Part shown: piece after piece, positions 1 to 64,000 of the stretch | Layout of the letters: each line of letters opens with the position of its first letter | Numbering within the stretch: position 1 is the stretch's first letter | DNA from: Planctomycetota bacterium | GTDB lineage: Bacteria; Planctomycetota; UBA8108; SXIK01 | NCBI GenBank assembly: GCA_965223845.1 | Contig: CBDCXR010000004.1 | Location: 192,001 to 256,000, forward strand | Direction: 5' to 3' | DNA: 64,000 bases | Program-made: the position numbers and the translations under genes | The notes under the pieces: model-generated | Seen by the model: only the letters and a program-made list of their open reading frames with translations | What the model was told of the DNA's origin: nothing | The model's database searches: none

Positions 1-2
1 GG

Positions 3-620
3 ATCGGCCACGGCTGCGCGCGCTGCGGTGCGCCGATCGCGCGCGCGGATCGATCATCTCGGTACGGCTCGTTCGCTCGTCTCCTCGGCTGCGCCGACTG
101 CCGGACGCGAGCCGGGTTCGCCCGTGCGGCATCGGGCGCCCTGTACTCGGGTACCGTCCGTCACGCCGTGCTTCGCTTCAAGTATCGCGGCGATCGAGGT
201 GTCCTTCCGTTCCTCGCTGAGGTCGCGAGCCGAGCCGCCGAGCGCCCATGGGTCCGGTCCGCGGTGAGCGAGGCGGCGGGCGTCGTTCCGGTCCCGCAGC
301 ACTGGACGCGCTCCATCGGACGGGGGTGGAATCCCGCGCAGGAGGTCGCGGAACGCCTCGCGGCGAATCTCGACCTTCCCGTGACCGAGCTCGTACGCAA
401 GGTGCGGCGAACGCAGCCCCAGTCGGCGCTCACCGGCTCGGCTCGGCGAACGAACCTTCTCCGCGCGTTCGCAGTCCCTTCGGGGCGGAAGGTTCCGCGG
501 TGCGTTCTCCTGTTCGACGACGTCTACACCACGGGGACGACGGTAGCTCAGTGCGCGCTCGCACTTCGGCGTGCGGGGGCTCAGTCGGTCGTAGTGATTA
601 CGATCGCGCGGAGTCTCTAG
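3..620 (+). CDS. comF: ComF family protein (double zinc ribbon + phosphoribosyltransferase-like); 5' truncated by window edge
   Basis: Frame is open from base 3: CARC...CADC zinc ribbon, VPVPQH..RGWNPA, QPQSAL..RRTNL, PRT motif VLLFDDVYTTGTT. Confidence 0.9.
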   Translation: MGHGCARCGAPIARADRSSRYGSFARLLGCADCRTRAGFARAASGALYSGTVRHAVLRFKYRGDRGVLPFLAEVASRAAERPWVRSAVSEAAGVVPVPQHWTRSIGRGWNPAQEVAERLAANLDLPVTELVRKVRRTQPQSALTGSARRTNLLRAFAVPSGRKVPRCVLLFDDVYTTGTTVAQCALALRRAGAQSVVVITIARSL

Positions 621-781
621 AGAGAGTGGCAGCGCTACGCTCCATTCTTGAAACAGAGAGGAGGTGCACCCGAAGAGCAAGCGGGAAGCGAGACGAGTCG
701 ACTGAGTCGAATCCAGATGCGTCGCCGCGGAGGTCGATCCGGCCACTGTTTTCTCGCTCCTCGAGCGGTCGAAGGGGGCGA

Positions 782-1354
782 TCAGGCCCGCGGGTGATCG
801 TCCAGCTCGTCGAGGAGATCTCTTCGCGCGGCGAGAAAGTACTCATGGTAGGTGGTCGCGCGAAAGTCGGGGTACGTCCACGGGACGGGGTCGAACGCCC
901 CGTGCCGATAGATGAGGGTGATCTCTTCCCAGATCCCGTCGCCGCGGTAGATGCGGTGCGCGTAGTCCTTCGTACTCGCGAGAATCACGCGACAGTCGTT
1001 GAGTAGACCGGGATCGATGTTGATCGGTCGCTCGACGTCGAAGGAGCCGCGCGCGGCGATCTCTGCTTCGAGTCGCACGGTTTCGGCTTTCACCGCGGCG
1101 AGGCAGGTTTGTGGTTTCAGCTCGTCGAGGAGAAAGAACTGACGGCGGAGATTCGTTCCCATCGTTCGGTCGTACGTTCGCGTCGACGGAAACGTGTAGA
1201 CGGGGCTCGTGCCGCGTTCGTGGAGGGGGCCGAACCGCTCTACGATCAGTGTGCGTGCGGTGTCGAGAAGTTCGCTCGCTCCGCTGAAGACGCCGAAGAA
1301 GAGGCGCGCAGGGCGAGCCTCCCTCAGCGCGTTCGCGTTCTCCGGCATCCTCAC
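782..1354 (-). CDS. DUF4416 family protein
   Basis: Motifs RPINIDPGLL, VILASTKDYAHRIYRGDGI, PWTYPDFR are typical of DUF4416. Confidence 0.8.
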   Translation of the reverse strand: MRMPENANALREARPARLFFGVFSGASELLDTARTLIVERFGPLHERGTSPVYTFPSTRTYDRTMGTNLRRQFFLLDELKPQTCLAAVKAETVRLEAEIAARGSFDVERPINIDPGLLNDCRVILASTKDYAHRIYRGDGIWEEITLIYRHGAFDPVPWTYPDFRATTYHEYFLAARRDLLDELDDHPRA

Positions 1355-1369
1355 GGTGCCTCGCTCGAC

Positions 1370-1729
1370 TCAGCGCCCTCGACGGTCGCTCGCCGGTGGC
1401 CGGCAGGTTTCGATCTCGAAGCCGAGACCGTGCTCGGACTCGACCGCGTAACCGGTTCCGATCGTCCGGCCGCCGATCTCGAGCTCGAGCGGGCGATCGT
1501 GTCGCTGGGGAAACACGACCATCGCGCCGGGACCGAGATCGAGAATATTCGCGAGCGACATTCGGCGCTCGGCGAGCCTCACGGTGACGTCGACTTCGAC
1601 GGAGGTGAGTCGGTCGGGCTCGAGTCCCTCTCGTCCCGGACGGTCCGGGCCTCGAGAAAGACGAGCGGGACCCGGCTGGGCGCCCCCTTGATCGTCGGCC
1701 GTCCGTTGCTCGCTCGGCTCGTGCGTCAT
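1370..1729 (-). CDS. FliN/FliM C-terminal (SpoA) domain protein
   Basis: VEVDVTVRLAERRMSLANILDLGPGAMVVF...PLELEIGGRTIGTGYAV...GLGFEI matches the SpoA pattern; start set at ATG 1729 (ORF track extends to 1840). Confidence 0.75.
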   Translation of the reverse strand: MTHEPSEQRTADDQGGAQPGPARLSRGPDRPGREGLEPDRLTSVEVDVTVRLAERRMSLANILDLGPGAMVVFPQRHDRPLELEIGGRTIGTGYAVESEHGLGFEIETCRPPASDRRGR

Positions 1730-1942
1730 CCGGCTTCTCCGCGGTTCTCTGTTCACACTTCTCTTCGATCGCGCCCGCTCGGGCCCGATCCCGCGCGGCG
1801 ACTCGACCGCCGGGTGCTCCGTGGGAAGAACGTACCGCACTCGGCCCTGCGAATTCTACCTCTTCAGGCGTACCGAGGAATTCCGAGTCGCCCCGCTCCC
1901 GCGCTCCGTTCGAATCCGCGCACTGGAAACGCCCGGCCGCGG

Positions 1943-1970
1943 TTGACGCGATCCGCGCGCGACTTACAAT
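1943..1970 (+). promoter_or_regulatory. sigma70-like promoter of gatCAB
   Basis: TTGACG-16 nt-TACAAT, about 37 nt upstream of gatC. Confidence 0.6.
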
Positions 1971-2007
1971 CCTCGTTTCTTTTGGTGTCCCTCTCCGAAG
2001 TGCCCTC

Positions 2008-2322
2008 ATGAAGCCGCAAATCACCGACGAACTCATCGCCGAGATCGCGCGCCTCGCGCGGCTCGCTCCCTCCGCCGAGGAGTTGGCTGCGCTGCGCACT
2101 CATTTCGAGAAGGTGCTCGCGTTCGTCGAGTCGCTCGAGTCGCTCGAAACGAGCGGAGTCGATCCGAGCCATTTCGCGCGGGAGGCCTTCAATCGACAGC
2201 GAGACGACGACGTCCGCGAGTCGCTTCCGATCGGCGACGTTCTTCGCAATGCGCCCGCGGCGCGATCGCCCTTCTTCGCGGTGCCGCGAATCCTCGGCGA
2301 ACCGGGCGCGGGAGGGGCGTGA
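2008..2322 (+). CDS. gatC: Asp/Glu-tRNA amidotransferase subunit C
   Basis: IARLARL...DDDVRESL...LRNAP...FFAVPRIL; directly upstream of gatA. Confidence 0.93.
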   Translation: MKPQITDELIAEIARLARLAPSAEELAALRTHFEKVLAFVESLESLETSGVDPSHFAREAFNRQRDDDVRESLPIGDVLRNAPAARSPFFAVPRILGEPGAGGA

Positions 2323-2324
2323 AC

Positions 2325-3788
2325 ATGGCGAAAAGTGTTTCGGAGATCGCGTCGTCGGTGCGCGCCGGCGACGCGAAGGCGATCGATACGGTTGCCACCG
2401 CTCTCTCGCAGCTCAAGGCCGTCCAGCCCGAGCTTCTGGCGCTCGGGGACGTTTCCGAGTCGAGCGCGCTCGCTGCGGCGGAACGAGTCGACGAACGCGT
2501 CGCCCGCGGCGAAGATCTCCCGCTAGCGGGTGTCGCGTTCACCGCCAAGGGAAACATCTGTACGACGGCCGGAACGACGACGGCGGGCAGCCGAATCCTC
2601 GCCGGCCATGAGTCACCCTACGCCGCGACCGCCGTCGCGCGGCTCGAGAGCGCCGGCGCGGTCTGTGTCGGCAAGACCAACCTCGATGAGTTCGGCATGG
2701 GCTCGTCTACGGAGAACTCGGCTTACGAGGTCGTCCGCAATCCCTGGCGTACCGAGTGCGTGCCGGGGGGGTCGAGTGGGGGAGCCGCCGCACTGGCGGC
2801 CGCGACGCGTGGAATGATCCATCTCGGCTCGGACACCGGCGGCTCGATTCGCCAACCGGCATCGTACTGCGGAGTGACGGGATTTAAGCCGACCTACGGT
2901 CGCGTTTCGCGCTACGGCCTGCTCGCGTTCGGGAGTTCGCTCGACCAGATCGGCTGCTTGCAAGCGACGGCGAGCGAGTGCGCGCGCGTGCTGTCGGTGA
3001 TCGGCGGACACGATCCGATGGATTCGACGACGTCCGCTCGAGCGCTTGCGACCGAGCCGCTCTCGAGCCTCAAGGAGAGTGTCGACGGACTCCGGGTCGG
3101 CGTCGCGCCCGATTTGTTTCCGCCGGGGATCGACGCCGGCGTCGAAGAGCACGTTCGGGCGGGCGTGGAGCACCTTCGAGGTCTCGGCGCGGAGGTCGTC
3201 GAAGTGGAGATCCCGCACGCCGAGTACGCCAATCCGGTGTACGTCCTCATCTCGGCCGCGGAGGCGAGCTCGAATCTCGCTCGTTACGATGGCGTTCACT
3301 ACGGTCACCGTGCGTCCGATGCGGACGATCTTCTCGACCTCTACGCCCGCAGTCGCTCGGAGGGCTTTGGTGCGGAGGTTCAGCGCCGGATCATGATCGG
3401 AACCTTCGTCCTCAGCGCCGGCTACTACGACGCGTTCTACAACAAGGCCTGCCGAGTGCGGACGCTCCTCCGACGGGATTTCGAGGCCGCGTTCGAGCGC
3501 GTCGACGTCATCGCCTGTCCCACGTCTCCCGTGCCGGCGTTTGCACTCGGCGAGCGGCTTTCCGATCCGCTCGCGCTCTACGCCGTCGACGTCCTCACCG
3601 TGCCCGCCAATCTCGCCGGCATTCCCGGGGTCTCGATCCCGTGCGGCTTCACGCCGGAGGGCCTCCCGATCGGCCTTCAGCTCCTTGGGCGGCAGTTCGA
3701 GGACGATGTCGTTCTCTCGGTAGCGCACACCTACCAGCAATCGACCGATTGGCACGAGCGACCGCCACCCGTGAACGCCTGGAGCTAA
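2325..3788 (+). CDS. gatA: Asp/Glu-tRNA amidotransferase subunit A
   Basis: Amidase signature GKTNLDEFGMGSSTENS, PGGSSGG, GSDTGGSIRQPAS; SD GGAGG at 2311. Confidence 0.97.
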   Translation: MAKSVSEIASSVRAGDAKAIDTVATALSQLKAVQPELLALGDVSESSALAAAERVDERVARGEDLPLAGVAFTAKGNICTTAGTTTAGSRILAGHESPYAATAVARLESAGAVCVGKTNLDEFGMGSSTENSAYEVVRNPWRTECVPGGSSGGAAALAAATRGMIHLGSDTGGSIRQPASYCGVTGFKPTYGRVSRYGLLAFGSSLDQIGCLQATASECARVLSVIGGHDPMDSTTSARALATEPLSSLKESVDGLRVGVAPDLFPPGIDAGVEEHVRAGVEHLRGLGAEVVEVEIPHAEYANPVYVLISAAEASSNLARYDGVHYGHRASDADDLLDLYARSRSEGFGAEVQRRIMIGTFVLSAGYYDAFYNKACRVRTLLRRDFEAAFERVDVIACPTSPVPAFALGERLSDPLALYAVDVLTVPANLAGIPGVSIPCGFTPEGLPIGLQLLGRQFEDDVVLSVAHTYQQSTDWHERPPPVNAWS

Positions 3789-3803
3789 GGGAGAAGTAAC
3801 GCG

Positions 3804-5291
3804 ATGGCAACGCGAGTGCTCGATCCGACCGAGGGAACGCCGTACGAGTCGGTGATCGGGCTCGAGGTCCACGTCCAGCTCGCCACCGAGACGAAGATGT
3901 TCTGCGGCTGCCGGAACCGCTTCGGCGCTGAGCCCAACAGCCAGACCTGTCCCGTATGCCTCGCGCTCCCCGGCGCGCTCCCCGTCATGAATCGGCGCGC
4001 GATCGAGTGGAGTGTGGCCGCCGGGCTCGCGTGTGGCTGCGACATCGCGACACGCACGAAGTTCGACCGGAAGAATTACTTCTATCCCGATCTCCCGAAG
4101 GGCTACCAGATCTCGCAGTTCGATCAGCCGCTTTGCTCGGGCGGCGGATTCGAGATTTCAACGGAGCCGGAAGGCGACGGCGACGGGAAGACGAAGTGGA
4201 TTCGGCTCACTCGAATTCACCTCGAAGAAGACGCCGGAAAGAACACGCACGTCGAAGGTCAGCCCGAGAGCCTCGTCGATCTCAATCGCTGTGGAGTTCC
4301 ACTCCTCGAGTTCGTCACCGAGCCCGACCTCCGGACGGCTGAGGAGGCGAGCGCCCTCCTGCGGCAGCTCCGCCTCACGATGCTCTACGCCGGAGTTTCG
4401 GACTGCAACATGGAAGAGGGATCGCTTCGCTGCGACGTCAACGTGTCGATTCGGCCGCGCGGGAGCGCGGATCTCGAAACGCGATGCGAGATCAAGAACT
4501 TGAACTCGTTCACCAACGTCGAGCAGGCGATCGTGCACGAGATTCGCCGGCAGATCAAAGTGAAGAGCGCCGGCGGCGAGATCGTCCAGGAGACGCGTCT
4601 CTTCGATCCGAATCGCGGCGAAACGCGCGGAATGCGTGGAAAAGAGGAGGCACACGACTACCGCTACTTTCCCGAGCCCGATCTGCCTCCGCTCGAGCTC
4701 GATCCGGCGTGGATCGAGGACATCCGGAGCGGCCTGCCGGAGCTTCCGCGCGCGCGTCTCGAGCGGCTCACTTCCGAGCTCGGCCTCGCGCTCTACCACG
4801 CCGAGATCATCGTTCGCGATCCCGGACTCGCGCGGTACCTCGACGCCTGTGTCGTTCTTTTTCCCGACGCGAAGGAAATCGGCAACTGGCTCGTGACGAC
4901 GGTCCAGGAGGAGATGAACGCTCGCGGAGTCGATATCGACGGTCTCGGGATCGATCCGGAGCGATTCGTCGAACTCGTCGCGGCGGTCGCGGACGAACGG
5001 GTGAGTCGACAGAAGTCGAAGGACGTGTTCCGCGCGATGCTCGGGAACGAGAAGACCGTAGACGGCCTCATCGCTGAGCTCGGCCTCGCGCAGGTGAGCG
5101 ACGACGGATTCCTCCGGGACGCGATCACCGAAGTCTTCTCCGAGCAGCCGAAAGCGCTCGCCGATGTTCGCGCGGGAAAGAAAAACTCGGTCAACTTCAT
5201 CGTCGGCCAGGTGATGCGGAAGACGAAGGGGAAGGCGAATCCCGGCAAGGTCGCGCAACTCATCGAAGAGCTAGCGGGCGAGAGTTCCTGA
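3804..5291 (+). CDS. gatB: Asp/Glu-tRNA amidotransferase subunit B
   Basis: IGLEVHVQL, FDRKNYFYPDLPKGYQISQ, IHLEEDAGK, YRYFPEPDL. Confidence 0.97.
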   Translation: MATRVLDPTEGTPYESVIGLEVHVQLATETKMFCGCRNRFGAEPNSQTCPVCLALPGALPVMNRRAIEWSVAAGLACGCDIATRTKFDRKNYFYPDLPKGYQISQFDQPLCSGGGFEISTEPEGDGDGKTKWIRLTRIHLEEDAGKNTHVEGQPESLVDLNRCGVPLLEFVTEPDLRTAEEASALLRQLRLTMLYAGVSDCNMEEGSLRCDVNVSIRPRGSADLETRCEIKNLNSFTNVEQAIVHEIRRQIKVKSAGGEIVQETRLFDPNRGETRGMRGKEEAHDYRYFPEPDLPPLELDPAWIEDIRSGLPELPRARLERLTSELGLALYHAEIIVRDPGLARYLDACVVLFPDAKEIGNWLVTTVQEEMNARGVDIDGLGIDPERFVELVAAVADERVSRQKSKDVFRAMLGNEKTVDGLIAELGLAQVSDDGFLRDAITEVFSEQPKALADVRAGKKNSVNFIVGQVMRKTKGKANPGKVAQLIEELAGESS

Positions 5292-5424
5292 GTTGGAGCC
5301 GCACGCGACCCTGTCTCCGAATGGCGGGTTCGTGCCGGTTGCTTCGACGCGAGGACGCACGCGATCTAGCCCGGTCTTGCGGGCACGACTTTCCGCCGGT
5401 CTCAGACCGTGACGAGGACCGTCC

Positions 5425-8400
5425 CTAGTCCTCGAAGGTCCGCAGGATCGTGAACCGTTCGCGAGTGACGATCGCCGTCCACTCTTTGGTTCCCGTGACG
5501 TACGTGACTTCGCCCTTGATTCGGACTGTCCACGAGACGTCGCGCGATTTCGGGTCGAGGAAGACGAGGACGTGGTCTTGCGGCGGGCTCGCCTTTGCGA
5601 CGCCGGAGCGACCGGGGTGGCGACGGGCGGTCGGTTCTCGTCGAACGACGGCGATCCAATCCGGTACGGCGTCGAGTCGCGTGACCGTTCCGCGCGGCGG
5701 GAAGAGCGGCGCGAGCCGAGGCATGAGCGACTCGAACGCGGGCTTCGCGCCGACGGACCCGGCGAGTGACAGGGCGCGCAGACCGTGCTCACCCGACCAC
5801 GCGACCAAGGTCCCCGAGGGCTGGTGAACGCACAGCAAAGACGGGGCGGGAATCGTCCCGACTCGGCGGTATGAGTTCGCGTCGTCTCCGCCCGGCCGGA
5901 GAACGTGAAGCGATGAGCCGTCGCCGGCGAGGATCGTTTCTCCCGATTCGATGAGGATCTCGACGGGGCGATCGCCGGTCGGCGCCGCCCATTCGACGAA
6001 GGAGCGTCGTCCGATGTTGAACGCACGCACGTAGCCGTCGCTGCTGCCGACGAGGAGGCCGTGGTTTTCGGGACGCGCGCGGAGGATGGTAGGGACCATC
6101 GCGCTCGAGTGCTGGAAGTGGGGCCGGATTCCTCCGCGCGTCAGCTCTTCGAGTCGGCCGTCGGAGCCGAAGAGAACGAGGGGCGGCTTGCGGAGCGCGA
6201 GGACGTTGGAGGAGATCAGACGCGTGGGCTTGTGGACTTGGTCCGGAGTCGCGCGCAGGGCGCCCGTCGTCCGGGCCCACACGCGAAGGAACCCGTCGCT
6301 CCAGCGCGTGATGACAGACGCCGCCGTGATGACCGGCGCGTCGATGATGACGACTCCGCCGCGCTCGACCGGTTGGCTCGCTGACCGGTTTCCCGACTCC
6401 AGGTGAAAGCGATGGAGGCGCCCACTGTCGCCGCCCCAGTACACCCACGAATCGTAGATCGTCGGCGGTGAGCTCGCCGGGTCGTCGCTGAGATCGACCG
6501 TGCGATCGTCGCCCGAAGTCTCGATCTTGCGCTCGAGGTGCACGCGCCGCAAAGGCGAGCGAGCACGGAGCTGCTCGGTGGCGACGACGAGGATGTTCTC
6601 CGCGGGGTGAAAACCGGCTCGCTCCAGACGGATCTCCTTCGCGCTGTCGATCGGGATCGCGAGGGCGAGCGGCGTGCGGCCGATTGCCGGGGAGTTGTCG
6701 CCTCGTTCTCGGTCGAAGACGAACGCTCCGCTCGGAACGGAGTCGACCAGGACGGGGAGCGTGATCGCGCGCGCTTCCGGCGAGCGGGGGTAGCGTTCGG
6801 CGAGGACCGCGTACGCGCGGAACGACTCGGCGTGCTGGCCGGACTCTTCGAGTGCCGCCGCCTTCGCCGCGAGCGCCTTTGCCGAGAGGGTGCTCGGGTG
6901 CTCGAGGCGAGCGACGATGCTCTCGGCCTCGACTCGCACCGGATCGTCCTCCGGAAGCTCGCGGAGGCGCGCGACCGTCGCCTCGACGGCGGTGAGATCG
7001 CCGTGCTCGGCGGACGCTTTACGAATTCGATGGAGATCTCGCTTCTTTCGATCCTCTCGAGCTTCGATGAGCGCCTCGGCCGACCCCGAGGCCCAGCGCC
7101 GAAATCGCTGGGCTTGGAGCGCGCAGAGGCTTGCCGGATGACTCCCGACGAACTCGTCGTATGCGCGAACGAGACCCTGAAACCAGGCCTCGCGCGACTC
7201 GGGTATGACGACGAGCGAACTTCCTTCCTCGGGCCGAAGCTCGGCGAGGAGCGCCGCTTCGTCGACTGCCGGCGGTTCGAATGCGAACGCCGCGAGGCCG
7301 TGATGTCGCTGAATGTTGTGCCAGAGCACGAAGGACCAGGCCTGGTACGCGACGACGACCGCGAGGAGCGTGGTGATCGCGAGACGCCGGCGGCGACGCG
7401 GTCGGCGCTCGCCGTGTTGCGCGAGCTTTCGCCGCAGGCTTCGGGTCTCGCTCCGCGAACCGTTCAATCGCTTGATCTTGCTGAGGAGCTCCTCGCCTTT
7501 CTCGCGTTGCCCGTTGGCGAGATAAATCTGTGCCAGCTCGCCCATCTGCTTCGCCGCTTCCTGTTCGCGGCCGAAGTCGAGCAGGAGGTTCGCGAGCGTG
7601 GTTCGGTGCGCGACGGCATCGGGCTGCGCCGCGATCGTGTGCTCGAGAAAGCAGACGGCGGCATCGGCAGTACCGGTTCGGCGTGCGTTCGCGGCGAGCT
7701 CGTCGCAGAGGCGGCTGAGGTGAGATAGGTTTCGCGTCCGCGTGAGTAACTGGATCAGTTGATCGGCGAGGGCGGGATCGTCCGGGCGCAGCTTCAGGGC
7801 ACCCTCGAACAGGTTGACTGCCTGTTCGACGTTTCCGGCTTTGAGCTCATCGTTCGCAGCTCCGACGTAGATCTTCGTGATCTTGTCGGTGAGAAGCACC
7901 TCTCCCGGCTTGAGCGTAAGCGCGCGCTGATACGCGCGGACGGCCTTGCTGGGCTTTCGGGTCTGGAAGAGCGTGTCGCCGATGAAGTTGTACTGGAGAA
8001 CTGCATCCTCGATCATGCCCACTCGTTCGTAGATCACCGCGAGTCGTTCGCGGGCGGCGAGCTCGTCGACGCCGTACTTGATCGCGTTCTTGAAGTGGGG
8101 GAGGACGCGCTCGGCGTCTGCGCGAGTAATATTCGTCGTCGAGACGCCGCGGAGCTCGGGGTGGAGCGTCTTCTTGAGAAAGCCCTGTTCGAGACATTCG
8201 AAGACGCAGCGCAGAACGACGATCTCGTAGAGAAACGACGCCGACGCCACCGTGCTGAAGTCGCGGAAGCCGTCGATCATCGTCAGAACGTGGTGGAGGA
8301 CGTAGTCGTCGCTGTGCACCTGCTTGTAGGCCATGCCCTTTTCGGTGACGACGAACACTTCCTCTTCGGACGGGATGAGGCTGCGGTACTGCGCGATGAG

Positions 8401-8871
8401 CCGAGTGCGCTGCTCGAGGTCCGCGAGTGCCGTTTCGATCGGGACCGAGATCCGCGAGTTGATCGTTTCGAACTGGAGGAGAAACTCCGGAACGCGGCCC
8501 TCCTGGAAATGGAAGGAGTCCGAGCTCTGCGTGAAGAGATCTGCGATCTCGTCGCGGATCTGCGCGCCGGCGAGTAGGTCGAGCTCGTCGTCGTCGACGA
8601 TTCCTTGCTCGTGGAGCACCGCGGGCAACAGGTGGTGCTGAAGGTCCGTGCTCGAGATCAGCGCCTCGAGCGACGGGACGTCGATCTTGCTCCACAGCGA
8701 GTCCAGGCCGACGAGAGCCGGGAAGGCGATCTTCCCCGAGAATTCGTTCCCGACGAGATAGAGCGCGTTTCGGTCGAAGAAGATCTCCCGGAAGCGCTTG
8801 CTGCGTCCTAGGGTGAGCGTGCCGACGCTCTGCTTTTCGAGCTGACGGGCGAGGAGTTTGTGCAGTTCCAT
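5425..8871 (-). CDS. Large membrane protein: DUF4388-like N-terminus, TPR array, TM helix, PEGA-like domain, PQQ-like beta-propeller
   Basis: GTLTL..EIFFDRNAL..FHFQEG (DUF4388-like); TPR helices (AVRAYQRALTLKP, AVNLFEGALKLRP); RRRRR then a hydrophobic helix; VDSVPSGAFV..IGRTPL..RLERAGF (PEGA); VYWGGDSGRLH and LLVGSSDGYVRAF blades; start set at MELHKLL. Confidence 0.65.
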   Translation of the reverse strand: MELHKLLARQLEKQSVGTLTLGRSKRFREIFFDRNALYLVGNEFSGKIAFPALVGLDSLWSKIDVPSLEALISSTDLQHHLLPAVLHEQGIVDDDELDLLAGAQIRDEIADLFTQSSDSFHFQEGRVPEFLLQFETINSRISVPIETALADLEQRTRLIAQYRSLIPSEEEVFVVTEKGMAYKQVHSDDYVLHHVLTMIDGFRDFSTVASASFLYEIVVLRCVFECLEQGFLKKTLHPELRGVSTTNITRADAERVLPHFKNAIKYGVDELAARERLAVIYERVGMIEDAVLQYNFIGDTLFQTRKPSKAVRAYQRALTLKPGEVLLTDKITKIYVGAANDELKAGNVEQAVNLFEGALKLRPDDPALADQLIQLLTRTRNLSHLSRLCDELAANARRTGTADAAVCFLEHTIAAQPDAVAHRTTLANLLLDFGREQEAAKQMGELAQIYLANGQREKGEELLSKIKRLNGSRSETRSLRRKLAQHGERRPRRRRRLAITTLLAVVVAYQAWSFVLWHNIQRHHGLAAFAFEPPAVDEAALLAELRPEEGSSLVVIPESREAWFQGLVRAYDEFVGSHPASLCALQAQRFRRWASGSAEALIEAREDRKKRDLHRIRKASAEHGDLTAVEATVARLRELPEDDPVRVEAESIVARLEHPSTLSAKALAAKAAALEESGQHAESFRAYAVLAERYPRSPEARAITLPVLVDSVPSGAFVFDRERGDNSPAIGRTPLALAIPIDSAKEIRLERAGFHPAENILVVATEQLRARSPLRRVHLERKIETSGDDRTVDLSDDPASSPPTIYDSWVYWGGDSGRLHRFHLESGNRSASQPVERGGVVIIDAPVITAASVITRWSDGFLRVWARTTGALRATPDQVHKPTRLISSNVLALRKPPLVLFGSDGRLEELTRGGIRPHFQHSSAMVPTILRARPENHGLLVGSSDGYVRAFNIGRRSFVEWAAPTGDRPVEILIESGETILAGDGSSLHVLRPGGDDANSYRRVGTIPAPSLLCVHQPSGTLVAWSGEHGLRALSLAGSVGAKPAFESLMPRLAPLFPPRGTVTRLDAVPDWIAVVRREPTARRHPGRSGVAKASPPQDHVLVFLDPKSRDVSWTVRIKGEVTYVTGTKEWTAIVTRERFTILRTFED

Positions 8872-9292
8872 ACGTTCGGCGCTCGACCTCTGAGCGGAGT
8901 TCGCAGACGCGTCGGGCAGGACCGAAAATGCGTCATCGGACGCCGGCCGGCACCGCCAACGAAGAATAGGACATTCTCGAGATCCTGCCAAAGCAGGCAG
9001 GGACCGCGGAACTTGCGCCCCGCGCTTCGCTTGGTGCGCAGCAGAATCGGTGGTTTACCGGACTGCTCGCTCGTCGATCGGTGCCTCCACCGCCGCGCGA
9101 AGCGAGCGCGCGGGAGTGACCCGCGGTAGAATCCAGCCCGGTGTTCCGGTTAAGCTAAAGATGGTGAGGGCGCGACGTTCAGGCCGTCCGCTGATGCGAA
9201 GCGACGCGGCTGTGGCCGTCTCTGAACCTCACTCGCTCCGACCTTGGACGCGACCTGCCACTCTTCCCTCTTCTTCTCTCGCGCACCGCATC

Positions 9293-10648
9293 ATGGATCG
9301 ACCCTTGGCTCGCATCTCGTTCCGATCGCTCGTCGCCGCCGTCGTTCTCTGCGCTGGGTGGGCGCCGGCTCACGCGGAGTCGGTCACGTCGCTCCAGAAG
9401 AAGCTCTACGCGCATCTCAGGGCCGGCGATTCCGACGCCGCCAAGGAGGTCGTTCGCGAGCTCGCCGCCGCCGGCACGCCGACCGCTTATCGGGCTCTGA
9501 TCCGAACCGGACTCGTCGGCCAGGACTACGAGGTCGAGAAGCTCGTGGGCGGGTATCTCGTTCAGATTTCGGGTGAACCGGGGCGGAAGCTCGTTCTGAA
9601 GGAGCTTGCGAAGAACTCCAACTACCGGACCCGAGTCGTTCTCTGTGCCGTCGCCGCGCACTGGGCGCAAACCGACGCCGCGGCGCTCGACGCGCTCCAC
9701 GGCGCGATGGTCGATCCGTCGAGACCGGTCGCGTTTGCGGCGCTCGCGCAGATTCAGAAGCTGAAGAAGTGGGAATCCGTCGAGCCGCTCATCGATGCCC
9801 TCGAGTCGCGCCTGCGGAAGCAGGATAGACTCTACTTCGACCTTCGCTCGACGCTGAAAGCGCTCACGGGTCAGTCGTTCGACGCGATCGCCGACTGGCG
9901 CAATTTCGCCGCCACCCGGAACGGTCGACCGCCGCCGCCGAAGCGGAAACCGAAGCGGTCGAAGAGCTCCACCGTTCTCTACAAACCGCCGACTTTCTTC
10001 AGCGTCTCGTTGGATTCCGACCGCGTGCTCTTCGTGATCGACGTGTCGCAAAGCATGCTCGTTCGCGACCCCGAGCTGCCGCCCGAGCTCGTGTCGTCCG
10101 GCACCGGTCGGCGGTCCGGCCGTACGGTTGCGGTCGCTCCGAAGAAGGAAGGAGAGAAGGATCCGCCGCCGAAGCCGCCGGGACCGGAGCGTGAACGTCT
10201 CCTCCGAGTCAAAAAAGAGCTCGTCAAGGTGCTCAACGCGCTACCGGCGTCGACGCGCTTCGGGGTGCTTCAGTTCAGCCACAAGCTGTCGTTTTTCGGG
10301 GGCACGTCGACGCTTCACGGAGCTACGCCGGCGAAGAAGTCTGAGGCCGCGGCCTGGGTAACCGGGCTCAAGGCCTACGGCGCGACGCGAACGGACCGCG
10401 CGCTCCAGCTCGCCATGAGCATCCCCGAGATCGATACCATCTACCTGCTCACGGACGGCCGACCGCGCGACGAGCGCGACGGCAAGATCCCCATGGAACC
10501 GATCCTCGATTTCGTCGAGCACGAAAACCGGTTTCGCAAAGTGCGCATCCACACGATCAGTTTCGAGCAGGTGAAGAGTGCCGAGATGCGGAACTTCGTG
10601 CGCGAGCTCGCGAAGCGAACGGGCGGCGAGTGCCATATGCTGCGCTGA
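9293..10648 (+). CDS. Exported HEAT-repeat + von Willebrand factor A domain protein
   Basis: Signal peptide ending APAHA; HEAT-like helices (VEPLIDALE, LKALTGQSF); vWA MIDAS VLFVIDVSQSM, GATRT, IYLLTDGRP. Confidence 0.8.
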   Translation: MDRPLARISFRSLVAAVVLCAGWAPAHAESVTSLQKKLYAHLRAGDSDAAKEVVRELAAAGTPTAYRALIRTGLVGQDYEVEKLVGGYLVQISGEPGRKLVLKELAKNSNYRTRVVLCAVAAHWAQTDAAALDALHGAMVDPSRPVAFAALAQIQKLKKWESVEPLIDALESRLRKQDRLYFDLRSTLKALTGQSFDAIADWRNFAATRNGRPPPPKRKPKRSKSSTVLYKPPTFFSVSLDSDRVLFVIDVSQSMLVRDPELPPELVSSGTGRRSGRTVAVAPKKEGEKDPPPKPPGPERERLLRVKKELVKVLNALPASTRFGVLQFSHKLSFFGGTSTLHGATPAKKSEAAAWVTGLKAYGATRTDRALQLAMSIPEIDTIYLLTDGRPRDERDGKIPMEPILDFVEHENRFRKVRIHTISFEQVKSAEMRNFVRELAKRTGGECHMLR

Positions 10649-10704
10649 CTCGGACCGGATCGGCTTCGTGGTCAGGGAGAGTGCTTTGGGCGAGTCGCGC
10701 CCGT

Positions 10705-12180
10705 CTAGAGCCCGAGCTCGCGAGAGAGCCATTTCGAGACGAATCGCGCGGCGAGAAAGAGCCCGATCCAGGCGGCGATCCAGAGCGGGAGGAATCGCGC
10801 CCCGGACGGCCTCGTGCTCGTGGGGGCGCGCGGCGCCGGGCGTCGGGGAGCCCGAGTCGGAGCTGCCCTCGATACGGGGGGCGGCTCGTCGCGCGAGGGA
10901 ACGACCTCCTCGATCGCGACCTCGTCTTCGGGCGCGGTCGGGCCGTCGGTGATCGGCGAATCCCACGCGACCTGGTGAACGCCGCTCTCATCGTCGTCCC
11001 ACGCGATGGTGCTCCGTGCGGGCGAAGGTGCAGCGACGGCTGCGCTTTCGGCGCCGCGATCCGCGCGGCGGCTGAGCACACGCGCGACTTCCTCGCCGGG
11101 CGGGCGCGATGCCGGCTCCTTCGCCAGCATACGATCGAGGAGTACGGACACGTCGTCAGGTATGCCTCCGGCGACGACATCGGCCGGGGCCGGGCGAGTC
11201 TCGCGGTGTCGCTTCTGCAATGTGACGACGTCTCCCTCGCCCATCGGCGGCGTCCGCGTGAGGAGGTGGTATCCGAGCGCGCCGAGATTGTAGACCGCGG
11301 CCGCCGTGTCGCTCTTCGCCGCGCCCTTCTCACCGACGTACTCCGGTGGAAGATAGGGCGCGAACTCGGGGAGATGTTTCGTGTCGCCCGAGGCGTGCGC
11401 GACGAACGCCCCTAGGTCGAACGCCGGCAGCAAGGGGCGCAGGGCGGAGTCGACTTCGACGTGGATGAATGCGATCGGATGGCTCTCTCCGCTCGCCGCT
11501 CCGCGTTCGAGCACGGCTTCGACGAGATCGCGAAAGAACGCGAGCCGGACGGAGAGATCGGCGGACTCGACGACGTCGAGCACCGCTCGATCCGTGGGGG
11601 AGACCGTTCCCCGCACGCCGACGAGAATCGGGCCCCCGGCGTCGGCGCTCACATGGAGTACGGGCTGGAGCGAGGCGTGCTCGAGCTCCATTCCGACGTT
11701 CGCCGCTGCGCGAATACGTTCGACCACGCTCGGCTCGGGCCGGCGTGCCGGATGGATCCAGTCCATCCTCACTTCGCGGTCCATCGCGCTCTGGTGCGCG
11801 CGACAGGCGAAAACTCCGGAATCCTCGCGCAGCGCCTCGAGCATGCGCGTCCCGTGGTGCTCGTCGGGCGGCGGCGGAATCCACTCGCCCGCGGCGAAGG
11901 CGAAGAGGCGCGACCCGGCCTGAAACCGCCCGCCGTCCTGAAGCTGAACCGGCCGCGAGATTCGTTGCCGTCCGACGAACGTACCGTTGCTCGAGCCGAG
12001 ATCCTGCAGCACCCACCGCCCTCGATCGAGGACGATCGCGGCGTGGCGACGGGAGCAGCGCGGGTCGTCGAGTCCGATCTCGTTCTCGGGATCGCGCCCG
12101 AGCACCGTCGGACGACGTGAGCGAAATACGGGGTACTCGTGGCCGGCGGTCGGCCCTTTCACTTCGCGCAGAATTGGCAT
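10705..12180 (-). CDS. FHA domain + degenerate Ser/Thr kinase domain + C-terminal TM helix
   Basis: FHA motifs LGRDP, SRRHA, LQDLGSSNGTFV; kinase-like YLPPEY, VYNLGALGYHLLTRTPP, RMLAKEPASRP, but no VAIK, HRD or DFG. Confidence 0.8.
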   Translation of the reverse strand: MPILREVKGPTAGHEYPVFRSRRPTVLGRDPENEIGLDDPRCSRRHAAIVLDRGRWVLQDLGSSNGTFVGRQRISRPVQLQDGGRFQAGSRLFAFAAGEWIPPPPDEHHGTRMLEALREDSGVFACRAHQSAMDREVRMDWIHPARRPEPSVVERIRAAANVGMELEHASLQPVLHVSADAGGPILVGVRGTVSPTDRAVLDVVESADLSVRLAFFRDLVEAVLERGAASGESHPIAFIHVEVDSALRPLLPAFDLGAFVAHASGDTKHLPEFAPYLPPEYVGEKGAAKSDTAAAVYNLGALGYHLLTRTPPMGEGDVVTLQKRHRETRPAPADVVAGGIPDDVSVLLDRMLAKEPASRPPGEEVARVLSRRADRGAESAAVAAPSPARSTIAWDDDESGVHQVAWDSPITDGPTAPEDEVAIEEVVPSRDEPPPVSRAAPTRAPRRPAPRAPTSTRPSGARFLPLWIAAWIGLFLAARFVSKWLSRELGL

Positions 12181-12455
12181 GGGGGAGGAGAGAGCGGTCG
12201 ACGCCAGCGGCGTCCAGGTGGCGGGTTCAGAAGACTATGATACGGGACCGGATCGAACGAACAAAGCCCTCGTGAGTTCGGCCCGCTCGAGCGCGCCGCG
12301 GGACGCCCCGCGGCTCTAGCCAGCCCGAGTTCGGACCCCGTATGCGCCGCGTTCGTCGCAGTGTGAACGCGCGGTTCGAGAACGTCGCTGCGTCGAGTGC
12401 AGCGCTGATACCCATCCGCCTCGCCGTGGAGATTCGCTGCTTTTGGCGAGGGCTC

Positions 12456-12464
12456 TGTTATGAT
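12456..12464 (+). promoter_or_regulatory. extended -10 promoter candidate upstream of rsfS
   Basis: TG-T-TATGAT in an AT-richer intergenic patch. Confidence 0.4.
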
Positions 12465-12611
12465 GAATTCATACGAGAGTATCGCGACTGCGGACGCCGG
12501 GCGCCACTCGAGGGTGCCGTCGGCGGGAGTCGAACTCGTATAGGCGTCCAGGTGCACTTCGGAAGTACTTTTCGGGAGTTCTTTTTGATCGAGCAGAGAC
12601 AGCACGCTCGG

Positions 12612-13121
12612 GTGCAGAGCGCGGCGTCGAGTCCGAGTCGGCGCGGCGAGGTGGGGCCTCAGTTTTCGCGGCGACTCGCGGTTCACTGCGCACAGTTCCT
12701 CGACCGGCACAAGCTCGAGGATATCGCCGTCTTCGAGGTCGGGCCGTCGATGGGGATCACCGACTACTTCGTGGTCGCGACCGGTCGGAATTCTCGCCAC
12801 TTGCGTGCGGCGAGCGACAAGCTCCTCAAGGAGCTCCGCGATCAGAGCGTCGAGCGACGATCGGTGGAAGGCTACAAGGACGACAAGTGGGTGCTCGTCG
12901 ATCTCGACGAAGCGGTCGTCCACCTCTTCGGGGCGGAAGCTCGCCGGTACTACGACCTCGAGCTGCTGTGGGGAGACTGCCCGCGGGTCGAGTGGGAGGA
13001 CGAGCGCGGCATGGCGAGCGACGAAGCCCCCGGCGATCACCTCGTGGACGGCCCTTCGAGCGAGCTCGCGCGCCGCGATCCGGGTGACCTTCCGTCGCGC
13101 GACCGATTCGGCGCGGAATAG
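12612..13121 (+). CDS. rsfS: Ribosome silencing factor RsfS (Iojap)
   Basis: ITDYFVVATGRNSRHL, EGY...WVLVDL..VVHLF..EARRYYDLELLW; start uncertain (GTG 12612 or 12651). Confidence 0.92.
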   Translation: MQSAASSPSRRGEVGPQFSRRLAVHCAQFLDRHKLEDIAVFEVGPSMGITDYFVVATGRNSRHLRAASDKLLKELRDQSVERRSVEGYKDDKWVLVDLDEAVVHLFGAEARRYYDLELLWGDCPRVEWEDERGMASDEAPGDHLVDGPSSELARRDPGDLPSRDRFGAE

Positions 13122-13140
13122 TCCGTCCAGCGGGGATGCC

Positions 13141-13674
13141 ATGGCCGAGCCGGGTTGGCGAGTATCTCTCGAGACGCGATCGGTCGAGGAAACGACGCAC
13201 CTCGCCGCGGATCTCGCGCGTTGTCTCTCCGGTGGCGATGTCCTCGCGCTGACCGGTGACCTCGGCGCAGGGAAGACGACGTTCACGAAAGGGCTTTGCG
13301 CCGGGCTCGGGATCGACGACGAGCGAACGGTCTCGAGCCCGACTTACGTCCTTGAGCACCGGTATTCGACGCGAGTTCCCGTCATTCACTACGACGCTTA
13401 CCGACTCGCCTCGGCGGAGGAGTTCCTGGATCTCGGCTTCGACGAAGCGCTTCAGTCTCGCGACGCGATCCTCGTCGTCGAGTGGGCCGATCGTGTGCTC
13501 GCTGCGTTCCCGTCCGATCGGCTGAACATCGCACTCGGGTTTTCGCTCCGGGGCGCCGCCGCCGATGACGGTCACCGGTCGATCGATGTTTTCGGCCCGG
13601 TCGATCCTTGGGCCGAAAAGCTCGGTGAGTGGGCGGCGAGGTACGCGGCGGATCCGCACGCGCGGCTCGAATGA
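13141..13674 (+). CDS. tsaE: tRNA threonylcarbamoyladenosine biosynthesis ATPase TsaE
   Basis: LTGDLGAGKTTFTKG, VSSPTYVL, HYDAYRL, VVEWAD. Confidence 0.95.
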   Translation: MAEPGWRVSLETRSVEETTHLAADLARCLSGGDVLALTGDLGAGKTTFTKGLCAGLGIDDERTVSSPTYVLEHRYSTRVPVIHYDAYRLASAEEFLDLGFDEALQSRDAILVVEWADRVLAAFPSDRLNIALGFSLRGAAADDGHRSIDVFGPVDPWAEKLGEWAARYAADPHARLE

Positions 13675-14077
13675 AGACCGATCGGCGACGCGGCCGGGGC
13701 TCCGTCCACGCGTTGCCGAATCGAGCGCAGAGCCGGTGGGAATCGGGGCCAGAGGCGTAGACGATCGCCACGCGTGCATGGTCCGAAAACGCCGGGAGGC
13801 GCGCGAACGCACCGCCGCGAGTCGCGAGGGATCCGGGCGGAGCCCCAGCCGGGCCGCCGCGTAAAGTTTTCCTCCGCGTTGAGCGGATAAGTAGAGAAGG
13901 TCCCAATGTGGAATCGATCCGCCGGGACCCCTCCGCGAGGAGAAATGAACGGGGCGACGAGCGATTGTCTCCGCGTCGTTCTGCTGGCGGACGCTGGACT
14001 CCGATTTCGCTCCCCTTCGTCGATCGCTCCCCGCCCGTTCGTTCGCGCGGATTCTCCCACGACTCATCCCCGCCCGC

Positions 14078-15409
14078 ATGGCCACTGAGAAGTCACTCGA
14101 CGTCCGCATGGGACAGGTCTTGATCCGCAACAAGGCCTGCTCGCTTCGTGACGTGAACCACGCGTTCGCTGAGCAGCGCCGCCTCCGCTCGGAGAATCGA
14201 CGCGCGACGCTCACCGAGATCCTGATCGCGCAGGGCGTGATCTCCGAGGATGACGCCCGCGCGTCGCTCGCTGCGGTCGGTCAGCTCTGCCTCTACTGTT
14301 CTCGCTGTGATCGCTACGACGTCCTCCGCTCCTACCGGCCGGATCGCGACGCGAACTGCGCGATCTGCGGCGAGCCGCGCGTCGCGGTGGAACCGGACGT
14401 GCGAAAGGAGGCGCTCCGCGGGGCGCAGGAATCCTCCGCCGCCGCGGCCGCTCCCGACGAGTCGCGATCGTCGCCGGCGGAACCCGATCCGCGCGGCGCT
14501 CGATCCGAGACTCCCGCGCAGCCGGTCGAGACTGAGCCCGTGGGAAACCCGAAGCGCGCGGACTTTCGCGGGGCCGTCCTCGGCGGCTGCGAGATCGTCG
14601 AGAAGATTGCGAACGGCGGGATGGGGGTCGTCTACAAAGCGCTCCAGCTCAACCTCGGGCGCACGGTCGCGGTGAAGGTGCTCGCCGAGGACCTCGCGAA
14701 GGACACGAACTTCATCATGCGCTTCCAGCAGGAGGCGCGTGCGGCGGCGCAGCTCAATCACGGCGGCATCGTGCACATCAACGACGTCGGCGAGGAGTCC
14801 GGCACTTTCTATTTCGTGATGGAGTACGTGGACGGCGAGAACCTGAAGACTCTGCTCGAGAGTGGCGTCGAGTTCTCGGTCGCGCAGACGATCGAGATCA
14901 TGATCCAGGTGTGCAAGGCGCTCCGCCACGCCCACCATCGCGGAATCATTCACCGCGACATCAAGCCCGAAAACATCATGATCACGAAGGACGAGTTGGT
15001 AAAGCTCGCCGACCTCGGCCTAGCGAAGCGCGTGTCGGAGGAGTCGGCCGGACTCACCCACGCGGGATCGATTCTCGGCACGCCGTACTACATGGCGCCC
15101 GAACAGGCGAAAGACTTCAGCAAGGTGGACGTCCGCTCGGACATCTACAGCCTCGGTGTGACGATCTATCGTCTCCTCACCGGGCAGGTTCCGTTCTACG
15201 GTCGCAGTCCGATCGAGGTCATGATCAAGGCGATCGACGGCAACAAAACGCCGATGCGTGAGCTGCGCTCCGAGATCCCGGTCGAGATCGAAGCTCTCGT
15301 CGATCGCATGATGCACAAGATGCCGAGTGAGCGGTACCAGTGCGTCGACGAAGTCCTCGAGGACTTGATGAAGATCGACGTATCGCTGAAGAGCGCGGCG
15401 GCACACTGA
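14078..15409 (+). CDS. Cytoplasmic Hanks-type Ser/Thr kinase with N-terminal MshEN-like and zinc-ribbon regions
   Basis: GGMGVVY, VAVK, HRDIKPEN, DLG, GTPYYMAPE, DIYSLG; N-terminal RMGQVL..AEQ/TLTEILIAQGVIS; CSRC..CAIC. Confidence 0.93.
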   Translation: MATEKSLDVRMGQVLIRNKACSLRDVNHAFAEQRRLRSENRRATLTEILIAQGVISEDDARASLAAVGQLCLYCSRCDRYDVLRSYRPDRDANCAICGEPRVAVEPDVRKEALRGAQESSAAAAAPDESRSSPAEPDPRGARSETPAQPVETEPVGNPKRADFRGAVLGGCEIVEKIANGGMGVVYKALQLNLGRTVAVKVLAEDLAKDTNFIMRFQQEARAAAQLNHGGIVHINDVGEESGTFYFVMEYVDGENLKTLLESGVEFSVAQTIEIMIQVCKALRHAHHRGIIHRDIKPENIMITKDELVKLADLGLAKRVSEESAGLTHAGSILGTPYYMAPEQAKDFSKVDVRSDIYSLGVTIYRLLTGQVPFYGRSPIEVMIKAIDGNKTPMRELRSEIPVEIEALVDRMMHKMPSERYQCVDEVLEDLMKIDVSLKSAAAH

Positions 15410-15841
15410 GGTGCGAGGGCGGTCGTGGGGCGTCGCGCGTTCTTCCCGCTCGGCGTAGAACTCGCGCTTGACGAGACGACTCGTTCCCGTAATCTCAATG
15501 GACGCGAACCGCTTTGTGGTCGAGTCCGCTCCGCGCCCCCAAATCTCTCGGAGAGCGGCCCAGTCGATGACTTCGGGCCAGCTCCTCACTCCCGGGGACG
15601 CGCGACACAGCAGATCCCTCCAATCGCGAATCGTGCGGCAGAGTAGAGCCGGTGGGCGACCCGGAGCGATCGCCGGACGCGGAGAGCGCTCGCAGCGAGC
15701 GCCCGTGGATTCTCATGAAAGAGAGCTTCGACGAGCGATCGTCTCGGCTCGGGGGCGGCTGACACGAACGAGTCGGCCCTCGACTCGAAGCGCATTGTTT
15801 GGGTCGGGCCGATTTTCTTCGCGCGGGCTCACCGCGCGGCA

Positions 15842-16174
15842 ATGACTGCGATGCATAAGCCCTCCGACTCGTCGTCCGAACGCCGTGAATTCCTGTTCGA
15901 TCGCGACACCATCGGTCGGCCGGAAGAAGAGCTCGCCGCCGTCTACGAGCGCCGGAGATCGACTTCGGAGCGACTCGACGACCGGGCGGCGGTCGAGCGC
16001 TGCGATGAGGCTTACGAAGTGGCGCGGAAGTCCCTCGCCGAGGTGCTCTCGAATCCGGGACTCGGGCCTCGCGGGGCGGAACGTCGTGCGCGTGGGTCAA
16101 CCCCCGGCTCGGATGGCGACCGCACCGAGGACGGGAGCGCGGGCGAGCTCGAGCACGGAGACTCGATGTCGTGA
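15842..16174 (+). CDS. Hypothetical small acidic helical protein
   Basis: Fills the gap before the SMC-like gene with plausible codon style; no family recognised. Confidence 0.4.
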   Translation: MTAMHKPSDSSSERREFLFDRDTIGRPEEELAAVYERRRSTSERLDDRAAVERCDEAYEVARKSLAEVLSNPGLGPRGAERRARGSTPGSDGDRTEDGSAGELEHGDSMS

Positions 16175-16294
16175 TGCTCCGCGCACCAGAGCCCGCCTGG
16201 AGACGCATCGTCCGGCGCCGCGATCACCGCCCGATCAGCGCGTCGCCATCGATCGAGTAGTCGCCGACGATATGCCAGTCAGCGAGGGCATCTC

Positions 16295-18820
16295 ATGTTG
16301 ATTCGTTCGGTCCGCGGGCAGAACTTTATGCGGTTCGAGTCCGTCGTTCTCGACGGGCTGCCACGCCGCGGGATGATCGCGATCGAGGGGCCGAACGAGA
16401 GCGGCAAGACCACCATCGGCGAGCTACTCTTCTTCGCGTTTTTTGGTCACTCGCGTTCCGCCGAGCGCTCGAGTGTCGCCGATCTCATCCGTTGGGGCGC
16501 TCAATCGATGGCGGTCGAGGTCGAGTTTTCCGCTGCCGACCGCGCGGGCGAGACGAATGACTATCTGATCTACCGCGAGGTCGACCGCGAAGGTACGAAC
16601 TACGTCAAGCTGCTCGAGCTTCCGAGTCGGCGGGCGATCGCGACGGGGAACGTCGCGGTCAACGAGTTTCTCGCGCGCGAAGTGCGCTTCGACGCGTGCG
16701 AGTTCCAGCGGTCGTTCTACTACGACCAGCACGAGGACCGCCGCTTCGGCGTCGAGGGCTCGCAGGTGAGCTTCTTCGAGCGCGCGACGGGCATCTCCCA
16801 TCTCGCCGCGGCGATCGAACGGATCCGGGAGTCGACCGCGGCGCGCGAGGCCGAGAGCGCGGCGTGTGAACGCGACCTCGCGCGGTACCGCGATCAGATC
16901 GCTCGACTCGAGAAGATCGTCGGTCGGCGAGAGCTACTCGAAGAAAAGAGCCGTGGACTCGAGAGCGACGTGTCGACCGCCGAGGGCTCTGCGAGCACGC
17001 ACCGAAAGCACGCGGACGCCGAGCGCGCCGAGGCGAAACGACTGCAGGGCGACGCCGCGCTCCTCGGCGAAGCCGTCGGCGATCGCACGATCGCGTCGAT
17101 CGTCGAGGACCTCGAGCGCGTGGTCGTCTCCGGCCGGGCTGCTTCCGAGGCGCGACCGGATCTCCACGCCGACTCGCGCTGGCGGGAGTCTCTGGAACCC
17201 GCGCGCCGGAAACTCGACGATTTCCATCGTCTCGTCCGCGAGACCGGAGAGCTGACTCGACTCGGCGGCGAGCGCCTCGAGCGTCTCGAGGTGGACCTGG
17301 CGCCGGACGGCCTCCAAGCCGATGCCGAGCGCTGTCGAGTCGAGGTCGAGCGGGCTCGCAGCTCCGGGACCCGGTCGCTCGTTCTCGGAATCGTCGGCGG
17401 TCTTCTCTTTCTCGCCGGGATCGGCACGATCGTCGCCATCGCGCAGGGTCTCGTCGACTTCGGCGAGCAGAACCGAAACGGGATGATCGCGGGCGGCACC
17501 GCGGGCGGCCTCGGTCTCGTTCTCGTCCTGCTCGCGGCTTGGCGCGGCTCGGCGAGCTCGGCCGCGCTCCGGCGAGTCGAAGAGCGGCGAAGCGAAACGT
17601 CGGCGCGACTCGCGGAAACGACGCGCTCGCGCGATTCCCTTAGCGCCGCCCTCGACCGCGCGAAAGGAGACGATCTCGCCCGCGTGGTCGGCGAGCTGAA
17701 AGCCTGTGGCGATGCAACCATCGCCGACCGAGCCGCGAAACTCTCGGGCGACTGGCAATCGGCGTTCGGTGAGTCGGATCTCTGGTCCGTGCGCGACGAT
17801 CTCGCCAAGAGCTATCGTTCGCTGCGTGGGAAGCTTCTCGACGACGCATCCAAGAACAAGAAGAAAGCTACGGACGACGACCGCAACGCGAAGAACGTCC
17901 GCGGCGAGCTCGATCGCGCGCGAAAAGAAGTCGCGGAGTGCGAGGCCCAAGCGTCGAGGCTCGAGGCGGTTCGTCGCCGCGCGCGCGAAGCCGAGGAGGA
18001 CGCGGCGCGACTGCGCTCGCGGGTCGCGCGCGATCAAGCGGCGATTCGGCTTCTCGAGGAGACGATTCAAAGCGTCCGGGCGAAGGTCGCTCCCGCTGTG
18101 CGCGCGCATCTCCGCGAGGTGCTCCCGCGACTGACTGCGGGTCGATACCGCGACGTGCGAGTCGACGACGATCTCCGCGTCCGCGTCTTCTCGAGCGAAA
18201 AGAGCGATTTTCTCTCGCTCTCCGAGCTGAGCGGCGGGACGGGTGAAGCCCTCGGCCTCGCCGTTCGACTCGCGCTCGCGCAGACGTTCGTGAGCTCGCG
18301 CGTGCGACGGGCGCAGTTCGTCTTTCTCGACGAGCCCTTCAAGATGATGGACGCCGAGCGAAGCGCGGCGACACTCGGCGCGCTCCGAGCCTTGAGTCCG
18401 GACCTTTGTCAGGTCTTTGTCGCGCAGCCGACGCTCCCCGACTCGACGCGCGGCGATTTCGATCTGCTCATCGAGACTCGCGGCGCCGAATCGGACGAGG
18501 ACGGCGGAGTTCGTCTCGTGGTCGAGGGCGACGGAGCGGGATTCGAGCCGCTTCCGAACGGCGCCGACGCGAGCTCGCGCGGCGCGACGAACGAGCCGGA
18601 GATCCCGGTCGCGCCGCCGAGTACGGACGGCGTCGATGCGCGGGGCAGCTCCGCGGCGGAGGGCTCCGCGGCTCGAAGCTTCGCACCGGTCGTGCCGGTG
18701 GTCGTCCCGCCTCCCTCCGACGAAGAGGACGAAGAGGACCCACCGGCAGACTCGCCCTCCGGCGGTGCGTCTTCCGAGCGCGAGCACGATTCGTCGCCGC
18801 AGCCCGACGGAGCGCCGTGA
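16295..18820 (+). CDS. SbcC/Rad50/YhaN-like SMC-type ATPase with a central TM hairpin
   Basis: NFMRF, Walker A GPNESGKTT, long coiled coils, signature LSGGT, Walker B/D-loop FVFLDEPF..MD; two hydrophobic helices mid-protein. Confidence 0.85.
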   Translation: MLIRSVRGQNFMRFESVVLDGLPRRGMIAIEGPNESGKTTIGELLFFAFFGHSRSAERSSVADLIRWGAQSMAVEVEFSAADRAGETNDYLIYREVDREGTNYVKLLELPSRRAIATGNVAVNEFLAREVRFDACEFQRSFYYDQHEDRRFGVEGSQVSFFERATGISHLAAAIERIRESTAAREAESAACERDLARYRDQIARLEKIVGRRELLEEKSRGLESDVSTAEGSASTHRKHADAERAEAKRLQGDAALLGEAVGDRTIASIVEDLERVVVSGRAASEARPDLHADSRWRESLEPARRKLDDFHRLVRETGELTRLGGERLERLEVDLAPDGLQADAERCRVEVERARSSGTRSLVLGIVGGLLFLAGIGTIVAIAQGLVDFGEQNRNGMIAGGTAGGLGLVLVLLAAWRGSASSAALRRVEERRSETSARLAETTRSRDSLSAALDRAKGDDLARVVGELKACGDATIADRAAKLSGDWQSAFGESDLWSVRDDLAKSYRSLRGKLLDDASKNKKKATDDDRNAKNVRGELDRARKEVAECEAQASRLEAVRRRAREAEEDAARLRSRVARDQAAIRLLEETIQSVRAKVAPAVRAHLREVLPRLTAGRYRDVRVDDDLRVRVFSSEKSDFLSLSELSGGTGEALGLAVRLALAQTFVSSRVRRAQFVFLDEPFKMMDAERSAATLGALRALSPDLCQVFVAQPTLPDSTRGDFDLLIETRGAESDEDGGVRLVVEGDGAGFEPLPNGADASSRGATNEPEIPVAPPSTDGVDARGSSAAEGSAARSFAPVVPVVVPPPSDEEDEEDPPADSPSGGASSEREHDSSPQPDGAP

Positions 18821-19797
18821 ACGCGCCGCCTCTCGCGGGCGAGCCGCTCCTCGTGATCACGGGGCCGACCGCGAGTGGCAAAGAGGCACTCTCCCTCGCG
18901 CTCGCGCGCCGTTTGGGCGGCGAGATCATCTCGATGGACTCGATGAAGATCTATCGCGATCTCGACATCCTCACGGCGAAACCCACGGCGGAGGATCTCG
19001 AGCGCGTACCGCACCATCTGATCGACAGCGTCGATCCCGCCGAGGACTTCAGCGTCGGCGTCTACCTCGGTCGACTGGAGCGGGCGATCAGCGACGTGCG
19101 CGCTCGGGGTCGTCAAGCCATCGTGAGTGGTGGAACGGCCCTCTATCTGAAGGCGTTTCTCTACGGACTCGTCGAGACTCCGAGCCCGGATTGGGAGCTC
19201 CGGCGGCAGCTGGCCGAGCGGGCAGAGCGAGAGGGGCTCGCGGTTCTCCACGCGGAGCTCGAGCGACTCGATCCGCGCGCGGCGGAAAAGATCTCCGCCG
19301 GCGACGAGCGCCGCATCGTCCGGGCGCTCGAGGTCTGCCGGAAGACCGGCCGGGCGGCGAGCGACGATTGGACCTGGCCGGGCGCCGATCCGATTGCGCG
19401 GCCGTATCCGGTCCTCGTCTTCGCCGTCGAGTGGTGCCGCAAGGACCTCTATTCCCGGATCGACGCGCGGGTCGAGCGCATGGTGGAACGCGGTCTCTTT
19501 AACGAACTTTCGCGCCTAGCCGAGCGCGATCCACCGCCCGGCCGCACCGCGAGCCAGTCGATCGGATACAAGGAGTTCGTCCTCGGCCGAAGCGAAGCTT
19601 GGTCGGAGGACGAGATCACGGCGCGGATCCAACAACAGAGCCGCCGGCTTGCGAAGCACCAGTTGACGTGGTTTCGCAAGTTCGCGATCGATTGGATCCC
19701 GAGCGACGACGCGAACCCCGAGGCGTGGGCCGACGAGGTGCTGCGCCGCGCTCGAGAGAGGACGGCGTCCGAGTCCGGACGACCGGAGACTCGTTAG
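18817..19797 (+). CDS. miaA: tRNA dimethylallyltransferase
   Basis: ITGPTASGK, EIISMDSMKIYRDLDILTAKP, GGTALY, RRIVRALEV, AKHQLTWF; GTGA overlap with upstream stop. Confidence 0.96.
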   Translation: MNAPPLAGEPLLVITGPTASGKEALSLALARRLGGEIISMDSMKIYRDLDILTAKPTAEDLERVPHHLIDSVDPAEDFSVGVYLGRLERAISDVRARGRQAIVSGGTALYLKAFLYGLVETPSPDWELRRQLAERAEREGLAVLHAELERLDPRAAEKISAGDERRIVRALEVCRKTGRAASDDWTWPGADPIARPYPVLVFAVEWCRKDLYSRIDARVERMVERGLFNELSRLAERDPPPGRTASQSIGYKEFVLGRSEAWSEDEITARIQQQSRRLAKHQLTWFRKFAIDWIPSDDANPEAWADEVLRRARERTASESGRPETR

Positions 19798-20018
19798 TAC
19801 GGTCCCGAGTCGAACTGGTCGTGCATGTCCTTGTAGTAGTCGACGCCGAAGAACGTGTCTTGCACGTCGGCGTAGAACCAGCCCGCTTCGTCCACGATAC
19901 GGCCGATGTTGCAGAACTTGAACGCCGGCGGGGTGCGACCGACGCTGTCGCAGCGGCAGCAGCCGGCGAAGATCATGCACGTAAAGAGAAGCGCGACGGC
20001 GAGAGTGCGCGGAAGCAT
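19794..20018 (-). CDS. Small lipoprotein (74 aa)
   Basis: SD GGAGGA 4 nt before ATG; signal peptide with lipobox FAG-C; mature part CCRCDSVGRTPPAFKFCNIGRIVDEAGWFYADVQDTFFGVDYY... Confidence 0.75.
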   Translation of the reverse strand: MLPRTLAVALLFTCMIFAGCCRCDSVGRTPPAFKFCNIGRIVDEAGWFYADVQDTFFGVDYYKDMHDQFDSGPY

Positions 20019-20067
20019 GGTGTTCCTCCGTGGGTGGCGAGCATTCATTCCCCAACGTGTCCAACGA

Positions 20068-20106
20068 AGGCTAACATCGACTGGACTCGCGGCAACTTCC
20101 GGCAAC
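20068..20106 (-). promoter_or_regulatory. Promoter candidate with tandem 7-bp repeats for the 74-aa lipoprotein
   Basis: Minus strand TTGCCG-16 nt-(TG)TAGCCT; CGGCAAC repeated at 20090 and 20100 (10-bp period). Confidence 0.4.
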
Positions 20107-20266
20107 GTCGGCTGCCGACGGTTGAGTTCGAAACCGTTTTTTTGCGGGGAGAGAGACTCTCTTACTTCGACTCGAACACCGGTCCGGCATGAGTCGCGTC
20201 CGGCGGTGCGACCGAAAAGGACACGGAGCGGGCCGTAGTCCGGAGCGAACCGCGGAGCGACTTCCC

Positions 20267-20313
20267 AAAAAAGAAACACCGGCGACGAAAGCTCGCGCTT
20301 CCGTCGCCGGTGT
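20267..20313 (-). terminator. Rho-independent terminator after the 69-aa lipoprotein
   Basis: Stem ACACCGGCGACGAAAGC/GCTTCCGTCGCCGGTGT, 4-nt loop, followed on the minus strand by TTCTTTTTT. Confidence 0.8.
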
Positions 20314-20383
20314 CTCAAGCGATCCGCGATACCGAAAACGTTTCAGAATGGGCGCAACGCGCTCGAGTGAAACCGTTCTGAAA

Positions 20384-20593
20384 CTAGTACTCGGCTTCGA
20401 TCGGATACTCTTCCATATCGAAGAAGATCCGGTCGATCGCCATGTGGAGCTCGTGGAATCCGTTCGCGATCGACTTCAGGCGGCGCTTGTTGTGGTGCCA
20501 ACTGTAGATGACCGGCTCGGTCGTCGAGCAGCCCGCGTTGAACGGTACGAACATGGCCAGCAGGGCGGCGATGATAAGGCCCTTCTTCAGCAT
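20384..20593 (-). CDS. Small lipoprotein (69 aa)
   Basis: SD GGGAGGA; MLKKGLIIAALLAMFVPFNAG-C lipobox; mature CSTTEPVIYSWHHNKRRLKSIANGFHELHMAIDRIFFDMEEYPIEAEY. Confidence 0.8.
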   Translation of the reverse strand: MLKKGLIIAALLAMFVPFNAGCSTTEPVIYSWHHNKRRLKSIANGFHELHMAIDRIFFDMEEYPIEAEY

Positions 20594-20842
20594 GGAATCC
20601 TCCCGGGATGCTCTACCGGTGCCAACGTGACGAGCGGCCGGCGAAGAGCAGGGTTTCGAACTGAGGTGGGTGAAGAGGAAAGCGAACCGCGAGAAGCCCT
20701 CCGCGGACTCGACAGCGGCGTCGCGCTGAGGAGCGAACTGCGCTCGAGGACGAAACGTGGAATCAAACCGCGGAATGCAGTCGGCGGGAGCTTCTCTCGG
20801 CTGCGTCCGAGGGGGGACGCAGTTTTCTCTCCGAGGTTCGCT

Positions 20843-20872
20843 ATTGTAGGGGTCCGGTAAACCGGAAGTCAA
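20843..20872 (-). promoter_or_regulatory. sigma70-like promoter with a dyad in the spacer
   Basis: Minus strand TTGACT-18 nt-TACAAT; palindrome TCCGGT-AA-ACCGGA at 20853-20866. Confidence 0.65.
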
Positions 20873-21175
20873 CGTCCGCAGTGGCGCCGCCGGAGCCGCC
20901 CGGGGGCGCGGTTTCGGGGCATTCGACTAACTTCGGCCTGGGTCCGACGGGATCCGCCACCTGTACGGCCGACGCGCGGGTTTCGTTCGGTTGTGCTCCG
21001 ATCCCGGGAGTCCGGACTTGAGACTCGGGCCGCGATCATTATCTTTGGAGGGTCCCTCTGAGCCGAAGGCGACGGTTTCTGCCGCTGGGCGACTCGGAAT
21101 TCGGGTCCGATCCGCGCCGCTCGGCGCTCGGTGCGACGCCGTAGGTACTGGTGAGACAAGGAATTTCGACGGTTC

Positions 21176-23332
21176 ATGGCCAGCTCTAGGAAGCGGACCT
21201 CCAGCAAGCGCGCCGAGGCGGTGACGACGGCGCGGTCGTCCGGACCGCGGGCGGTCCGCGTGCGCGGCTACCCCGGGTCGATCCCGCGGCAGCTCGCGGC
21301 GCGGCTGAATCGCCTCCGACTTCGTCCCGAAGAGCTCGCGTGGCGGTGCAGTCCGAAGGTCTTCGACTTCCGCAACACCCGTGAGGTTTCGCCCCTCCGT
21401 GGCTTCTTCGGCCAGGAGCAGGCGCTGAAGAGTCTCCGCACCGGCCTCGCGATGGCGGGACCGGGGTACAACCTGTACGTCTGCGGACTCGCAGGCGCCG
21501 AGTCGACCGCCGAGCTCGTCGACTATATCCGGCGGCAGCGCGGCGGCACGACGCCTCCCCCCGACCGCTGCTACGTCCAGAATTTTCGCGATCCGCTCCG
21601 GCCGCGGCTCCTCACTCTTCCGCCCGGCCGCGGGGCGAAGCTGCGGGCGTCGATTCGTCGGCTCGTCTCGGATCTTCACCGCGGGCTCGAGTCGAAGGAC
21701 GAGCGCAAGCGGCGCTCGATCGCGCGCGAAATCATCCGTCCGGCCATGGACGAGCTCCTCGCGGAGTTTCCCGATCGCGAAGTCACCTCGTACCTCCGCG
21801 ACTGGCAGCGGAACCTTCTCGCCAACATCCACGACGCCGTGATCGACGACTTCGACGTCAACCTGCTCGAGCGGCCGTCGCGCGGCGCGGTCGTCTTCGA
21901 GCCGACCCCGACGGCCGCGCGCCTGTTCGGGTGGATCGGCCGGCGTCCGACGGCGGGAGACGGCGGGTCGGCGTACCACTTCATGGAGATTCACGGCGGC
22001 TCGCTTCTCGCGGCCGACGGCGGAGTGCTCGTCGTCAACGTCGCCGACTTTCAACCGACGAGCTCCGTGTGGGCGGGACTGAAGAGTACGCTCAAGTACG
22101 GTCAGCTGTCGTTCGAGGACGCCGAAGGCGGCGGCGCGGCGCGGAGCGGTGGACTCCATCCCGATCCGATTCCGCTCTCGACGAAGGTCGTGATGATCGG
22201 CGACTACTCGCTCTACGACTACCTCTTCGAGTGCGAGTCCGACTTTCGCGACATCTTCAAGTTTCGCGTCGACTTCGACACCGAGGTCCCGCTGACCGCA
22301 AGGGTGATCAAGCGGCACTATCCCGCGTTCATCGCGCGGACCTGCGCGGAGAATGATCTCCGGCCGGTCTCGGCGGAAGGGGTCGCGCGCACGCTCGAGT
22401 TCGGGGTGCGGCGGGCGGGACGCCAGAGCAAAGTGACGACCCAGCCGTGGGTGATCGCGGATCTTCTCCGCGAGGCGAACTACTGGGCGGGACTCGAGCG
22501 TCGCCGGGTGATCCAAGGGCCGGACATCGATCGCGCCGTGCGGGAGGCGGTTCTTCGCCTGAACCTCGTCGAGACGAAGATTTCCGAGATGATCAACGAG
22601 GGGACGATCCTGATCACGACGTCGGGTTTTCGCGTCGGTCAGGTGAACGGCCTCGCGATCTACGACATGGGGGACTACCTCTTTGCCAAACCGTCGCGCA
22701 TCACGGCGGAGACCTCGGTCGGTCAGAGCGGAATCATCAACATCGAGCGCGAAGCGGGCTTCAGCGGACGCAGCCACGACAAGGGCGTCCACATCCTCGC
22801 GGGGTACCTCCGCTCGCGTTTTGCGCAGAAGCGACCGCTCAGTCTCACCGCGAGTGTGTGCTTCGAGCAATCGTACTCAGGGATCGACGGTGACAGTGCG
22901 TCCGCGACCGAGATCTGCGCGATCCTCTCGAGCCTCTCCGGCGCCCCGATCCGGCAGGACGTGGCCGTGACGGGCTCGCTCAATCAAAAGGGTGACGTCC
23001 AGCCGATCGGCGGTGTGAACGAGAAGATCGAAGGCTTCTACGACTGCGTGTGCGCGCTCGGTCGTCCGCGTGGCACCGAGGGCGTCATCGTGCCGCGGAA
23101 GAACGCGCGCGAGCTAGCGCTTCGTGACGATGTCGTCCGGGCGGTGGCGAGGGGTCGCTTCCACGTCTACGCGGTCGAGACGATCGACGAAGCCGTCGAG
23201 ATCTTGACGGGAATCGCATCCGGCCGCAAGCGGCGCGACGGATCCCACACCCCCGAGAGCGTCTTCGACCGGGCGGACCGGCGGCTCGAGGAGATCGCGC
23301 AGGGGCTGCGGCGGTACTCCGACGGCGACTGA
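21176..23332 (+). CDS. Lon-like (LonC/AAA_32-type) S16 protease
   Basis: FFGQEQAL, GSLLAADGGVL, VGQVNGLA, FEQSYSGIDGDSAS (catalytic Ser), PIGGVNEKIEGF (catalytic Lys); Walker A degenerate (GLAGAES). Confidence 0.9.
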   Translation: MASSRKRTSSKRAEAVTTARSSGPRAVRVRGYPGSIPRQLAARLNRLRLRPEELAWRCSPKVFDFRNTREVSPLRGFFGQEQALKSLRTGLAMAGPGYNLYVCGLAGAESTAELVDYIRRQRGGTTPPPDRCYVQNFRDPLRPRLLTLPPGRGAKLRASIRRLVSDLHRGLESKDERKRRSIAREIIRPAMDELLAEFPDREVTSYLRDWQRNLLANIHDAVIDDFDVNLLERPSRGAVVFEPTPTAARLFGWIGRRPTAGDGGSAYHFMEIHGGSLLAADGGVLVVNVADFQPTSSVWAGLKSTLKYGQLSFEDAEGGGAARSGGLHPDPIPLSTKVVMIGDYSLYDYLFECESDFRDIFKFRVDFDTEVPLTARVIKRHYPAFIARTCAENDLRPVSAEGVARTLEFGVRRAGRQSKVTTQPWVIADLLREANYWAGLERRRVIQGPDIDRAVREAVLRLNLVETKISEMINEGTILITTSGFRVGQVNGLAIYDMGDYLFAKPSRITAETSVGQSGIINIEREAGFSGRSHDKGVHILAGYLRSRFAQKRPLSLTASVCFEQSYSGIDGDSASATEICAILSSLSGAPIRQDVAVTGSLNQKGDVQPIGGVNEKIEGFYDCVCALGRPRGTEGVIVPRKNARELALRDDVVRAVARGRFHVYAVETIDEAVEILTGIASGRKRRDGSHTPESVFDRADRRLEEIAQGLRRYSDGD

Positions 23333-23404
23333 TTCGCGGGAGCAGTGAGGACCGGGACCCGGACCCGGATCGGGATCGGGACCGGGGCGAGTGACGGAAC
23401 GACC

Positions 23405-24442
23405 TTGGCGACTCGGCGTAGACGCGAGTTTCAGTGGATCGACGCGCTCCGGCGCGACGCGTCTCCACTCGATGCGAGACGTTTCCCCGTCGGCATCGGC
23501 GACGACGCCGCGGTCTGGCGGCCGCGAACGAAGCGCGACGTCGTCCTCACGGTGGACGCGCAGGTCGAGAACGTTCACTACCGGGCGGCGTGGCTCCGCC
23601 CGCGGGAGCTCGGGCGACGTGCCGCGATGGCGAGCCTCAGCGATCTCGCGGCGATGGGAGCGGATCCGGTTTGTCTTCTCGTCTCCGTCGTTCTTCCGCC
23701 GGACGCGTCGAGCGCGTCTTTTCGTTCGCTCCAGCGGGGCATCGTCGACGGGGCGACCGAGGTCGGCGCCGAAGTGGTCGGAGGGAACATCAGCGCCGGA
23801 CCGGGCTCGATTCACACGACGGCGATCGGGGAGGTCTCGCCGGGGCGTTCGCTGCGCCGCGCCGGGGCGCGGGTGGGGGATGCGATCTGGGTTAGCGGTA
23901 GTCCCGGACTCGCGCGCGTCGGACGAGAGCTCCTCGGCGGCGAGCGGAAACGAGCGCGGGGTCGAGCCCCGCGGTCGCGCGCGCAGCAAGCGGCCCGAAG
24001 TGCGTTTCGGGCTCCGGTCGCCCGCATCGAGCTCGGCAAGGCCCTCGTCCGAGGCGGCTCCGCGAGGGCGGCGATCGATCTGAGCGACGGGCTCGCGAGC
24101 GACCTCGCGCACATTCTCCGGGAGAGCTCGCGGCGCGGCGGCGAGCTGGGAGCGACCCTCGAGCGAGCGGCGCTGACCGCGGTTCCGCATCTCGAGGCCG
24201 CGGCCGCGGCGGCGGAGATCGACCCCGTCGCGGCGTCTCTCTACGGCGGTGAGGACTACGAGCTTCTCTGGGTGGCGCCGGCTCCCGGCGACGGCGGGAA
24301 GTGGACGCGTCTCGGCCGTCGGCTCGGCCTCCCGCTCTCGCGCATTGGGACGGTGGACCGCGCCCCCGGACTCCGCCTCGCCGATGACGCGGGCGACGTC
24401 ACCCCGATCGACCCCGAGGGCGGCTGGGATCACGGCGCGTGA
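23405..24442 (+). CDS. thiL: Thiamine-phosphate kinase
   Basis: EFQWI, GIGDDAAV, SLSDLAAMGA, VVGGNIS, AAIDLSDGL, GGEDYELL; start TTG 23405 or GTG 23345. Confidence 0.93.
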   Translation: MATRRRREFQWIDALRRDASPLDARRFPVGIGDDAAVWRPRTKRDVVLTVDAQVENVHYRAAWLRPRELGRRAAMASLSDLAAMGADPVCLLVSVVLPPDASSASFRSLQRGIVDGATEVGAEVVGGNISAGPGSIHTTAIGEVSPGRSLRRAGARVGDAIWVSGSPGLARVGRELLGGERKRARGRAPRSRAQQAARSAFRAPVARIELGKALVRGGSARAAIDLSDGLASDLAHILRESSRRGGELGATLERAALTAVPHLEAAAAAAEIDPVAASLYGGEDYELLWVAPAPGDGGKWTRLGRRLGLPLSRIGTVDRAPGLRLADDAGDVTPIDPEGGWDHGA

Positions 24443-24495
24443 CCGCTGACGGTTCTACTGTCGCGATCCGCGCGCACGCGCCGCCAAACTCGAGG

Positions 24496-24525
24496 TTGAC
24501 GATCGTTCGGGAGCGCTCTTATCTT
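24496..24525 (+). promoter_or_regulatory. sigma70-like promoter of parA
   Basis: TTGACG-18 nt-TATCTT. Confidence 0.5.
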
Positions 24526-24607
24526 CACCGCCGTCCGCGCCGCGCTCGCCCGGGGATTCCTCGGTCCGCGATTCATTCGCCCGCGCGGACGGAGGGAGGA
24601 TGAGACT

Positions 24608-25387
24608 CTGCGCCGAATTGCGTTCATGAATCAGAAGGGTGGCGTCGGGAAGACGACGTGCGCGGTGAACTTGGCGGCGGCGCTCGCCGAACGCGACCGG
24701 CGGGTGCTCCTCGTCGATGTGGACGCGCAGGCGAACTTGAGCTTCCACCTCAACATTCCGGTACACGAGCTCGAGCACTCGATGTACACGCTCCTTCTCG
24801 GCCGCTCGACCGTCGAGCAGGCCATGCTGCGCGATCTCCGGCCGGGACTCTCGGTGATCCCGTCGAATATCGATCTCTCGGGTGCGGAGATCGAGCTCGT
24901 GCAGCAGGTCGGACGCGAGACGGTGCTCGATAACGCGCTCCGGGATCTCGAGAGCATCGCGCCGCACGATTACATCTTCTTCGACTGCCCGCCCTCGCTC
25001 GGCTTGCTTTCGCTGAACGCTCTCACCGCGGCGAACGAAGTGTTCATTCCGCTGCAAACGGAGTTCTTCGCTCTGCAGGGAATGACGCGGCTCATCGAGG
25101 TCGTCGACCTCATCCGCGATCGACTCGGGAAGCCGCTTGAGATCACTGGGATCATCCCCACACTCTACGATATGCGGACGAACCTCAGTCGCGAGGTGAT
25201 CGACGAGATCCGAGCGTACTTCGGCGGCAAGGTGTTCGAGACCGCGATCCACACGAACGTCAAGCTCGCCGAGGCCCCGAGTCATGGGGAGACGATTTTC
25301 GAGTATGCGCCGGAGTCCCGCGGAGCGCAGGACTTTCGGGCGCTCGCGCGCGAGGTCCTCGTGCGCGAGAACGCGCCAGCGCTCTAG
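24608..25387 (+). CDS. parA: ParA/Soj family ATPase (probable CTG start; first ATG at 24626)
   Basis: (L)RRIAFMNQKGGVGKTT, LLVDVDAQAN, DCPPSLGLL, PLQTEFFALQG, NVKLAEAPSHG. Confidence 0.93.
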   Translation: MRRIAFMNQKGGVGKTTCAVNLAAALAERDRRVLLVDVDAQANLSFHLNIPVHELEHSMYTLLLGRSTVEQAMLRDLRPGLSVIPSNIDLSGAEIELVQQVGRETVLDNALRDLESIAPHDYIFFDCPPSLGLLSLNALTAANEVFIPLQTEFFALQGMTRLIEVVDLIRDRLGKPLEITGIIPTLYDMRTNLSREVIDEIRAYFGGKVFETAIHTNVKLAEAPSHGETIFEYAPESRGAQDFRALAREVLVRENAPAL

Positions 25388-26651
25388 CCGGCGGCGTCTC
25401 GAGGTCGCGCTCGTCGCGGCGGCTTGGCTCGTGTGCGGTGGCCTTCGCTCGCAGGGAGAAGAAGACGCGACCGTCCCGCTCGCGACGCTTCTCGAAGAGG
25501 GCGAGCGTCACTACGCCGCGCGTCGCTACTCGCCTGCGATCCGGTCCTTCGAGGCCGCGCTCGATCAGGCGAAGGGCGAAGAGCGAGAGCACGTCGTCCG
25601 CACGCTCGCGCGGGTGCGGGGCGCCTTCGGGATGGAGCTTCTCGGAAGCGGGGAGCTCAAAGAGGCGGCGCGACTCTTTCGTCTTGCGCTCGACGGAGCA
25701 GACGACGCGTACGCGCTCTTCGGCTCCGCTTACTTGCGTTTCGTGCGGCTCGACGACGCGGCGGCGCGCGAGCTCCTCGAGCGCGCCCTCGCGCTCGAGC
25801 CGAAGTACGCCCGGGCGCACGTATTGCTCGCGCTCATCGAGTATCGCGCCGGTCGCACGCAAGCAGCGCTCGCGGGCATCGAGCGCGCGCTCGCGCTCGA
25901 TGCGACCGATCGCGAGGCGTCCGCGCTTAGGGAGCGCTGGACCCACGCGGTTCGCTACGAGGCGAAGCTGCGCGAGGAGCGGCGTGGACGTTTCGTCGTT
26001 CGCAGCCACCGCGAGCTGCCGGCGGCGAGTGTGAAACGCGTGACGTCGCTCTTCCTTCGCGCGCACAAGGAGCTCGCCGCGTCCCTTGCGACATGGCGAA
26101 CGACGGCGATCGTCGTCGTGCTCCTCCCGGAGGACGTGTTTCAAGAAGCGACGGGAAGTCGTCATTTCGTCGGCGGGACCTTCGACGGCCAGCTGAAGCT
26201 CCCGGTCCCGCGCGGGGCTCTCGGCAAGGCCGACATCGAGACACTCGACCGCTCGGTGCGCCACGAGCTCGCGCACGCGCTCGTTCGGCAAGTGCTGCCA
26301 GAATGTCCGGGTTGGCTGAACGAAGGACTGGCGCAGCACTTCGAAGGCGGTGGAGAGCGGGCCTTGAAGGCGCTCCGCGAGAAACTCGTCGCCGGAGCGG
26401 ATCAGTGGCTCGAGCTCGCGGCCGTGCCGCCCGAGCTGTGGCGAATCGAGGACGAAGGCGAAGTCCGCTGGATCTACGTCCTGAGCTTCGGTTTCGTCGA
26501 GTACCTCGTAGGCGAGTTCCAGGAGTATCGCCTGCGGCTCCTCCTCGACGCGATCCGCGATACGGGCTCGGTGGGACGGGCGTTTCGCGAGGTCTACGGA
26601 GCCGACCTCGGCGAGCTCGAGTCCCGCTGGCGGCGAACGCTGACGCCGTGA
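25305..26651 (+). CDS. Exported TPR protein with peptidase MA-like (gluzincin) domain
   Basis: Hydrophobic leader LEVALVAAAWLVC; TPR helices; HELAH and WLNEGLAQ zinc motifs; start uncertain. Confidence 0.8.
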   Translation: MRRSPAERRTFGRSRARSSCARTRQRSSRRRLEVALVAAAWLVCGGLRSQGEEDATVPLATLLEEGERHYAARRYSPAIRSFEAALDQAKGEEREHVVRTLARVRGAFGMELLGSGELKEAARLFRLALDGADDAYALFGSAYLRFVRLDDAAARELLERALALEPKYARAHVLLALIEYRAGRTQAALAGIERALALDATDREASALRERWTHAVRYEAKLREERRGRFVVRSHRELPAASVKRVTSLFLRAHKELAASLATWRTTAIVVVLLPEDVFQEATGSRHFVGGTFDGQLKLPVPRGALGKADIETLDRSVRHELAHALVRQVLPECPGWLNEGLAQHFEGGGERALKALREKLVAGADQWLELAAVPPELWRIEDEGEVRWIYVLSFGFVEYLVGEFQEYRLRLLLDAIRDTGSVGRAFREVYGADLGELESRWRRTLTP

Positions 26652-26679
26652 GTCGGATTCGCCGCGGCGGAGGGCTTCG

Positions 26680-26889
26680 TCACTCCGACGAGGCGGTCTC
26701 CGTCTCCTTCTCCTTCTCCGCGCTCTTCTTTCGCTTCGGGGGCTGTCGATCCGAGACTTGGCGGTAGCCGAGCTCCTTGACGATCTTGAGCACTTCGGAC
26801 CAGGAGAGGAACGTCTTGCTGTTCTCCGCCTTGTACTTCTCGATCGCTTTGATGAACTGGAATTCTTCGGATGACAGTGTGTTGAGCAC
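26680..26889 (-). CDS. Small conserved hypothetical protein (planctomycete-type EF..A...YK.....F..WSEVL......LGY motif)
   Basis: SD AAGGAGG upstream of GTG; EEFQFIKAIEKYKAENSKTFLSWSEVLKIVKELGYR plus basic tail. Confidence 0.75.
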   Translation of the reverse strand: MLNTLSSEEFQFIKAIEKYKAENSKTFLSWSEVLKIVKELGYRQVSDRQPPKRKKSAEKEKETETASSE

Positions 26890-27124
26890 GGCGGTGAGAC
26901 CCTCCTTGGGACCGGCTTTCTCCTTCGCTGGCGCCCCCTGCGGGAAGTATCGGTGGCCGGCTGCGTTCGGCTTGAAATCGCGCGGTTACCGCCCGACCAG
27001 CTCGGAATCACCGTACGGCACCCGAAACTGAACATTTGGGCCGGCTACGAGTCCTCGACCGGCCGGAATTCTTCTTAAGTGGCGGCTTTGTAGGTGGTTA
27101 CCAGAATCTTCGCGCATTCTCGCC

Positions 27125-27153
27125 TTGTCACGGCGGTCGGATTGCGATACCTT
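27125..27153 (+). promoter_or_regulatory. sigma70-like promoter of HU/IHF gene
   Basis: TTGTCA-17 nt-TACCTT in an AT-rich divergent intergenic region. Confidence 0.5.
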
Positions 27154-27293
27154 TTGCTTGAGACGTAAATAGAAAGCCAGTAAAGGTATAGGGGCACGGA
27201 GAGGGGAGGTCGTCCCGGCGATCACCGCTCTCGCAGACGAGAGCGAACTCGGCCGAGTTCGACAGGATTCCGGCACCCGCCGAGGAGGCTCGG

Positions 27294-27641
27294 TTGGAAA
27301 CGATCACGAAGCGCGAGTTGGTTCAGCGAATCGCGGAGAAGACCGGCGTTCAGCAGGTCAGCGCGAAGGACGTCATCCAGAGCTTTCTCGACGAGATCAT
27401 CAACGAGCTCGCCAAAGGTAACCGTCTGGAGTTTCGAGACTTCGGAGTCTTCGAGCCGAAGACGAAGGCGCAGAGAATCGCGCGGAATCCCCGGACGGGT
27501 GCGAAGGTTCCCGTTCCCGAGAAGACGACCGTGAAGTTCAAGGTCGGTCGTCTCATGAAGAAGCGGATTCAAAGCGAAGAGGACGAGGCTCCGACGCCCG
27601 TCGCCGGGGAAGCGCCGCCGGCGGATTCGCCGACGTCGTAA
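27294..27641 (+). CDS. HU/IHF family DNA-binding protein
   Basis: TKRELVQRIAEK, LEFRDFGVFE, ARNPRTG..V.VP....VKFKVGR; SD GAGGAGG before TTG. Confidence 0.95.
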   Translation: METITKRELVQRIAEKTGVQQVSAKDVIQSFLDEIINELAKGNRLEFRDFGVFEPKTKAQRIARNPRTGAKVPVPEKTTVKFKVGRLMKKRIQSEEDEAPTPVAGEAPPADSPTS

Positions 27642-27978
27642 CGCGTTGCGTCTTCAGGGCGTTCGCGTGTCTCGGGTCGAGGCGTTCGCATCCGCGACAC
27701 GCTGTCGATCGCTCCCCGTGGGACGCATCGACGCGACGGGTGCTCGAAGCGACGGAATTGGTCTTTGTTCCGCCCCGGAACACGCCTTACGATCAGCGTA
27801 CGCGCGCGCGATCTAGCGCGGCGCGTAGAGAGAGTTCGCCCGGAGACGACGGGGACAATCTCGCTGCGAGGCCGGATGGGCCGCGGCGAGGATCGACCGG
27901 GACGCGGTCGCGAACGCACGCCGATGCGGCGCGATCGAGGTCCCACTGGGAAGCAGCCAATAGGGAGATTGCTTCAGT

Positions 27979-28443
27979 ATGGTGACGCATCTCGTTTCTG
28001 TCCTCCGTCCGGGCATGGGGCCCCTCGCGATCGCTTGCGCTCTCGTGGTCGCCGTCGGCGCTGGTTGTCGAACCGTGCCGCCCTCCAATCAGGACCAGGC
28101 GGTAGCCGCCGCCCGCGAGGTCCTCGCGGCCCGCTACCCGATCGTTTCCGCGGGTGAGTCTCAGCTTTTTGCGACGACCGGCGTGGAGGCGTTCGGGACC
28201 GACAAGAGCCGGAAGCAGATCACCGTCTACTTCACCCGCGACTTCACCGGACGAGCCGAGCCGCGCGTGAGCGTCGAACAGCTCGTCGCGGTCAACGAGC
28301 CGGAGCTGGCCCGATCGTCTCACGACGCTCCTGCGAAGCGCGCGATTCCCTTCGAACGGTGGAAGGCGGTCGCGCGACTTCCGCTCGAAGAGCAGGCGAT
28401 CTACGACGAGATCATCGCGCGAGTGGGGAGCGGCGAGATCTGA
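27979..28443 (+). CDS. Hypothetical lipoprotein
   Basis: Hydrophobic leader ending VGAG-C; SD GGGAG; ends 12 nt before the tRNA. Confidence 0.65.
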   Translation: MVTHLVSVLRPGMGPLAIACALVVAVGAGCRTVPPSNQDQAVAAAREVLAARYPIVSAGESQLFATTGVEAFGTDKSRKQITVYFTRDFTGRAEPRVSVEQLVAVNEPELARSSHDAPAKRAIPFERWKAVARLPLEEQAIYDEIIARVGSGEI

Positions 28444-28455
28444 CCAGCGAAGCGT

Positions 28456-28532
28456 GGGCCTATAGCTCAGTTGGTTAGAGCAGGGGTCTCATAAACCCCG
28501 GGTCGCTGGTTCGAGTCCAGCTGGGCCCACCA
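28456..28532 (+). tRNA. tRNA with CAU anticodon, most likely tRNA-Ile2 (lysidine-modified); encoded CCA
   Basis: Acceptor GGGCCTA/TGGGCCC, D arm AGCTCAGTTGGTTAGAGC, anticodon arm GGGGT-CTCATAA-ACCCC, T arm GCTGG-TTCGAGT-CCAGC; paired G1-C72 excludes initiator; C4-G69/C5-G68 fit TilS determinants. Confidence 0.93.
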
Positions 28533-28617
28533 CATTCGCCCTCGGGGCGTTCGCAGCACCGGTTCGCGCCCGAGTTCGTTATTTCCTTGATGGCGATCTC
28601 GGCCCTTCTAAAATGCC

Positions 28618-28660
28618 CGTGGAATCGCGCCTTGGTGCGATCCCACGCGGCGGTTTTTTC
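28618..28660 (+). terminator. Probable terminator after the tRNA
   Basis: CGTGGAATCGCGCC-TT-GGTGCGATCCCACG hairpin, then CGGCGGTTTTTTC. Confidence 0.55.
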
Positions 28661-29153
28661 GCGCTCTCGAGCGCGATCCGTGCCGCTTCTCGTCGAGATC
28701 GCGTCGATCTTTCGACTTCGGTGAGCGACCGAAGTCGACCTCCGAAGGTGGGAGGGCGAGACGCAGTGCGCGGAGGCGCCGAACGGCCGTATCCGAGGCC
28801 GAACGGTGCTCGAGGAAACCGCCGGGGAGCCGGGAGCTTCTGTAGTTTTCGTCGTGTGAACCGCCGCCGACCCTAACGGATGGGTCTAGCGGACGGGCGC
28901 GCGAAAGTCGCAGGAGCTGGGTGATCTCCTTACCTTCTCGATTCCCATCGGTCGCTCTCGGATCGAGCGAGCACGCCGCGCAGCGGGGCGGCTCGACCGG
29001 TTAGAGTGTGCACTCGTCGAGCGCTCGTTGAATGTCGCCGGCCAGATCTCAATGGCCGGATCTCGATGGCCGGGCGATTCGTTCGGCGTTCGCGTCGGCT
29101 ATCCTGTGATGCTCTCGCTCGTCTCGGTCTTTTCTCTTCGTTCGGTGTCGTCT

Positions 29154-29510
29154 ATGAACTCTCTCGCTCTGCGTTGTTTCGCTGCGGGCTCGCGGGGGCG
29201 CGGCTGGCGGACTCTCGCTGCTGCGCTCGCGATTGGAGCCTCGATCATCGGAGCCGGTTGCAGCGATCGCGATCGACGTCTCTCCGAGGGCGAAGCACTC
29301 CGCTACAAGCGCGCGTTGCTCGTCGAGCACGGGGAGAGTGTGTCCTCGGACCAGGTCGAGCAGATCGGACGTTTTTCCGGACGGACGAAGCGGGAGATCG
29401 ATGGCTACTTCGAGCGGCTCCAGCGAGAGCACGAGCGCGAGGTCGAGCGGGATCGAGCGGCTGCGGCGAGTGAGTTGCGCCGCGAGCGGATGCGTCCGGA
29501 CGAGTTGTGA
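29154..29510 (+). CDS. Hypothetical lipoprotein with charged helical C-terminus
   Basis: TLAAALAIGASIIGAG-C lipobox; start uncertain. Confidence 0.55.
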   Translation: MNSLALRCFAAGSRGRGWRTLAAALAIGASIIGAGCSDRDRRLSEGEALRYKRALLVEHGESVSSDQVEQIGRFSGRTKREIDGYFERLQREHEREVERDRAAAASELRRERMRPDEL

Positions 29511-29595
29511 GCTCTGATCGGATTCGCTTGCTTGGACTCCGAGCTGGTCGCGCTGAACAAACGAACCTCAAATCTGCGGAAAGGAATGCGAAGAG

Positions 29596-30771
29596 ATGGC
29601 GAAGATGAAAACTACGTCGAGTCGAGTCGGGACGGAAGCCGCGCGCGCGGCACCGGGAGCGTCCAACGGACGAGGGGCCGACGCGAAAGCTGCCGCTCCG
29701 AAGGCCGAGCGCACGAAGTCGGCGAAGGCGAGCGAGAAGCGCGGGTCGAATGCGGCCGAGAAGATCGAGAAGCAAAAGAATCAGGCGCTCGAGTTCACCC
29801 TCGGGCAGATTCACAAGCGGTGCGGGCAGGGATCGATCATGTATCTCGGCGAAGACTACCGGGCGAACGTCCCGGTGATCTCGACCGGGGTCCTGTCGCT
29901 CGACCGCGCGACCGGGATCGGCGGAGTTCCCCGCGGGCGGATCATGGAGATCTACGGCCCGGAGTCGTCGGGAAAGACGACGCTCACCCTGCACGTGGTC
30001 GCGAACGCCCAGCGCTCGGGCGGGACCGCGGCGTTTATCGACGCGGAGCACGCGCTCGATCCGTCCTACGCAAGGAAGCTCGGCGTCGATCTCGATACTT
30101 TGCTCGTGTCACAGCCCGATTCGGGCGAGCAGGCGCTCGAGATCGCGGAGATGCTGATCACGTCGAACGCGCTCAGCGTCGTCGTCATCGACTCCGTCGC
30201 GGCGCTCGTCCCGCGGGCCGAGCTCGAAGGCGAGATCGGAGACTCGTTTGTCGGGCTCCAGGCTCGCCTGATGTCCCAGGCGATGCGGAAGCTCACCGGG
30301 CTCACGAGCAAGTCGCAGACGGCGCTCATCTTCATCAACCAGATCCGCGAGAAGATCGGCGTCATGTTCGGCAGTCCCGAGACGACGAGCGGCGGACGTG
30401 CGCTCAAGTTCTATTCGTCGATGCGGTTTGACATCCGTCGGATCTCGGCGCTCAAGGACGGCGACAAGGTGCGGGGCAATCGTACGCGCGTGAAGGTCGT
30501 CAAGAACAAGCTCGCGCCGCCGTTTCGCCAGTCGGAGTTCGATATCTTGTTCAATCAGGGTGCGTCGTACTCCGGAGACCTCCTCGATCTCGCGGTCGAG
30601 GACGGCGTGATCAAGCGGAGCGGAACGTGGCACTCCTACGGCGAGGTGCGGCTCGGGCAGGGACGCGATCGGTCGATTCAGTTCCTCGAAGAGAACCGGG
30701 ATCTGATGCGTCAGGTCGAGACGGAGGTGCGGGAGAAGATCGGACTGCCGGAGACCACCGAAGGCGAGTGA
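29596..30771 (+). CDS. recA: Recombinase RecA
   Basis: [53 protein letters not shown]. Confidence 0.99.
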
Positions 30772-31013
30772 GAGGGCGACGCCGTCCGTCCGCCATCGGG
30801 TCGGAAGGCTACAAGGCGTTCAAGCTCTTACACTTATCGGCTGGGCCGCGCCCGGACGCCGCACCCGACCCGCGCGATGACGGGCGGAGTTGGAGGCGGC
30901 GTCCGAGCGCTTCCGCCCTCGCTGCTCAACGCTGGTCGTGGGGTGGGTGTTCGGGGCCCTCGGACCGGTCCGGCTCGAAACGAGGAGACGAACGTGCCGG
31001 AGCCTCGGTCCGA

Positions 31014-31042
31014 TTGGGCGGCCGGCACGCTTGTGCTACACT
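31014..31042 (+). promoter_or_regulatory. sigma70-like promoter upstream of the giant K/PilX-like gene
   Basis: TTGGGC-17 nt-TACACT with extended -10 TG. Confidence 0.55.
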
Positions 31043-31049
31043 GAAGGCT

Positions 31050-31201
31050 TCTCCTCGGCGGGCGGAAGGTCGGGTCGTTACCCCCAGACTGCGCTCCGGC
31101 TGCCCGTGCGAATCGTGCGCCCGCGGCGGGTCGCAGGAGGGCTCGGCTGGCCGCCCTGCAACAGCCGGGGGGCCGGACGAGTCCTTCTGCTTGTGAGGAG
31201 A
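31050..31201 (+). ncRNA. Candidate structured leader RNA or sRNA (unassigned)
   Basis: TCTCCTCGGCGGGCGGAAGG (31050-69) pairs with CCTTCTGCTTGTGAGGAGA (31183-201); inner stem CTCCGGCTG/CAGCCGGGG encloses small hairpins; begins at the predicted TSS. Confidence 0.45.
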
Positions 31202-31340
31202 TCTCTGCCCGAGGTCCGCCGCCCGAATCGCCGCGGTGGCTCGCGAGGAGAGTCTCGCCTCGAGTCCGCGGAGCCGGGTCTCCGAGAGGCCCTCCGCTAG
31301 TCTTCCGGCCGCCTCGTTCCGACAACTCTGATCGATAGTC

Positions 31341-34300
31341 ATGGAGTATCGCGTGCTGCGCTCGACTACCCACCGCCACCGTCCGCAGCGACACTGCGGG
31401 CGATCGAGGGAGCGGCTCGTCTCTCGCGCGTCCGGCGTGTTCGGGCGTTCTCGATCCGACGGCGCCGTTCTGATCATCGCGCTCGGCGTTCTTACGATCA
31501 TGGCGATCCTCGGAACCGCGTTCGCTCAGCTCATGCGTCTCGAGCGGCGCGCCACCGAGAACTACATCGAGTCGCGGAGCATGGACTTTCTCCTCGACTC
31601 CGCGCTCAACCGCGTCGTCGCACAGCTCCAGGGCTCGAAGAACTTTCGAAGCTATTCCGTCTACCGCGATACGCCGTGGCTCTTTCGGCTGCGAGACGAG
31701 GACACGCTCGGACACGGTCGAGCGGATATCAAGGACCCTCGAGTCAGCAGCTGGGCCATGTTCGCTCGTCGGAGCGGGACGGAGCAGTGGTTCTCGACGA
31801 AAGTCCTCGACTGCACCTCGCAGATCAATCTGAACGGCCGGCAGGACACTCTCGCGCGCATGCTCGAGAACCTGGGCGAGGCGATCAAGCGCAGTGAGCG
31901 CCTGAAGCGCGACGGTAATCCCACCTTCAATCCGCTCTACACTGGGCCGCGCGAAAGCGGAAACCGCGTGACGGGGGCGCAGATCATCCAGCTCCGCCGT
32001 CGTCTCCCTGGCGGGCGCTTCACATCGAAGACGCAGCTGAAGCAGCTCATCGGGCCAGAGAACTATCGGCTGATCCGCGACTTCGTGACCTGCTTCGGGT
32101 GGGAGGATCCCTACACCCAGCGTCCCGATGACGGCAACTTCGAAGTGCCGGAGCTCGTCGGAGGGGGCGGCGCTCTCGGGGGAGCGGGAACCGCAGGGCA
32201 GCGGCAGCCCGCGGCGTCGGACAAGCCGCGGGTCTCGACCGAGCCGCGGTATCCGATCAACGTCAACACGGCGCCGCGAGAAGTTCTCATCGCGACGATC
32301 TGGGGACTCGCGGGGCGACGGGTCTTTCCGTTCTCGTTCATCGGCGGATCCGCGGGTGGTGCCGCGGCGACGATGTCGTCGATCGATGCAAACGCGACGA
32401 TCCTCGGCCAACGACACGCGCTCGGCGAGGAGGAGGTGGGAAGCGTTCTCCCGCGGGCGATTTTCGTCTATTCGCCGCGGTTCGAGTACGCGACCGCGGA
32501 GAAGCTCGCCGACCGCATCATCAGCGAGCGCAAGATCCGTCCGTTCATCGCCTGGCGGACGAACGATGCGGGGAAGCCGGGATTCGAGGACTTCATCGAC
32601 GGTCTCGAACAGAGTTTCTTCCCGCCGTGGCAGAACGCGCTCGTCATCGATCCGGATCAACCGGCCAACCGTCAGATCCGCCGACTCGTCATGTTCGGCT
32701 CGCAGACGAGCCCGGTGACGCGGCGCTGGGTGCGCGGAACGGCGATCGGTTCGGTGCGAAGCATCTACCGCTCGCTCGGTCGCGCGTTCCACGACAGCTA
32801 CGCGTGGTATTACGAGATGATCAAGGCCGTCGTGAAGGCGAACTTCAATCCGAATACCCGCATCAATCGCTACAATCCCAACCAGCCGGCGTTCATCGAG
32901 TCCGACAAGTCCGATCTCGTCTGGGCCCAGGATCAGTTCAACCTCCTTAAGGGTTACACGACCGAGTATTGCTTCGACACGAACGGGTACTACGAGATCT
33001 CGACCGTGGGGCAGATCGGACCGATCGAGGAACGCGTGGGCGGAGGCGGGACGACGGTCGTCTCGGGATCCTCTCGCGCGCGGCGCGGACGGACGGGACT
33101 CGATATGTTGCCGCCGTTCGAACGTCCGTTCGAGCGACAACTGCGCACGGTCGTCCAGGTGTTCAACGTCCTCCGGCACACGAACCAGTTCCATTTCGAG
33201 AAGACGTTTCAGAGCGCCCCGGGCTCGAAGAGCAGCGAGAACAACCGGAACTACGTCGTCACGTGGCCCGATCCGATGGAGGCCCTCACGGAGCTCGTCT
33301 CCGGCGGAAGCGTTCGCGACGGTCGCGTCGAGCTCGCGGGACTTCTCGACGGCCGGCGCCTCGATGGTCAGTACCAGCAGCGACAGCAGCTCTACAACAA
33401 TCCCGTGCTCACGTTCGCCCAGGGCTTCGACGCGCGGAGCGCCCAGTCGCTGTCGCGGATTCGCCGGATCCGGCAGGGGAGAGGAAACGCGCTCGGCGAC
33501 GAGTTCAGCGACGCGGTGAAAGATGCGCTCGACGCTCCGTACAGCCGGCTCGGTCGGACGAAGTTCTACCGGCGCAAGCAGCTCGTCGAGATGTCGGTCT
33601 TCACGAATCCGTCGGCGTCCTACCTCGATCCGTTCGTCAATCGCGAGCAGATCGGGACGGATATTTTCCCCGACGGCTTTCACTCGTCGATCCTGCGATC
33701 GACGCACATCGGTTCTCGCGTGCTCGCGTACCCCGCGCGCCAGCGTCTCGATCAGGGGCGCGAAGAGTCCGCGGCGGTCCGGGTCGGCGCGTCGGGTCTC
33801 GGCTCGCGCGGCCAGAATCTCCTCGGAAACGTTCCCTATTACCGCGGTGGCATCGGCTTCTGGGTGAAGTTCGACTTCGACGGCGACGACCCGGTCTTCT
33901 CGGGACTCGTCGGGTGCACGCAGGTCATCAAGGAAGTGTCACCGAACGCGAGTGATTACACCGGCTCGGAGGGCTCGCAGTTCTTCGTGTTCAAGAACTC
34001 GCGCGGCGAGCTTCGAATCGTGCGGATGTACTACCACCAGGCCTACATCCACTCGACTGGCGGAGGTGGGGGTGGCGGAGAGTCGGGCGAGCCGCTGTAC
34101 CCGGTGGTCGAGGCCAGCGCCGGAGGCACGGCGGACGATCGCAACCCGATCCTCGATTACCTCGATCCCGAGAAGCTGGTCTCGCGGACGGACTTGCTCG
34201 TCAACATCAGCCACTTCCGCGCGCATGAGTGGCACCACATCGGCATCGACTGGGACGATCGGAACCCGCGTCAGGGCCTTCGTCTCTTCCTCGACTTCAC

Positions 34301-35087
34301 CGAGATCAAGCAGGGCGGAGGACCGATCTTCCCGCAGGCGCCGTCGCTCGTGGGATCGGCTTCGACTTGGGTTCGGCTCAATGAGCGGCAGCCGAAGGAC
34401 AGCCTGACGATCGGCGGCATCATCCGCGAGCAGGGCGAGTCGAACTTCGGGATCTTCAAGTGGTTCACGAACACGACGAGCGCCGGCGGAGGCACGGGCG
34501 GCATCACCGCAGTCGCGCGTGAGGTGAAGCGTCTCATGGCGAACGCGACGATCGACGAGTTCGTCGCGTTCGACGGCAAGTTTCCCTCCGTACGGACGTA
34601 CTACGGAAACACGGCGCCGGGGTACTTCACGAACCAGCAGGGAGAGTACGCGAATCTCTTCGAGATCCCGCTCCCGCCGCACGTCGACTCGGTCGTGCTG
34701 CGCTCGCTCGATTGGACCTCGTATTATCCGACGACGTACACGGATTCGACGCCGAACTCGATCCCGGCCCGGGTTCGCCAAACCGACCCGATCCAGTGCG
34801 AGGCGCACTTCATCGCGCCGGGGCGTGGCACCTTGCCCGGGGCGTTCTCCGAGCCGTGGCGGGTGCAGGAGCCCGTCAATCGCATCGCGGGCCGAAAGGC
34901 CGGTCGCCGGCAGTCCGGACTCAAAGGGAACAACGCGCAGCTCGCGTACGTGTTCCGCATGCGAGCCGGTCAGGGATCCACGGGGAACACGTCGGGTGGA
35001 AACGTCGCGACGCCTGTGATCGACGACGTGACCTTGACTTACTTTTTGCCGAATCCGAGAATCCTCCTCCAAGAGGAGATCGAGTAA
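31341..35087 (+). CDS. Giant GspK/PilX-like minor (pseudo)pilin with C-terminal LamG/concanavalin-like domain
   Basis: Basic leader, G|AVLIIALGVLTIMAILGTAF (no Glu5, K/X-type); GspK-like D..SQINLN and PINVNTAPREVL; LamG-like GGIGFWVK, EWHHIGIDW, ANATIDEF. Confidence 0.7.
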   Translation: MEYRVLRSTTHRHRPQRHCGRSRERLVSRASGVFGRSRSDGAVLIIALGVLTIMAILGTAFAQLMRLERRATENYIESRSMDFLLDSALNRVVAQLQGSKNFRSYSVYRDTPWLFRLRDEDTLGHGRADIKDPRVSSWAMFARRSGTEQWFSTKVLDCTSQINLNGRQDTLARMLENLGEAIKRSERLKRDGNPTFNPLYTGPRESGNRVTGAQIIQLRRRLPGGRFTSKTQLKQLIGPENYRLIRDFVTCFGWEDPYTQRPDDGNFEVPELVGGGGALGGAGTAGQRQPAASDKPRVSTEPRYPINVNTAPREVLIATIWGLAGRRVFPFSFIGGSAGGAAATMSSIDANATILGQRHALGEEEVGSVLPRAIFVYSPRFEYATAEKLADRIISERKIRPFIAWRTNDAGKPGFEDFIDGLEQSFFPPWQNALVIDPDQPANRQIRRLVMFGSQTSPVTRRWVRGTAIGSVRSIYRSLGRAFHDSYAWYYEMIKAVVKANFNPNTRINRYNPNQPAFIESDKSDLVWAQDQFNLLKGYTTEYCFDTNGYYEISTVGQIGPIEERVGGGGTTVVSGSSRARRGRTGLDMLPPFERPFERQLRTVVQVFNVLRHTNQFHFEKTFQSAPGSKSSENNRNYVVTWPDPMEALTELVSGGSVRDGRVELAGLLDGRRLDGQYQQRQQLYNNPVLTFAQGFDARSAQSLSRIRRIRQGRGNALGDEFSDAVKDALDAPYSRLGRTKFYRRKQLVEMSVFTNPSASYLDPFVNREQIGTDIFPDGFHSSILRSTHIGSRVLAYPARQRLDQGREESAAVRVGASGLGSRGQNLLGNVPYYRGGIGFWVKFDFDGDDPVFSGLVGCTQVIKEVSPNASDYTGSEGSQFFVFKNSRGELRIVRMYYHQAYIHSTGGGGGGGESGEPLYPVVEASAGGTADDRNPILDYLDPEKLVSRTDLLVNISHFRAHEWHHIGIDWDDRNPRQGLRLFLDFTEIKQGGGPIFPQAPSLVGSASTWVRLNERQPKDSLTIGGIIREQGESNFGIFKWFTNTTSAGGGTGGITAVAREVKRLMANATIDEFVAFDGKFPSVRTYYGNTAPGYFTNQQGEYANLFEIPLPPHVDSVVLRSLDWTSYYPTTYTDSTPNSIPARVRQTDPIQCEAHFIAPGRGTLPGAFSEPWRVQEPVNRIAGRKAGRRQSGLKGNNAQLAYVFRMRAGQGSTGNTSGGNVATPVIDDVTLTYFLPNPRILLQEEIE

Positions 35088-35325
35088 GCCCGGCGTCGCC
35101 ATCGACGCCGAGCCGAAGCGGCAGGAAGGTGCGCCGCCAGTTGGGTTTCGAGCGGTTTCGTCGTGCGAACCGGAGCAGACCCGAGTGCGTGAGCGCCGGC
35201 GGAACGGTTAGAATCCCACTGATGTCAATTCGCTGACGCGAGCGCGTCTTTTGCCGCCGGACTCCTGCGGCGTTAGGGTAAGAAATCGAAGCGAGAACCG
35301 ATCCCAGTTCCACGGAGTCTCGACT

Positions 35326-36483
35326 ATGGTGACCACCGGTTTTTCCCGATCGATCCGCGGCTTGAGCACGCTCGCCGTCATCCTCGCCTTGGCGGCCGTC
35401 CGGACTTCGACCTCGGCGCAGGACAAGGGGGAAGACTACCCGCAGCACGTCGTCCTCAAGGACGTGAAGAGCTCCGTCGGTGCGCGCGGTAAGTCGAGCA
35501 TCGAGTTCGTCGTCGACCTCCACAAAGACATTCCTAGAGGGACGAACATCGAGTTCGTCGTCCGCTATCTCGGTCTCCCGCACGCGACGCATCTCTACGA
35601 ATTGAAGAGCCCGAACCGAAAGAACGTACGCGTCGCGTTCCAACCGAAAGAGCCGCTCGTCCCGGGGCAGTCGTACGAGCTGCGGGTGAGGTTCCCCCCC
35701 GAGAAGCAGAAGAAAGCCGTGCTCTCGCGCATGCTCGCGAAGCGGAGCGTCTTCCCGAAGGGCGGAGATCCGTGGCCCTGGCTCTACCTCGACCAGGCGT
35801 TCGTCGTCGGGACCCCCGCGCAGATCCGCGCGGAGAAGGAGAAGCTGTGCGGCATCTACGGAAAGTTCATCGACCAGCTCATCGATAGCTACGTCGACAT
35901 CAAGAAGAAGCTCGACAAGATGCGGATGGAAAGCGGAGACGAGCTCAACCGGGCGGAGCTTCTCAAGATCTACGAGGCGTGGCAGAAGAATCAGGGCGGG
36001 ATTCAGCAAAAGATCCACGAGTTCCCGCAGAAGAATCTCGCGCTGATTCAAATGAACCAGCAGGCCTATATCTATCTCTCGGACCTCGGACGGATGGTCT
36101 CGAAGGCGGGCTTCGTTATGAAGCAAGACCTCGAGAAGGCCTTCAGCGCCGAGGAAGTGACCGTCAAGAAGCCGCACAAGTTCTTCAGCAAGGGCTACCG
36201 GCCGAAGGTCAATCAGGCTTCGCTCGACGCCAAGCTGGCGAGCATCGAGGACGCCGTGTGTCCGCAGGAAGAACCCCCGCCGGAGGAAGGCGATCCCAAG
36301 GATCCGAAGAACGCGGGGAAGAAGGACCCCAAGAAGAAAGATCCAGCGGCGAAAGACGCGACGAAGAAAGACAGCAAGCCGAGCTCGCCGAAGAAGGGGA
36401 GCGGCGCCTCGACGAAGAAGGACAGCGGGAAGAAATCGTCGTCCGGGGCGAAGAAGAGCTCGAAGAAGGACAACGAGGCCTGA
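35326..36483 (+). CDS. Exported hypothetical protein with Lys/Asp/Ser-rich tail
   Basis: Signal peptide ending TSA-Q; beta-rich N-terminal part, helical middle, low-complexity KKD-rich C-terminus. Confidence 0.75.
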   Translation: MVTTGFSRSIRGLSTLAVILALAAVRTSTSAQDKGEDYPQHVVLKDVKSSVGARGKSSIEFVVDLHKDIPRGTNIEFVVRYLGLPHATHLYELKSPNRKNVRVAFQPKEPLVPGQSYELRVRFPPEKQKKAVLSRMLAKRSVFPKGGDPWPWLYLDQAFVVGTPAQIRAEKEKLCGIYGKFIDQLIDSYVDIKKKLDKMRMESGDELNRAELLKIYEAWQKNQGGIQQKIHEFPQKNLALIQMNQQAYIYLSDLGRMVSKAGFVMKQDLEKAFSAEEVTVKKPHKFFSKGYRPKVNQASLDAKLASIEDAVCPQEEPPPEEGDPKDPKNAGKKDPKKKDPAAKDATKKDSKPSSPKKGSGASTKKDSGKKSSSGAKKSSKKDNEA

Positions 36484-36728
36484 GGGGGCTCACCCCGGTC
36501 CCTTCCCTCCCGAATCTTTCGCGGTGCATCACTACTTCTCTCGAGCGCCGCGGGGGATTCCGCCGCCGCTGCGCCCGCGGGAGTCACTTGCGCCCGCGCG
36601 CCGCCATCGGTCAGATGGCCGCTCGCTCCTCCGCGGTCGCGGAGGGCGAGTTCGTTCGTGGCGTCGACGGCCGAGGCGAGTCTCGGTGATGGTCCGCGCC
36701 GCCTTCACCAGTGTTCGAGGCAGCCCCA

Positions 36729-38003
36729 ATGAGAGTCCTCGTCGTCGGATCGGGCGGACGCGAGCATGCCCTCGTTTCCGCGCTCCGTCGCTCGCCGGAG
36801 CGACCCGAAGTTGTTTGCGCGCCCGGAAACGGCGGGATCGCCGCCGAGGCGGAGCTCGCTCCGTTCAGCGATCTGACGTCGGAGAGTGGGATCGCCAACC
36901 TGGCGGATTTCGCTGCCACCCGAGAGATCGACCTCACCGTGGTCGGCCCGGAGGCACCGCTCGTCGCCGGCCTCGTGGACACGTTCGAGGCGCGGGGACT
37001 TCGGGTATTCGGGCCGTCGGCCGCGGCGGCCCGTCTCGAGGGAAGCAAGTGCTTCGCGAAGGAGTTCCTCGCGCGGCACGCCGTTCCGACGGCGCCCTTT
37101 GAAATCTTCTCCGATGTCGAGACCGCGCTCGCGCACCTCGAATCGCGCGCGGTTCCGGTGGTGGTGAAGGCGGACGGCCTTGCGGCGGGAAAGGGCGTCG
37201 TGGTCGCCCGGACGCGCGAGGAGGCGAAGGAGGCGGCGCGCGCGATGCTCGTCGAAGGCGTGTTCGGGGACGCTGGACGACGGGTCGTGATCGAGGATTG
37301 CCTCGAGGGCTCCGAAATCTCGCTCTTCGCCGTCTGCGACGGGGAGGAGTACGTCCTTCTCGAAACGGCGCAGGACTACAAGCCGATCTTCGACGGCGAT
37401 CGCGGTCCCAACACCGGAGGTATGGGGACGTACTCTCCCTACTACGCCACCGAGCACCCACTCGTTGTCGAAGCGTGCCGGCGCATCATCGAGCCGACGC
37501 TTCGCGGAATGCGAGCGGAGGGGACTCCCTACCGAGGGTTTCTCTACGCGGGGTTGATGCTGACCGACGCGGGGCCCCAGGTGATCGAGTTCAACGTGCG
37601 CTTCGGCGATCCCGAGGCACAGTCGATCTTCCCGCGACTTCGGAGCAGCTTCGTCGAGTTGATCGAGCGCGCGATCGAGGGACGCATCGGCGGTTACCGG
37701 GCCGAGTGGGATCCGTATCACGCGGTCTGCGTGGTGGCGGCATCCGCCGGCTATCCCGGTTCGTACGAGAAGGGCTGCGTGATCGAGGGACTCGAAAACC
37801 CGGGCGACGAAATCGAAATCTATCATGCCGGCACGACGCGGCGTGACGATGGCGCCCTCGTCACGAGCGGCGGAAGAGTGCTCGGTGTGACTGCGCTCGG
37901 CGAATCTCGAGCGCTCGCCCGAGCGTCGGCGTACGCCGCGCTCGAGCGCATTCGCTTCGACGGAATCCAGTTCCGTCGCGACATCGCGGAAGGCGCGCGC
38001 TGA
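36729..38003 (+). CDS. purD: Phosphoribosylamine-glycine ligase
   Basis: [54 protein letters not shown]. Confidence 0.98.
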
Positions 38004-38011
38004 GTCGGACG

Positions 38012-38953
38012 ATGGATCGCTCCGTGCGCGCCTACGCTGCGCTGTTTCGCGTCTTCCTCGCGCCGACGGCGGTCGCCGACAGTCTCGCCGGCTTCGTGCT
38101 CGCTTGGGGAGTCGCGGCGGAGAGCGGCGGCGATGCCGGCGACGTGGCGACGATCGCGCGAGCGGTCGGAGTCGCGGTATGCAGCGTGCTCAGCTATTCG
38201 CTCGGAATGGCTCTCAACGATGTTTTCGACGTGCGAAAGGATCGCGAGCGGAACGTAGAGAAGCCGATCGTGAGCGGCGCACTTTCGCTCCGCGCGGCGA
38301 TCGCAGTCTCCGTCGCGCTCGCGGTCGTCGCCGGCGGAGTCGCCGCAGCTCTCGGCGTGTTGCCACTCTGGTTTGGCCTCGTCGCCGCCATCCTTGCGTA
38401 CAACGGGGGAGGGAAGCGCTTACCGCTGATCGGAAACGCGCTGATGGGCGGCTGCCGCGGCCTCAATTTTCTTCTCGGCGCGGCGACGTTCGCCGGAGTC
38501 GCTAGCGTCGTCGCGCCCAGCGCATTCCTCGGCGGTGCCGGAATCCTCGCCGCCTACGTCACGCTCGTCACGGCGGTGAGCTTGCTCGAGGATCGTCCGT
38601 ACCGACCGCGAGGCTTCGCCCTCACGGTGCTCCCGTTCGCGCTCGTTCCCGTTCTCCTCATCGTGCTGCAACCGGCGAGCGTCGCGAACGTCGCGAACGC
38701 CGCGATCCTCGGTTTCCTACTCTTCGAGGCGTTTGCGGGAGCGCGCCGGCGGGATCGCAGTCCCGTCCATCCGGCGGCGGTCTTCGTTCGAAAATCGCTC
38801 GCCGGCATTTTCTTCGTCGACGCCGGCGCATTGCTCGCGCTCTCTCCGCACCGTACGTCGAACCTAACGGGAGCGAGTTTGATCTACGTTCTCTTCGTGA
38901 TCCACTGGATCTGGAAGCGACGCTGGCTGCGAGCGGGACGCGAAGGGAGTTGA
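38012..38953 (+). CDS. UbiA family prenyltransferase (EboC-like)
   Basis: GMALNDVFDVRKDRERNVEKPIVSG Asp-rich motif, MGGCRGLNFLLG, multiple TM helices. Confidence 0.8.
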   Translation: MDRSVRAYAALFRVFLAPTAVADSLAGFVLAWGVAAESGGDAGDVATIARAVGVAVCSVLSYSLGMALNDVFDVRKDRERNVEKPIVSGALSLRAAIAVSVALAVVAGGVAAALGVLPLWFGLVAAILAYNGGGKRLPLIGNALMGGCRGLNFLLGAATFAGVASVVAPSAFLGGAGILAAYVTLVTAVSLLEDRPYRPRGFALTVLPFALVPVLLIVLQPASVANVANAAILGFLLFEAFAGARRRDRSPVHPAAVFVRKSLAGIFFVDAGALLALSPHRTSNLTGASLIYVLFVIHWIWKRRWLRAGREGS

Positions 38954-38973
38954 TCTCGCTCCGTGTCCCGTGC

Positions 38974-39333
38974 CTACTCCGGTGACGACGCTGCCGGCGG
39001 GCCGAGCAGCGCGAGCAGGTCGTCCCGTTTCACCGGTTTCGCAAGAAAGAGCCAGCGTTCGATCGCGCGTCGTTCGGCTTCGCTCGGAGCGACGGACGAC
39101 ATGATCACCGGACGGATCGTGGGGTAGTGAGTGGCGAGCTCGAGTGCGACTTCGGGTCCCGCGAGTCGCGGCATGTTCCAATCGACGAGCGCGACCTGGA
39201 ACTCGATCGACGCGAGGTACTCTGTCGCGGCGGAGTAGTCGGGGACGTAGAGAGCGCGGTGGCCGAGGACCTCGACCATCTCGGCGAGGCTTTCGCCGTA
39301 GCTCGGATAGTCGTCGATGATGAGGACGTGCAT
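38974..39333 (-). CDS. Single-domain response regulator (receiver)
   Basis: VLIIDD, ALVDWNMP (phospho-Asp), VIMSS, FLAKPV. Confidence 0.88.
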   Translation of the reverse strand: MHVLIIDDYPSYGESLAEMVEVLGHRALYVPDYSAATEYLASIEFQVALVDWNMPRLAGPEVALELATHYPTIRPVIMSSVAPSEAERRAIERWLFLAKPVKRDDLLALLGPPAASSPE

Positions 39334-39901
39334 CGGGAAACGGGGGGTGGGGGCGAAGCGGGGGGCGGGAGCGAGGCTCGCTCGACTCATCGGCCTCGGT
39401 GGAGGCCGGAGGTGAATGGCGAACTCACGGCGGGTGCCTCGGTGATATACTGTCGGCTCACCCGCCGGACTTGTTCTCTGCTTCCCGCTTCGTATGCACG
39501 GTGTGCCGCGTGCGCGGTTTTGCCGCTCGCGGATTGTCGCCCTCGTCGAGGATTCGCTGAGCGATGGGTCCACCGGGTTACCGGAACGGAGGCAGGGGCC
39601 GTCGTCGCTCGCTGATCCCCCGGGCCGTGCGGTCCGCGGGAACGATTCGCGCGGCCGAGCGCCGGGGCGTGAAGCCCGGCCGACGCAAAAGGTTCCGCCG
39701 CTCGGAATCCGATAAGAGTCTGTCGAGTCGTGGCGTGCCTCCGGCGCGCCTGGCGCGACGTAAGCCCGGCCGAGCGTGATCTCGGTCTCGTCCGCAGGAG
39801 CGATCTCCGCTTCCTTCTCGGGCGAAGAGACCTACTGAACAGCCCATTCTCGCCGCGCCCAGCGCCGCTCGGAATTCGACGAGCAGGGAGCAACCGAAAA
39901 C

Positions 39902-42511
39902 GTGATCCACAAGTACACCGTCGTCCCCAAGGTCCCGGAGCGCCTGAAGCCGCTTCTCGCCATCGCGCGCAATCTCTGGTGGGTTTGGCACCGAAACGCC
40001 GTCGCGCTCTTCCGCCGCGTCGATCTCGATCTGTGGGAAGAATCGCACCACAATCCGATCGCGCTCCTCGGCTCGCTCCGGCGCGATCGACTCGCCGCGC
40101 TGAGCGAGGAAGAGGCATTCCTCGCGCACATGGATGCGGTGTACGCCGACCTCCAGCGACATCTCGACGCGCCGACGTGGTTCCAAAAAACCTACGGCGG
40201 TGGGGGCGGTAGCGAGACTCGGATCGCGTACTTCTCCGCGGAGTTCGGGCTTCACGAGAGCCTTCCGCTCTATTCGGGCGGGCTCGGCATCCTCGCGGGC
40301 GACCACATCAAGAGCTGCGAGGAGCTCGGCCTACCTCTGGTCGGTGTGGGGCTGTGCTACAACGAAGGCTACAACCACCAGCATTTGAATTCCGACGGTT
40401 GGCAGCTCGAGCACTATCCGGACAACGATTTCTACAACATGCCGATGACGCTCGTGCGCGACGCGTCGGGAGGCGAGCTCCGGATCGAGGTGAGCATCCA
40501 CGGCCGCCCGGTCGCCGCGCGCGCGTGGAAAGTGCAGGTCGGGCGTGTGCCCGTGTACCTCCTCGACTCCAACCTGAACGTCAACGCGCCGGAAGATCGA
40601 GAGATCACGCGCCGGCTCTACGGCGGTGACCTCGACATGCGCGTTCGCCAGGAAATGCTCCTTGGCATCGGCGGCGTCCGCTTCCTCCGGGCGATCGACT
40701 CGGAGCCGACCGTGTGTCACATGAACGAAGGGCACTCGGCATTCCTCGGGCTCGAGCGCATTCGGCTCCTCATGCTCGAAGCGGGCCTCGGCTTCAACGA
40801 GGCCCGCGAAGCGATGGCGGCGGGAACCGTGTTCACCACGCATACGCCCGTGTCGGCCGGCAACGATCGCTTCCCGCCCGAGCTCGTCTGGACGTACTTC
40901 CGCGATTACGCGCCTCAGCTCGGCTTGTCCCAGGATGAATTCATCGCGCTCGGACGCGAAAACCCGAGCGACATGAGCGAGCACTTCTGCATGACCGTCC
41001 TCGCCCTCCGGCTCGCGTCGAGCGCGAACGGAGTGAGCCGCCTTCACGGGAACGTCTCGCGCCGAATGTGGAAGCGGATGTGGCCCGGGGTCCCGTTCGA
41101 CGAGATTCCGATCGCGCACGTGACGAACGGCGTGCACACGCACTCGTGGCTGTCCGACGAATTCGCTCGGCTCTTCGAGCGTTACTTGGGGCCCCGGTGG
41201 CTCGACGACCCGCTCAATCGACGCGTGTGGCTCCGAGTGACGGACGTTCCGGACAACGAGCTCTGGCGCGCGAAGGAACGACTGCGCGATCGACTCGTGA
41301 GCTTCGTCCGGCAGCGCGCGATCCGTCAACTCAAGCGTCAAGGGGCCGCGCACGCGAAGCTGGCGGCCGCCGAGGAGATCTTCGATCCCGATGCACTGAC
41401 CATCGGCTTTGCACGGCGGTTCGCGACCTACAAGCGCGCGAATCTCATCTTCCGCGATCCCGATCGGCTGAAGTCCGTCCTCCTCGATCGCGAGCGTCCG
41501 GTCCAGATCGTGTTCGCCGGAAAGGCGCACCCTCAGGATCAACCCGGAAAGGAGCTGATCCGGCACATCGTTCAGCTCGCGAAATCGGAGGAGCTCCTCC
41601 ATCGCATCGTTTTCGTCGAGGACTACGACATCGAAGTCGCGCGCTACCTCGTCCAGGGTGTCGACGTGTGGCTGAACACTCCGCGCCGACCGCTCGAAGC
41701 GAGTGGGACGAGCGGAATGAAGGCTGCGATGAACGGCAGTCTCAATCTGAGTATCCTCGACGGTTGGTGGGATGAGGGCTATTCGGGCGACAACGGCTGG
41801 GCGATCGGATCGGGCGAGGTGCTCGCGGATCGCGACTATCAGGACTGGATGGAGTCCGAGATGCTGTACGACATCCTCGAGAAGGAAGTCGTCCCTACGT
41901 TCTACGATCGCGGTCCCGACGACGTCCCTCGCGAGTGGGTCGGTCGCATGAAGGCGTGCATAGAAACCTGTGGCCCCGAGTTCAACACGAATCGGATGGT
42001 CCAGGACTACACCGAGAAGATGTACCTCCCCGCGGCGATCCAGGCTGGCACTCTCGCGCAGGACGAGTACGCGGTGGCCCGGGATATCGCCGCGTGGAAG
42101 AAGCGAGTCGAAAACGCTTGGTCCGAGGTCGCCATCGTCTCGGTGGCCGCCGACACGTCGCGAGAGCTCGAAGTGGGAACTCAGCTCGATCTCCAGGTGC
42201 GCGTGAAGCTGGGCGCGCTCGGCGCCGATGACGTCGTCGTCGAGGCTGTGCACGGGCAGCTCGATTCGCACGAGGAGTTCACGGATCCCGTGGCGATCGC
42301 GCTCACCAGTCAAGAATCCCGCGACGGTGTCACCACGTTCGGGGGACAGCTTCCCTGCGAGCAGGCAGGCCAGCACGGCTTCCGCATCCGCGTCGTCCCG
42401 CACCGTCGCGAGCTCTCGAGCAAGTTCGAGACGGGTCGCATCCTCTGGTGGGACGGTGAGACGGGCGAAATGGTCGTGCCCGCCGAGCCGGAGAACGCCA
42501 CGGCGGGGTAG
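39902..42511 (+). CDS. glgP: Alpha-glucan (glycogen) phosphorylase
   Basis: YFSAEFG..YSGGLGILAGD, HMNEGH, FTTHTPV, GFARRFATYKR, EASGTSGMK (PLP lysine). Confidence 0.97.
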   Translation: MIHKYTVVPKVPERLKPLLAIARNLWWVWHRNAVALFRRVDLDLWEESHHNPIALLGSLRRDRLAALSEEEAFLAHMDAVYADLQRHLDAPTWFQKTYGGGGGSETRIAYFSAEFGLHESLPLYSGGLGILAGDHIKSCEELGLPLVGVGLCYNEGYNHQHLNSDGWQLEHYPDNDFYNMPMTLVRDASGGELRIEVSIHGRPVAARAWKVQVGRVPVYLLDSNLNVNAPEDREITRRLYGGDLDMRVRQEMLLGIGGVRFLRAIDSEPTVCHMNEGHSAFLGLERIRLLMLEAGLGFNEAREAMAAGTVFTTHTPVSAGNDRFPPELVWTYFRDYAPQLGLSQDEFIALGRENPSDMSEHFCMTVLALRLASSANGVSRLHGNVSRRMWKRMWPGVPFDEIPIAHVTNGVHTHSWLSDEFARLFERYLGPRWLDDPLNRRVWLRVTDVPDNELWRAKERLRDRLVSFVRQRAIRQLKRQGAAHAKLAAAEEIFDPDALTIGFARRFATYKRANLIFRDPDRLKSVLLDRERPVQIVFAGKAHPQDQPGKELIRHIVQLAKSEELLHRIVFVEDYDIEVARYLVQGVDVWLNTPRRPLEASGTSGMKAAMNGSLNLSILDGWWDEGYSGDNGWAIGSGEVLADRDYQDWMESEMLYDILEKEVVPTFYDRGPDDVPREWVGRMKACIETCGPEFNTNRMVQDYTEKMYLPAAIQAGTLAQDEYAVARDIAAWKKRVENAWSEVAIVSVAADTSRELEVGTQLDLQVRVKLGALGADDVVVEAVHGQLDSHEEFTDPVAIALTSQESRDGVTTFGGQLPCEQAGQHGFRIRVVPHRRELSSKFETGRILWWDGETGEMVVPAEPENATAG

Positions 42512-42615
42512 GAGAGCGCGCTCGCCCGTCGCGACCCGACAGCCGACTCGTTCGAGCTCATCGCGATCGGAGGACGGCTCCGCGACGATCGCGCGAGGGC
42601 CTTCCGTCGCACGAG

Positions 42616-44118
42616 CTAGCGTTCGATCGCCGGCAGCTCCAGGAACCGCGCGTAGGCCTCGTCGCGCGCACGCGTGTCCCCGCGTGGAGTCAAGGTTCGC
42701 ACGGGGAACGAATCGCGAACGATGCGACGGAGCTCGGCGAGCGATGGCACGGCGTCCGTCGCCATCGCTTGAACGAGGACGTTTCCCGCCGCGGTCGCCT
42801 CGACCGGACCCGCGACGACGGGTCGACCGATCGCGTCGGCGGTGAGCTCGGAGAGAAGTGCGTTCCGGCTGCCGCCGCCGACCACGTGGAGAACATCGAC
42901 GCTCTGGCCGGTGAGCGATTCGATCTCGTCTAGCGCTCGTCGATAGCTGAGTGCCAGCGATTCGAGGATCGAACGCGCCGCTGCGCCGCGGTCGCCGGGG
43001 GGACGTTGGCCCGTACGCCGGCAATATTCGGCGATCGCTTCCGGCATATTGGGCGGAGCAAAAAATTCGGGCGAGAGCGGATCGACGAGTGTTTCCCACG
43101 CGGGCGCCCCGCGAGCCTCTTCTTCGAGCGCTGCGTACGACAGCTCGGTATCGGCTTCCGCTTGCCAGCGACGCCGGCACTCCTGAAGAAGCCAGAGGCC
43201 GGTGAGGTTCTTCAGGAACCGAACCTTTCCTTCAGCGCCGATTTCGTTCGTGAAATTCGCGGCGAGAACGGCATCGGAAACGAGCGGCGCGTCGAGCTCG
43301 ACGCCGAGAAGCGACCACGTTCCGCTCGAGAGAAACGCCCACGACGTCTGCGCGTCCGCCGGCACGGCGGCGACGGCCGACGCGGTGTCGTGCGCGGCGA
43401 CCGCGATCACGGGCGGAGAGCGAGAGAGACCGACGCGCTCGGCGACGCTCTCGGTGAGCGGCGCCAGCACGGTTCCCGGTCGAACGACATCGGGGAGGAG
43501 ATCCGCGGGAAGATCCAGGCGCTGGAGAAGGTCGCCGTCCCAGCGCTGTTCGCGCGGATTCCACAGCTGCGTCGTCGACGCGAGCGAGTCCTCGGCCGCG
43601 ACGCGCCCGGAGAGGTAGTAGCTCACGAGGTGGGCGATGAGGAGGAGTCGCCCGCCGGGGGGAAAGCCGTGGGGTTGTTCCTTCGCTTGCGCGAAGAGCT
43701 GGACGAGCGTGTTGAGATCGAGGAACTGAATGCCCGTTCGCGCGAAGATCTCCTCGCGCGGGACCCGCGCCTCGATTTCGGCGAGAACGCCTCGGGTTCG
43801 CGGGTCGCGGTAGTGAACGGGGAGGCCGGCGAGCTCACCGCTCGCGTCGAGGATGCCGTAATCCACTCCCCAACTGTCGACGCCGATGCCGTCGACCGCT
43901 CCGCCCGCGCGCTCGACCCCTCGCGCGACGCCGCGCTCGATCTCGACGAGGAGGCGCGGCAAATCCCAAACGAGCTTGGCGCCGAGATGAGCCGGCTCGT
44001 TCGGAAAACGATGCACCTCGTCGAGTTCGACGCGTCCCTCCGAAAGCGTGCCGAGCATCACTCGGCCGCTCTCAGCGCCGAGGTCGATCGCGATGTAGCG
44101 GTGCGTTTCCTTGCTCAT
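42616..44118 (-). CDS. rhaB: Rhamnulokinase/fuculokinase-like FGGY sugar kinase
   Basis: IAIDLGAESGR, GVDSWGVDY, HYRDPRT, HDTASAV, SSGTWSL, FTNEIG, KNLTGLWLLQECRR. Confidence 0.88.
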   Translation of the reverse strand: MSKETHRYIAIDLGAESGRVMLGTLSEGRVELDEVHRFPNEPAHLGAKLVWDLPRLLVEIERGVARGVERAGGAVDGIGVDSWGVDYGILDASGELAGLPVHYRDPRTRGVLAEIEARVPREEIFARTGIQFLDLNTLVQLFAQAKEQPHGFPPGGRLLLIAHLVSYYLSGRVAAEDSLASTTQLWNPREQRWDGDLLQRLDLPADLLPDVVRPGTVLAPLTESVAERVGLSRSPPVIAVAAHDTASAVAAVPADAQTSWAFLSSGTWSLLGVELDAPLVSDAVLAANFTNEIGAEGKVRFLKNLTGLWLLQECRRRWQAEADTELSYAALEEEARGAPAWETLVDPLSPEFFAPPNMPEAIAEYCRRTGQRPPGDRGAAARSILESLALSYRRALDEIESLTGQSVDVLHVVGGGSRNALLSELTADAIGRPVVAGPVEATAAGNVLVQAMATDAVPSLAELRRIVRDSFPVRTLTPRGDTRARDEAYARFLELPAIER

Positions 44119-44310
44119 AGGGTCGCAGGCGAGAATACGAGATCACTCGACTCGTCTCAATCGCGTGCTGTGGGGTCGGCGGATTGCTTCTTCGATTCCG
44201 ATCCGGTATCACGAGCGGGAGGTGGAGTGCGTCGACACCCCGCGAGTGAGTGCACTCGAGGCGAGACGCGGCGATCGCCGGGGCGGAAACGCTAGAGGAG
44301 GACCGAGTCC

Positions 44311-45828
44311 GTGGCGAACGACGTCGTCATTTTCCTTCCGGGCGACTACCGTCCGATGCCGAATCGATGGGCGGTCGAGCAAGTCGATGAGACCGTGCGC
44401 AATCTCACACGTGCGCTCAAAAGGATCGGACGTCGGCCGCGACTCATCAAAGGGTTCATCACGAAGCCCGATCAGGCGATCACGAAGCTCGGACCGATCG
44501 ACGATCCGATGATCGGGGTATTCGTTCATTGGACGTACGGACCGCACACGACTGACGGTGTCGTCGGGAAGGACCATCCACTTCTACTTGCGAGCAATTT
44601 TTCTGGGACTTGGCCCGGCCTCGTCGCTCTGCTCAACACCGGGGCGTGTCTCGCGAGCGTCGGTCGCGACTTTTCGCGCGTGTGGTCGTCGGCGCGCGAC
44701 TGGACGAAGGACAAGAAACTCCTCGGGCGGCTCGAGGAGTGGTGCTCGAGTGGGCGGATCGCCTATCGGGACGACGAGCTGAGCGCGGCCCCGACGATCG
44801 GTGCGCGCGCGAAGCGACTCGCCGAAGAGGTCGCGAGCGACATCCGAAAGCGCCGCGTCCTCGCGTTGATGCTCGGCGATACTTCGATGGGGATGATCAA
44901 CGGTTACTTCGGAGCGCGAACGCTGCCGCGCGTCGGGTTCACCGAACACAAGGTCGATCAGGCGTGGATCATCGACCGGATGAAGCGTGTGAAGGACTCC
45001 CGAGTCGACGATGCGTTTCGCTTCGTCGTCGACCGCGGAGTCCGCTTCCACTGGCGGGCAAAGGGCGCCGAGGATTTCACCGAGGAAGCGACCCGCGAGC
45101 AGCTCCGGATGTACTGCGCAGTCGAGGACATCCGTCGCGAGTTCAAGGCCGATTGCATCGGCTGGCAGTACCAGCTCGGCCTCATCCCCCTTCTCCCGCC
45201 GAGCGATTTCTGCGAAGGCCTCTTCAACTCGGCCTGTCGGCCCGAGTCGACCGGGGAGCCCATCCAGTGCGCGACGGAAGCCGACCAGGGGAACCTCGTT
45301 CCGATGGAGCTCATGAAGCGCATACTCAAGAAGCGGCGTCTTCATCCCGCGGTGATGTTCCACGATGTCCGCTGGGGCGGTCGACACGACGGACGCTTCC
45401 TCTGGGTGCTCCTCAATTCCGGATCCTGCGGCGCGTACGCGTTCGCGCACGATCCGAAATCGCTTCGCGGCGTTCATTCTTACCGGCAACCCGCCGGATA
45501 CTTTCCCATCCCCGGCGGTACCTTCGCCGGCGAGAGTCGACCGGGGAAGATCACTTGGGCCCGGGCGTATCTCCGCGGGGAGGAGCTTTGGATGGACCTC
45601 GGCCGCGGCGAGGCCGTCAAGCTTCCCCCGTCGAAGCGCGATCGGTGGTGGAAGGGCACGACGCGCGAGTGGCCTTTCATGGCGGCGGATCTCGGCTGCT
45701 CGCAGGAAACGGTGATGGCACACTATATGTCGAATCACATCGCGGTGGCGTACGGCGACATCTTCGAGGAGATGGCAGCGCTGAGCCTCGCGTTGGGATT
45801 CAAAATCCGCGTGATGGCGGCGCGGTGA
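44311..45828 (+). CDS. L-fucose/D-arabinose isomerase-like protein
   Basis: FucI-type metal ligands retained in CATEADQG (Glu), FHDVRW (Asp), MSNHI (His); NSGS motif. Confidence 0.75.
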   Translation: MANDVVIFLPGDYRPMPNRWAVEQVDETVRNLTRALKRIGRRPRLIKGFITKPDQAITKLGPIDDPMIGVFVHWTYGPHTTDGVVGKDHPLLLASNFSGTWPGLVALLNTGACLASVGRDFSRVWSSARDWTKDKKLLGRLEEWCSSGRIAYRDDELSAAPTIGARAKRLAEEVASDIRKRRVLALMLGDTSMGMINGYFGARTLPRVGFTEHKVDQAWIIDRMKRVKDSRVDDAFRFVVDRGVRFHWRAKGAEDFTEEATREQLRMYCAVEDIRREFKADCIGWQYQLGLIPLLPPSDFCEGLFNSACRPESTGEPIQCATEADQGNLVPMELMKRILKKRRLHPAVMFHDVRWGGRHDGRFLWVLLNSGSCGAYAFAHDPKSLRGVHSYRQPAGYFPIPGGTFAGESRPGKITWARAYLRGEELWMDLGRGEAVKLPPSKRDRWWKGTTREWPFMAADLGCSQETVMAHYMSNHIAVAYGDIFEEMAALSLALGFKIRVMAAR

Positions 45829-45832
45829 AGTC

Positions 45833-46597
45833 GTGAATCTCTCCGACGCGACGTGGGAGGAGATCGACGCGCTCGATCGCGCGACCGCGGTCGTGATCCC
45901 GTTCGCCGCGATCGAGCAGCACGGACCGCACCTTCCGATCGGAACCGACTCGCTCATCACCGAGGGCATCGTGCGCCGGGCCGAGGAGCTCGCGACCTCT
46001 CCGTTTCTTTGGCTTCCGGTCCAGCGCTTCGGGTCGTCGCCGCACCACCTCCCGTTCGCGGGCTCGGTGAGCCTCTCGTCGCGAACCTTTCTCGACGCTG
46101 CGGGGGAGCTCGCCGATAGCTTCATCGGCCATGGATTCGAGCGGATCGTGCTCTTCAATGGTCACGGCGGCAACCAGGCTCTCCTCGACGTGGCTGTGCA
46201 GGAGACCCGCCTTCGCCATCCGTCGACGCGGATCGTCCACGCGACCTACTGGAAGGTCGCCCATGACGAGTTTGCGCGCATCCGCGAGACGGCGCTCGGG
46301 GGAATGGGGCACGCGGGCGAGATGGAGACGAGCGTGATGCTCGCCCTTCACCCCGATCTCGTGCGGACGGAGAAGCGCGCCCCCGACGGAACGTGGGGGA
46401 GGAGCCGCTGCGACTCGCGCGACATGCTCGATGGCGGGCACGTCGGACAATTTCGCTTCTGGCCGGAGATGTCGGCGAAGGGTGTCCTCGGAGACCCGAC
46501 CAGCGCGAGCGCGGAAAAGGGGTGGCGGTTTCTCGACGCCGCCGCGAAGGGACTCGTCGAGGTGCTCGACGCGCTCGCGGCCGATCAACTCGGGTAG
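45833..46597 (+). CDS. Creatininase-family amidohydrolase
   Basis: EQHGPHLPIGTD, NGHGGN, HAGEMETS, GVLGDP..ASAEKG. Confidence 0.92.
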   Translation: MNLSDATWEEIDALDRATAVVIPFAAIEQHGPHLPIGTDSLITEGIVRRAEELATSPFLWLPVQRFGSSPHHLPFAGSVSLSSRTFLDAAGELADSFIGHGFERIVLFNGHGGNQALLDVAVQETRLRHPSTRIVHATYWKVAHDEFARIRETALGGMGHAGEMETSVMLALHPDLVRTEKRAPDGTWGRSRCDSRDMLDGGHVGQFRFWPEMSAKGVLGDPTSASAEKGWRFLDAAAKGLVEVLDALAADQLG

Positions 46598-46677
46598 CGT
46601 TCGCTCAGAACGATGACGCTACGTCCCAGCGCAGTCCGCGGCGCTGGGACGTGGCGTTCACGACGGGATGACGCTGA

Positions 46678-48723
46678 TCAGCGCTCTTCGTCGTCGTCGT
46701 GCTCTTCGTCGTCGTGCTCTTCGTCGTCGTGCTCTTCGTCGTCGTGCTCTTCGTCGTCGTGCTCTTCGTCGTCGTGCTCTTCGTCGTCGTGCTCTTCGTC
46801 GTCGTGCTCTTCGTCGTCGTGCTCTTCGTCGTCGTGCTCTTCGTCGTCGTGCTCTTCGTCGTCGTGCTCTTCGTCGTCGTGCTCTTCGTCGTCGTGCTCT
46901 TCGTCGTCGTGCTCTTCGTCGTCGTGCTCTTCGTCGTCGTGCTCTTCGTCGTCGTCGTGCTCTTCGTCGTCGTCCGCGTGACGGCGGAGATGGTGGACGA
47001 TTCGGATCAGATGACCGACCTTCTCTTCGAGTTCTTCGACGGCCTCGCTGAGATGTCCGTGGTGGCGACGGTGCTCGCGATCGTCATCGCCGCCTTTTCG
47101 CTCTGCGAGCTGATGTTCGATTCTCTCGATGCGATTGTTCACGCGGTGGAGCGCCTCCTCGATTTGACGGGCGGCGCGTCGTTCACGATCCGTTCCCTTT
47201 CGCTCCGTCCGGTGAGCGAGTCGATCTTCGAGCTCTTGCGCTCGGGCTCGGAGGTGTTCTCGAAACTCGTCCTCCTCCCGCTGGAGCCGCGCGTGCGTCT
47301 CGCGGGTGAGCTCTTCGAGATGTCGTCGAACCTCCTCCTCTTGACGCTCGAGCTGAGCGCGCTGCGCCCGCTCGCGCTCAGCGAGCCGCCCCTCGGATTC
47401 GCGCTCGAACGAGAGTCGGCGTTCGAGGACTGAGCGGAGGCGCTCGGAGAAGTCGCGCCGTACCTGTTCGTCGATCCGTCCCCGGCGCTCTCGCCTCGGG
47501 GACTCTCGGCGTTCTCTCTCCGCATGCTCCTGGTGTTCGTGGCGTTCCCTTTCTGCGTGCTCTCTCTCGCGGCCGTGGCGTTCGTGCTCTCGTTCGTGCT
47601 CGCGGTGCTCTCGTTCGCGCTCTCGATGCTGGTGGTGCTCTCTTTCGTGGTGCTCTCTTTCGTGGTGCTCGCGCTCTCGATGCTGGTGGTGCTCTCTTTC
47701 GTGGTGCTCTCTTTCGTGGTGCTCTCTTTCGTGGTGCTCTCTTTCGTGGTGCTCGCGCTCTCGATGCTGGTGGTGCTCTCTTTCGTGGTGCTCTCTTTCG
47801 TGGTGCTCGCGCTCTCGATGCTGGTGGTGCTCTCTTTCGTGGTGCTCGCGCTCTCGATGCTGGTGGTGCTCTCTTTCGTGGTGCTCTCTTTCGTGGTGCT
47901 CTCTTTCGTGGTGCTCGCGCTCTCGATGCTGGTGGTGCTCTCTTTCGTGGTGCTCTCTTTCGTGGTGCTCGCGCTCTCGATGCTGGTGGTGCTCTCTTTC
48001 GTGGTGCTCTCTTTCGTGGTGCTCTCTTTCGTGGTGCTCTCTTTCGTGGTGCTCTCTTTCGTGGTGCTCTCTTTCGTGGTGCTCTCTTTCGTGGTGCTCT
48101 CTTTCGTGGTGCTCGCGCTCTCGATGCTGGTGGTGCTCTCTTTCGTGGTGCTCTCTTTCGTGGTGCTCTCTTTCGCGTTCGCGCTCGCGATGTTCGTGTC
48201 GCTCTCTTTCGGCGTGCTCGCGATCTCGCTCGCGCTCGCGGTGATTCTTCTCTTCGCGCTCGCGATGTTCGTGTCGCTCTCTTTCGGCGTGCTCGCGCTC
48301 GTCGTTCTCCGAGTGGCGATCAAACTCGCGAAGTGCGTTCGAGAGCGCGCGGTGGAGAAGCGCGGCTCGTTTCCGATCTCGCGCGCGAAGGATGTCCCGG
48401 AATCGCTCAGAAATTCCGCCGAGGAGTTGCCGAATCTCGACCGCGAGCTCGTCGCCTTCCCCTCGTGCGCGCTCGGCTCGTTCCTTCCCCGCCTCCCTAC
48501 TCGCCAGGATTCCCCGGAGGTGGTGGATGCGACGCTCGAGAAGGCGCCTCTGCTCGGCCGGGGTCTCGTCCTTGGAGGCGAGGTGCTGTAGCGCTTCGAT
48601 CTGGCGCGCGACGCTCTCGCGGGGATCTCGGTCCCGGCGTTCGTCGTCGGCAGGGAGCGGCGTGCCGACAGTGATCCAAACCGCGGCGAACGCGGCAGTG
48701 GTCCAGCGAAGTCGAATCGTCAT
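46678..48723 (-). CDS. Secreted His/Glu/Arg/Asp-rich tandem-repeat protein
   Basis: SD GGAGG; signal peptide MTIRLRWTTAAFAAVWITVGTPLPA; coiled-coil segments flank (EHHER)/(EHHQHRER) and (HDDEE) arrays. Confidence 0.75.
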   Translation of the reverse strand: MTIRLRWTTAAFAAVWITVGTPLPADDERRDRDPRESVARQIEALQHLASKDETPAEQRRLLERRIHHLRGILASREAGKERAERARGEGDELAVEIRQLLGGISERFRDILRARDRKRAALLHRALSNALREFDRHSENDEREHAERERHEHREREEKNHRERERDREHAERERHEHREREREREHHEREHHEREHHQHREREHHEREHHEREHHEREHHEREHHEREHHEREHHEREHHEREHHQHREREHHEREHHEREHHQHREREHHEREHHEREHHEREHHQHREREHHEREHHQHREREHHEREHHEREHHQHREREHHEREHHEREHHEREHHEREHHQHREREHHEREHHEREHHQHREREREHREHEREHERHGREREHAERERHEHQEHAERERRESPRRERRGRIDEQVRRDFSERLRSVLERRLSFERESEGRLAERERAQRAQLERQEEEVRRHLEELTRETHARLQREEDEFREHLRARAQELEDRLAHRTERKGTDRERRAARQIEEALHRVNNRIERIEHQLAERKGGDDDREHRRHHGHLSEAVEELEEKVGHLIRIVHHLRRHADDDEEHDDDEEHDDEEHDDEEHDDEEHDDEEHDDEEHDDEEHDDEEHDDEEHDDEEHDDEEHDDEEHDDEEHDDEEHDDEEHDDEEHDDEEHDDDEER
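46684..46974 (-). repeat. 15-bp coding tandem repeat (HDDEE x16 plus two HDDDEE and one DDDEE)
   Basis: Plus-strand unit CTCTTCGTCGTCGTG; identical copies. Confidence 0.95.
47617..48168 (-). repeat. Composite coding tandem repeat: 24 x 15-bp (EHHER) interspersed with 8 x 24-bp (EHHQHRER)
   Basis: Plus-strand units TCTTTCGTGGTGCTC and GCGCTCTCGATGCTGGTGGTGCTC; 24x15+8x24=552 nt matches the span. Confidence 0.95.
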
Positions 48724-49090
48724 TGGGACCTCCGGGAGAGAGCGGCGGCCGGTCGGCCGCGGCGTGGTGGGGAACGGGATGGCCTCGATTTCCGTGCATT
48801 TTCATCGCCCGCGCCGTCGATGTCAGGAAAAGAAATCTCGAGGAACCGAGCCGCGGTGGACCGGTTCGGAGATGATCGTAGAGCGACGGGCATTCAGCCG
48901 AGTCCAGTCCCGCCCCGGGCTCCGAGCACGCGCGCGTCGGGCGGATCCGGGGGCTCGCCACAGGGAGACCCCCTCGGTCCGTGCGGTTCGTCGTCCGAAT
49001 GCGAACGAACACTCCCCTCACTCCCTCTCAGGCTTCGCCTGCGATTCGCGGCGGGAGCTCAGGCTGAACGTGCAAGTTTCCCGCAATATA

Positions 49091-52000
49091 ATGCTTCCTA
49101 TGGTTGCTCGCGCCGTCCTCCTCACCGTAATTCTCCTCGCCGCCGTCTCCGGGAATGACGTGTCGGCGCGAGATCCGTGGGGGCCCTCGGACGCCGACAT
49201 CGTCATCAGCGAGGTGCACTATCACCCCCCGGGGGATCGTGGCACGCTCGAATTCGTCGAGATCCACAACTCGGGTGTCCACTGGGTCGATCTCTCCGGA
49301 TGGGAATTCACCTCGGGCATCCGGTTTCGCTTTCCCGATGACACCTTTCTCGCTCCGGGGGCGTTTCTCGCCGTCGCGCGCAACGCCGAAAAGCTGCGGG
49401 AGGCCTACGGCGAGATCGCTGTCGTCGGCGACTTCAAGGGGCGCCTCGGAAACTCGGACGAAGTGCTCGAGCTCCGCTCCCGTTCGGGAGCGACGTCCGC
49501 GTGGCTTCACTACTACGACGGGCGCGACGCGTGGTTCGACGTCTGGCCGCGCGAGCCCGACGGCGACGGACCGAGCCTCGAGCTCATCCAGCCTCACCCC
49601 GACTGGCAGGCCGCGTGGTTCTGGGCACCGAGCCGCGTTCCCGGAGGAACTCCGGGCGAGGAGAACTCGGTGTGGTACCGAGTAGGGCACTCGGACTCCG
49701 ATACGCCGCCGATCGCGCCGGGGATCGAGATCGCGGAAGCGAGACTCACGGGGACCTCGCCCTTCGTCGAGATCTACAACGCGGGATCGAAAACGGCGGA
49801 CCTCGGGCGACTTCGATTGACGCGCGACGTCCGAGGCCGCGAGGGGATTCCGCTGCGTGGCACGCTAGCGCGCCGCCAGCGTACGGTCATCGAAGGAGAC
49901 GCTGTTGCAACGCTTGTCGATGCACCGGGGCGCGTCCTCCTGCTCGTGGCGGACGCGTCGCGGGAACTCGTCGACAGCCTTCCGCTCAAACGTCCGCCGG
50001 AGGGAGGAAGCGCCGGCCGCGATCCTCTCGGCGAGCTGACGGTGTTCGAGGACGCTACACCGGGGAAGGCGAATCCGGCTGCGAACGTACCGGCGGTCGT
50101 CATCACCGAAGTCCATTACCACCCGCGCGACGACGTAGCGGGAGAAGAGTTCGTCGAGATTCACAACGCGGGGAAGTCGGCGGTCGACCTCACCGGATGG
50201 ACGCTCGCTCGAGCCGTCGACTTCGAGTTTCCGGAAAAACTCGTTCTCCGCGCGGGAGCGTACGCGGTTGTTGCGAAAGACGTCGACAAGCTCGGCGCGA
50301 AGGTGGGCGCCGCCGGACGCTCACGCGTCGTCGGTCCGTTCAAGGGGCGGCTGAGCAATTCGGCGGATCGATTGATCCTGCGCGATGCTTTCGGACGCCT
50401 TGTCGACGAGGTGCCGTACTCCGACCGGACTCCGTGGCCCGGAGGAGCTGACGGGACCGGTTTCTCGATCGAGCTCCTCCACCCCGGGATCGATAACCGA
50501 TGGGGCCGAGCGTGGACGCTCGGACCGATCGGCGGGACTCCCGCGGCGAAAAACGCTCGCGCGAAGAGCTCCGTTCCGCCGACGATCGCGCACGTCGAGC
50601 ACCGTCCGGCGATCCCGCGACCCGGCGAGCCGCTTCGCATCCATGCATGGGTCATCGGGACGTCGCGCGCTCGCGTCTCCGTGCTCTATCACTCCGCATC
50701 GGGAACACGGAAGGTCACGCGAAAGTCGATGGCCGATCGCGGGCGGACGGGCGACGGCGCGTCGGGCGACGGGCATTTCGCCGTCACCCTGCCGCGGTTT
50801 CAGGCCGGCGCGCGCCTCGGTTACTCGGTCGTGACTTCGGGCCGCTCCCCGTCCCGTTTTCCGTCCAACGCGAAGGAGGAGCTCTACGTCGGAGTCGCGC
50901 CACCGGCCGATCCCGCGGCTCCGGGGGCGGTCACCTACGCACTTTGGATGGCGCCGGCGTCGTGGGACACGCTGGTCGCGGCGCGAAAGCGTTCGAAACC
51001 GGAGGTCTCGTGCACCCTCGCCGCCGAGGTCTCGGGTCGCGGTGTGCGCGCGTACCGCGGAAAAGTCGCGCACCGGGCTCGCGTTCGCTTCCGCGGAAAC
51101 AACTCCTTCGTCGGCGGCGACGTGACGCTCTTCTCGTATCGAGTTCGTCTGCCCGATGCGATTCGGTTCGATGGACGGAAACGCATCAATCTCCACGGCT
51201 ACAAGACGCATCGCCAGAAGGCCGGGAGCGAGGTTCTCCGTCGCGCCGGTCTGCCGGCGCCGAAGGCGACGTGGTGCCGACTGTGGGACCCCGAGCAGTT
51301 TCACGGGGCGGGTTACCTCGATGTCGAGGTCGTCGACAGTTGTTTCCTCGAAGCACGGTACGGCTCGTCCGCGGGGGAAATCTTCCGCGGGAAGCGCGGC
51401 CGTGAGATGGGAAACTCGTTCGGCGCGGACTTCAGCTACCACGGCACCGATCCCGCACCCTATCTCAAGGTCTACGTGCGCGCCAACAAGAGCGAGCGAC
51501 TCGAAGCCGACGAGCTGATCGCCCTCATCGCAGCTCTCAACATCAAGGACGACGACGAGTACGCGGAGAAAATCCCCGAGCTTCTCGATGCGGGCGAGTG
51601 GGCGCGCTATTTCGCGGCCAACAGCGCGATCGGAAACAACGAGGGCGGCCTCACGACGGACGACGCGGATGACTACTACCTCGCGCAGCGCCCGACCGAC
51701 GGTAAGTTCATCCTGATTCCCTGGGATCACGACACGACCTTCGTTGCTCCGAAGCAAAAGCTCTTTCGTCCGCGAGTCGCGGCGATTCGGCGGTTCCTCC
51801 GTCACCCCGCGATTGCTCCGCTCTACCGGAGCGCGCTCCGAGAGACCCTCGACGGCCCTCTTTCGGCGGCGTCGTTTGCGCGGCGGCAGCTCGCGTCGCG
51901 GGAATTCGCGACGCTCGAGGAATCGAACGAGCTCGACGCCTTCGTCGTCGGCCGTCGCGAGTTTCTCGATCCGCGAACTCGCTTCCGAGTCGGGGTGGGA

Positions 52001-53284
52001 GTGATCGACGCGACGGGCTCTCTCGGCGGGGGCTTCGGCTGGAGAACGTTTGCGACTCGTTCTTTCGACGAGGTGCAGCTCGGCGGCATCGTCGATCCGG
52101 GGCTCGTTCGGGAGGTGCGGGTCGGCGACCTGTCGGCCGCGGTCGATCCGCTCTCCGGGTCATGGCGTCTCACCATGCTCTCGAGCGGACTCGCGATGGG
52201 GTCGAACGCGTACTGGGTCTCGTTAATCGACGCTGCGGGTGGGCTGCGGGAGCTCCGCTCACTCAATCTCGAGGTGGTGCCGCGTATCCATCGCGTCGGC
52301 GGACGTCTCGCCGGGACGGTGAGCTGGTCTCCTGATGCCGGCGTGGTTCGCCTCGAGGACACGGTCGTCGTGTCGGGCGGGGCGACACTCACGGTGGCCG
52401 CGGGCACTCAAATCATCGGCGCCCCGGGAGCTCTGCTCGACGTGCGCGGGCGGCTCCGAGTCGAGGGAACGGAGGAGAATCCGGTCGGATTCTACGCGGC
52501 GTCGAGCGAGCCTTGGAACGGGATCGATCTCGGCGACGGCGTCGCGGTCGAAGCCGGCGCGCGTCACACCCTCGAGCACTGCTGGATCAGCGGCGCCGAG
52601 CGATCGAGCGAGGGACGGGAACTCGGCGCGGCGGTGTTCGTCGCCGGGGCGAACGTCCGCCTTCGCGGGGTGCGCATCGCCGAGACGCGCGGGACGGCGC
52701 TCGCGGTGCGCGGCGGGCACATCGCGCTCGAGGACGTCGTGATCGCGGACGGTGAAAGCGGCGTCCGCGTCGTCGACGGAACGATCGCCGCGCGCGGCCT
52801 CGCGCTCCGCCGACTCTGGGGCGATGGCCTGGTGCTCGTTGACAGCGGGAGCGGTGAAGCGCCCCTCCGCGACCTCCGGGTCAGCTCGATCGGCCGTCGC
52901 GGCATCGCCGTGGCAGCGGGATCGGTTGCGATCGAGAGCGGCCACGTTCGCGACGCGATGGTAGGAATCGAGCTCAGTCGCGGAACGCGGGTGAAGGCGA
53001 GCGAGCTCGTTCTGACGGGTGCGGCGCGAGCGATCGTTTTCCTCGGCGAGCCGACGACGCGCCCGCCGCGGCTCGCGCTTCGCCGCTCTGTCATCTGGCC
53101 GCATACCGAAGCCGTTGTCGGACGCGGGACGCTCGAGTTCATCGACTGCGTCGCCCCGCCCTACGGCGACCCCTCTGCGGCCATCGACGCCGACGGGATC
53201 ACCTCGGAGTTGCCGGCCTTCGCAGCGCCGCAATGGGGTGATTTCCGTCGCCGACCGCCCAGCTCCGTCGAGACGCGTTCTTAA
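49091..53284 (+). CDS. Exported lamin-tail-domain + CotH kinase-like + right-handed beta-helix protein
   Basis: Signal peptide; LTD motifs IVISEVHYHP..EFVEIHNSG..VDLSGW..GTPG (2 clear, 1 degenerate); CotH-like RFRGNNS, YYLAQRP..IPWDHDTTF; beta-helix start VVSGGATLTVAAGT..LRVEGTEENPV. Confidence 0.85.
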   Translation: MLPMVARAVLLTVILLAAVSGNDVSARDPWGPSDADIVISEVHYHPPGDRGTLEFVEIHNSGVHWVDLSGWEFTSGIRFRFPDDTFLAPGAFLAVARNAEKLREAYGEIAVVGDFKGRLGNSDEVLELRSRSGATSAWLHYYDGRDAWFDVWPREPDGDGPSLELIQPHPDWQAAWFWAPSRVPGGTPGEENSVWYRVGHSDSDTPPIAPGIEIAEARLTGTSPFVEIYNAGSKTADLGRLRLTRDVRGREGIPLRGTLARRQRTVIEGDAVATLVDAPGRVLLLVADASRELVDSLPLKRPPEGGSAGRDPLGELTVFEDATPGKANPAANVPAVVITEVHYHPRDDVAGEEFVEIHNAGKSAVDLTGWTLARAVDFEFPEKLVLRAGAYAVVAKDVDKLGAKVGAAGRSRVVGPFKGRLSNSADRLILRDAFGRLVDEVPYSDRTPWPGGADGTGFSIELLHPGIDNRWGRAWTLGPIGGTPAAKNARAKSSVPPTIAHVEHRPAIPRPGEPLRIHAWVIGTSRARVSVLYHSASGTRKVTRKSMADRGRTGDGASGDGHFAVTLPRFQAGARLGYSVVTSGRSPSRFPSNAKEELYVGVAPPADPAAPGAVTYALWMAPASWDTLVAARKRSKPEVSCTLAAEVSGRGVRAYRGKVAHRARVRFRGNNSFVGGDVTLFSYRVRLPDAIRFDGRKRINLHGYKTHRQKAGSEVLRRAGLPAPKATWCRLWDPEQFHGAGYLDVEVVDSCFLEARYGSSAGEIFRGKRGREMGNSFGADFSYHGTDPAPYLKVYVRANKSERLEADELIALIAALNIKDDDEYAEKIPELLDAGEWARYFAANSAIGNNEGGLTTDDADDYYLAQRPTDGKFILIPWDHDTTFVAPKQKLFRPRVAAIRRFLRHPAIAPLYRSALRETLDGPLSAASFARRQLASREFATLEESNELDAFVVGRREFLDPRTRFRVGVGVIDATGSLGGGFGWRTFATRSFDEVQLGGIVDPGLVREVRVGDLSAAVDPLSGSWRLTMLSSGLAMGSNAYWVSLIDAAGGLRELRSLNLEVVPRIHRVGGRLAGTVSWSPDAGVVRLEDTVVVSGGATLTVAAGTQIIGAPGALLDVRGRLRVEGTEENPVGFYAASSEPWNGIDLGDGVAVEAGARHTLEHCWISGAERSSEGRELGAAVFVAGANVRLRGVRIAETRGTALAVRGGHIALEDVVIADGESGVRVVDGTIAARGLALRRLWGDGLVLVDSGSGEAPLRDLRVSSIGRRGIAVAAGSVAIESGHVRDAMVGIELSRGTRVKASELVLTGAARAIVFLGEPTTRPPRLALRRSVIWPHTEAVVGRGTLEFIDCVAPPYGDPSAAIDADGITSELPAFAAPQWGDFRRRPPSSVETRS

Positions 53285-53297
53285 CTCGAATCCGTCG

Positions 53298-54479
53298 TCA
53301 CCTCGGCCCCGTTCGCACGCGCACCTCGACGGGCTGCAGCTTCACTTTCGCCGTTTGTCGCCCTCTGTCGCGGATGTAGTGGATCTCGACTTCGTCGCCG
53401 ATGTCGTATTGGTCGAGCGCGTCTTGCAGATCGACGAGGTTGCCGATCCGCCGATCGCCGATCGCCACGACGAGATCGCCGACGTCGATGTCCCCGTTCG
53501 TGTAGAACACGGTGGGGCGCAGCCCCGCCGCTTCGGCCGCGGACGATTCGGGAACTTCGGCGAGGAGTAGGCCCGCGACGCCGAAGTGCCGCGCGATGAA
53601 CCGATTCACGTTCCGCTCGGGCCAGATCTTGACGCCGAGACCGGCCCGGCGAAGCTTGCCTTCGATGATTCCTCGGACGACGCCCCGGGCGGTATCGATC
53701 GGTACCGCGAATCCGATCCCGGAGTTCGAGCCGCTCGGGCTGAGGATGGCGGTGTTGATGCCGACGACCTCGCCGCGGGAGTTGAGCAGCGGACCGCCGG
53801 AGTTTCCCGGGTTGATCGCCGCGTCCGTCTGGATCACGTCGGTGATCAGGCGGTTGTTCCGCGCGCGCATCTCGCGGCCGAGCGCACTCACCGTTCCCAC
53901 GGTGAGTGTCTGGTCGAGGCCGAACGGATTGCCGATCGCGACGGCGAGCATCCCTTCGAGAAGCTCACGCGACGATCCCGCCTTGACGGGACGAAGCTTC
54001 TCGGCGGGCGCGTCGATGCGCAACACGGCGATGTCTTTGTCCGCGTAGGAGCCGACGACCTCCGCGGAGTAGGAGCTCTGATCGTTGAGAGTCACCTTGA
54101 TCGCCGACGCGTTTTCGATGACGTGCGCGTTCGTGACGATGTGCCCCTTCTGATCCCACATGAAGCCGGAGCCCGTACCGGCGGGCACGGTCTCGATGCG
54201 CGATCGGAAGAACCCGACCGGTGTGCGAACGCGCGCGCTTCCCGTGATGAACACGACGGACGGCGCGTTGTCGCGGAAGATCTCGACGAGCCGTCGCTCG
54301 CGCGGGAGGAGGTCGTCCGGGATCGGCGGCTCGGTATCGCCGAGGAGAGTCGGGAGGGAAGCCGGACTCCGGACGAAGCAGGCGGCGAGGACTGCCGCGG
54401 CGAGGACGAGTACGGCGAACGGGCGGAAGTTAGGGGCGGAGGCTGGCATGGCTGGGGGAATCTCCGAGTTTGATCTCAT
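53298..54479 (-). CDS. HtrA/DegP-like S1C serine protease with one PDZ domain
   Basis: GTGSGF, IVTNAHV, DIAVL, AIGNPFGLDQTLT, IQTDAAINPGNSGGPL; N-terminal TM/signal; start 54479 or 54449. Confidence 0.93.
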   Translation of the reverse strand: MRSNSEIPPAMPASAPNFRPFAVLVLAAAVLAACFVRSPASLPTLLGDTEPPIPDDLLPRERRLVEIFRDNAPSVVFITGSARVRTPVGFFRSRIETVPAGTGSGFMWDQKGHIVTNAHVIENASAIKVTLNDQSSYSAEVVGSYADKDIAVLRIDAPAEKLRPVKAGSSRELLEGMLAVAIGNPFGLDQTLTVGTVSALGREMRARNNRLITDVIQTDAAINPGNSGGPLLNSRGEVVGINTAILSPSGSNSGIGFAVPIDTARGVVRGIIEGKLRRAGLGVKIWPERNVNRFIARHFGVAGLLLAEVPESSAAEAAGLRPTVFYTNGDIDVGDLVVAIGDRRIGNLVDLQDALDQYDIGDEVEIHYIRDRGRQTAKVKLQPVEVRVRTGPR

Positions 54480-54679
54480 CGGCGGAGACGCCGCGGGCCC
54501 TCTCGGCGGTCTCCTCCGTTTCTTTTGTTCTGTTCGGTCGCGAGCCGTTCGTCGACCGGTTTTTTTCGGATTCGATCCGGTTGGTCTTTGGGCTCGTGAC
54601 GCAAGGTGCCCAGCTTGTAGGTCGCGCGGCTCGGTGGGGACATTCACGCGGTCCGATCGGGGTCACCGGGGCTTTTCCC

Positions 54680-54709
54680 TTGACAAATCCCTTCACGAAC
54701 ACCTAGAAT
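54680..54709 (+). promoter_or_regulatory. sigma70 promoter of accBC
   Basis: TTGACA-18 nt-TAGAAT in an AT-rich patch. Confidence 0.75.
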
Positions 54710-54816
54710 TCTCCCCTCGTTTTTTATGTAACCCATTACACTTTCAGGGGTTAGGAAGATTCGCGCTGCCCGCCGTTTCGCCGCGGGCCGGCGGGGAGCT
54801 CCGCCCCGCGCTTCGA

Positions 54817-55308
54817 ATGGATCTCTCGAAGTTCAAAGACCTGAAGGACTTGCAGTCGCTCCTCGAGTTGATGGGGACGTACGACCTTTCAGAGCTCGAG
54901 CTCGAGGGAGAGGGGCGCAAGATACGGTTCCGCAAGACCGAGCCGCAGGCTCCGCGCGAAGTGATCAGCTACGCGCCCCCGCCCGTCGGAGTGCCGCAGG
55001 TCCTGCCGGCGGGCGAGCCGGCTCCCGCGGCCGAGACGGGAGCGGCCGCCCCGGCCGGCGACTCCGGGTGGCACGAAGTGGAGTCGCCGCTCGTCGGTTC
55101 GTTCTACCGCTCGCCGAGCCCCGAGGCCGAGCCGTTCGTGACCGAGGGCGATCGCGTCGAAGCGGACTCCGTGCTCTGCATCATCGAGGCGATGAAGGTG
55201 ATGAACGAGGTCCGCGCCGGCGTTGCGGGGGTCGTCAAGGAGATCCTCGTCAAGAATGCCGAAGCGGTGGAGTTCGGTCAGGCTCTCTTCCGGATCGAGA
55301 CCGAGTGA
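54817..55308 (+). CDS. accB: Acetyl-CoA carboxylase biotin carboxyl carrier protein
   Basis: [23 protein letters not shown] biotinylation motif, VEFGQALF. Confidence 0.97.
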
Positions 55309-56654
55309 AACGCTTCTCGCGCATTCTCATCGCGAACCGCGGCGAGATCGCTTTTCGGATCTTGCGCGCGTGTAAGGAGATGGACATCGAGACGGTCGCC
55401 GTCTACTCCGAGGCGGACCGGAACTCGGTGCATCTCGAGCACGCCGATGAGACGATCTGCATCGGTCCCGGGCCGAGCCTCAAGAGCTATCTCGACATCT
55501 CGAAGATCATCAGCGCGGCAGAGATCACCGACGTCGACGCGATCCATCCCGGGTACGGGTTCCTCGCCGAGAATCCGCACTTCGCCGAGGTCTGCCGGTC
55601 GTGTCACATCGAGTTCATCGGCCCGAGCGTCGAATCGATCCGTCTGCTCGGCGACAAGGGACGGGCTCGCTCGCTGGCGGCGGAGGCCGGAGTGCCCTGC
55701 GTGCCGGGAAGCGAGGGCCTCGTCGGCACGGAGCAGGAAGCGCTTCGCGTCGCGGAGGAGATCGGCTATCCGGTCATGATCAAGGCCGTCGCCGGTGGTG
55801 GGGGGCGCGGAATGCGCGTCGCGCACAACGAGATCAGCCTCGTGAGCGGCTGGATGGCCGCTCGCGTCGAGGCGGAAGGCGCGTTCAACAATCCCGACGT
55901 CTACATCGAGAAGCTGGTCGAGAAGCCGCGGCACGTCGAGATCCAGGTGCTCGCCGATCGTCACGGCGAGGTGGTCCATTACGGTGAGCGAGACTGCAGT
56001 CTTCAGCGGCGGCATCAGAAGCTCGTCGAGGAGGCACCATCGCCTTCGATCGGTCCCGAGACCCGCGAGGCGATGGGCGAGGCGGCGAAGCGTCTGATCC
56101 GCGCGGCTGGATACTACAACGCCGCGACGGTCGAGTTCCTCGTCGACCGCGATCAGAACTTCTACTTCATCGAGGTCAACACACGCATCCAGGTCGAGCA
56201 TCCGGTTTCGGAGTTGATCACGGGGCGCGATCTCATCCGCGAGCAGATCCGCGTCGCGAGCGGCGAAGCGCTCGGCTACGGTCAGGAAGACATCGAGTTT
56301 CGCGGCTGGGCGATCGAGTGCCGCATCAACGCGGAAGATCCCGCTAACGACTTCAAGCCGAACGCCGGAACGATCACGCGCTTCGACCTCCCGGGGGGAC
56401 GCGGGGTGCGGGTCGATACCCACGCGCGAGCCGGCTACAAGGTCCCGCCCTTCTACGACTCGATGATCGCGAAGCTGATCGTCCACGGCGACACGCGCGA
56501 CGCGGCGGTCGCCACCATGCGGCGGGCGCTCGACGAGTTCCAGATCGAAGGCGTGAAGACGACGATCCCGCTCCACAAGGAGATTCTCCGGCATTTCCAC
56601 TTCGTGAAGGGGAAGGTCGACACGGGGTTCATCGAAGAGCACTTCATGAATTAG
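55305..56654 (+). CDS. accC: Acetyl-CoA carboxylase biotin carboxylase
   Basis: [50 protein letters not shown]; GTGA overlap with accB. Confidence 0.98.
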
Positions 56655-56707
56655 CCAGCAAACAAGCGCGGACGCGCTTGTTTGCTGGCTAATTCATGTT
56701 CCTTTTG
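56645..56707 (+). terminator. Perfect 26-bp inverted repeat across the accC stop codon, probable terminator
   Basis: CATGAATTAGCCAGCAAACAAGCGCG-GA-CGCGCTTGTTTGCTGGCTAATTCATG, then TTCCTTTTG. Confidence 0.75.
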
Positions 56708-57070
56708 AGGGGGCATTCGCGAAGCCCCCTCGCTGGCGCGGCGAAGCCGCGCCAGCTTCACCCCGCCGAGCGCGCCTTCGGCGCGTTACGCGATCGGCTA
56801 GAGGTGAATCGATCGATTCCAGCCGATCCGGCTCTCGGAGTGAGTTTGCTCGGATCGAATCGGAGTCGGCTGCCCCGTGGTCTGCGGCGGAGCGTCGAGG
56901 GGGGGCATTCGCGAAGCTACCTCGCCGGCGCCGCGACGCCGCGTCAGCTTCACCCCGCCGAGCGCGCGCTCGGCCCGTTGTGCGGTCGGTTAGGGGGCGC
57001 CGTCGATCGCCGCCCTTGCGATTTTCGGAGTGAGTTAGCCCGGACCGAATTCGGGCCGGACTTCCCCGCG
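56707..57070. repeat. Two imperfect direct repeats (~190-bp period) made of short hairpins (REP/BIME-like)
   Basis: GGGGGCATTCGCGAAGC, CAGCTTCACCCCGCCGAGCGCGC and CGGAGTGAGTT recur in units starting 56707 and 56897. Confidence 0.75.
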
Positions 57071-57223
57071 GGCAGCCGCGGGGCGCCGAGCTCTCGGCGC
57101 CGAACGAAGGGCGAACTCCGGCGACTGCAACGAGCCGGCGGGAGGCGCCGTCTTAGGCTTGAGGACCGGCCCGCACGTCGATCGGGCTCCGAGCGGCCGC
57201 CGTCGCGGCTCGTCCCGGTCCTG

Positions 57224-57252
57224 TTGCCTTCGATCTGACCACGAGGTATCCT
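57224..57252 (+). promoter_or_regulatory. sigma70-like promoter candidate of the pilin operon
   Basis: TTGCCT-17 nt-TATCCT, about 280 nt upstream of the first pilin. Confidence 0.45.
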
Positions 57253-57538
57253 TGGAGCTTCGGTCTCAAGAACCTTTCCTGAACAGGGTTTAGCCTCTCT
57301 TCCCCCGCCCTCGGCGAGCGTTTTCGCGGTAGGCCGTCGGCCGCGAGCCGGAGCCGCCTCTCGGGTAGGTGTTCCGGCGCCGCCCGCGGTCTTTTCCGGG
57401 TGCGACGATCGCCGCAGCGCGATCCCGCGCGGCGGTCCTCCGAGGGAACAAGCGCAGAGCTCCGGGCGGGCCCCGTCCCCAGCTCGTCAGCGCGGCCGCA
57501 CGGGAAGAGCACGAAGCCTCTATCGGAGTATGAACGTC

Positions 57539-58129
57539 ATGTTGAAGAGCATGTGGAAGAGAAGCGGTGGATTCACGCTCATCGAGCTGCTGATCGTCAT
57601 CGCGATCATCGGAGTTCTGGCCGGGCTCGCGCTGAAGGCGATCTCGTCCGTGCAGGAGTCGGCGTCGCAGGCGACGACCACTTCCCAGGTCGCGGCGATC
57701 GCGAACGCTCTCGAGTCCTATCTCTCCGATGAAGGTGCGCTCCCCGGCGCCTCGCGAAAGAACATCGACGAAGACGACAATCTGTTCCCCGAGCTTTTCA
57801 ATGCGCTCCTCGACGAGAAGAAGCCAAAAGGAAAGGGCGGGCGGAGTGCTCCTTATCTCGACGTGAAGGAAGACGATGTTCACGTTTGGGATGACGACAT
57901 TGGCGAGTATCGGAAGGCCAAGCGTTCGGAGCGTTTCGACAACGAGGTGGACAAGTTCATCGTCGACTCCTGGGGTCAGCCGCTCGTCTATCGCCCGAAC
58001 AAGGGAAAGCGTCGCCAGCCGTGGATGCACAATCCGAGCGGCGCTGACATCTACTCCGTCGGATCGGACGGGGAAGATCAGACGAAAGAAGGCAGCGACG
58101 ATTCGAATGACGACATCGGAAACTGGTGA
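57539..58129 (+). CDS. Type II/IV (pseudo)pilin, GspG-like
   Basis: KRSGG|FTLIELLIVIAIIGVLAGL; ALESY, DSWGQPLVY, DIYSVGSDG..DDIGNW; start 57530 or 57539. Confidence 0.9.
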   Translation: MLKSMWKRSGGFTLIELLIVIAIIGVLAGLALKAISSVQESASQATTTSQVAAIANALESYLSDEGALPGASRKNIDEDDNLFPELFNALLDEKKPKGKGGRSAPYLDVKEDDVHVWDDDIGEYRKAKRSERFDNEVDKFIVDSWGQPLVYRPNKGKRRQPWMHNPSGADIYSVGSDGEDQTKEGSDDSNDDIGNW

Positions 58130-58172
58130 TCCGAGCGAACGTGGAAGACGTGCCTCGAACGCGGACGGAACG

Positions 58173-58931
58173 ATGACGACGAAGTACGAGTGCCGGGGCT
58201 ACGTGCGCGGCGCGGCGTTTCGCGAGCGCGAACTCCCGCCCGCCGCAATCCGTGACCGTCGCCGCCGAGGCTTCACGCTCATCGAGGTCCTCATCGTGGT
58301 ATCGATCCTCGCGGCGCTCTTCGGTCTCGCGATCACCGGTACCGGGAGCTACATGGGGAAGGCGTCGGAGAAAGCGACGGTGTCCGTCGTGGTTCGCGTT
58401 CAGAGCTGGATGGATGAGTACCGCTCGCTCACCGGGTTCTACCCGCCGGACGGACTCGACAGCCGCGAGCGCACGAAAGAGGACCGCACCGAGCTGCGTG
58501 GTTCGGGCGCTCTCTACTACCACCTGACGCGTCGCGTCGTCGCCGAAGAGCTGATCGGAAGCCGACGGCGGCTGCGGGATCATCCGGCGGTGGCGCAGAT
58601 CTCGGGTAGCGAGACCATCGACGAGCATCCCGACTATCCGGGCGTTCACGAGATTCGCGACGGCTACGGAAATCCCTTTCACTACGACAACACGACGAAC
58701 GGGAAGTACCGCCCGCAGGACGGTTCGGTCCACTACCACGAGATCGAAGAAGCGGACCATCCGGAGGACCCGCGCGAGGGAACGCGCGAAATCGATGGCA
58801 AGCCCGTCGTTCGTCGGACTGGAATCCAGAGTCCGAAGTACGATTTCTGGTCGCACGGGGCGCACGGGCACGATCCCGGTGAAGAGCCGAGCATGCCGAT
58901 TGCGACGTGGAACATTCGCAGCTTCGATTGA
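58173..58931 (+). CDS. Second GspG-like (pseudo)pilin
   Basis: RRRRG|FTLIEVLIVV; EYRSLTGFYPP, DGYGNPFHY, YDFWSHG..IATW. Confidence 0.85.
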   Translation: MTTKYECRGYVRGAAFRERELPPAAIRDRRRRGFTLIEVLIVVSILAALFGLAITGTGSYMGKASEKATVSVVVRVQSWMDEYRSLTGFYPPDGLDSRERTKEDRTELRGSGALYYHLTRRVVAEELIGSRRRLRDHPAVAQISGSETIDEHPDYPGVHEIRDGYGNPFHYDNTTNGKYRPQDGSVHYHEIEEADHPEDPREGTREIDGKPVVRRTGIQSPKYDFWSHGAHGHDPGEEPSMPIATWNIRSFD

Positions 58932-58948
58932 CGGTCGGGAGAGAATCC

Positions 58949-59728
58949 GTGTTCACACGAGCCGATAGAACAACGCGCGGGGGGCGTCCGGCTGGCTTCA
59001 CGATGGTGGAGCTGATCGTCGTGATCGGCATCATCATCCTCGCGGCGGGAATGATGGCTCCGACCATCACCGAGTTCTTCAAGAATCGCCACCTCCAGCA
59101 GGTGATGCGCGAGTTCGGCGGCACGATCAACTCGGCTCGGCTGCGCGCGGTGAACGAGCGCACGCGAGTTCACCTCGTGTTCTTCAAGGAAGGGATCCGA
59201 GTGTACGACGCGCGCGAGAACCGGTTCGTCGACGATCTCTTCGACGCGTCGGCGTCTCCGTTCAATGACGACAAGATTTGGTACGTGCTCGGATTTCAGG
59301 ACCGCGCGTTCAATATGGACCTCGCCGGATACGAGGGCTGGGCGAAGACGCATCTTCCGCGAGAGGGCAAGGACGCGAAGAAGAAGCCCGTGCGGCGCCG
59401 TCGAGGGCCAGCGCCGAAGGAAGCTCCGCTCAATCTCGACGGTCTTCCCCAGATCGTGTTCCAGCGCGACGGCAGCGCGGAGTTCAAAACCGGAACCGAC
59501 GTCATGACCGAGCTCTTTCGGCGTGATCCGCCGGCGAGCGGTGACATCATGGTGTTCAGCACGGGCAACACGAACGGCGGGTTCATCGACATTAGCAACA
59601 ACGGGCAGAGTCGGAGTCGACTCGCGCTCCTCGAGAGCGAACCGGAGACCGCCGAAAAGATGAAAGAATCGTTTGCGGGCGAAGGCTCCCGCAAGAAAAA
59701 GCGGCGAGGGCGGAGGCGATCGTCATGA
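58949..59728 (+). CDS. GspH/FimT-like minor pilin
   Basis: PAG|FTMVELIVVIGII; INSARLRAVNER; IVFQRDGS. Confidence 0.85.
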   Translation: MFTRADRTTRGGRPAGFTMVELIVVIGIIILAAGMMAPTITEFFKNRHLQQVMREFGGTINSARLRAVNERTRVHLVFFKEGIRVYDARENRFVDDLFDASASPFNDDKIWYVLGFQDRAFNMDLAGYEGWAKTHLPREGKDAKKKPVRRRRGPAPKEAPLNLDGLPQIVFQRDGSAEFKTGTDVMTELFRRDPPASGDIMVFSTGNTNGGFIDISNNGQSRSRLALLESEPETAEKMKESFAGEGSRKKKRRGRRRSS

Positions 59729-60546
59729 ATCGACCACTCGAACAGTCGACGCCTACGGCCGATCCTCGCTCGGGGTTCACGATCCTCGAGATCATGATCG
59801 CGACGGCGATCTTGACGCTCGGGCTCGTCGGCATCCTCGCGCTCTTTCCGGTCGCGATTTTCACCGGAAAGCGCATCGTCGAGCAGTCGACAGCGGTTGT
59901 CATCGCCGAGTCGGTCGCCGAGGCGATTCGCGAAGGGGTGCGCAACAACCTCCGGTACAACCGCTACGGACAGCCGTACTTCGTATTCAAGCACGACGGG
60001 GTCACGGACCCGATCCCGCTCCAGCAAGAGCGCGAGCGCTACTCGCACGATTACTACATCCTGCTCCCGGGATACCGGCGCGCGCAGTTTTCCGGTCGAA
60101 CCGCGCGCGACAAGGCGATGGACTCCGCGAAGACCTTTCTCTTTCCCGAAACGGATTCGGCGAAGAATGGGAACGGACGCCAGGAGCGCGCCGACAACGA
60201 CGCCGACGACTACACTTACCGGTTCGAAAACGGTGAGTCGTACAAAGACATCTGGGTGGAGAAGACCTACTCGCTGGGGAACTATCTGCCCGGTCTCGAG
60301 GCGGAAGGAATCCGCGTCCTCCGGGATCAGAAGATCGACGCGATCCGGCAGTACTCCTACGCGTTCGCGATCTCTCCGAGCTACAACGACGCGAACATCA
60401 CGCTCAGTCCGAACTCCGACGCGTACCGGCCGGCCGGGCGATTGTTCCACGTTCGCATCATGATCTTCCGGAGCTTCGTTCCCGTCGAGAAGGGCGCAGA
60501 GTCGCCCGTACCGGTCTACGAGCTCGACTTCGAGGTCGCCATATGA
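59725..60546 (+). CDS. GspI/PilV-like minor pilin
   Basis: RSG|FTILEIMIATAILTLGLVGILALFP; ATGA overlap. Confidence 0.85.
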   Translation: MNRPLEQSTPTADPRSGFTILEIMIATAILTLGLVGILALFPVAIFTGKRIVEQSTAVVIAESVAEAIREGVRNNLRYNRYGQPYFVFKHDGVTDPIPLQQERERYSHDYYILLPGYRRAQFSGRTARDKAMDSAKTFLFPETDSAKNGNGRQERADNDADDYTYRFENGESYKDIWVEKTYSLGNYLPGLEAEGIRVLRDQKIDAIRQYSYAFAISPSYNDANITLSPNSDAYRPAGRLFHVRIMIFRSFVPVEKGAESPVPVYELDFEVAI

Positions 60547-61919
60547 TGTCGCCTGCGTTCGGTTCCGATCCCGATCGTTCCACGCGCCCGCGCGCACCGA
60601 AGCGGACGAGTGGATTCACGCTCATCGAGCTGATGGTCGCCCTGATGCTCGCGGCCATCGTGTCGATGTCGATCATGATGATCTCTTCGCAGGCGCGCCT
60701 CGCCTACGAAGAGACCGTGAAGAAAGTCGACGTCTACAATCGCTTTCGGTTCGCTTTGCAGCAGCTCGAGAACGATTTCAAGAACTGGATTCCGACCGGC
60801 GATCTCGAGTTCTACCAGGACGGAAGTGGTCGAGCGGGCAAGCTGAACAGCCACTGGGATCCGGGCGAGGAGGTTTCGGATGTCCGCGACGCCTTCGGAC
60901 TCGGCGTTCGCGATGGCGGAACGTATCGCGAGTACGACGAGTTCGCGTTCATCGAAGAGCGACATTACAAGAGCCGGGAGCCGGATCCCGAAGATCCCGA
61001 GACGCGCGAGCACGCGGCCTTCCGCGCTTACTTCCAGACGATGACCTACGTCGATGGCGCGATGCGCCTCGCGAACGTCGAGTACTACCTCGCCGATCCC
61101 AAGAAGACGATGGGAAACGGCAGTCGCGCGCCTGGTTTTCCGACTGTCGTCGAACCGGAACATGTTCCGAACCTCTCCCTGATCAAGGTCGTTCGCTACT
61201 ACGAGATCACTCACGGGTCGATCCAGAAGGTGAATGAGACACCCGTCAAGCGCCGAGTGATCGAAGTTGCGACGAACGTGACCGACTTCCGCGTCGAGTA
61301 CACGGTCGATCCCCAGCTCGAGCAGCGCCGGCGCTCGAAGAGCGAGATCGAATTCTTCACTCCGGAATCGGAGTACAAGGCGCCGTTTGAAGTCGCGCTC
61401 AAACCCGAGCGCATCGAGAGCGGCGTCTACCGGCGGAGCTTCGGTTATGGAAGCGTGAAGCTGGACCAGTCCTTCGATCTCGCGACCGCGGAGCCCGACT
61501 TCCGCGGCGACCGCCGGGTCGGATTGAACAACGGGCGTCACGCACCAGTGCGAGTGGGCTTTAAGGGAAACACTCGCGTGCGTTTTGCGCAGCTCGTCCC
61601 CGGCGATCGGATCTTCCTCTTCACCGAGGGAAATCGGGCCGCTCGCGCACAGGGTGGAGGCGGCGGAGGGGCTGGACTCGCCAATCTCGTTCGGTTCTCC
61701 GCCGGCGACTACACGGTGAAGACGAACCTCAACGGCCTCCTCGAGCTCGAGGAGGACATCGACTCGACGGAGTGGGGCGGCCAGACTCAGTCCGGCATCC
61801 TCTACAAGGCGCCGTTCCTTCCGTCCGCGGTGCGGATCACGATGCGCATCGTCGACGACAAGGGGCTGAACCCGAAGACACTCCAGAAGACCGTCTGGCT
61901 TCGGCGTCGCTCGCGCTGA
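60543..61919 (+). CDS. GspJ/PilW-like minor pilin
   Basis: TSG|FTLIELMVALML; ALQQLENDF; VATNVTDFRVEY; LPSAVRITMRIVD. Confidence 0.85.
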   Translation: MMSPAFGSDPDRSTRPRAPKRTSGFTLIELMVALMLAAIVSMSIMMISSQARLAYEETVKKVDVYNRFRFALQQLENDFKNWIPTGDLEFYQDGSGRAGKLNSHWDPGEEVSDVRDAFGLGVRDGGTYREYDEFAFIEERHYKSREPDPEDPETREHAAFRAYFQTMTYVDGAMRLANVEYYLADPKKTMGNGSRAPGFPTVVEPEHVPNLSLIKVVRYYEITHGSIQKVNETPVKRRVIEVATNVTDFRVEYTVDPQLEQRRRSKSEIEFFTPESEYKAPFEVALKPERIESGVYRRSFGYGSVKLDQSFDLATAEPDFRGDRRVGLNNGRHAPVRVGFKGNTRVRFAQLVPGDRIFLFTEGNRAARAQGGGGGGAGLANLVRFSAGDYTVKTNLNGLLELEEDIDSTEWGGQTQSGILYKAPFLPSAVRITMRIVDDKGLNPKTLQKTVWLRRRSR

Positions 61920-62133
61920 ACGCGAACGTGTCCATCGGGTGACTCTGCCCGATCGCTCGCCCGCGAGAAGCGACGCGTTCACCCGCGTCCCTTTCCGGAT
62001 CCACTGCGCGCGGTGACCGCGCCAGGCGGGAGGTGCAAACGGGGTGGCGCCGCACCGAACGGAAGGGTCTTTCCGACCCGCCGGGGATCAGTGCGGCGAC
62101 GCATCCCGCGTCTTTGAGTGTCGAAGCTCCGCG

Positions 62134-63573
62134 TTAGGAGACGACCCGGTCCGCGTTCATCGACATGAGGAACTCGGCGTTCGTCTTGAACTGCTTGAGC
62201 TTCGTCTTCAGCAGCTCCATCGCTTCGACCGGATTCATGTCGTGGAGGACTTTGCGGAGCACCCAGATCCGGCGCTGCTCCTCGGTGTCGAGGAGGAGCT
62301 CCTCCTTTCGCGTTCCTGAGCGCGTGATATCGATCGCCGGCCACACGCGCTTGTCGGCGAGCCGCCGATCGAGATGGAGCTCCATGTTGCCCGTCCCCTT
62401 GAACTCCTCGAAGATCACCTCGTCCATGCGACTCCCGGTGTCGATGAGCGCAGTCGCGATGATCGTCAGGCTGCCGCCCTCTTCGATGTTTCGCGCCGAG
62501 CCAAAGAAACGCTTCGGTTTTTGTAGCGCGCTCGCATCGACGCCGCCGGAGAGGATCCTTCCGGAGTGGGGTACTTCGGTGTTGTAGGCGCGCGCGAGCC
62601 GCGTGATGGAATCGAGGAGGATCACGACGTCGCGGCCGTACTCGACCATGCGCTTCGCCTTCTCGATCACCATCTCCGCGACCTGAACGTGACGGGCGGC
62701 GGGCTCGTCGAAAGTCGAGCTGATCACTTCGCCCTTCACCGAGCGTTCCATGTCCGTGACTTCCTCGGGCCGCTCGTCGATGAGGAGCACGATGAGGTCG
62801 ACCTCGGGATTGTTCCGCGAGATGCTGTTCGCGATCTTCTGGAGGATGATCGTCTTTCCCGTGCGCGGAGGCGCGACGATCAGGCCGCGCTGCCCTTTTC
62901 CGATCGGGGTGACGAGATCGATGATGCGGTTTTCGACTCCGGTCGGCTCGCATTCGAGGATGAGACGCTCCTCAGGGTAGAGGGGCGTCAAGTCATCGAA
63001 GTTCGCCTTGCTGTGAAGTCGATCCGGCTCTTCGTAATTGATCGCCTCGACGCGGAGGAGCGCGAAGTAGCGTTCGTTCTCCTTCGGCGGCCGGATTTGG
63101 CCCGAGACCACCGCACCGGTGCGGATCCCAAATCGACGGATTTGGGACGGCGAAATATAGATGTCGTCGGGGCAAGGATAGTACGAGTAGCGCGGAGAGC
63201 GAAGAAAGCCGAACCCGTCGGGAAGGACCTCGAGCACGCCTTCGCCGTACATGAGACCGTTCTGCGACGCGCGCTCCTTGAGCAGCTTGAAGATGAGATC
63301 CTGTTTCTTCAGACCGGCGTACTCGGTGATCCCTTCGGATTGCGCGAGCTCGTGGAGCTCGGCGATCGTCATCTTCTGCAGCTTGCCGACGTGGAGGCTC
63401 TCCCGATCGTCGTTCGCAGCGGTGCGTTCGAGCTGCTCGGCCTCTTCTTCGAGCTCTTCGTCGCTCGGCAAACCGGTGACGGCGCGCCCGCTTTTGGTCG
63501 CCTTTCCCGCCTTCGCCGGCTGGCTGTCGGCTCGCTTCTTACGCGTGTTGCCGCGCGTCTTAGCCGTCGCCAT
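62134..63573 (-). CDS. rho: Transcription termination factor Rho
   Basis: [66 protein letters not shown]. Confidence 0.99.
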
Positions 63574-63636
63574 GATCAAGTCTCCGTAAATGATGGTTGG
63601 CTGGGTTGAGTCCCCGCATTGCCCCGAATTCCGTGC

Positions 63637-64000
63637 TCAAGCGTCGCGGTCCCTGCGCTCTGTCCGCGCGCGAGAGAGGCACGCGGCGACTTGTTCACGC
63701 GAGTTCGCGAGGGGGCCCGAATTATTGATGACGATGTCGGCGCGCTCGCGTTTCGTCGCGAGCGCGGTCTGGTGCCGCTCCCGCCTCTCGAGCTCGCCTT
63801 CGTCCCATCCGCGATCTGCCCGAACGCGGCGCTCGCGCTCCCTGGCATCGACTTCGACGAACACGACGAGATCGCATTCGCTGCGAAGTTTCGATGACGC
63901 GAGGAGGGGGACGTCGAGAACGAGGAGATCCTCCGGGCCAGCGTTCCGCCGAAACGCCTCGGCCCGTGCGCGGATGCTTCGTTCGACGGTCGGATGCACC
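63637..64000 (-). CDS. coaE: Dephospho-CoA kinase, 5' truncated by window edge
   Basis: HP.V, VLDVPLL, CDLVVFV, RRVRADRGW..RE..Q..K..RADIVINN; coaE-rho order. Confidence 0.88.
   Translation of the reverse strand, partial: VHPTVERSIRARAEAFRRNAGPEDLLVLDVPLLASSKLRSECDLVVFVEVDARERERRVRADRGWDEGELERRERHQTALATKRERADIVINNSGPLANSREQVAACLSRARTERRDRDA

What the first reader, a model, noticed from the sequence alone, without database searches (positions are those of the whole stretch)
57539..61919. Stand-alone G-G-H-I-J (pseudo)pilin operon with enlarged subunits and no K, ATPase, platform or secretin
Seen: five consecutive genes with G|FTxxE sites in canonical order, the last three joined by ATGA overlaps. 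There are two different G-like subunits, and the I-like (273 aa) and J-like (458 aa) proteins carry large inserts. The operon ends at convergent rho, where K/PilX would be expected. Known: H-I-J-K (FimU-V-W-X) form the tip complex of type IV filaments. Inference: an interchangeable tip cassette of a PVC-type filament system that uses a shared motor, completed by the giant LamG-bearing K at 31341. This is my best candidate for an undescribed system in this window.
Basis: partly seen in the sequence, partly recalled or inferred. Interest (0 to 1): 0.75.

Follow-up and report, generated by a model that had tools for sequence, protein, structure and literature searches.

The report
Conserved planctomycete pseudopilin operon, K elsewhere
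Five neighbouring genes encode the shaft and small tip subunits of a secretion-type or pilus-type filament in an uncultured planctomycete; the set is fixed and inherited vertically, and its missing cap is probably a giant lectin-bearing protein encoded 22 kb away.

Summary
Five co-directional genes (57530-61919) each carry a G|FTxxE prepilin site. No other such site occurs in the window's six frames. The last three genes are joined by ATGA overlaps, and the operon ends 214 nt from convergent rho. Family scans give the order GspG-like, second G-like, H, I (PilV/GspI), J. All are 1.5-2.7 times the canonical length, and all but G1 and H score below curated cut-offs.

The block is not an interchangeable cassette. 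The arrangement accB-accC-G-G'-H-I-J facing rho-coaE recurs in 35 loci from mostly Planctomycetota-labelled genome bins, and the J tree mirrors the AccC tree. It also includes the shaft subunit, so it is more than a tip set.

No locus has a K-like gene within 10 kb. The 1248-aa protein at 31341 is the only K-like gene in the window. It has a GspK-type N-terminus without Glu5 and a lectin-like jelly-roll C-terminal part. Its family shares four other contigs with the J family. H, I, J and K match Verru_Chthon cassette proteins D, B, C and A one to one, weakly.

That K caps this filament is probable but unproven: the complex prediction never ran. I class it as a new variant of a known kind.

The parts
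56645..56698 (+). Perfect 26-bp-arm hairpin overlapping the accC stop codon (accC ends 56654) and followed by a T-rich tail. It is terminator-like and marks the pseudopilin genes as a unit separate from accBC.
57530..58129 (+). G1: GspG-type major (shaft) pseudopilin, 199 aa. It has a G|FTLIE site and a conserved C-terminal ...SxGxDG...DDIGNW, with about 60 extra residues in the middle.
   Evidence: Pfam N_methyl 1.9e-9 and T2SSG 26.6 bits against a cut-off of 21. TIGR01710 64.1 bits, under the 88.85 cut-off. PDB GspG chains 5wda (N-terminal part) and 2kep (C-terminal part). T2SSG matches 18 of 18 homologues. Alignment A5.
58173..58931 (+). G2: second, more divergent G-like pseudopilin, 252 aa, with a 32-residue leader ending in the cleavage Gly before FTLIE.
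   Evidence: N_methyl 2.5e-8 and T2SSG 0.019, under the cut-off. TIGR01710 N-terminal part 7.8e-8. T2SSG at E<=0.01 in 9 of 21 homologues.
58907..59728 (+). H-like minor pseudopilin, 273 aa, GTG start, G|FTMVE site.
   Evidence: PF12019 GspH 21.2 bits against a cut-off of 21. TIGR01708 1.7e-7 and Verru_Chthon D 2.3e-6, both under their cut-offs. GspH and Verru_Chthon D each match 21 of 21 homologues. Weak FimU 4ipu hit, E 0.17.
59725..60546 (+). I-like (PilV/GspI-type) minor pseudopilin, 273 aa, G|FTILE site, ATGA overlap with H.
   Evidence: PilV 1.6e-5 and GspI 2.1e-4, N-terminal 55 residues only and under the cut-offs. Among 26 homologues: PilV 26, GspI 9, Verru_Chthon B 9. Atlas nearest clusters score 0.98; they are N_methyl proteins of 259-278 aa, mostly from Verrucomicrobiota. 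Overlap read.
60543..61919 (+). J-like minor pseudopilin, 458 aa, G|FTLIE site, ATGA overlap with I. The model shows one long N-terminal helix and two beta-rich parts.
   Evidence: N_methyl 3.2e-7. Among 26 homologues: Verru_Chthon C 19, GspJ 17, all under their cut-offs. Model pLDDT 79.5. The only pseudopilin fold hit is EpsJ 3cfi_H: probability 0.80, TM 0.43, E 0.098, rank 29. Overlap read.
31341..35087 (+). Giant K-like modular pilin, 1248 aa, and the probable cap. The leader ends ...SDG|AVLIIAL with no Glu5. The N-terminal part is GspK-like, the C-terminal part is a ConA/LamG-like jelly roll, and the last 30 residues are strongly conserved.
   Evidence: T2SS_GspK 3.2e-8 over residues 40-165 (33.5 bits, cut-off 130) and Verru_Chthon_A 4.4e-5. 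Among 34 homologues: GspK 29, Verru_Chthon_A 17. A K-type N-terminal site without Glu5 was found in 22 of 33 homologue rows. Model pLDDT 83.6, pTM 0.84. Fold hits to laminin LG, neurexin LNS and other lectin-like jelly rolls. Atlas neighbours carry PF13385. C-terminal conservation 0.73-0.77 against a mean of 0.54.

Best explanation
The five genes are the filament module of a type IV filament machine of the GspG (type II secretion) class, in an uncultured Planctomycetota lineage. All five proteins are made with a class III signal peptide. A prepilin peptidase would cut after the Gly, and an ATPase and platform encoded elsewhere would lift the subunits out of the inner membrane. G1 forms the shaft and G2 is a second, rarer shaft-type subunit. 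H, I and J form the initiation or tip complex.

The operon is a fixed, vertically inherited core locus between accBC and rho. It is not a mobile or exchangeable cassette. The cap that a G-H-I-J set normally needs is most probably the unlinked giant K-like protein at 31341. That protein is a modular pilin: its GspK-type N-terminal module docks on I-J, and its lectin-like jelly-roll modules sit at the filament tip to bind a glycan or a cargo.

Shown: gene content, order, prepilin sites, family assignments, conservation, synteny, vertical descent, the K-like N-terminus and the lectin-like fold of the giant protein.

Inferred: the roles of the subunits, that K belongs to this filament, that its conserved C-terminal strand completes the K pilin sheet in cis, and that the machine genes lie elsewhere.
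For: - Prepilin sites occur in all five genes and nowhere else in the window.
- G1 is GspG-like in 18 of 18 homologues, with the DDIGNW-type C-terminus (reading that motif as a GspG hallmark is recalled).
- Across homologues: H matches GspH in 21 of 21; I matches PilV in 26 of 26 and GspI in 9 of 26; J matches GspJ in 17 of 26.
- All five genes are detected in 29 of 35 related loci. Five of the other six are cut by a contig end, and one (L030) lacks a detectable H.
- accBC lies upstream in the same orientation in 27 loci, and convergent rho lies downstream in 28.
- A 4-nt start/stop overlap is possible at the H/I junction in 15 of 27 loci and at I/J in 18 of 31.
- The J and AccC trees share both main clades at 100/100. 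The J-clade label needs one change on the AccC tree, and 0 of 500 shuffles do as well.
- Pairwise identity of J tracks AccC as closely as rho does: Spearman 0.86 against 0.864 (pairs are not independent).
- K has a GspK-type start without Glu5 and is the only such site in the window.
- The K and J families have hits whose longest contigs are of equal length: 9,179,496, 680,287, 308,148 and 89,024 bp, plus the window's own 7,869,199 bp.
- H/I/J/K correspond one to one to Verru_Chthon D/B/C/A.
- K homologues with large insertions, and 1200-aa tip proteins, are described for other filaments (PMC13533445, sections 10-11). So are lectin-type modular pilins (PMC8179133, passages).
Against: - No machine gene (ATPase, platform, secretin, peptidase) lies in the window, so the class of machine is inferred from the pilins alone.
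- Apart from G1 (Pfam T2SSG) and H (Pfam GspH, 0.2 bits over the cut-off), every match to G/H/I/J/K models is under the curated cut-off. Most cover only the N-terminal helix.
- The J model has no significant fold match; EpsJ scores E 0.098.
- GspK is not among the 50 fold hits shown for the K model. Profile searches of PDB sequences find no GspI, J or K.
- K is never within 10 kb of the operon: 0 of 35 loci.
- Co-occurrence rests on equal contig lengths in five cases, not on a full presence/absence profile.
- Other pilin sets elsewhere in the 7.9-Mb genome could own K, or could supply a normal K.
- No interaction test was obtained.
- A 135-kDa cap is unusual for a periplasmic secretion pseudopilus.
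Confidence: 0.6

Rival explanations
1. The operon is the pseudopilin part of an ordinary but scattered type II secretion system. Its own K, of normal size or absent, is encoded elsewhere. The giant protein at 31341 then belongs to a different filament, for example a type IVa pilus set elsewhere in the genome, or acts alone.
For: K is 22 kb away and never within 10 kb of the operon in 35 loci. Its neighbours are recA and purD, not pilin genes. Only 64 kb of a 7.87-Mb contig could be read. The search for shorter K relatives returned only 10 truncated fragments and has limited reach.
Against: The same search found no normal-size K-like relative. K is the only Glu5-less site in the window. K-family and J-family hits share contig lengths in five cases. 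The four families map one to one onto the Verru_Chthon cassette proteins.
Confidence: 0.25
2. One reading: an exchangeable tip cassette, one of several, that plugs into a shared motor to give filaments with different tips.
For: Shared machines primed by alternative minor-pilin sets are known in cyanobacteria (PMC13759059, abstract). No motor genes lie near the operon.
Against: The block carries the shaft subunit G1. It holds one fixed position between accBC and rho in the loci examined. The J tree is congruent with the AccC tree. There is no second set in the window or in any locus.
Confidence: 0.07
3. The filament works without any K-type cap, and the enlarged J (458 aa) takes over the capping role.
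For: J is 2.4 times the GspJ profile length, and its model has a second beta-rich part at residues 274-452. The J family is conserved full-length.
Against: J keeps Glu5 and a standard G|FTLIE site, unlike caps of the K type. A conserved K-like family exists in the same genomes.
Confidence: 0.08

Closest known systems
Type II secretion pseudopilin operon gspG-H-I-J-K, with the GspK-GspI-GspJ tip complex (Korotkov and Hol 2008; seen only as a reference entry, otherwise recalled)
   Same: The gene order is G, H, I, J. All have class III signal peptides with Glu5. G1 has a GspG-type C-terminus. The K-type protein lacks Glu5.
   Different: There are two G-like genes. No K is adjacent. Every subunit is 1.5-4 times longer. 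All curated equivalog cut-offs are missed. No gspC/D/E/F/L/M/O lies nearby.
Verru_Chthon cassette proteins A-D (NCBIfam TIGR02600, TIGR02598, TIGR02599, TIGR02596). That these form a four-gene cassette in Verrucomicrobia and Chthoniobacter is recalled from the family names; no paper was found.
   Same: The correspondence is one to one: H-D in 21 of 21 homologues, I-B in 9 of 26, J-C in 19 of 26, K-A in 17 of 34. Protein A's profile is 1296 positions long, close to K's 1248 aa.
   Different: All scores are far under the cut-offs (for example 21.6 against 332.3 bits for A) and cover mostly the first 60-70 residues. Here K is unlinked and two G genes precede H. The locus appears once in each stretch examined and is fixed in position.
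K-type tip subunits with large insertions, and large tip proteins: CpaL/TadG, the Thermus and Vibrio competence-pilus K homologues, MshQ, PilC/PilY1 (PMC13533445, sections 10-11)
   Same: A large protein sits at the apex. A pilin-like N-terminal module is combined with a conserved extreme C-terminus that could donate the last beta-strand.
   Different: Pfam finds no PilY1/PilC family in K, and the top fold hits are jelly rolls.
Modular pilins with a lectin module, such as S. sanguinis PilC and PF13385-bearing pilins (PMC8179133, passages)
   Same: A pilin module is fused to a ConA-like/LamG lectin module that is presumed to be exposed at the tip.
   Different: K is far larger and multi-domain. 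It is of the Glu5-less K type and is encoded away from the other pilins.
Cyanobacterial alternative minor-pilin sets that share one machine (PMC13759059, abstract)
   Same: Minor-pilin sets are encoded away from the motor genes.
   Different: There, two sets exist per genome and prime two different filaments. Here only one set was seen, and it includes the shaft gene.

Membership tests
Type IV pilin / pseudopilin superfamily | Class III signal peptide: a short basic leader, Gly, then F/M-T-x-x-E and a hydrophobic helix | tested here: met
   The site is present in all five genes. N_methyl is over its cut-off in four of the five; H scores 17.2 against 21.2 bits.
GspG major pseudopilin | Reaches the curated family score | tested here: inconclusive
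   G1 passes Pfam T2SSG (26.6 against 21 bits; 18 of 18 homologues). It misses the NCBIfam equivalog TIGR01710 (64.1 against 88.85). G2 is under both cut-offs.
GspH / GspI / GspJ minor pseudopilins | Reaches the curated equivalog score | tested here: not met
   H: 31.4 against 80. I: 21.7 against 44.35 (PilV 25.4 against 52.2). J: 16.2 against 64.85. Only Pfam GspH is reached, 21.2 against 21.
GspH / GspI / GspJ minor pseudopilins | Pilin fold like the solved GspI-J-K subunits | tested here: inconclusive
   The J model's best pseudopilin hit is EpsJ 3cfi_H, with E 0.098 and TM 0.43.
GspK / PilX-type cap (31341 protein) | Prepilin-type N-terminus without Glu5 | tested here: met
   The site reads G|AVLIIAL, with Ile at position 5. 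A K-type site without Glu5 was found in 22 of 33 homologue rows.
GspK / PilX-type cap (31341 protein) | Reaches the curated equivalog score NF037980 | tested here: not met
   33.5 against 130 bits. Residues 40-165 match profile positions 2-104 of 307. 29 of 34 homologues match at E<=1e-3.
Complete type II secretion system | GspD secretin, GspE ATPase, GspF platform and a prepilin peptidase in the genome | not testable with these tools
   None in the 64-kb window. The rest of the 7.87-Mb contig could not be read.
Verru_Chthon cassette A-D | Reaches the subfamily scores for TIGR02600, TIGR02598, TIGR02599 and TIGR02596 | tested here: not met
   In the window proteins: A 21.6 against 332.3, C 13.1 against 256.5, D 27.9 against 70, and B not hit. 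Homologues hit all four weakly.
Verru_Chthon cassette A-D | Four genes adjacent in one cassette | tested here: not met
   K lies 22.4 kb upstream of G1 and is absent from all 35 loci within 10 kb.
Modular pilin (31341 protein) | A pilin module plus a module of a fold not specific to pilins | tested here: met
   K-type N-terminus. ConA/LamG-like jelly-roll fold hits with E down to 2.4e-5. Atlas neighbours carry PF13385.
PilY1 / PilC tip adhesins (31341 protein) | A PilY1/PilC family match | tested here: not met
   No PilY1/PilC Pfam family at E<=0.1. The top fold hits are jelly rolls, not PilY1/PilC.

The most novel reading that the evidence does not exclude
A distinct PVC-wide subclass of type IV filament. 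In it, a GspG-class shaft with uniformly enlarged H, I and J subunits is capped by a roughly 1200-aa fusion of a K pilin and an adhesin. The fusion would carry lectin modules and donate its own conserved C-terminal strand to close the K pilin sheet. On this reading a secretion-type filament has become a glycan-binding or cargo-holding organelle. The Verru_Chthon cassettes would be its linked form and the planctomycete locus its split, core-genome form.
Probability: 0.3. Interest if true: 0.6.

Novelty: new variant of a known kind. Interest (0 to 1): 0.4.

Why it matters
Planctomycetota are major degraders of complex polysaccharides, yet their surface filaments and secretion machines are almost unstudied. 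I found no paper on this gene set or on the related Verru_Chthon cassette.

A conserved, single-locus filament module whose likely cap carries lectin-like domains gives a concrete candidate for how these cells hold glycans or load secreted enzymes.

It also offers a natural test of the recent model in which the apical K subunit must receive a terminal beta-strand before I-J will license assembly (PMC13533445). Here the K module and the adhesin would be one 1248-aa chain encoded away from its partners.

If K turns out not to belong to this operon, the locus is simply a divergent pseudopilin operon in a lineage with scattered genes.

Tried and rejected
- Complex prediction of K (N-terminal 565 residues, later with the last 40 residues added) against the I-like protein never ran. 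The queue was full or the job was not sent. Searches gave no usable answer. There is therefore no result either way.
- Profile searches of PDB sequences with the J, I, H and K alignments found only N-terminal helix matches to pilins, plus a weak FimU hit for H.
- The fold search of the whole J model gave no hit at E<=1e-3.
- The search for shorter K relatives found only 10 truncated fragments of the same family.
- A 949-aa ORF after J in L010 looked like a possible K. Its translation has the look of an antisense artefact of GC-rich DNA, and it has no Pfam hit.
- A 609-aa gene after J in L011 is a WD40 protein.
- The gene between J and rho in L001 is an APH-family phosphotransferase.
- Rfam found only one tRNA in the window.
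- No sigma-70-like promoter was found upstream of G1.


Full report
**What is there.** The + strand between 57530 and 61919 carries five tightly packed genes:
- G1, 57530-58129, 199 aa.
- G2, 58173-58931, 252 aa. The start was read.
- H-like, 58907-59728, 273 aa, GTG start.
- I-like, 59725-60546, 273 aa.
- J-like, 60543-61919, 458 aa.

Every one has a basic leader ending in Gly, followed by F-T-x-x-E and a hydrophobic helix. A six-frame scan of the whole 64-kb window finds that motif at exactly these five places. It finds one Glu5-less variant, at 31461. Pfam N_methyl matches all five; the H-like one is under the cut-off. The ATGA overlaps at 59725 and 60543 are real. The J stop is 214 nt from the stop of convergent rho, so no K gene can hide there. 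A perfect hairpin with 26-nt arms (56645-56698) overlaps the accC stop codon (accC ends at 56654) and separates the block from accBC.

**What the subunits are.** G1 reaches the Pfam T2SSG cut-off (26.6 against 21 bits) but not the NCBIfam GspG equivalog (64.1 against 88.85). Its two ends match solved GspG chains. All 18 aligned homologues hit T2SSG and share ...DPWGxPYxYRxN...SxGPDG...DDIGNW. Reading that motif as a GspG hallmark is recalled. G2 is a weaker G-like protein, with T2SSG in 9 of 21 homologues.

Scanning whole homologue sets gives a consistent picture:

| Set | Matches among homologues |
|---|---|
| H | GspH 21 of 21; Verru_Chthon D 21 of 21 |
| I | PilV 26 of 26; GspI 9; Verru_Chthon B 9 |
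| J | Verru_Chthon C 19 of 26; GspJ 17 |

All these matches are under the curated cut-offs and mostly cover the N-terminal helix. Only Pfam GspH is just reached, 21.2 against 21.

The J model (pLDDT 79.5) has no significant fold match. The only pseudopilin neighbour is EpsJ, at E 0.098. Profile searches of PDB sequences see only pilin N-termini. So the order G-G'-H-I-J is well supported by sequence profiles and position, but formal membership of the curated equivalogs is not met.

The subunits are long against the profile lengths of 134, 169, 101 and 192. This is a family trait: medians are 219, 250, 222, 295 and 453 aa, with liberal start calls.

**Conservation and context.**
- The J family has 80 word-indexed relatives of about 450 aa.
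- In a 1.84-billion-protein library it has 44 representatives at E<=1e-30, 123 at E<=1e-10 and 1851 at E<=1e-3.
- A genome scan with the J alignment returned 35 loci, all from genome bins. Of these, 28 are labelled Planctomycet*, 5 are unclassified and 2 are labelled as other phyla.
- tblastn with the window's proteins finds all five genes in 29 of 35 loci. Five of the rest are cut by a contig end, and L030 lacks a detectable H.
- accB-accC lie directly upstream in the same orientation in 27 loci and are inverted in L030.
- Convergent rho lies downstream in 28 loci. L010 and L011 have other neighbours, and five loci are cut.
- A K-family hit occurs in 0 of 35 loci.
- A 4-nt overlap is possible at the H/I junction in 15 of 27 loci and at I/J in 18 of 31.

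Trees were built from the 26 rows that have all five proteins and AccC. L003, L005, L009, L010, L012, L015, L024, L030, L034 and L035 were left out. The trees give the same two main clades (11 and 15 rows, 100/100 in both) and the same sub-clades. The window is sister to L001 in both. The J-clade label needs one change on the AccC tree, and 0 of 500 shuffles do as well. Pairwise identities of J follow AccC as closely as rho does: Spearman 0.86 against 0.864 (pairs are not independent).

This is a vertically inherited core locus, not a cassette that moves or is swapped.

**The missing K.** Pfam finds no ATPase, platform, secretin or peptidase in 50 further ORFs of the window.

The 1248-aa protein at 31341-35087 lies between recA and an unknown gene followed by purD. 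Its site reads ...SDG|AVLIIAL, with Ile at position 5. It matches the NCBIfam GspK model over residues 40-165 (3.2e-8; 33.5 against 130 bits) and the start of Verru_Chthon A. Among 34 family members, 29 hit GspK and 17 hit Verru_Chthon A. A K-type site without Glu5 was found in 22 of 33 homologue rows; the other rows begin at an internal Met or lack a recognisable site.

The alignment consensus holds KViDCxxQINLNG and PININTAPEEVL. I recall these as GspK-like motifs; no tool tested this.

A model of residues 49-1248 is confident (pLDDT 83.6, pTM 0.84). Its fold neighbours are ConA/LamG-type jelly rolls: laminin LG4-5, neurexin LNS, and the lectin-like subdomain of clostridial neurotoxin binding domains. 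Identity is 8-11%, so this is a generic fold resemblance only. Atlas neighbours carry PF13385 (scores 0.78-0.86; leads only). Pfam itself gives no LamG hit. GspK is not among the 50 fold hits shown.

**Does K belong to this operon?**

For:
- It is the only K-type gene in the window.
- Its family has the same spread and identity range as J. K-family and J-family hits have longest contigs of the same length in five cases: 7,869,199 (the window's own), 9,179,496, 680,287, 308,148 and 89,024 bp.
- H, I, J and K map one to one onto the four Verru_Chthon cassette families, whose A protein is also about 1300 aa. That those four are adjacent in Verrucomicrobia is recalled from the family names.
- The last 30 residues of K are among its most conserved stretches: 0.73-0.77 against a mean of 0.54. 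This fits the published model in which the apical K subunit needs a terminal beta-strand, given in cis or by a large adhesin, before I-J license assembly. That paper also lists K homologues with large insertions (PMC13533445, abstract and sections 10-11).

Against:
- K is unlinked everywhere I could look.
- Only 64 kb of the genome was readable.
- The co-occurrence evidence is thin.
- The search for shorter K relatives has limited reach.
- I could not inspect model coordinates.
- The complex prediction never ran.

I put the pairing at about 0.6.

**Most likely mechanism.** A prepilin peptidase trims the five proteins and K. I-J, with H, and K form the initiation complex on a platform encoded elsewhere. 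G1, with some G2, then polymerises beneath it. K's jelly-roll modules end up at the apex, where they could bind a glycan or hold a cargo. Whether the filament stays periplasmic (secretion type) or reaches the surface (pilus type) cannot be decided from the pilins alone. G1 argues for the secretion class; the 135-kDa cap argues for a displayed tip.

**Comparison and novelty.** The set works like a gspG-K operon and like minor-pilin priming sets with large tip proteins, but it fails the curated membership scores. It resembles the Verru_Chthon cassette most specifically, again under the cut-offs, and differs in that K is unlinked. Lectin-type modular pilins are known (PMC8179133, passages). So are minor-pilin sets encoded away from a shared machine (PMC13759059, abstract).

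I found no paper on this gene set. The searches were:

| Terms | Result |
|---|---|
| Planctomycetes + pseudopilin | 5 papers, none relevant |
| Verru_Chthon cassette | 0 papers |
| related term sets | nothing on this gene set |

Supplements were not consulted. I class the finding as a new variant of a known kind and of moderate interest.

Noticed in passing
window 56709-57059 (+), between accC and G1: Two copies of a GC-rich unit of about 160-190 nt (85% and 72% identical in its two parts). The unit folds into several hairpins (z -3.8; 0 of 200 shuffles fold as well). A 23-nt core occurs only at these two places in the window. It could be a regulatory leader or a repeat element upstream of the pseudopilin operon.
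   Followed up: partly
window 46678-48723 (-): A 681-aa ORF with a hydrophobic N-terminus and long His/Glu/Arg (EREHH) and His/Asp/Glu (HDDEE) repeats. It causes the strong AT skew of this stretch and has no Pfam hit. It may be a metal-binding protein.
   Followed up: partly
window 48392-53284 (+): A 1630-aa protein with lamin-tail domains and a CotH kinase-like domain.
   Followed up: no
window 35251-36483 (+): A 410-aa protein directly downstream of the giant K gene, with a signal-peptide-like start and a Lys-rich tail. It has no Pfam hit. Whether it travels with K in other genomes could not be checked.
   Followed up: no
window 29596-30771 (+) and 62134-63579 (-): RecA and Rho both carry N-terminal extensions of about 60 residues, charged and Lys/Ala-rich, before the conserved domains start at residues 63 and 63-67.
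   Followed up: no
window 1370-1855 (-): A FliN-type flagellar switch gene, which suggests a flagellated lineage.
   Followed up: no
L013 and L028 (whole loci): These records are titled Proteobacteria and Bacillota. They nevertheless nest inside the Planctomycetota clades in both the J tree and the AccC tree, so the bin labels are probably wrong.
   Followed up: partly
L001 11592-12551; L030 3643-5473; L010 and L011 downstream of J: Local departures from the conserved context. L001 has an APH-family phosphotransferase gene inserted between J and rho. L030 has accBC inverted. L010 and L011 have no rho after J; L011 has a WD40 protein there.
   Followed up: yes
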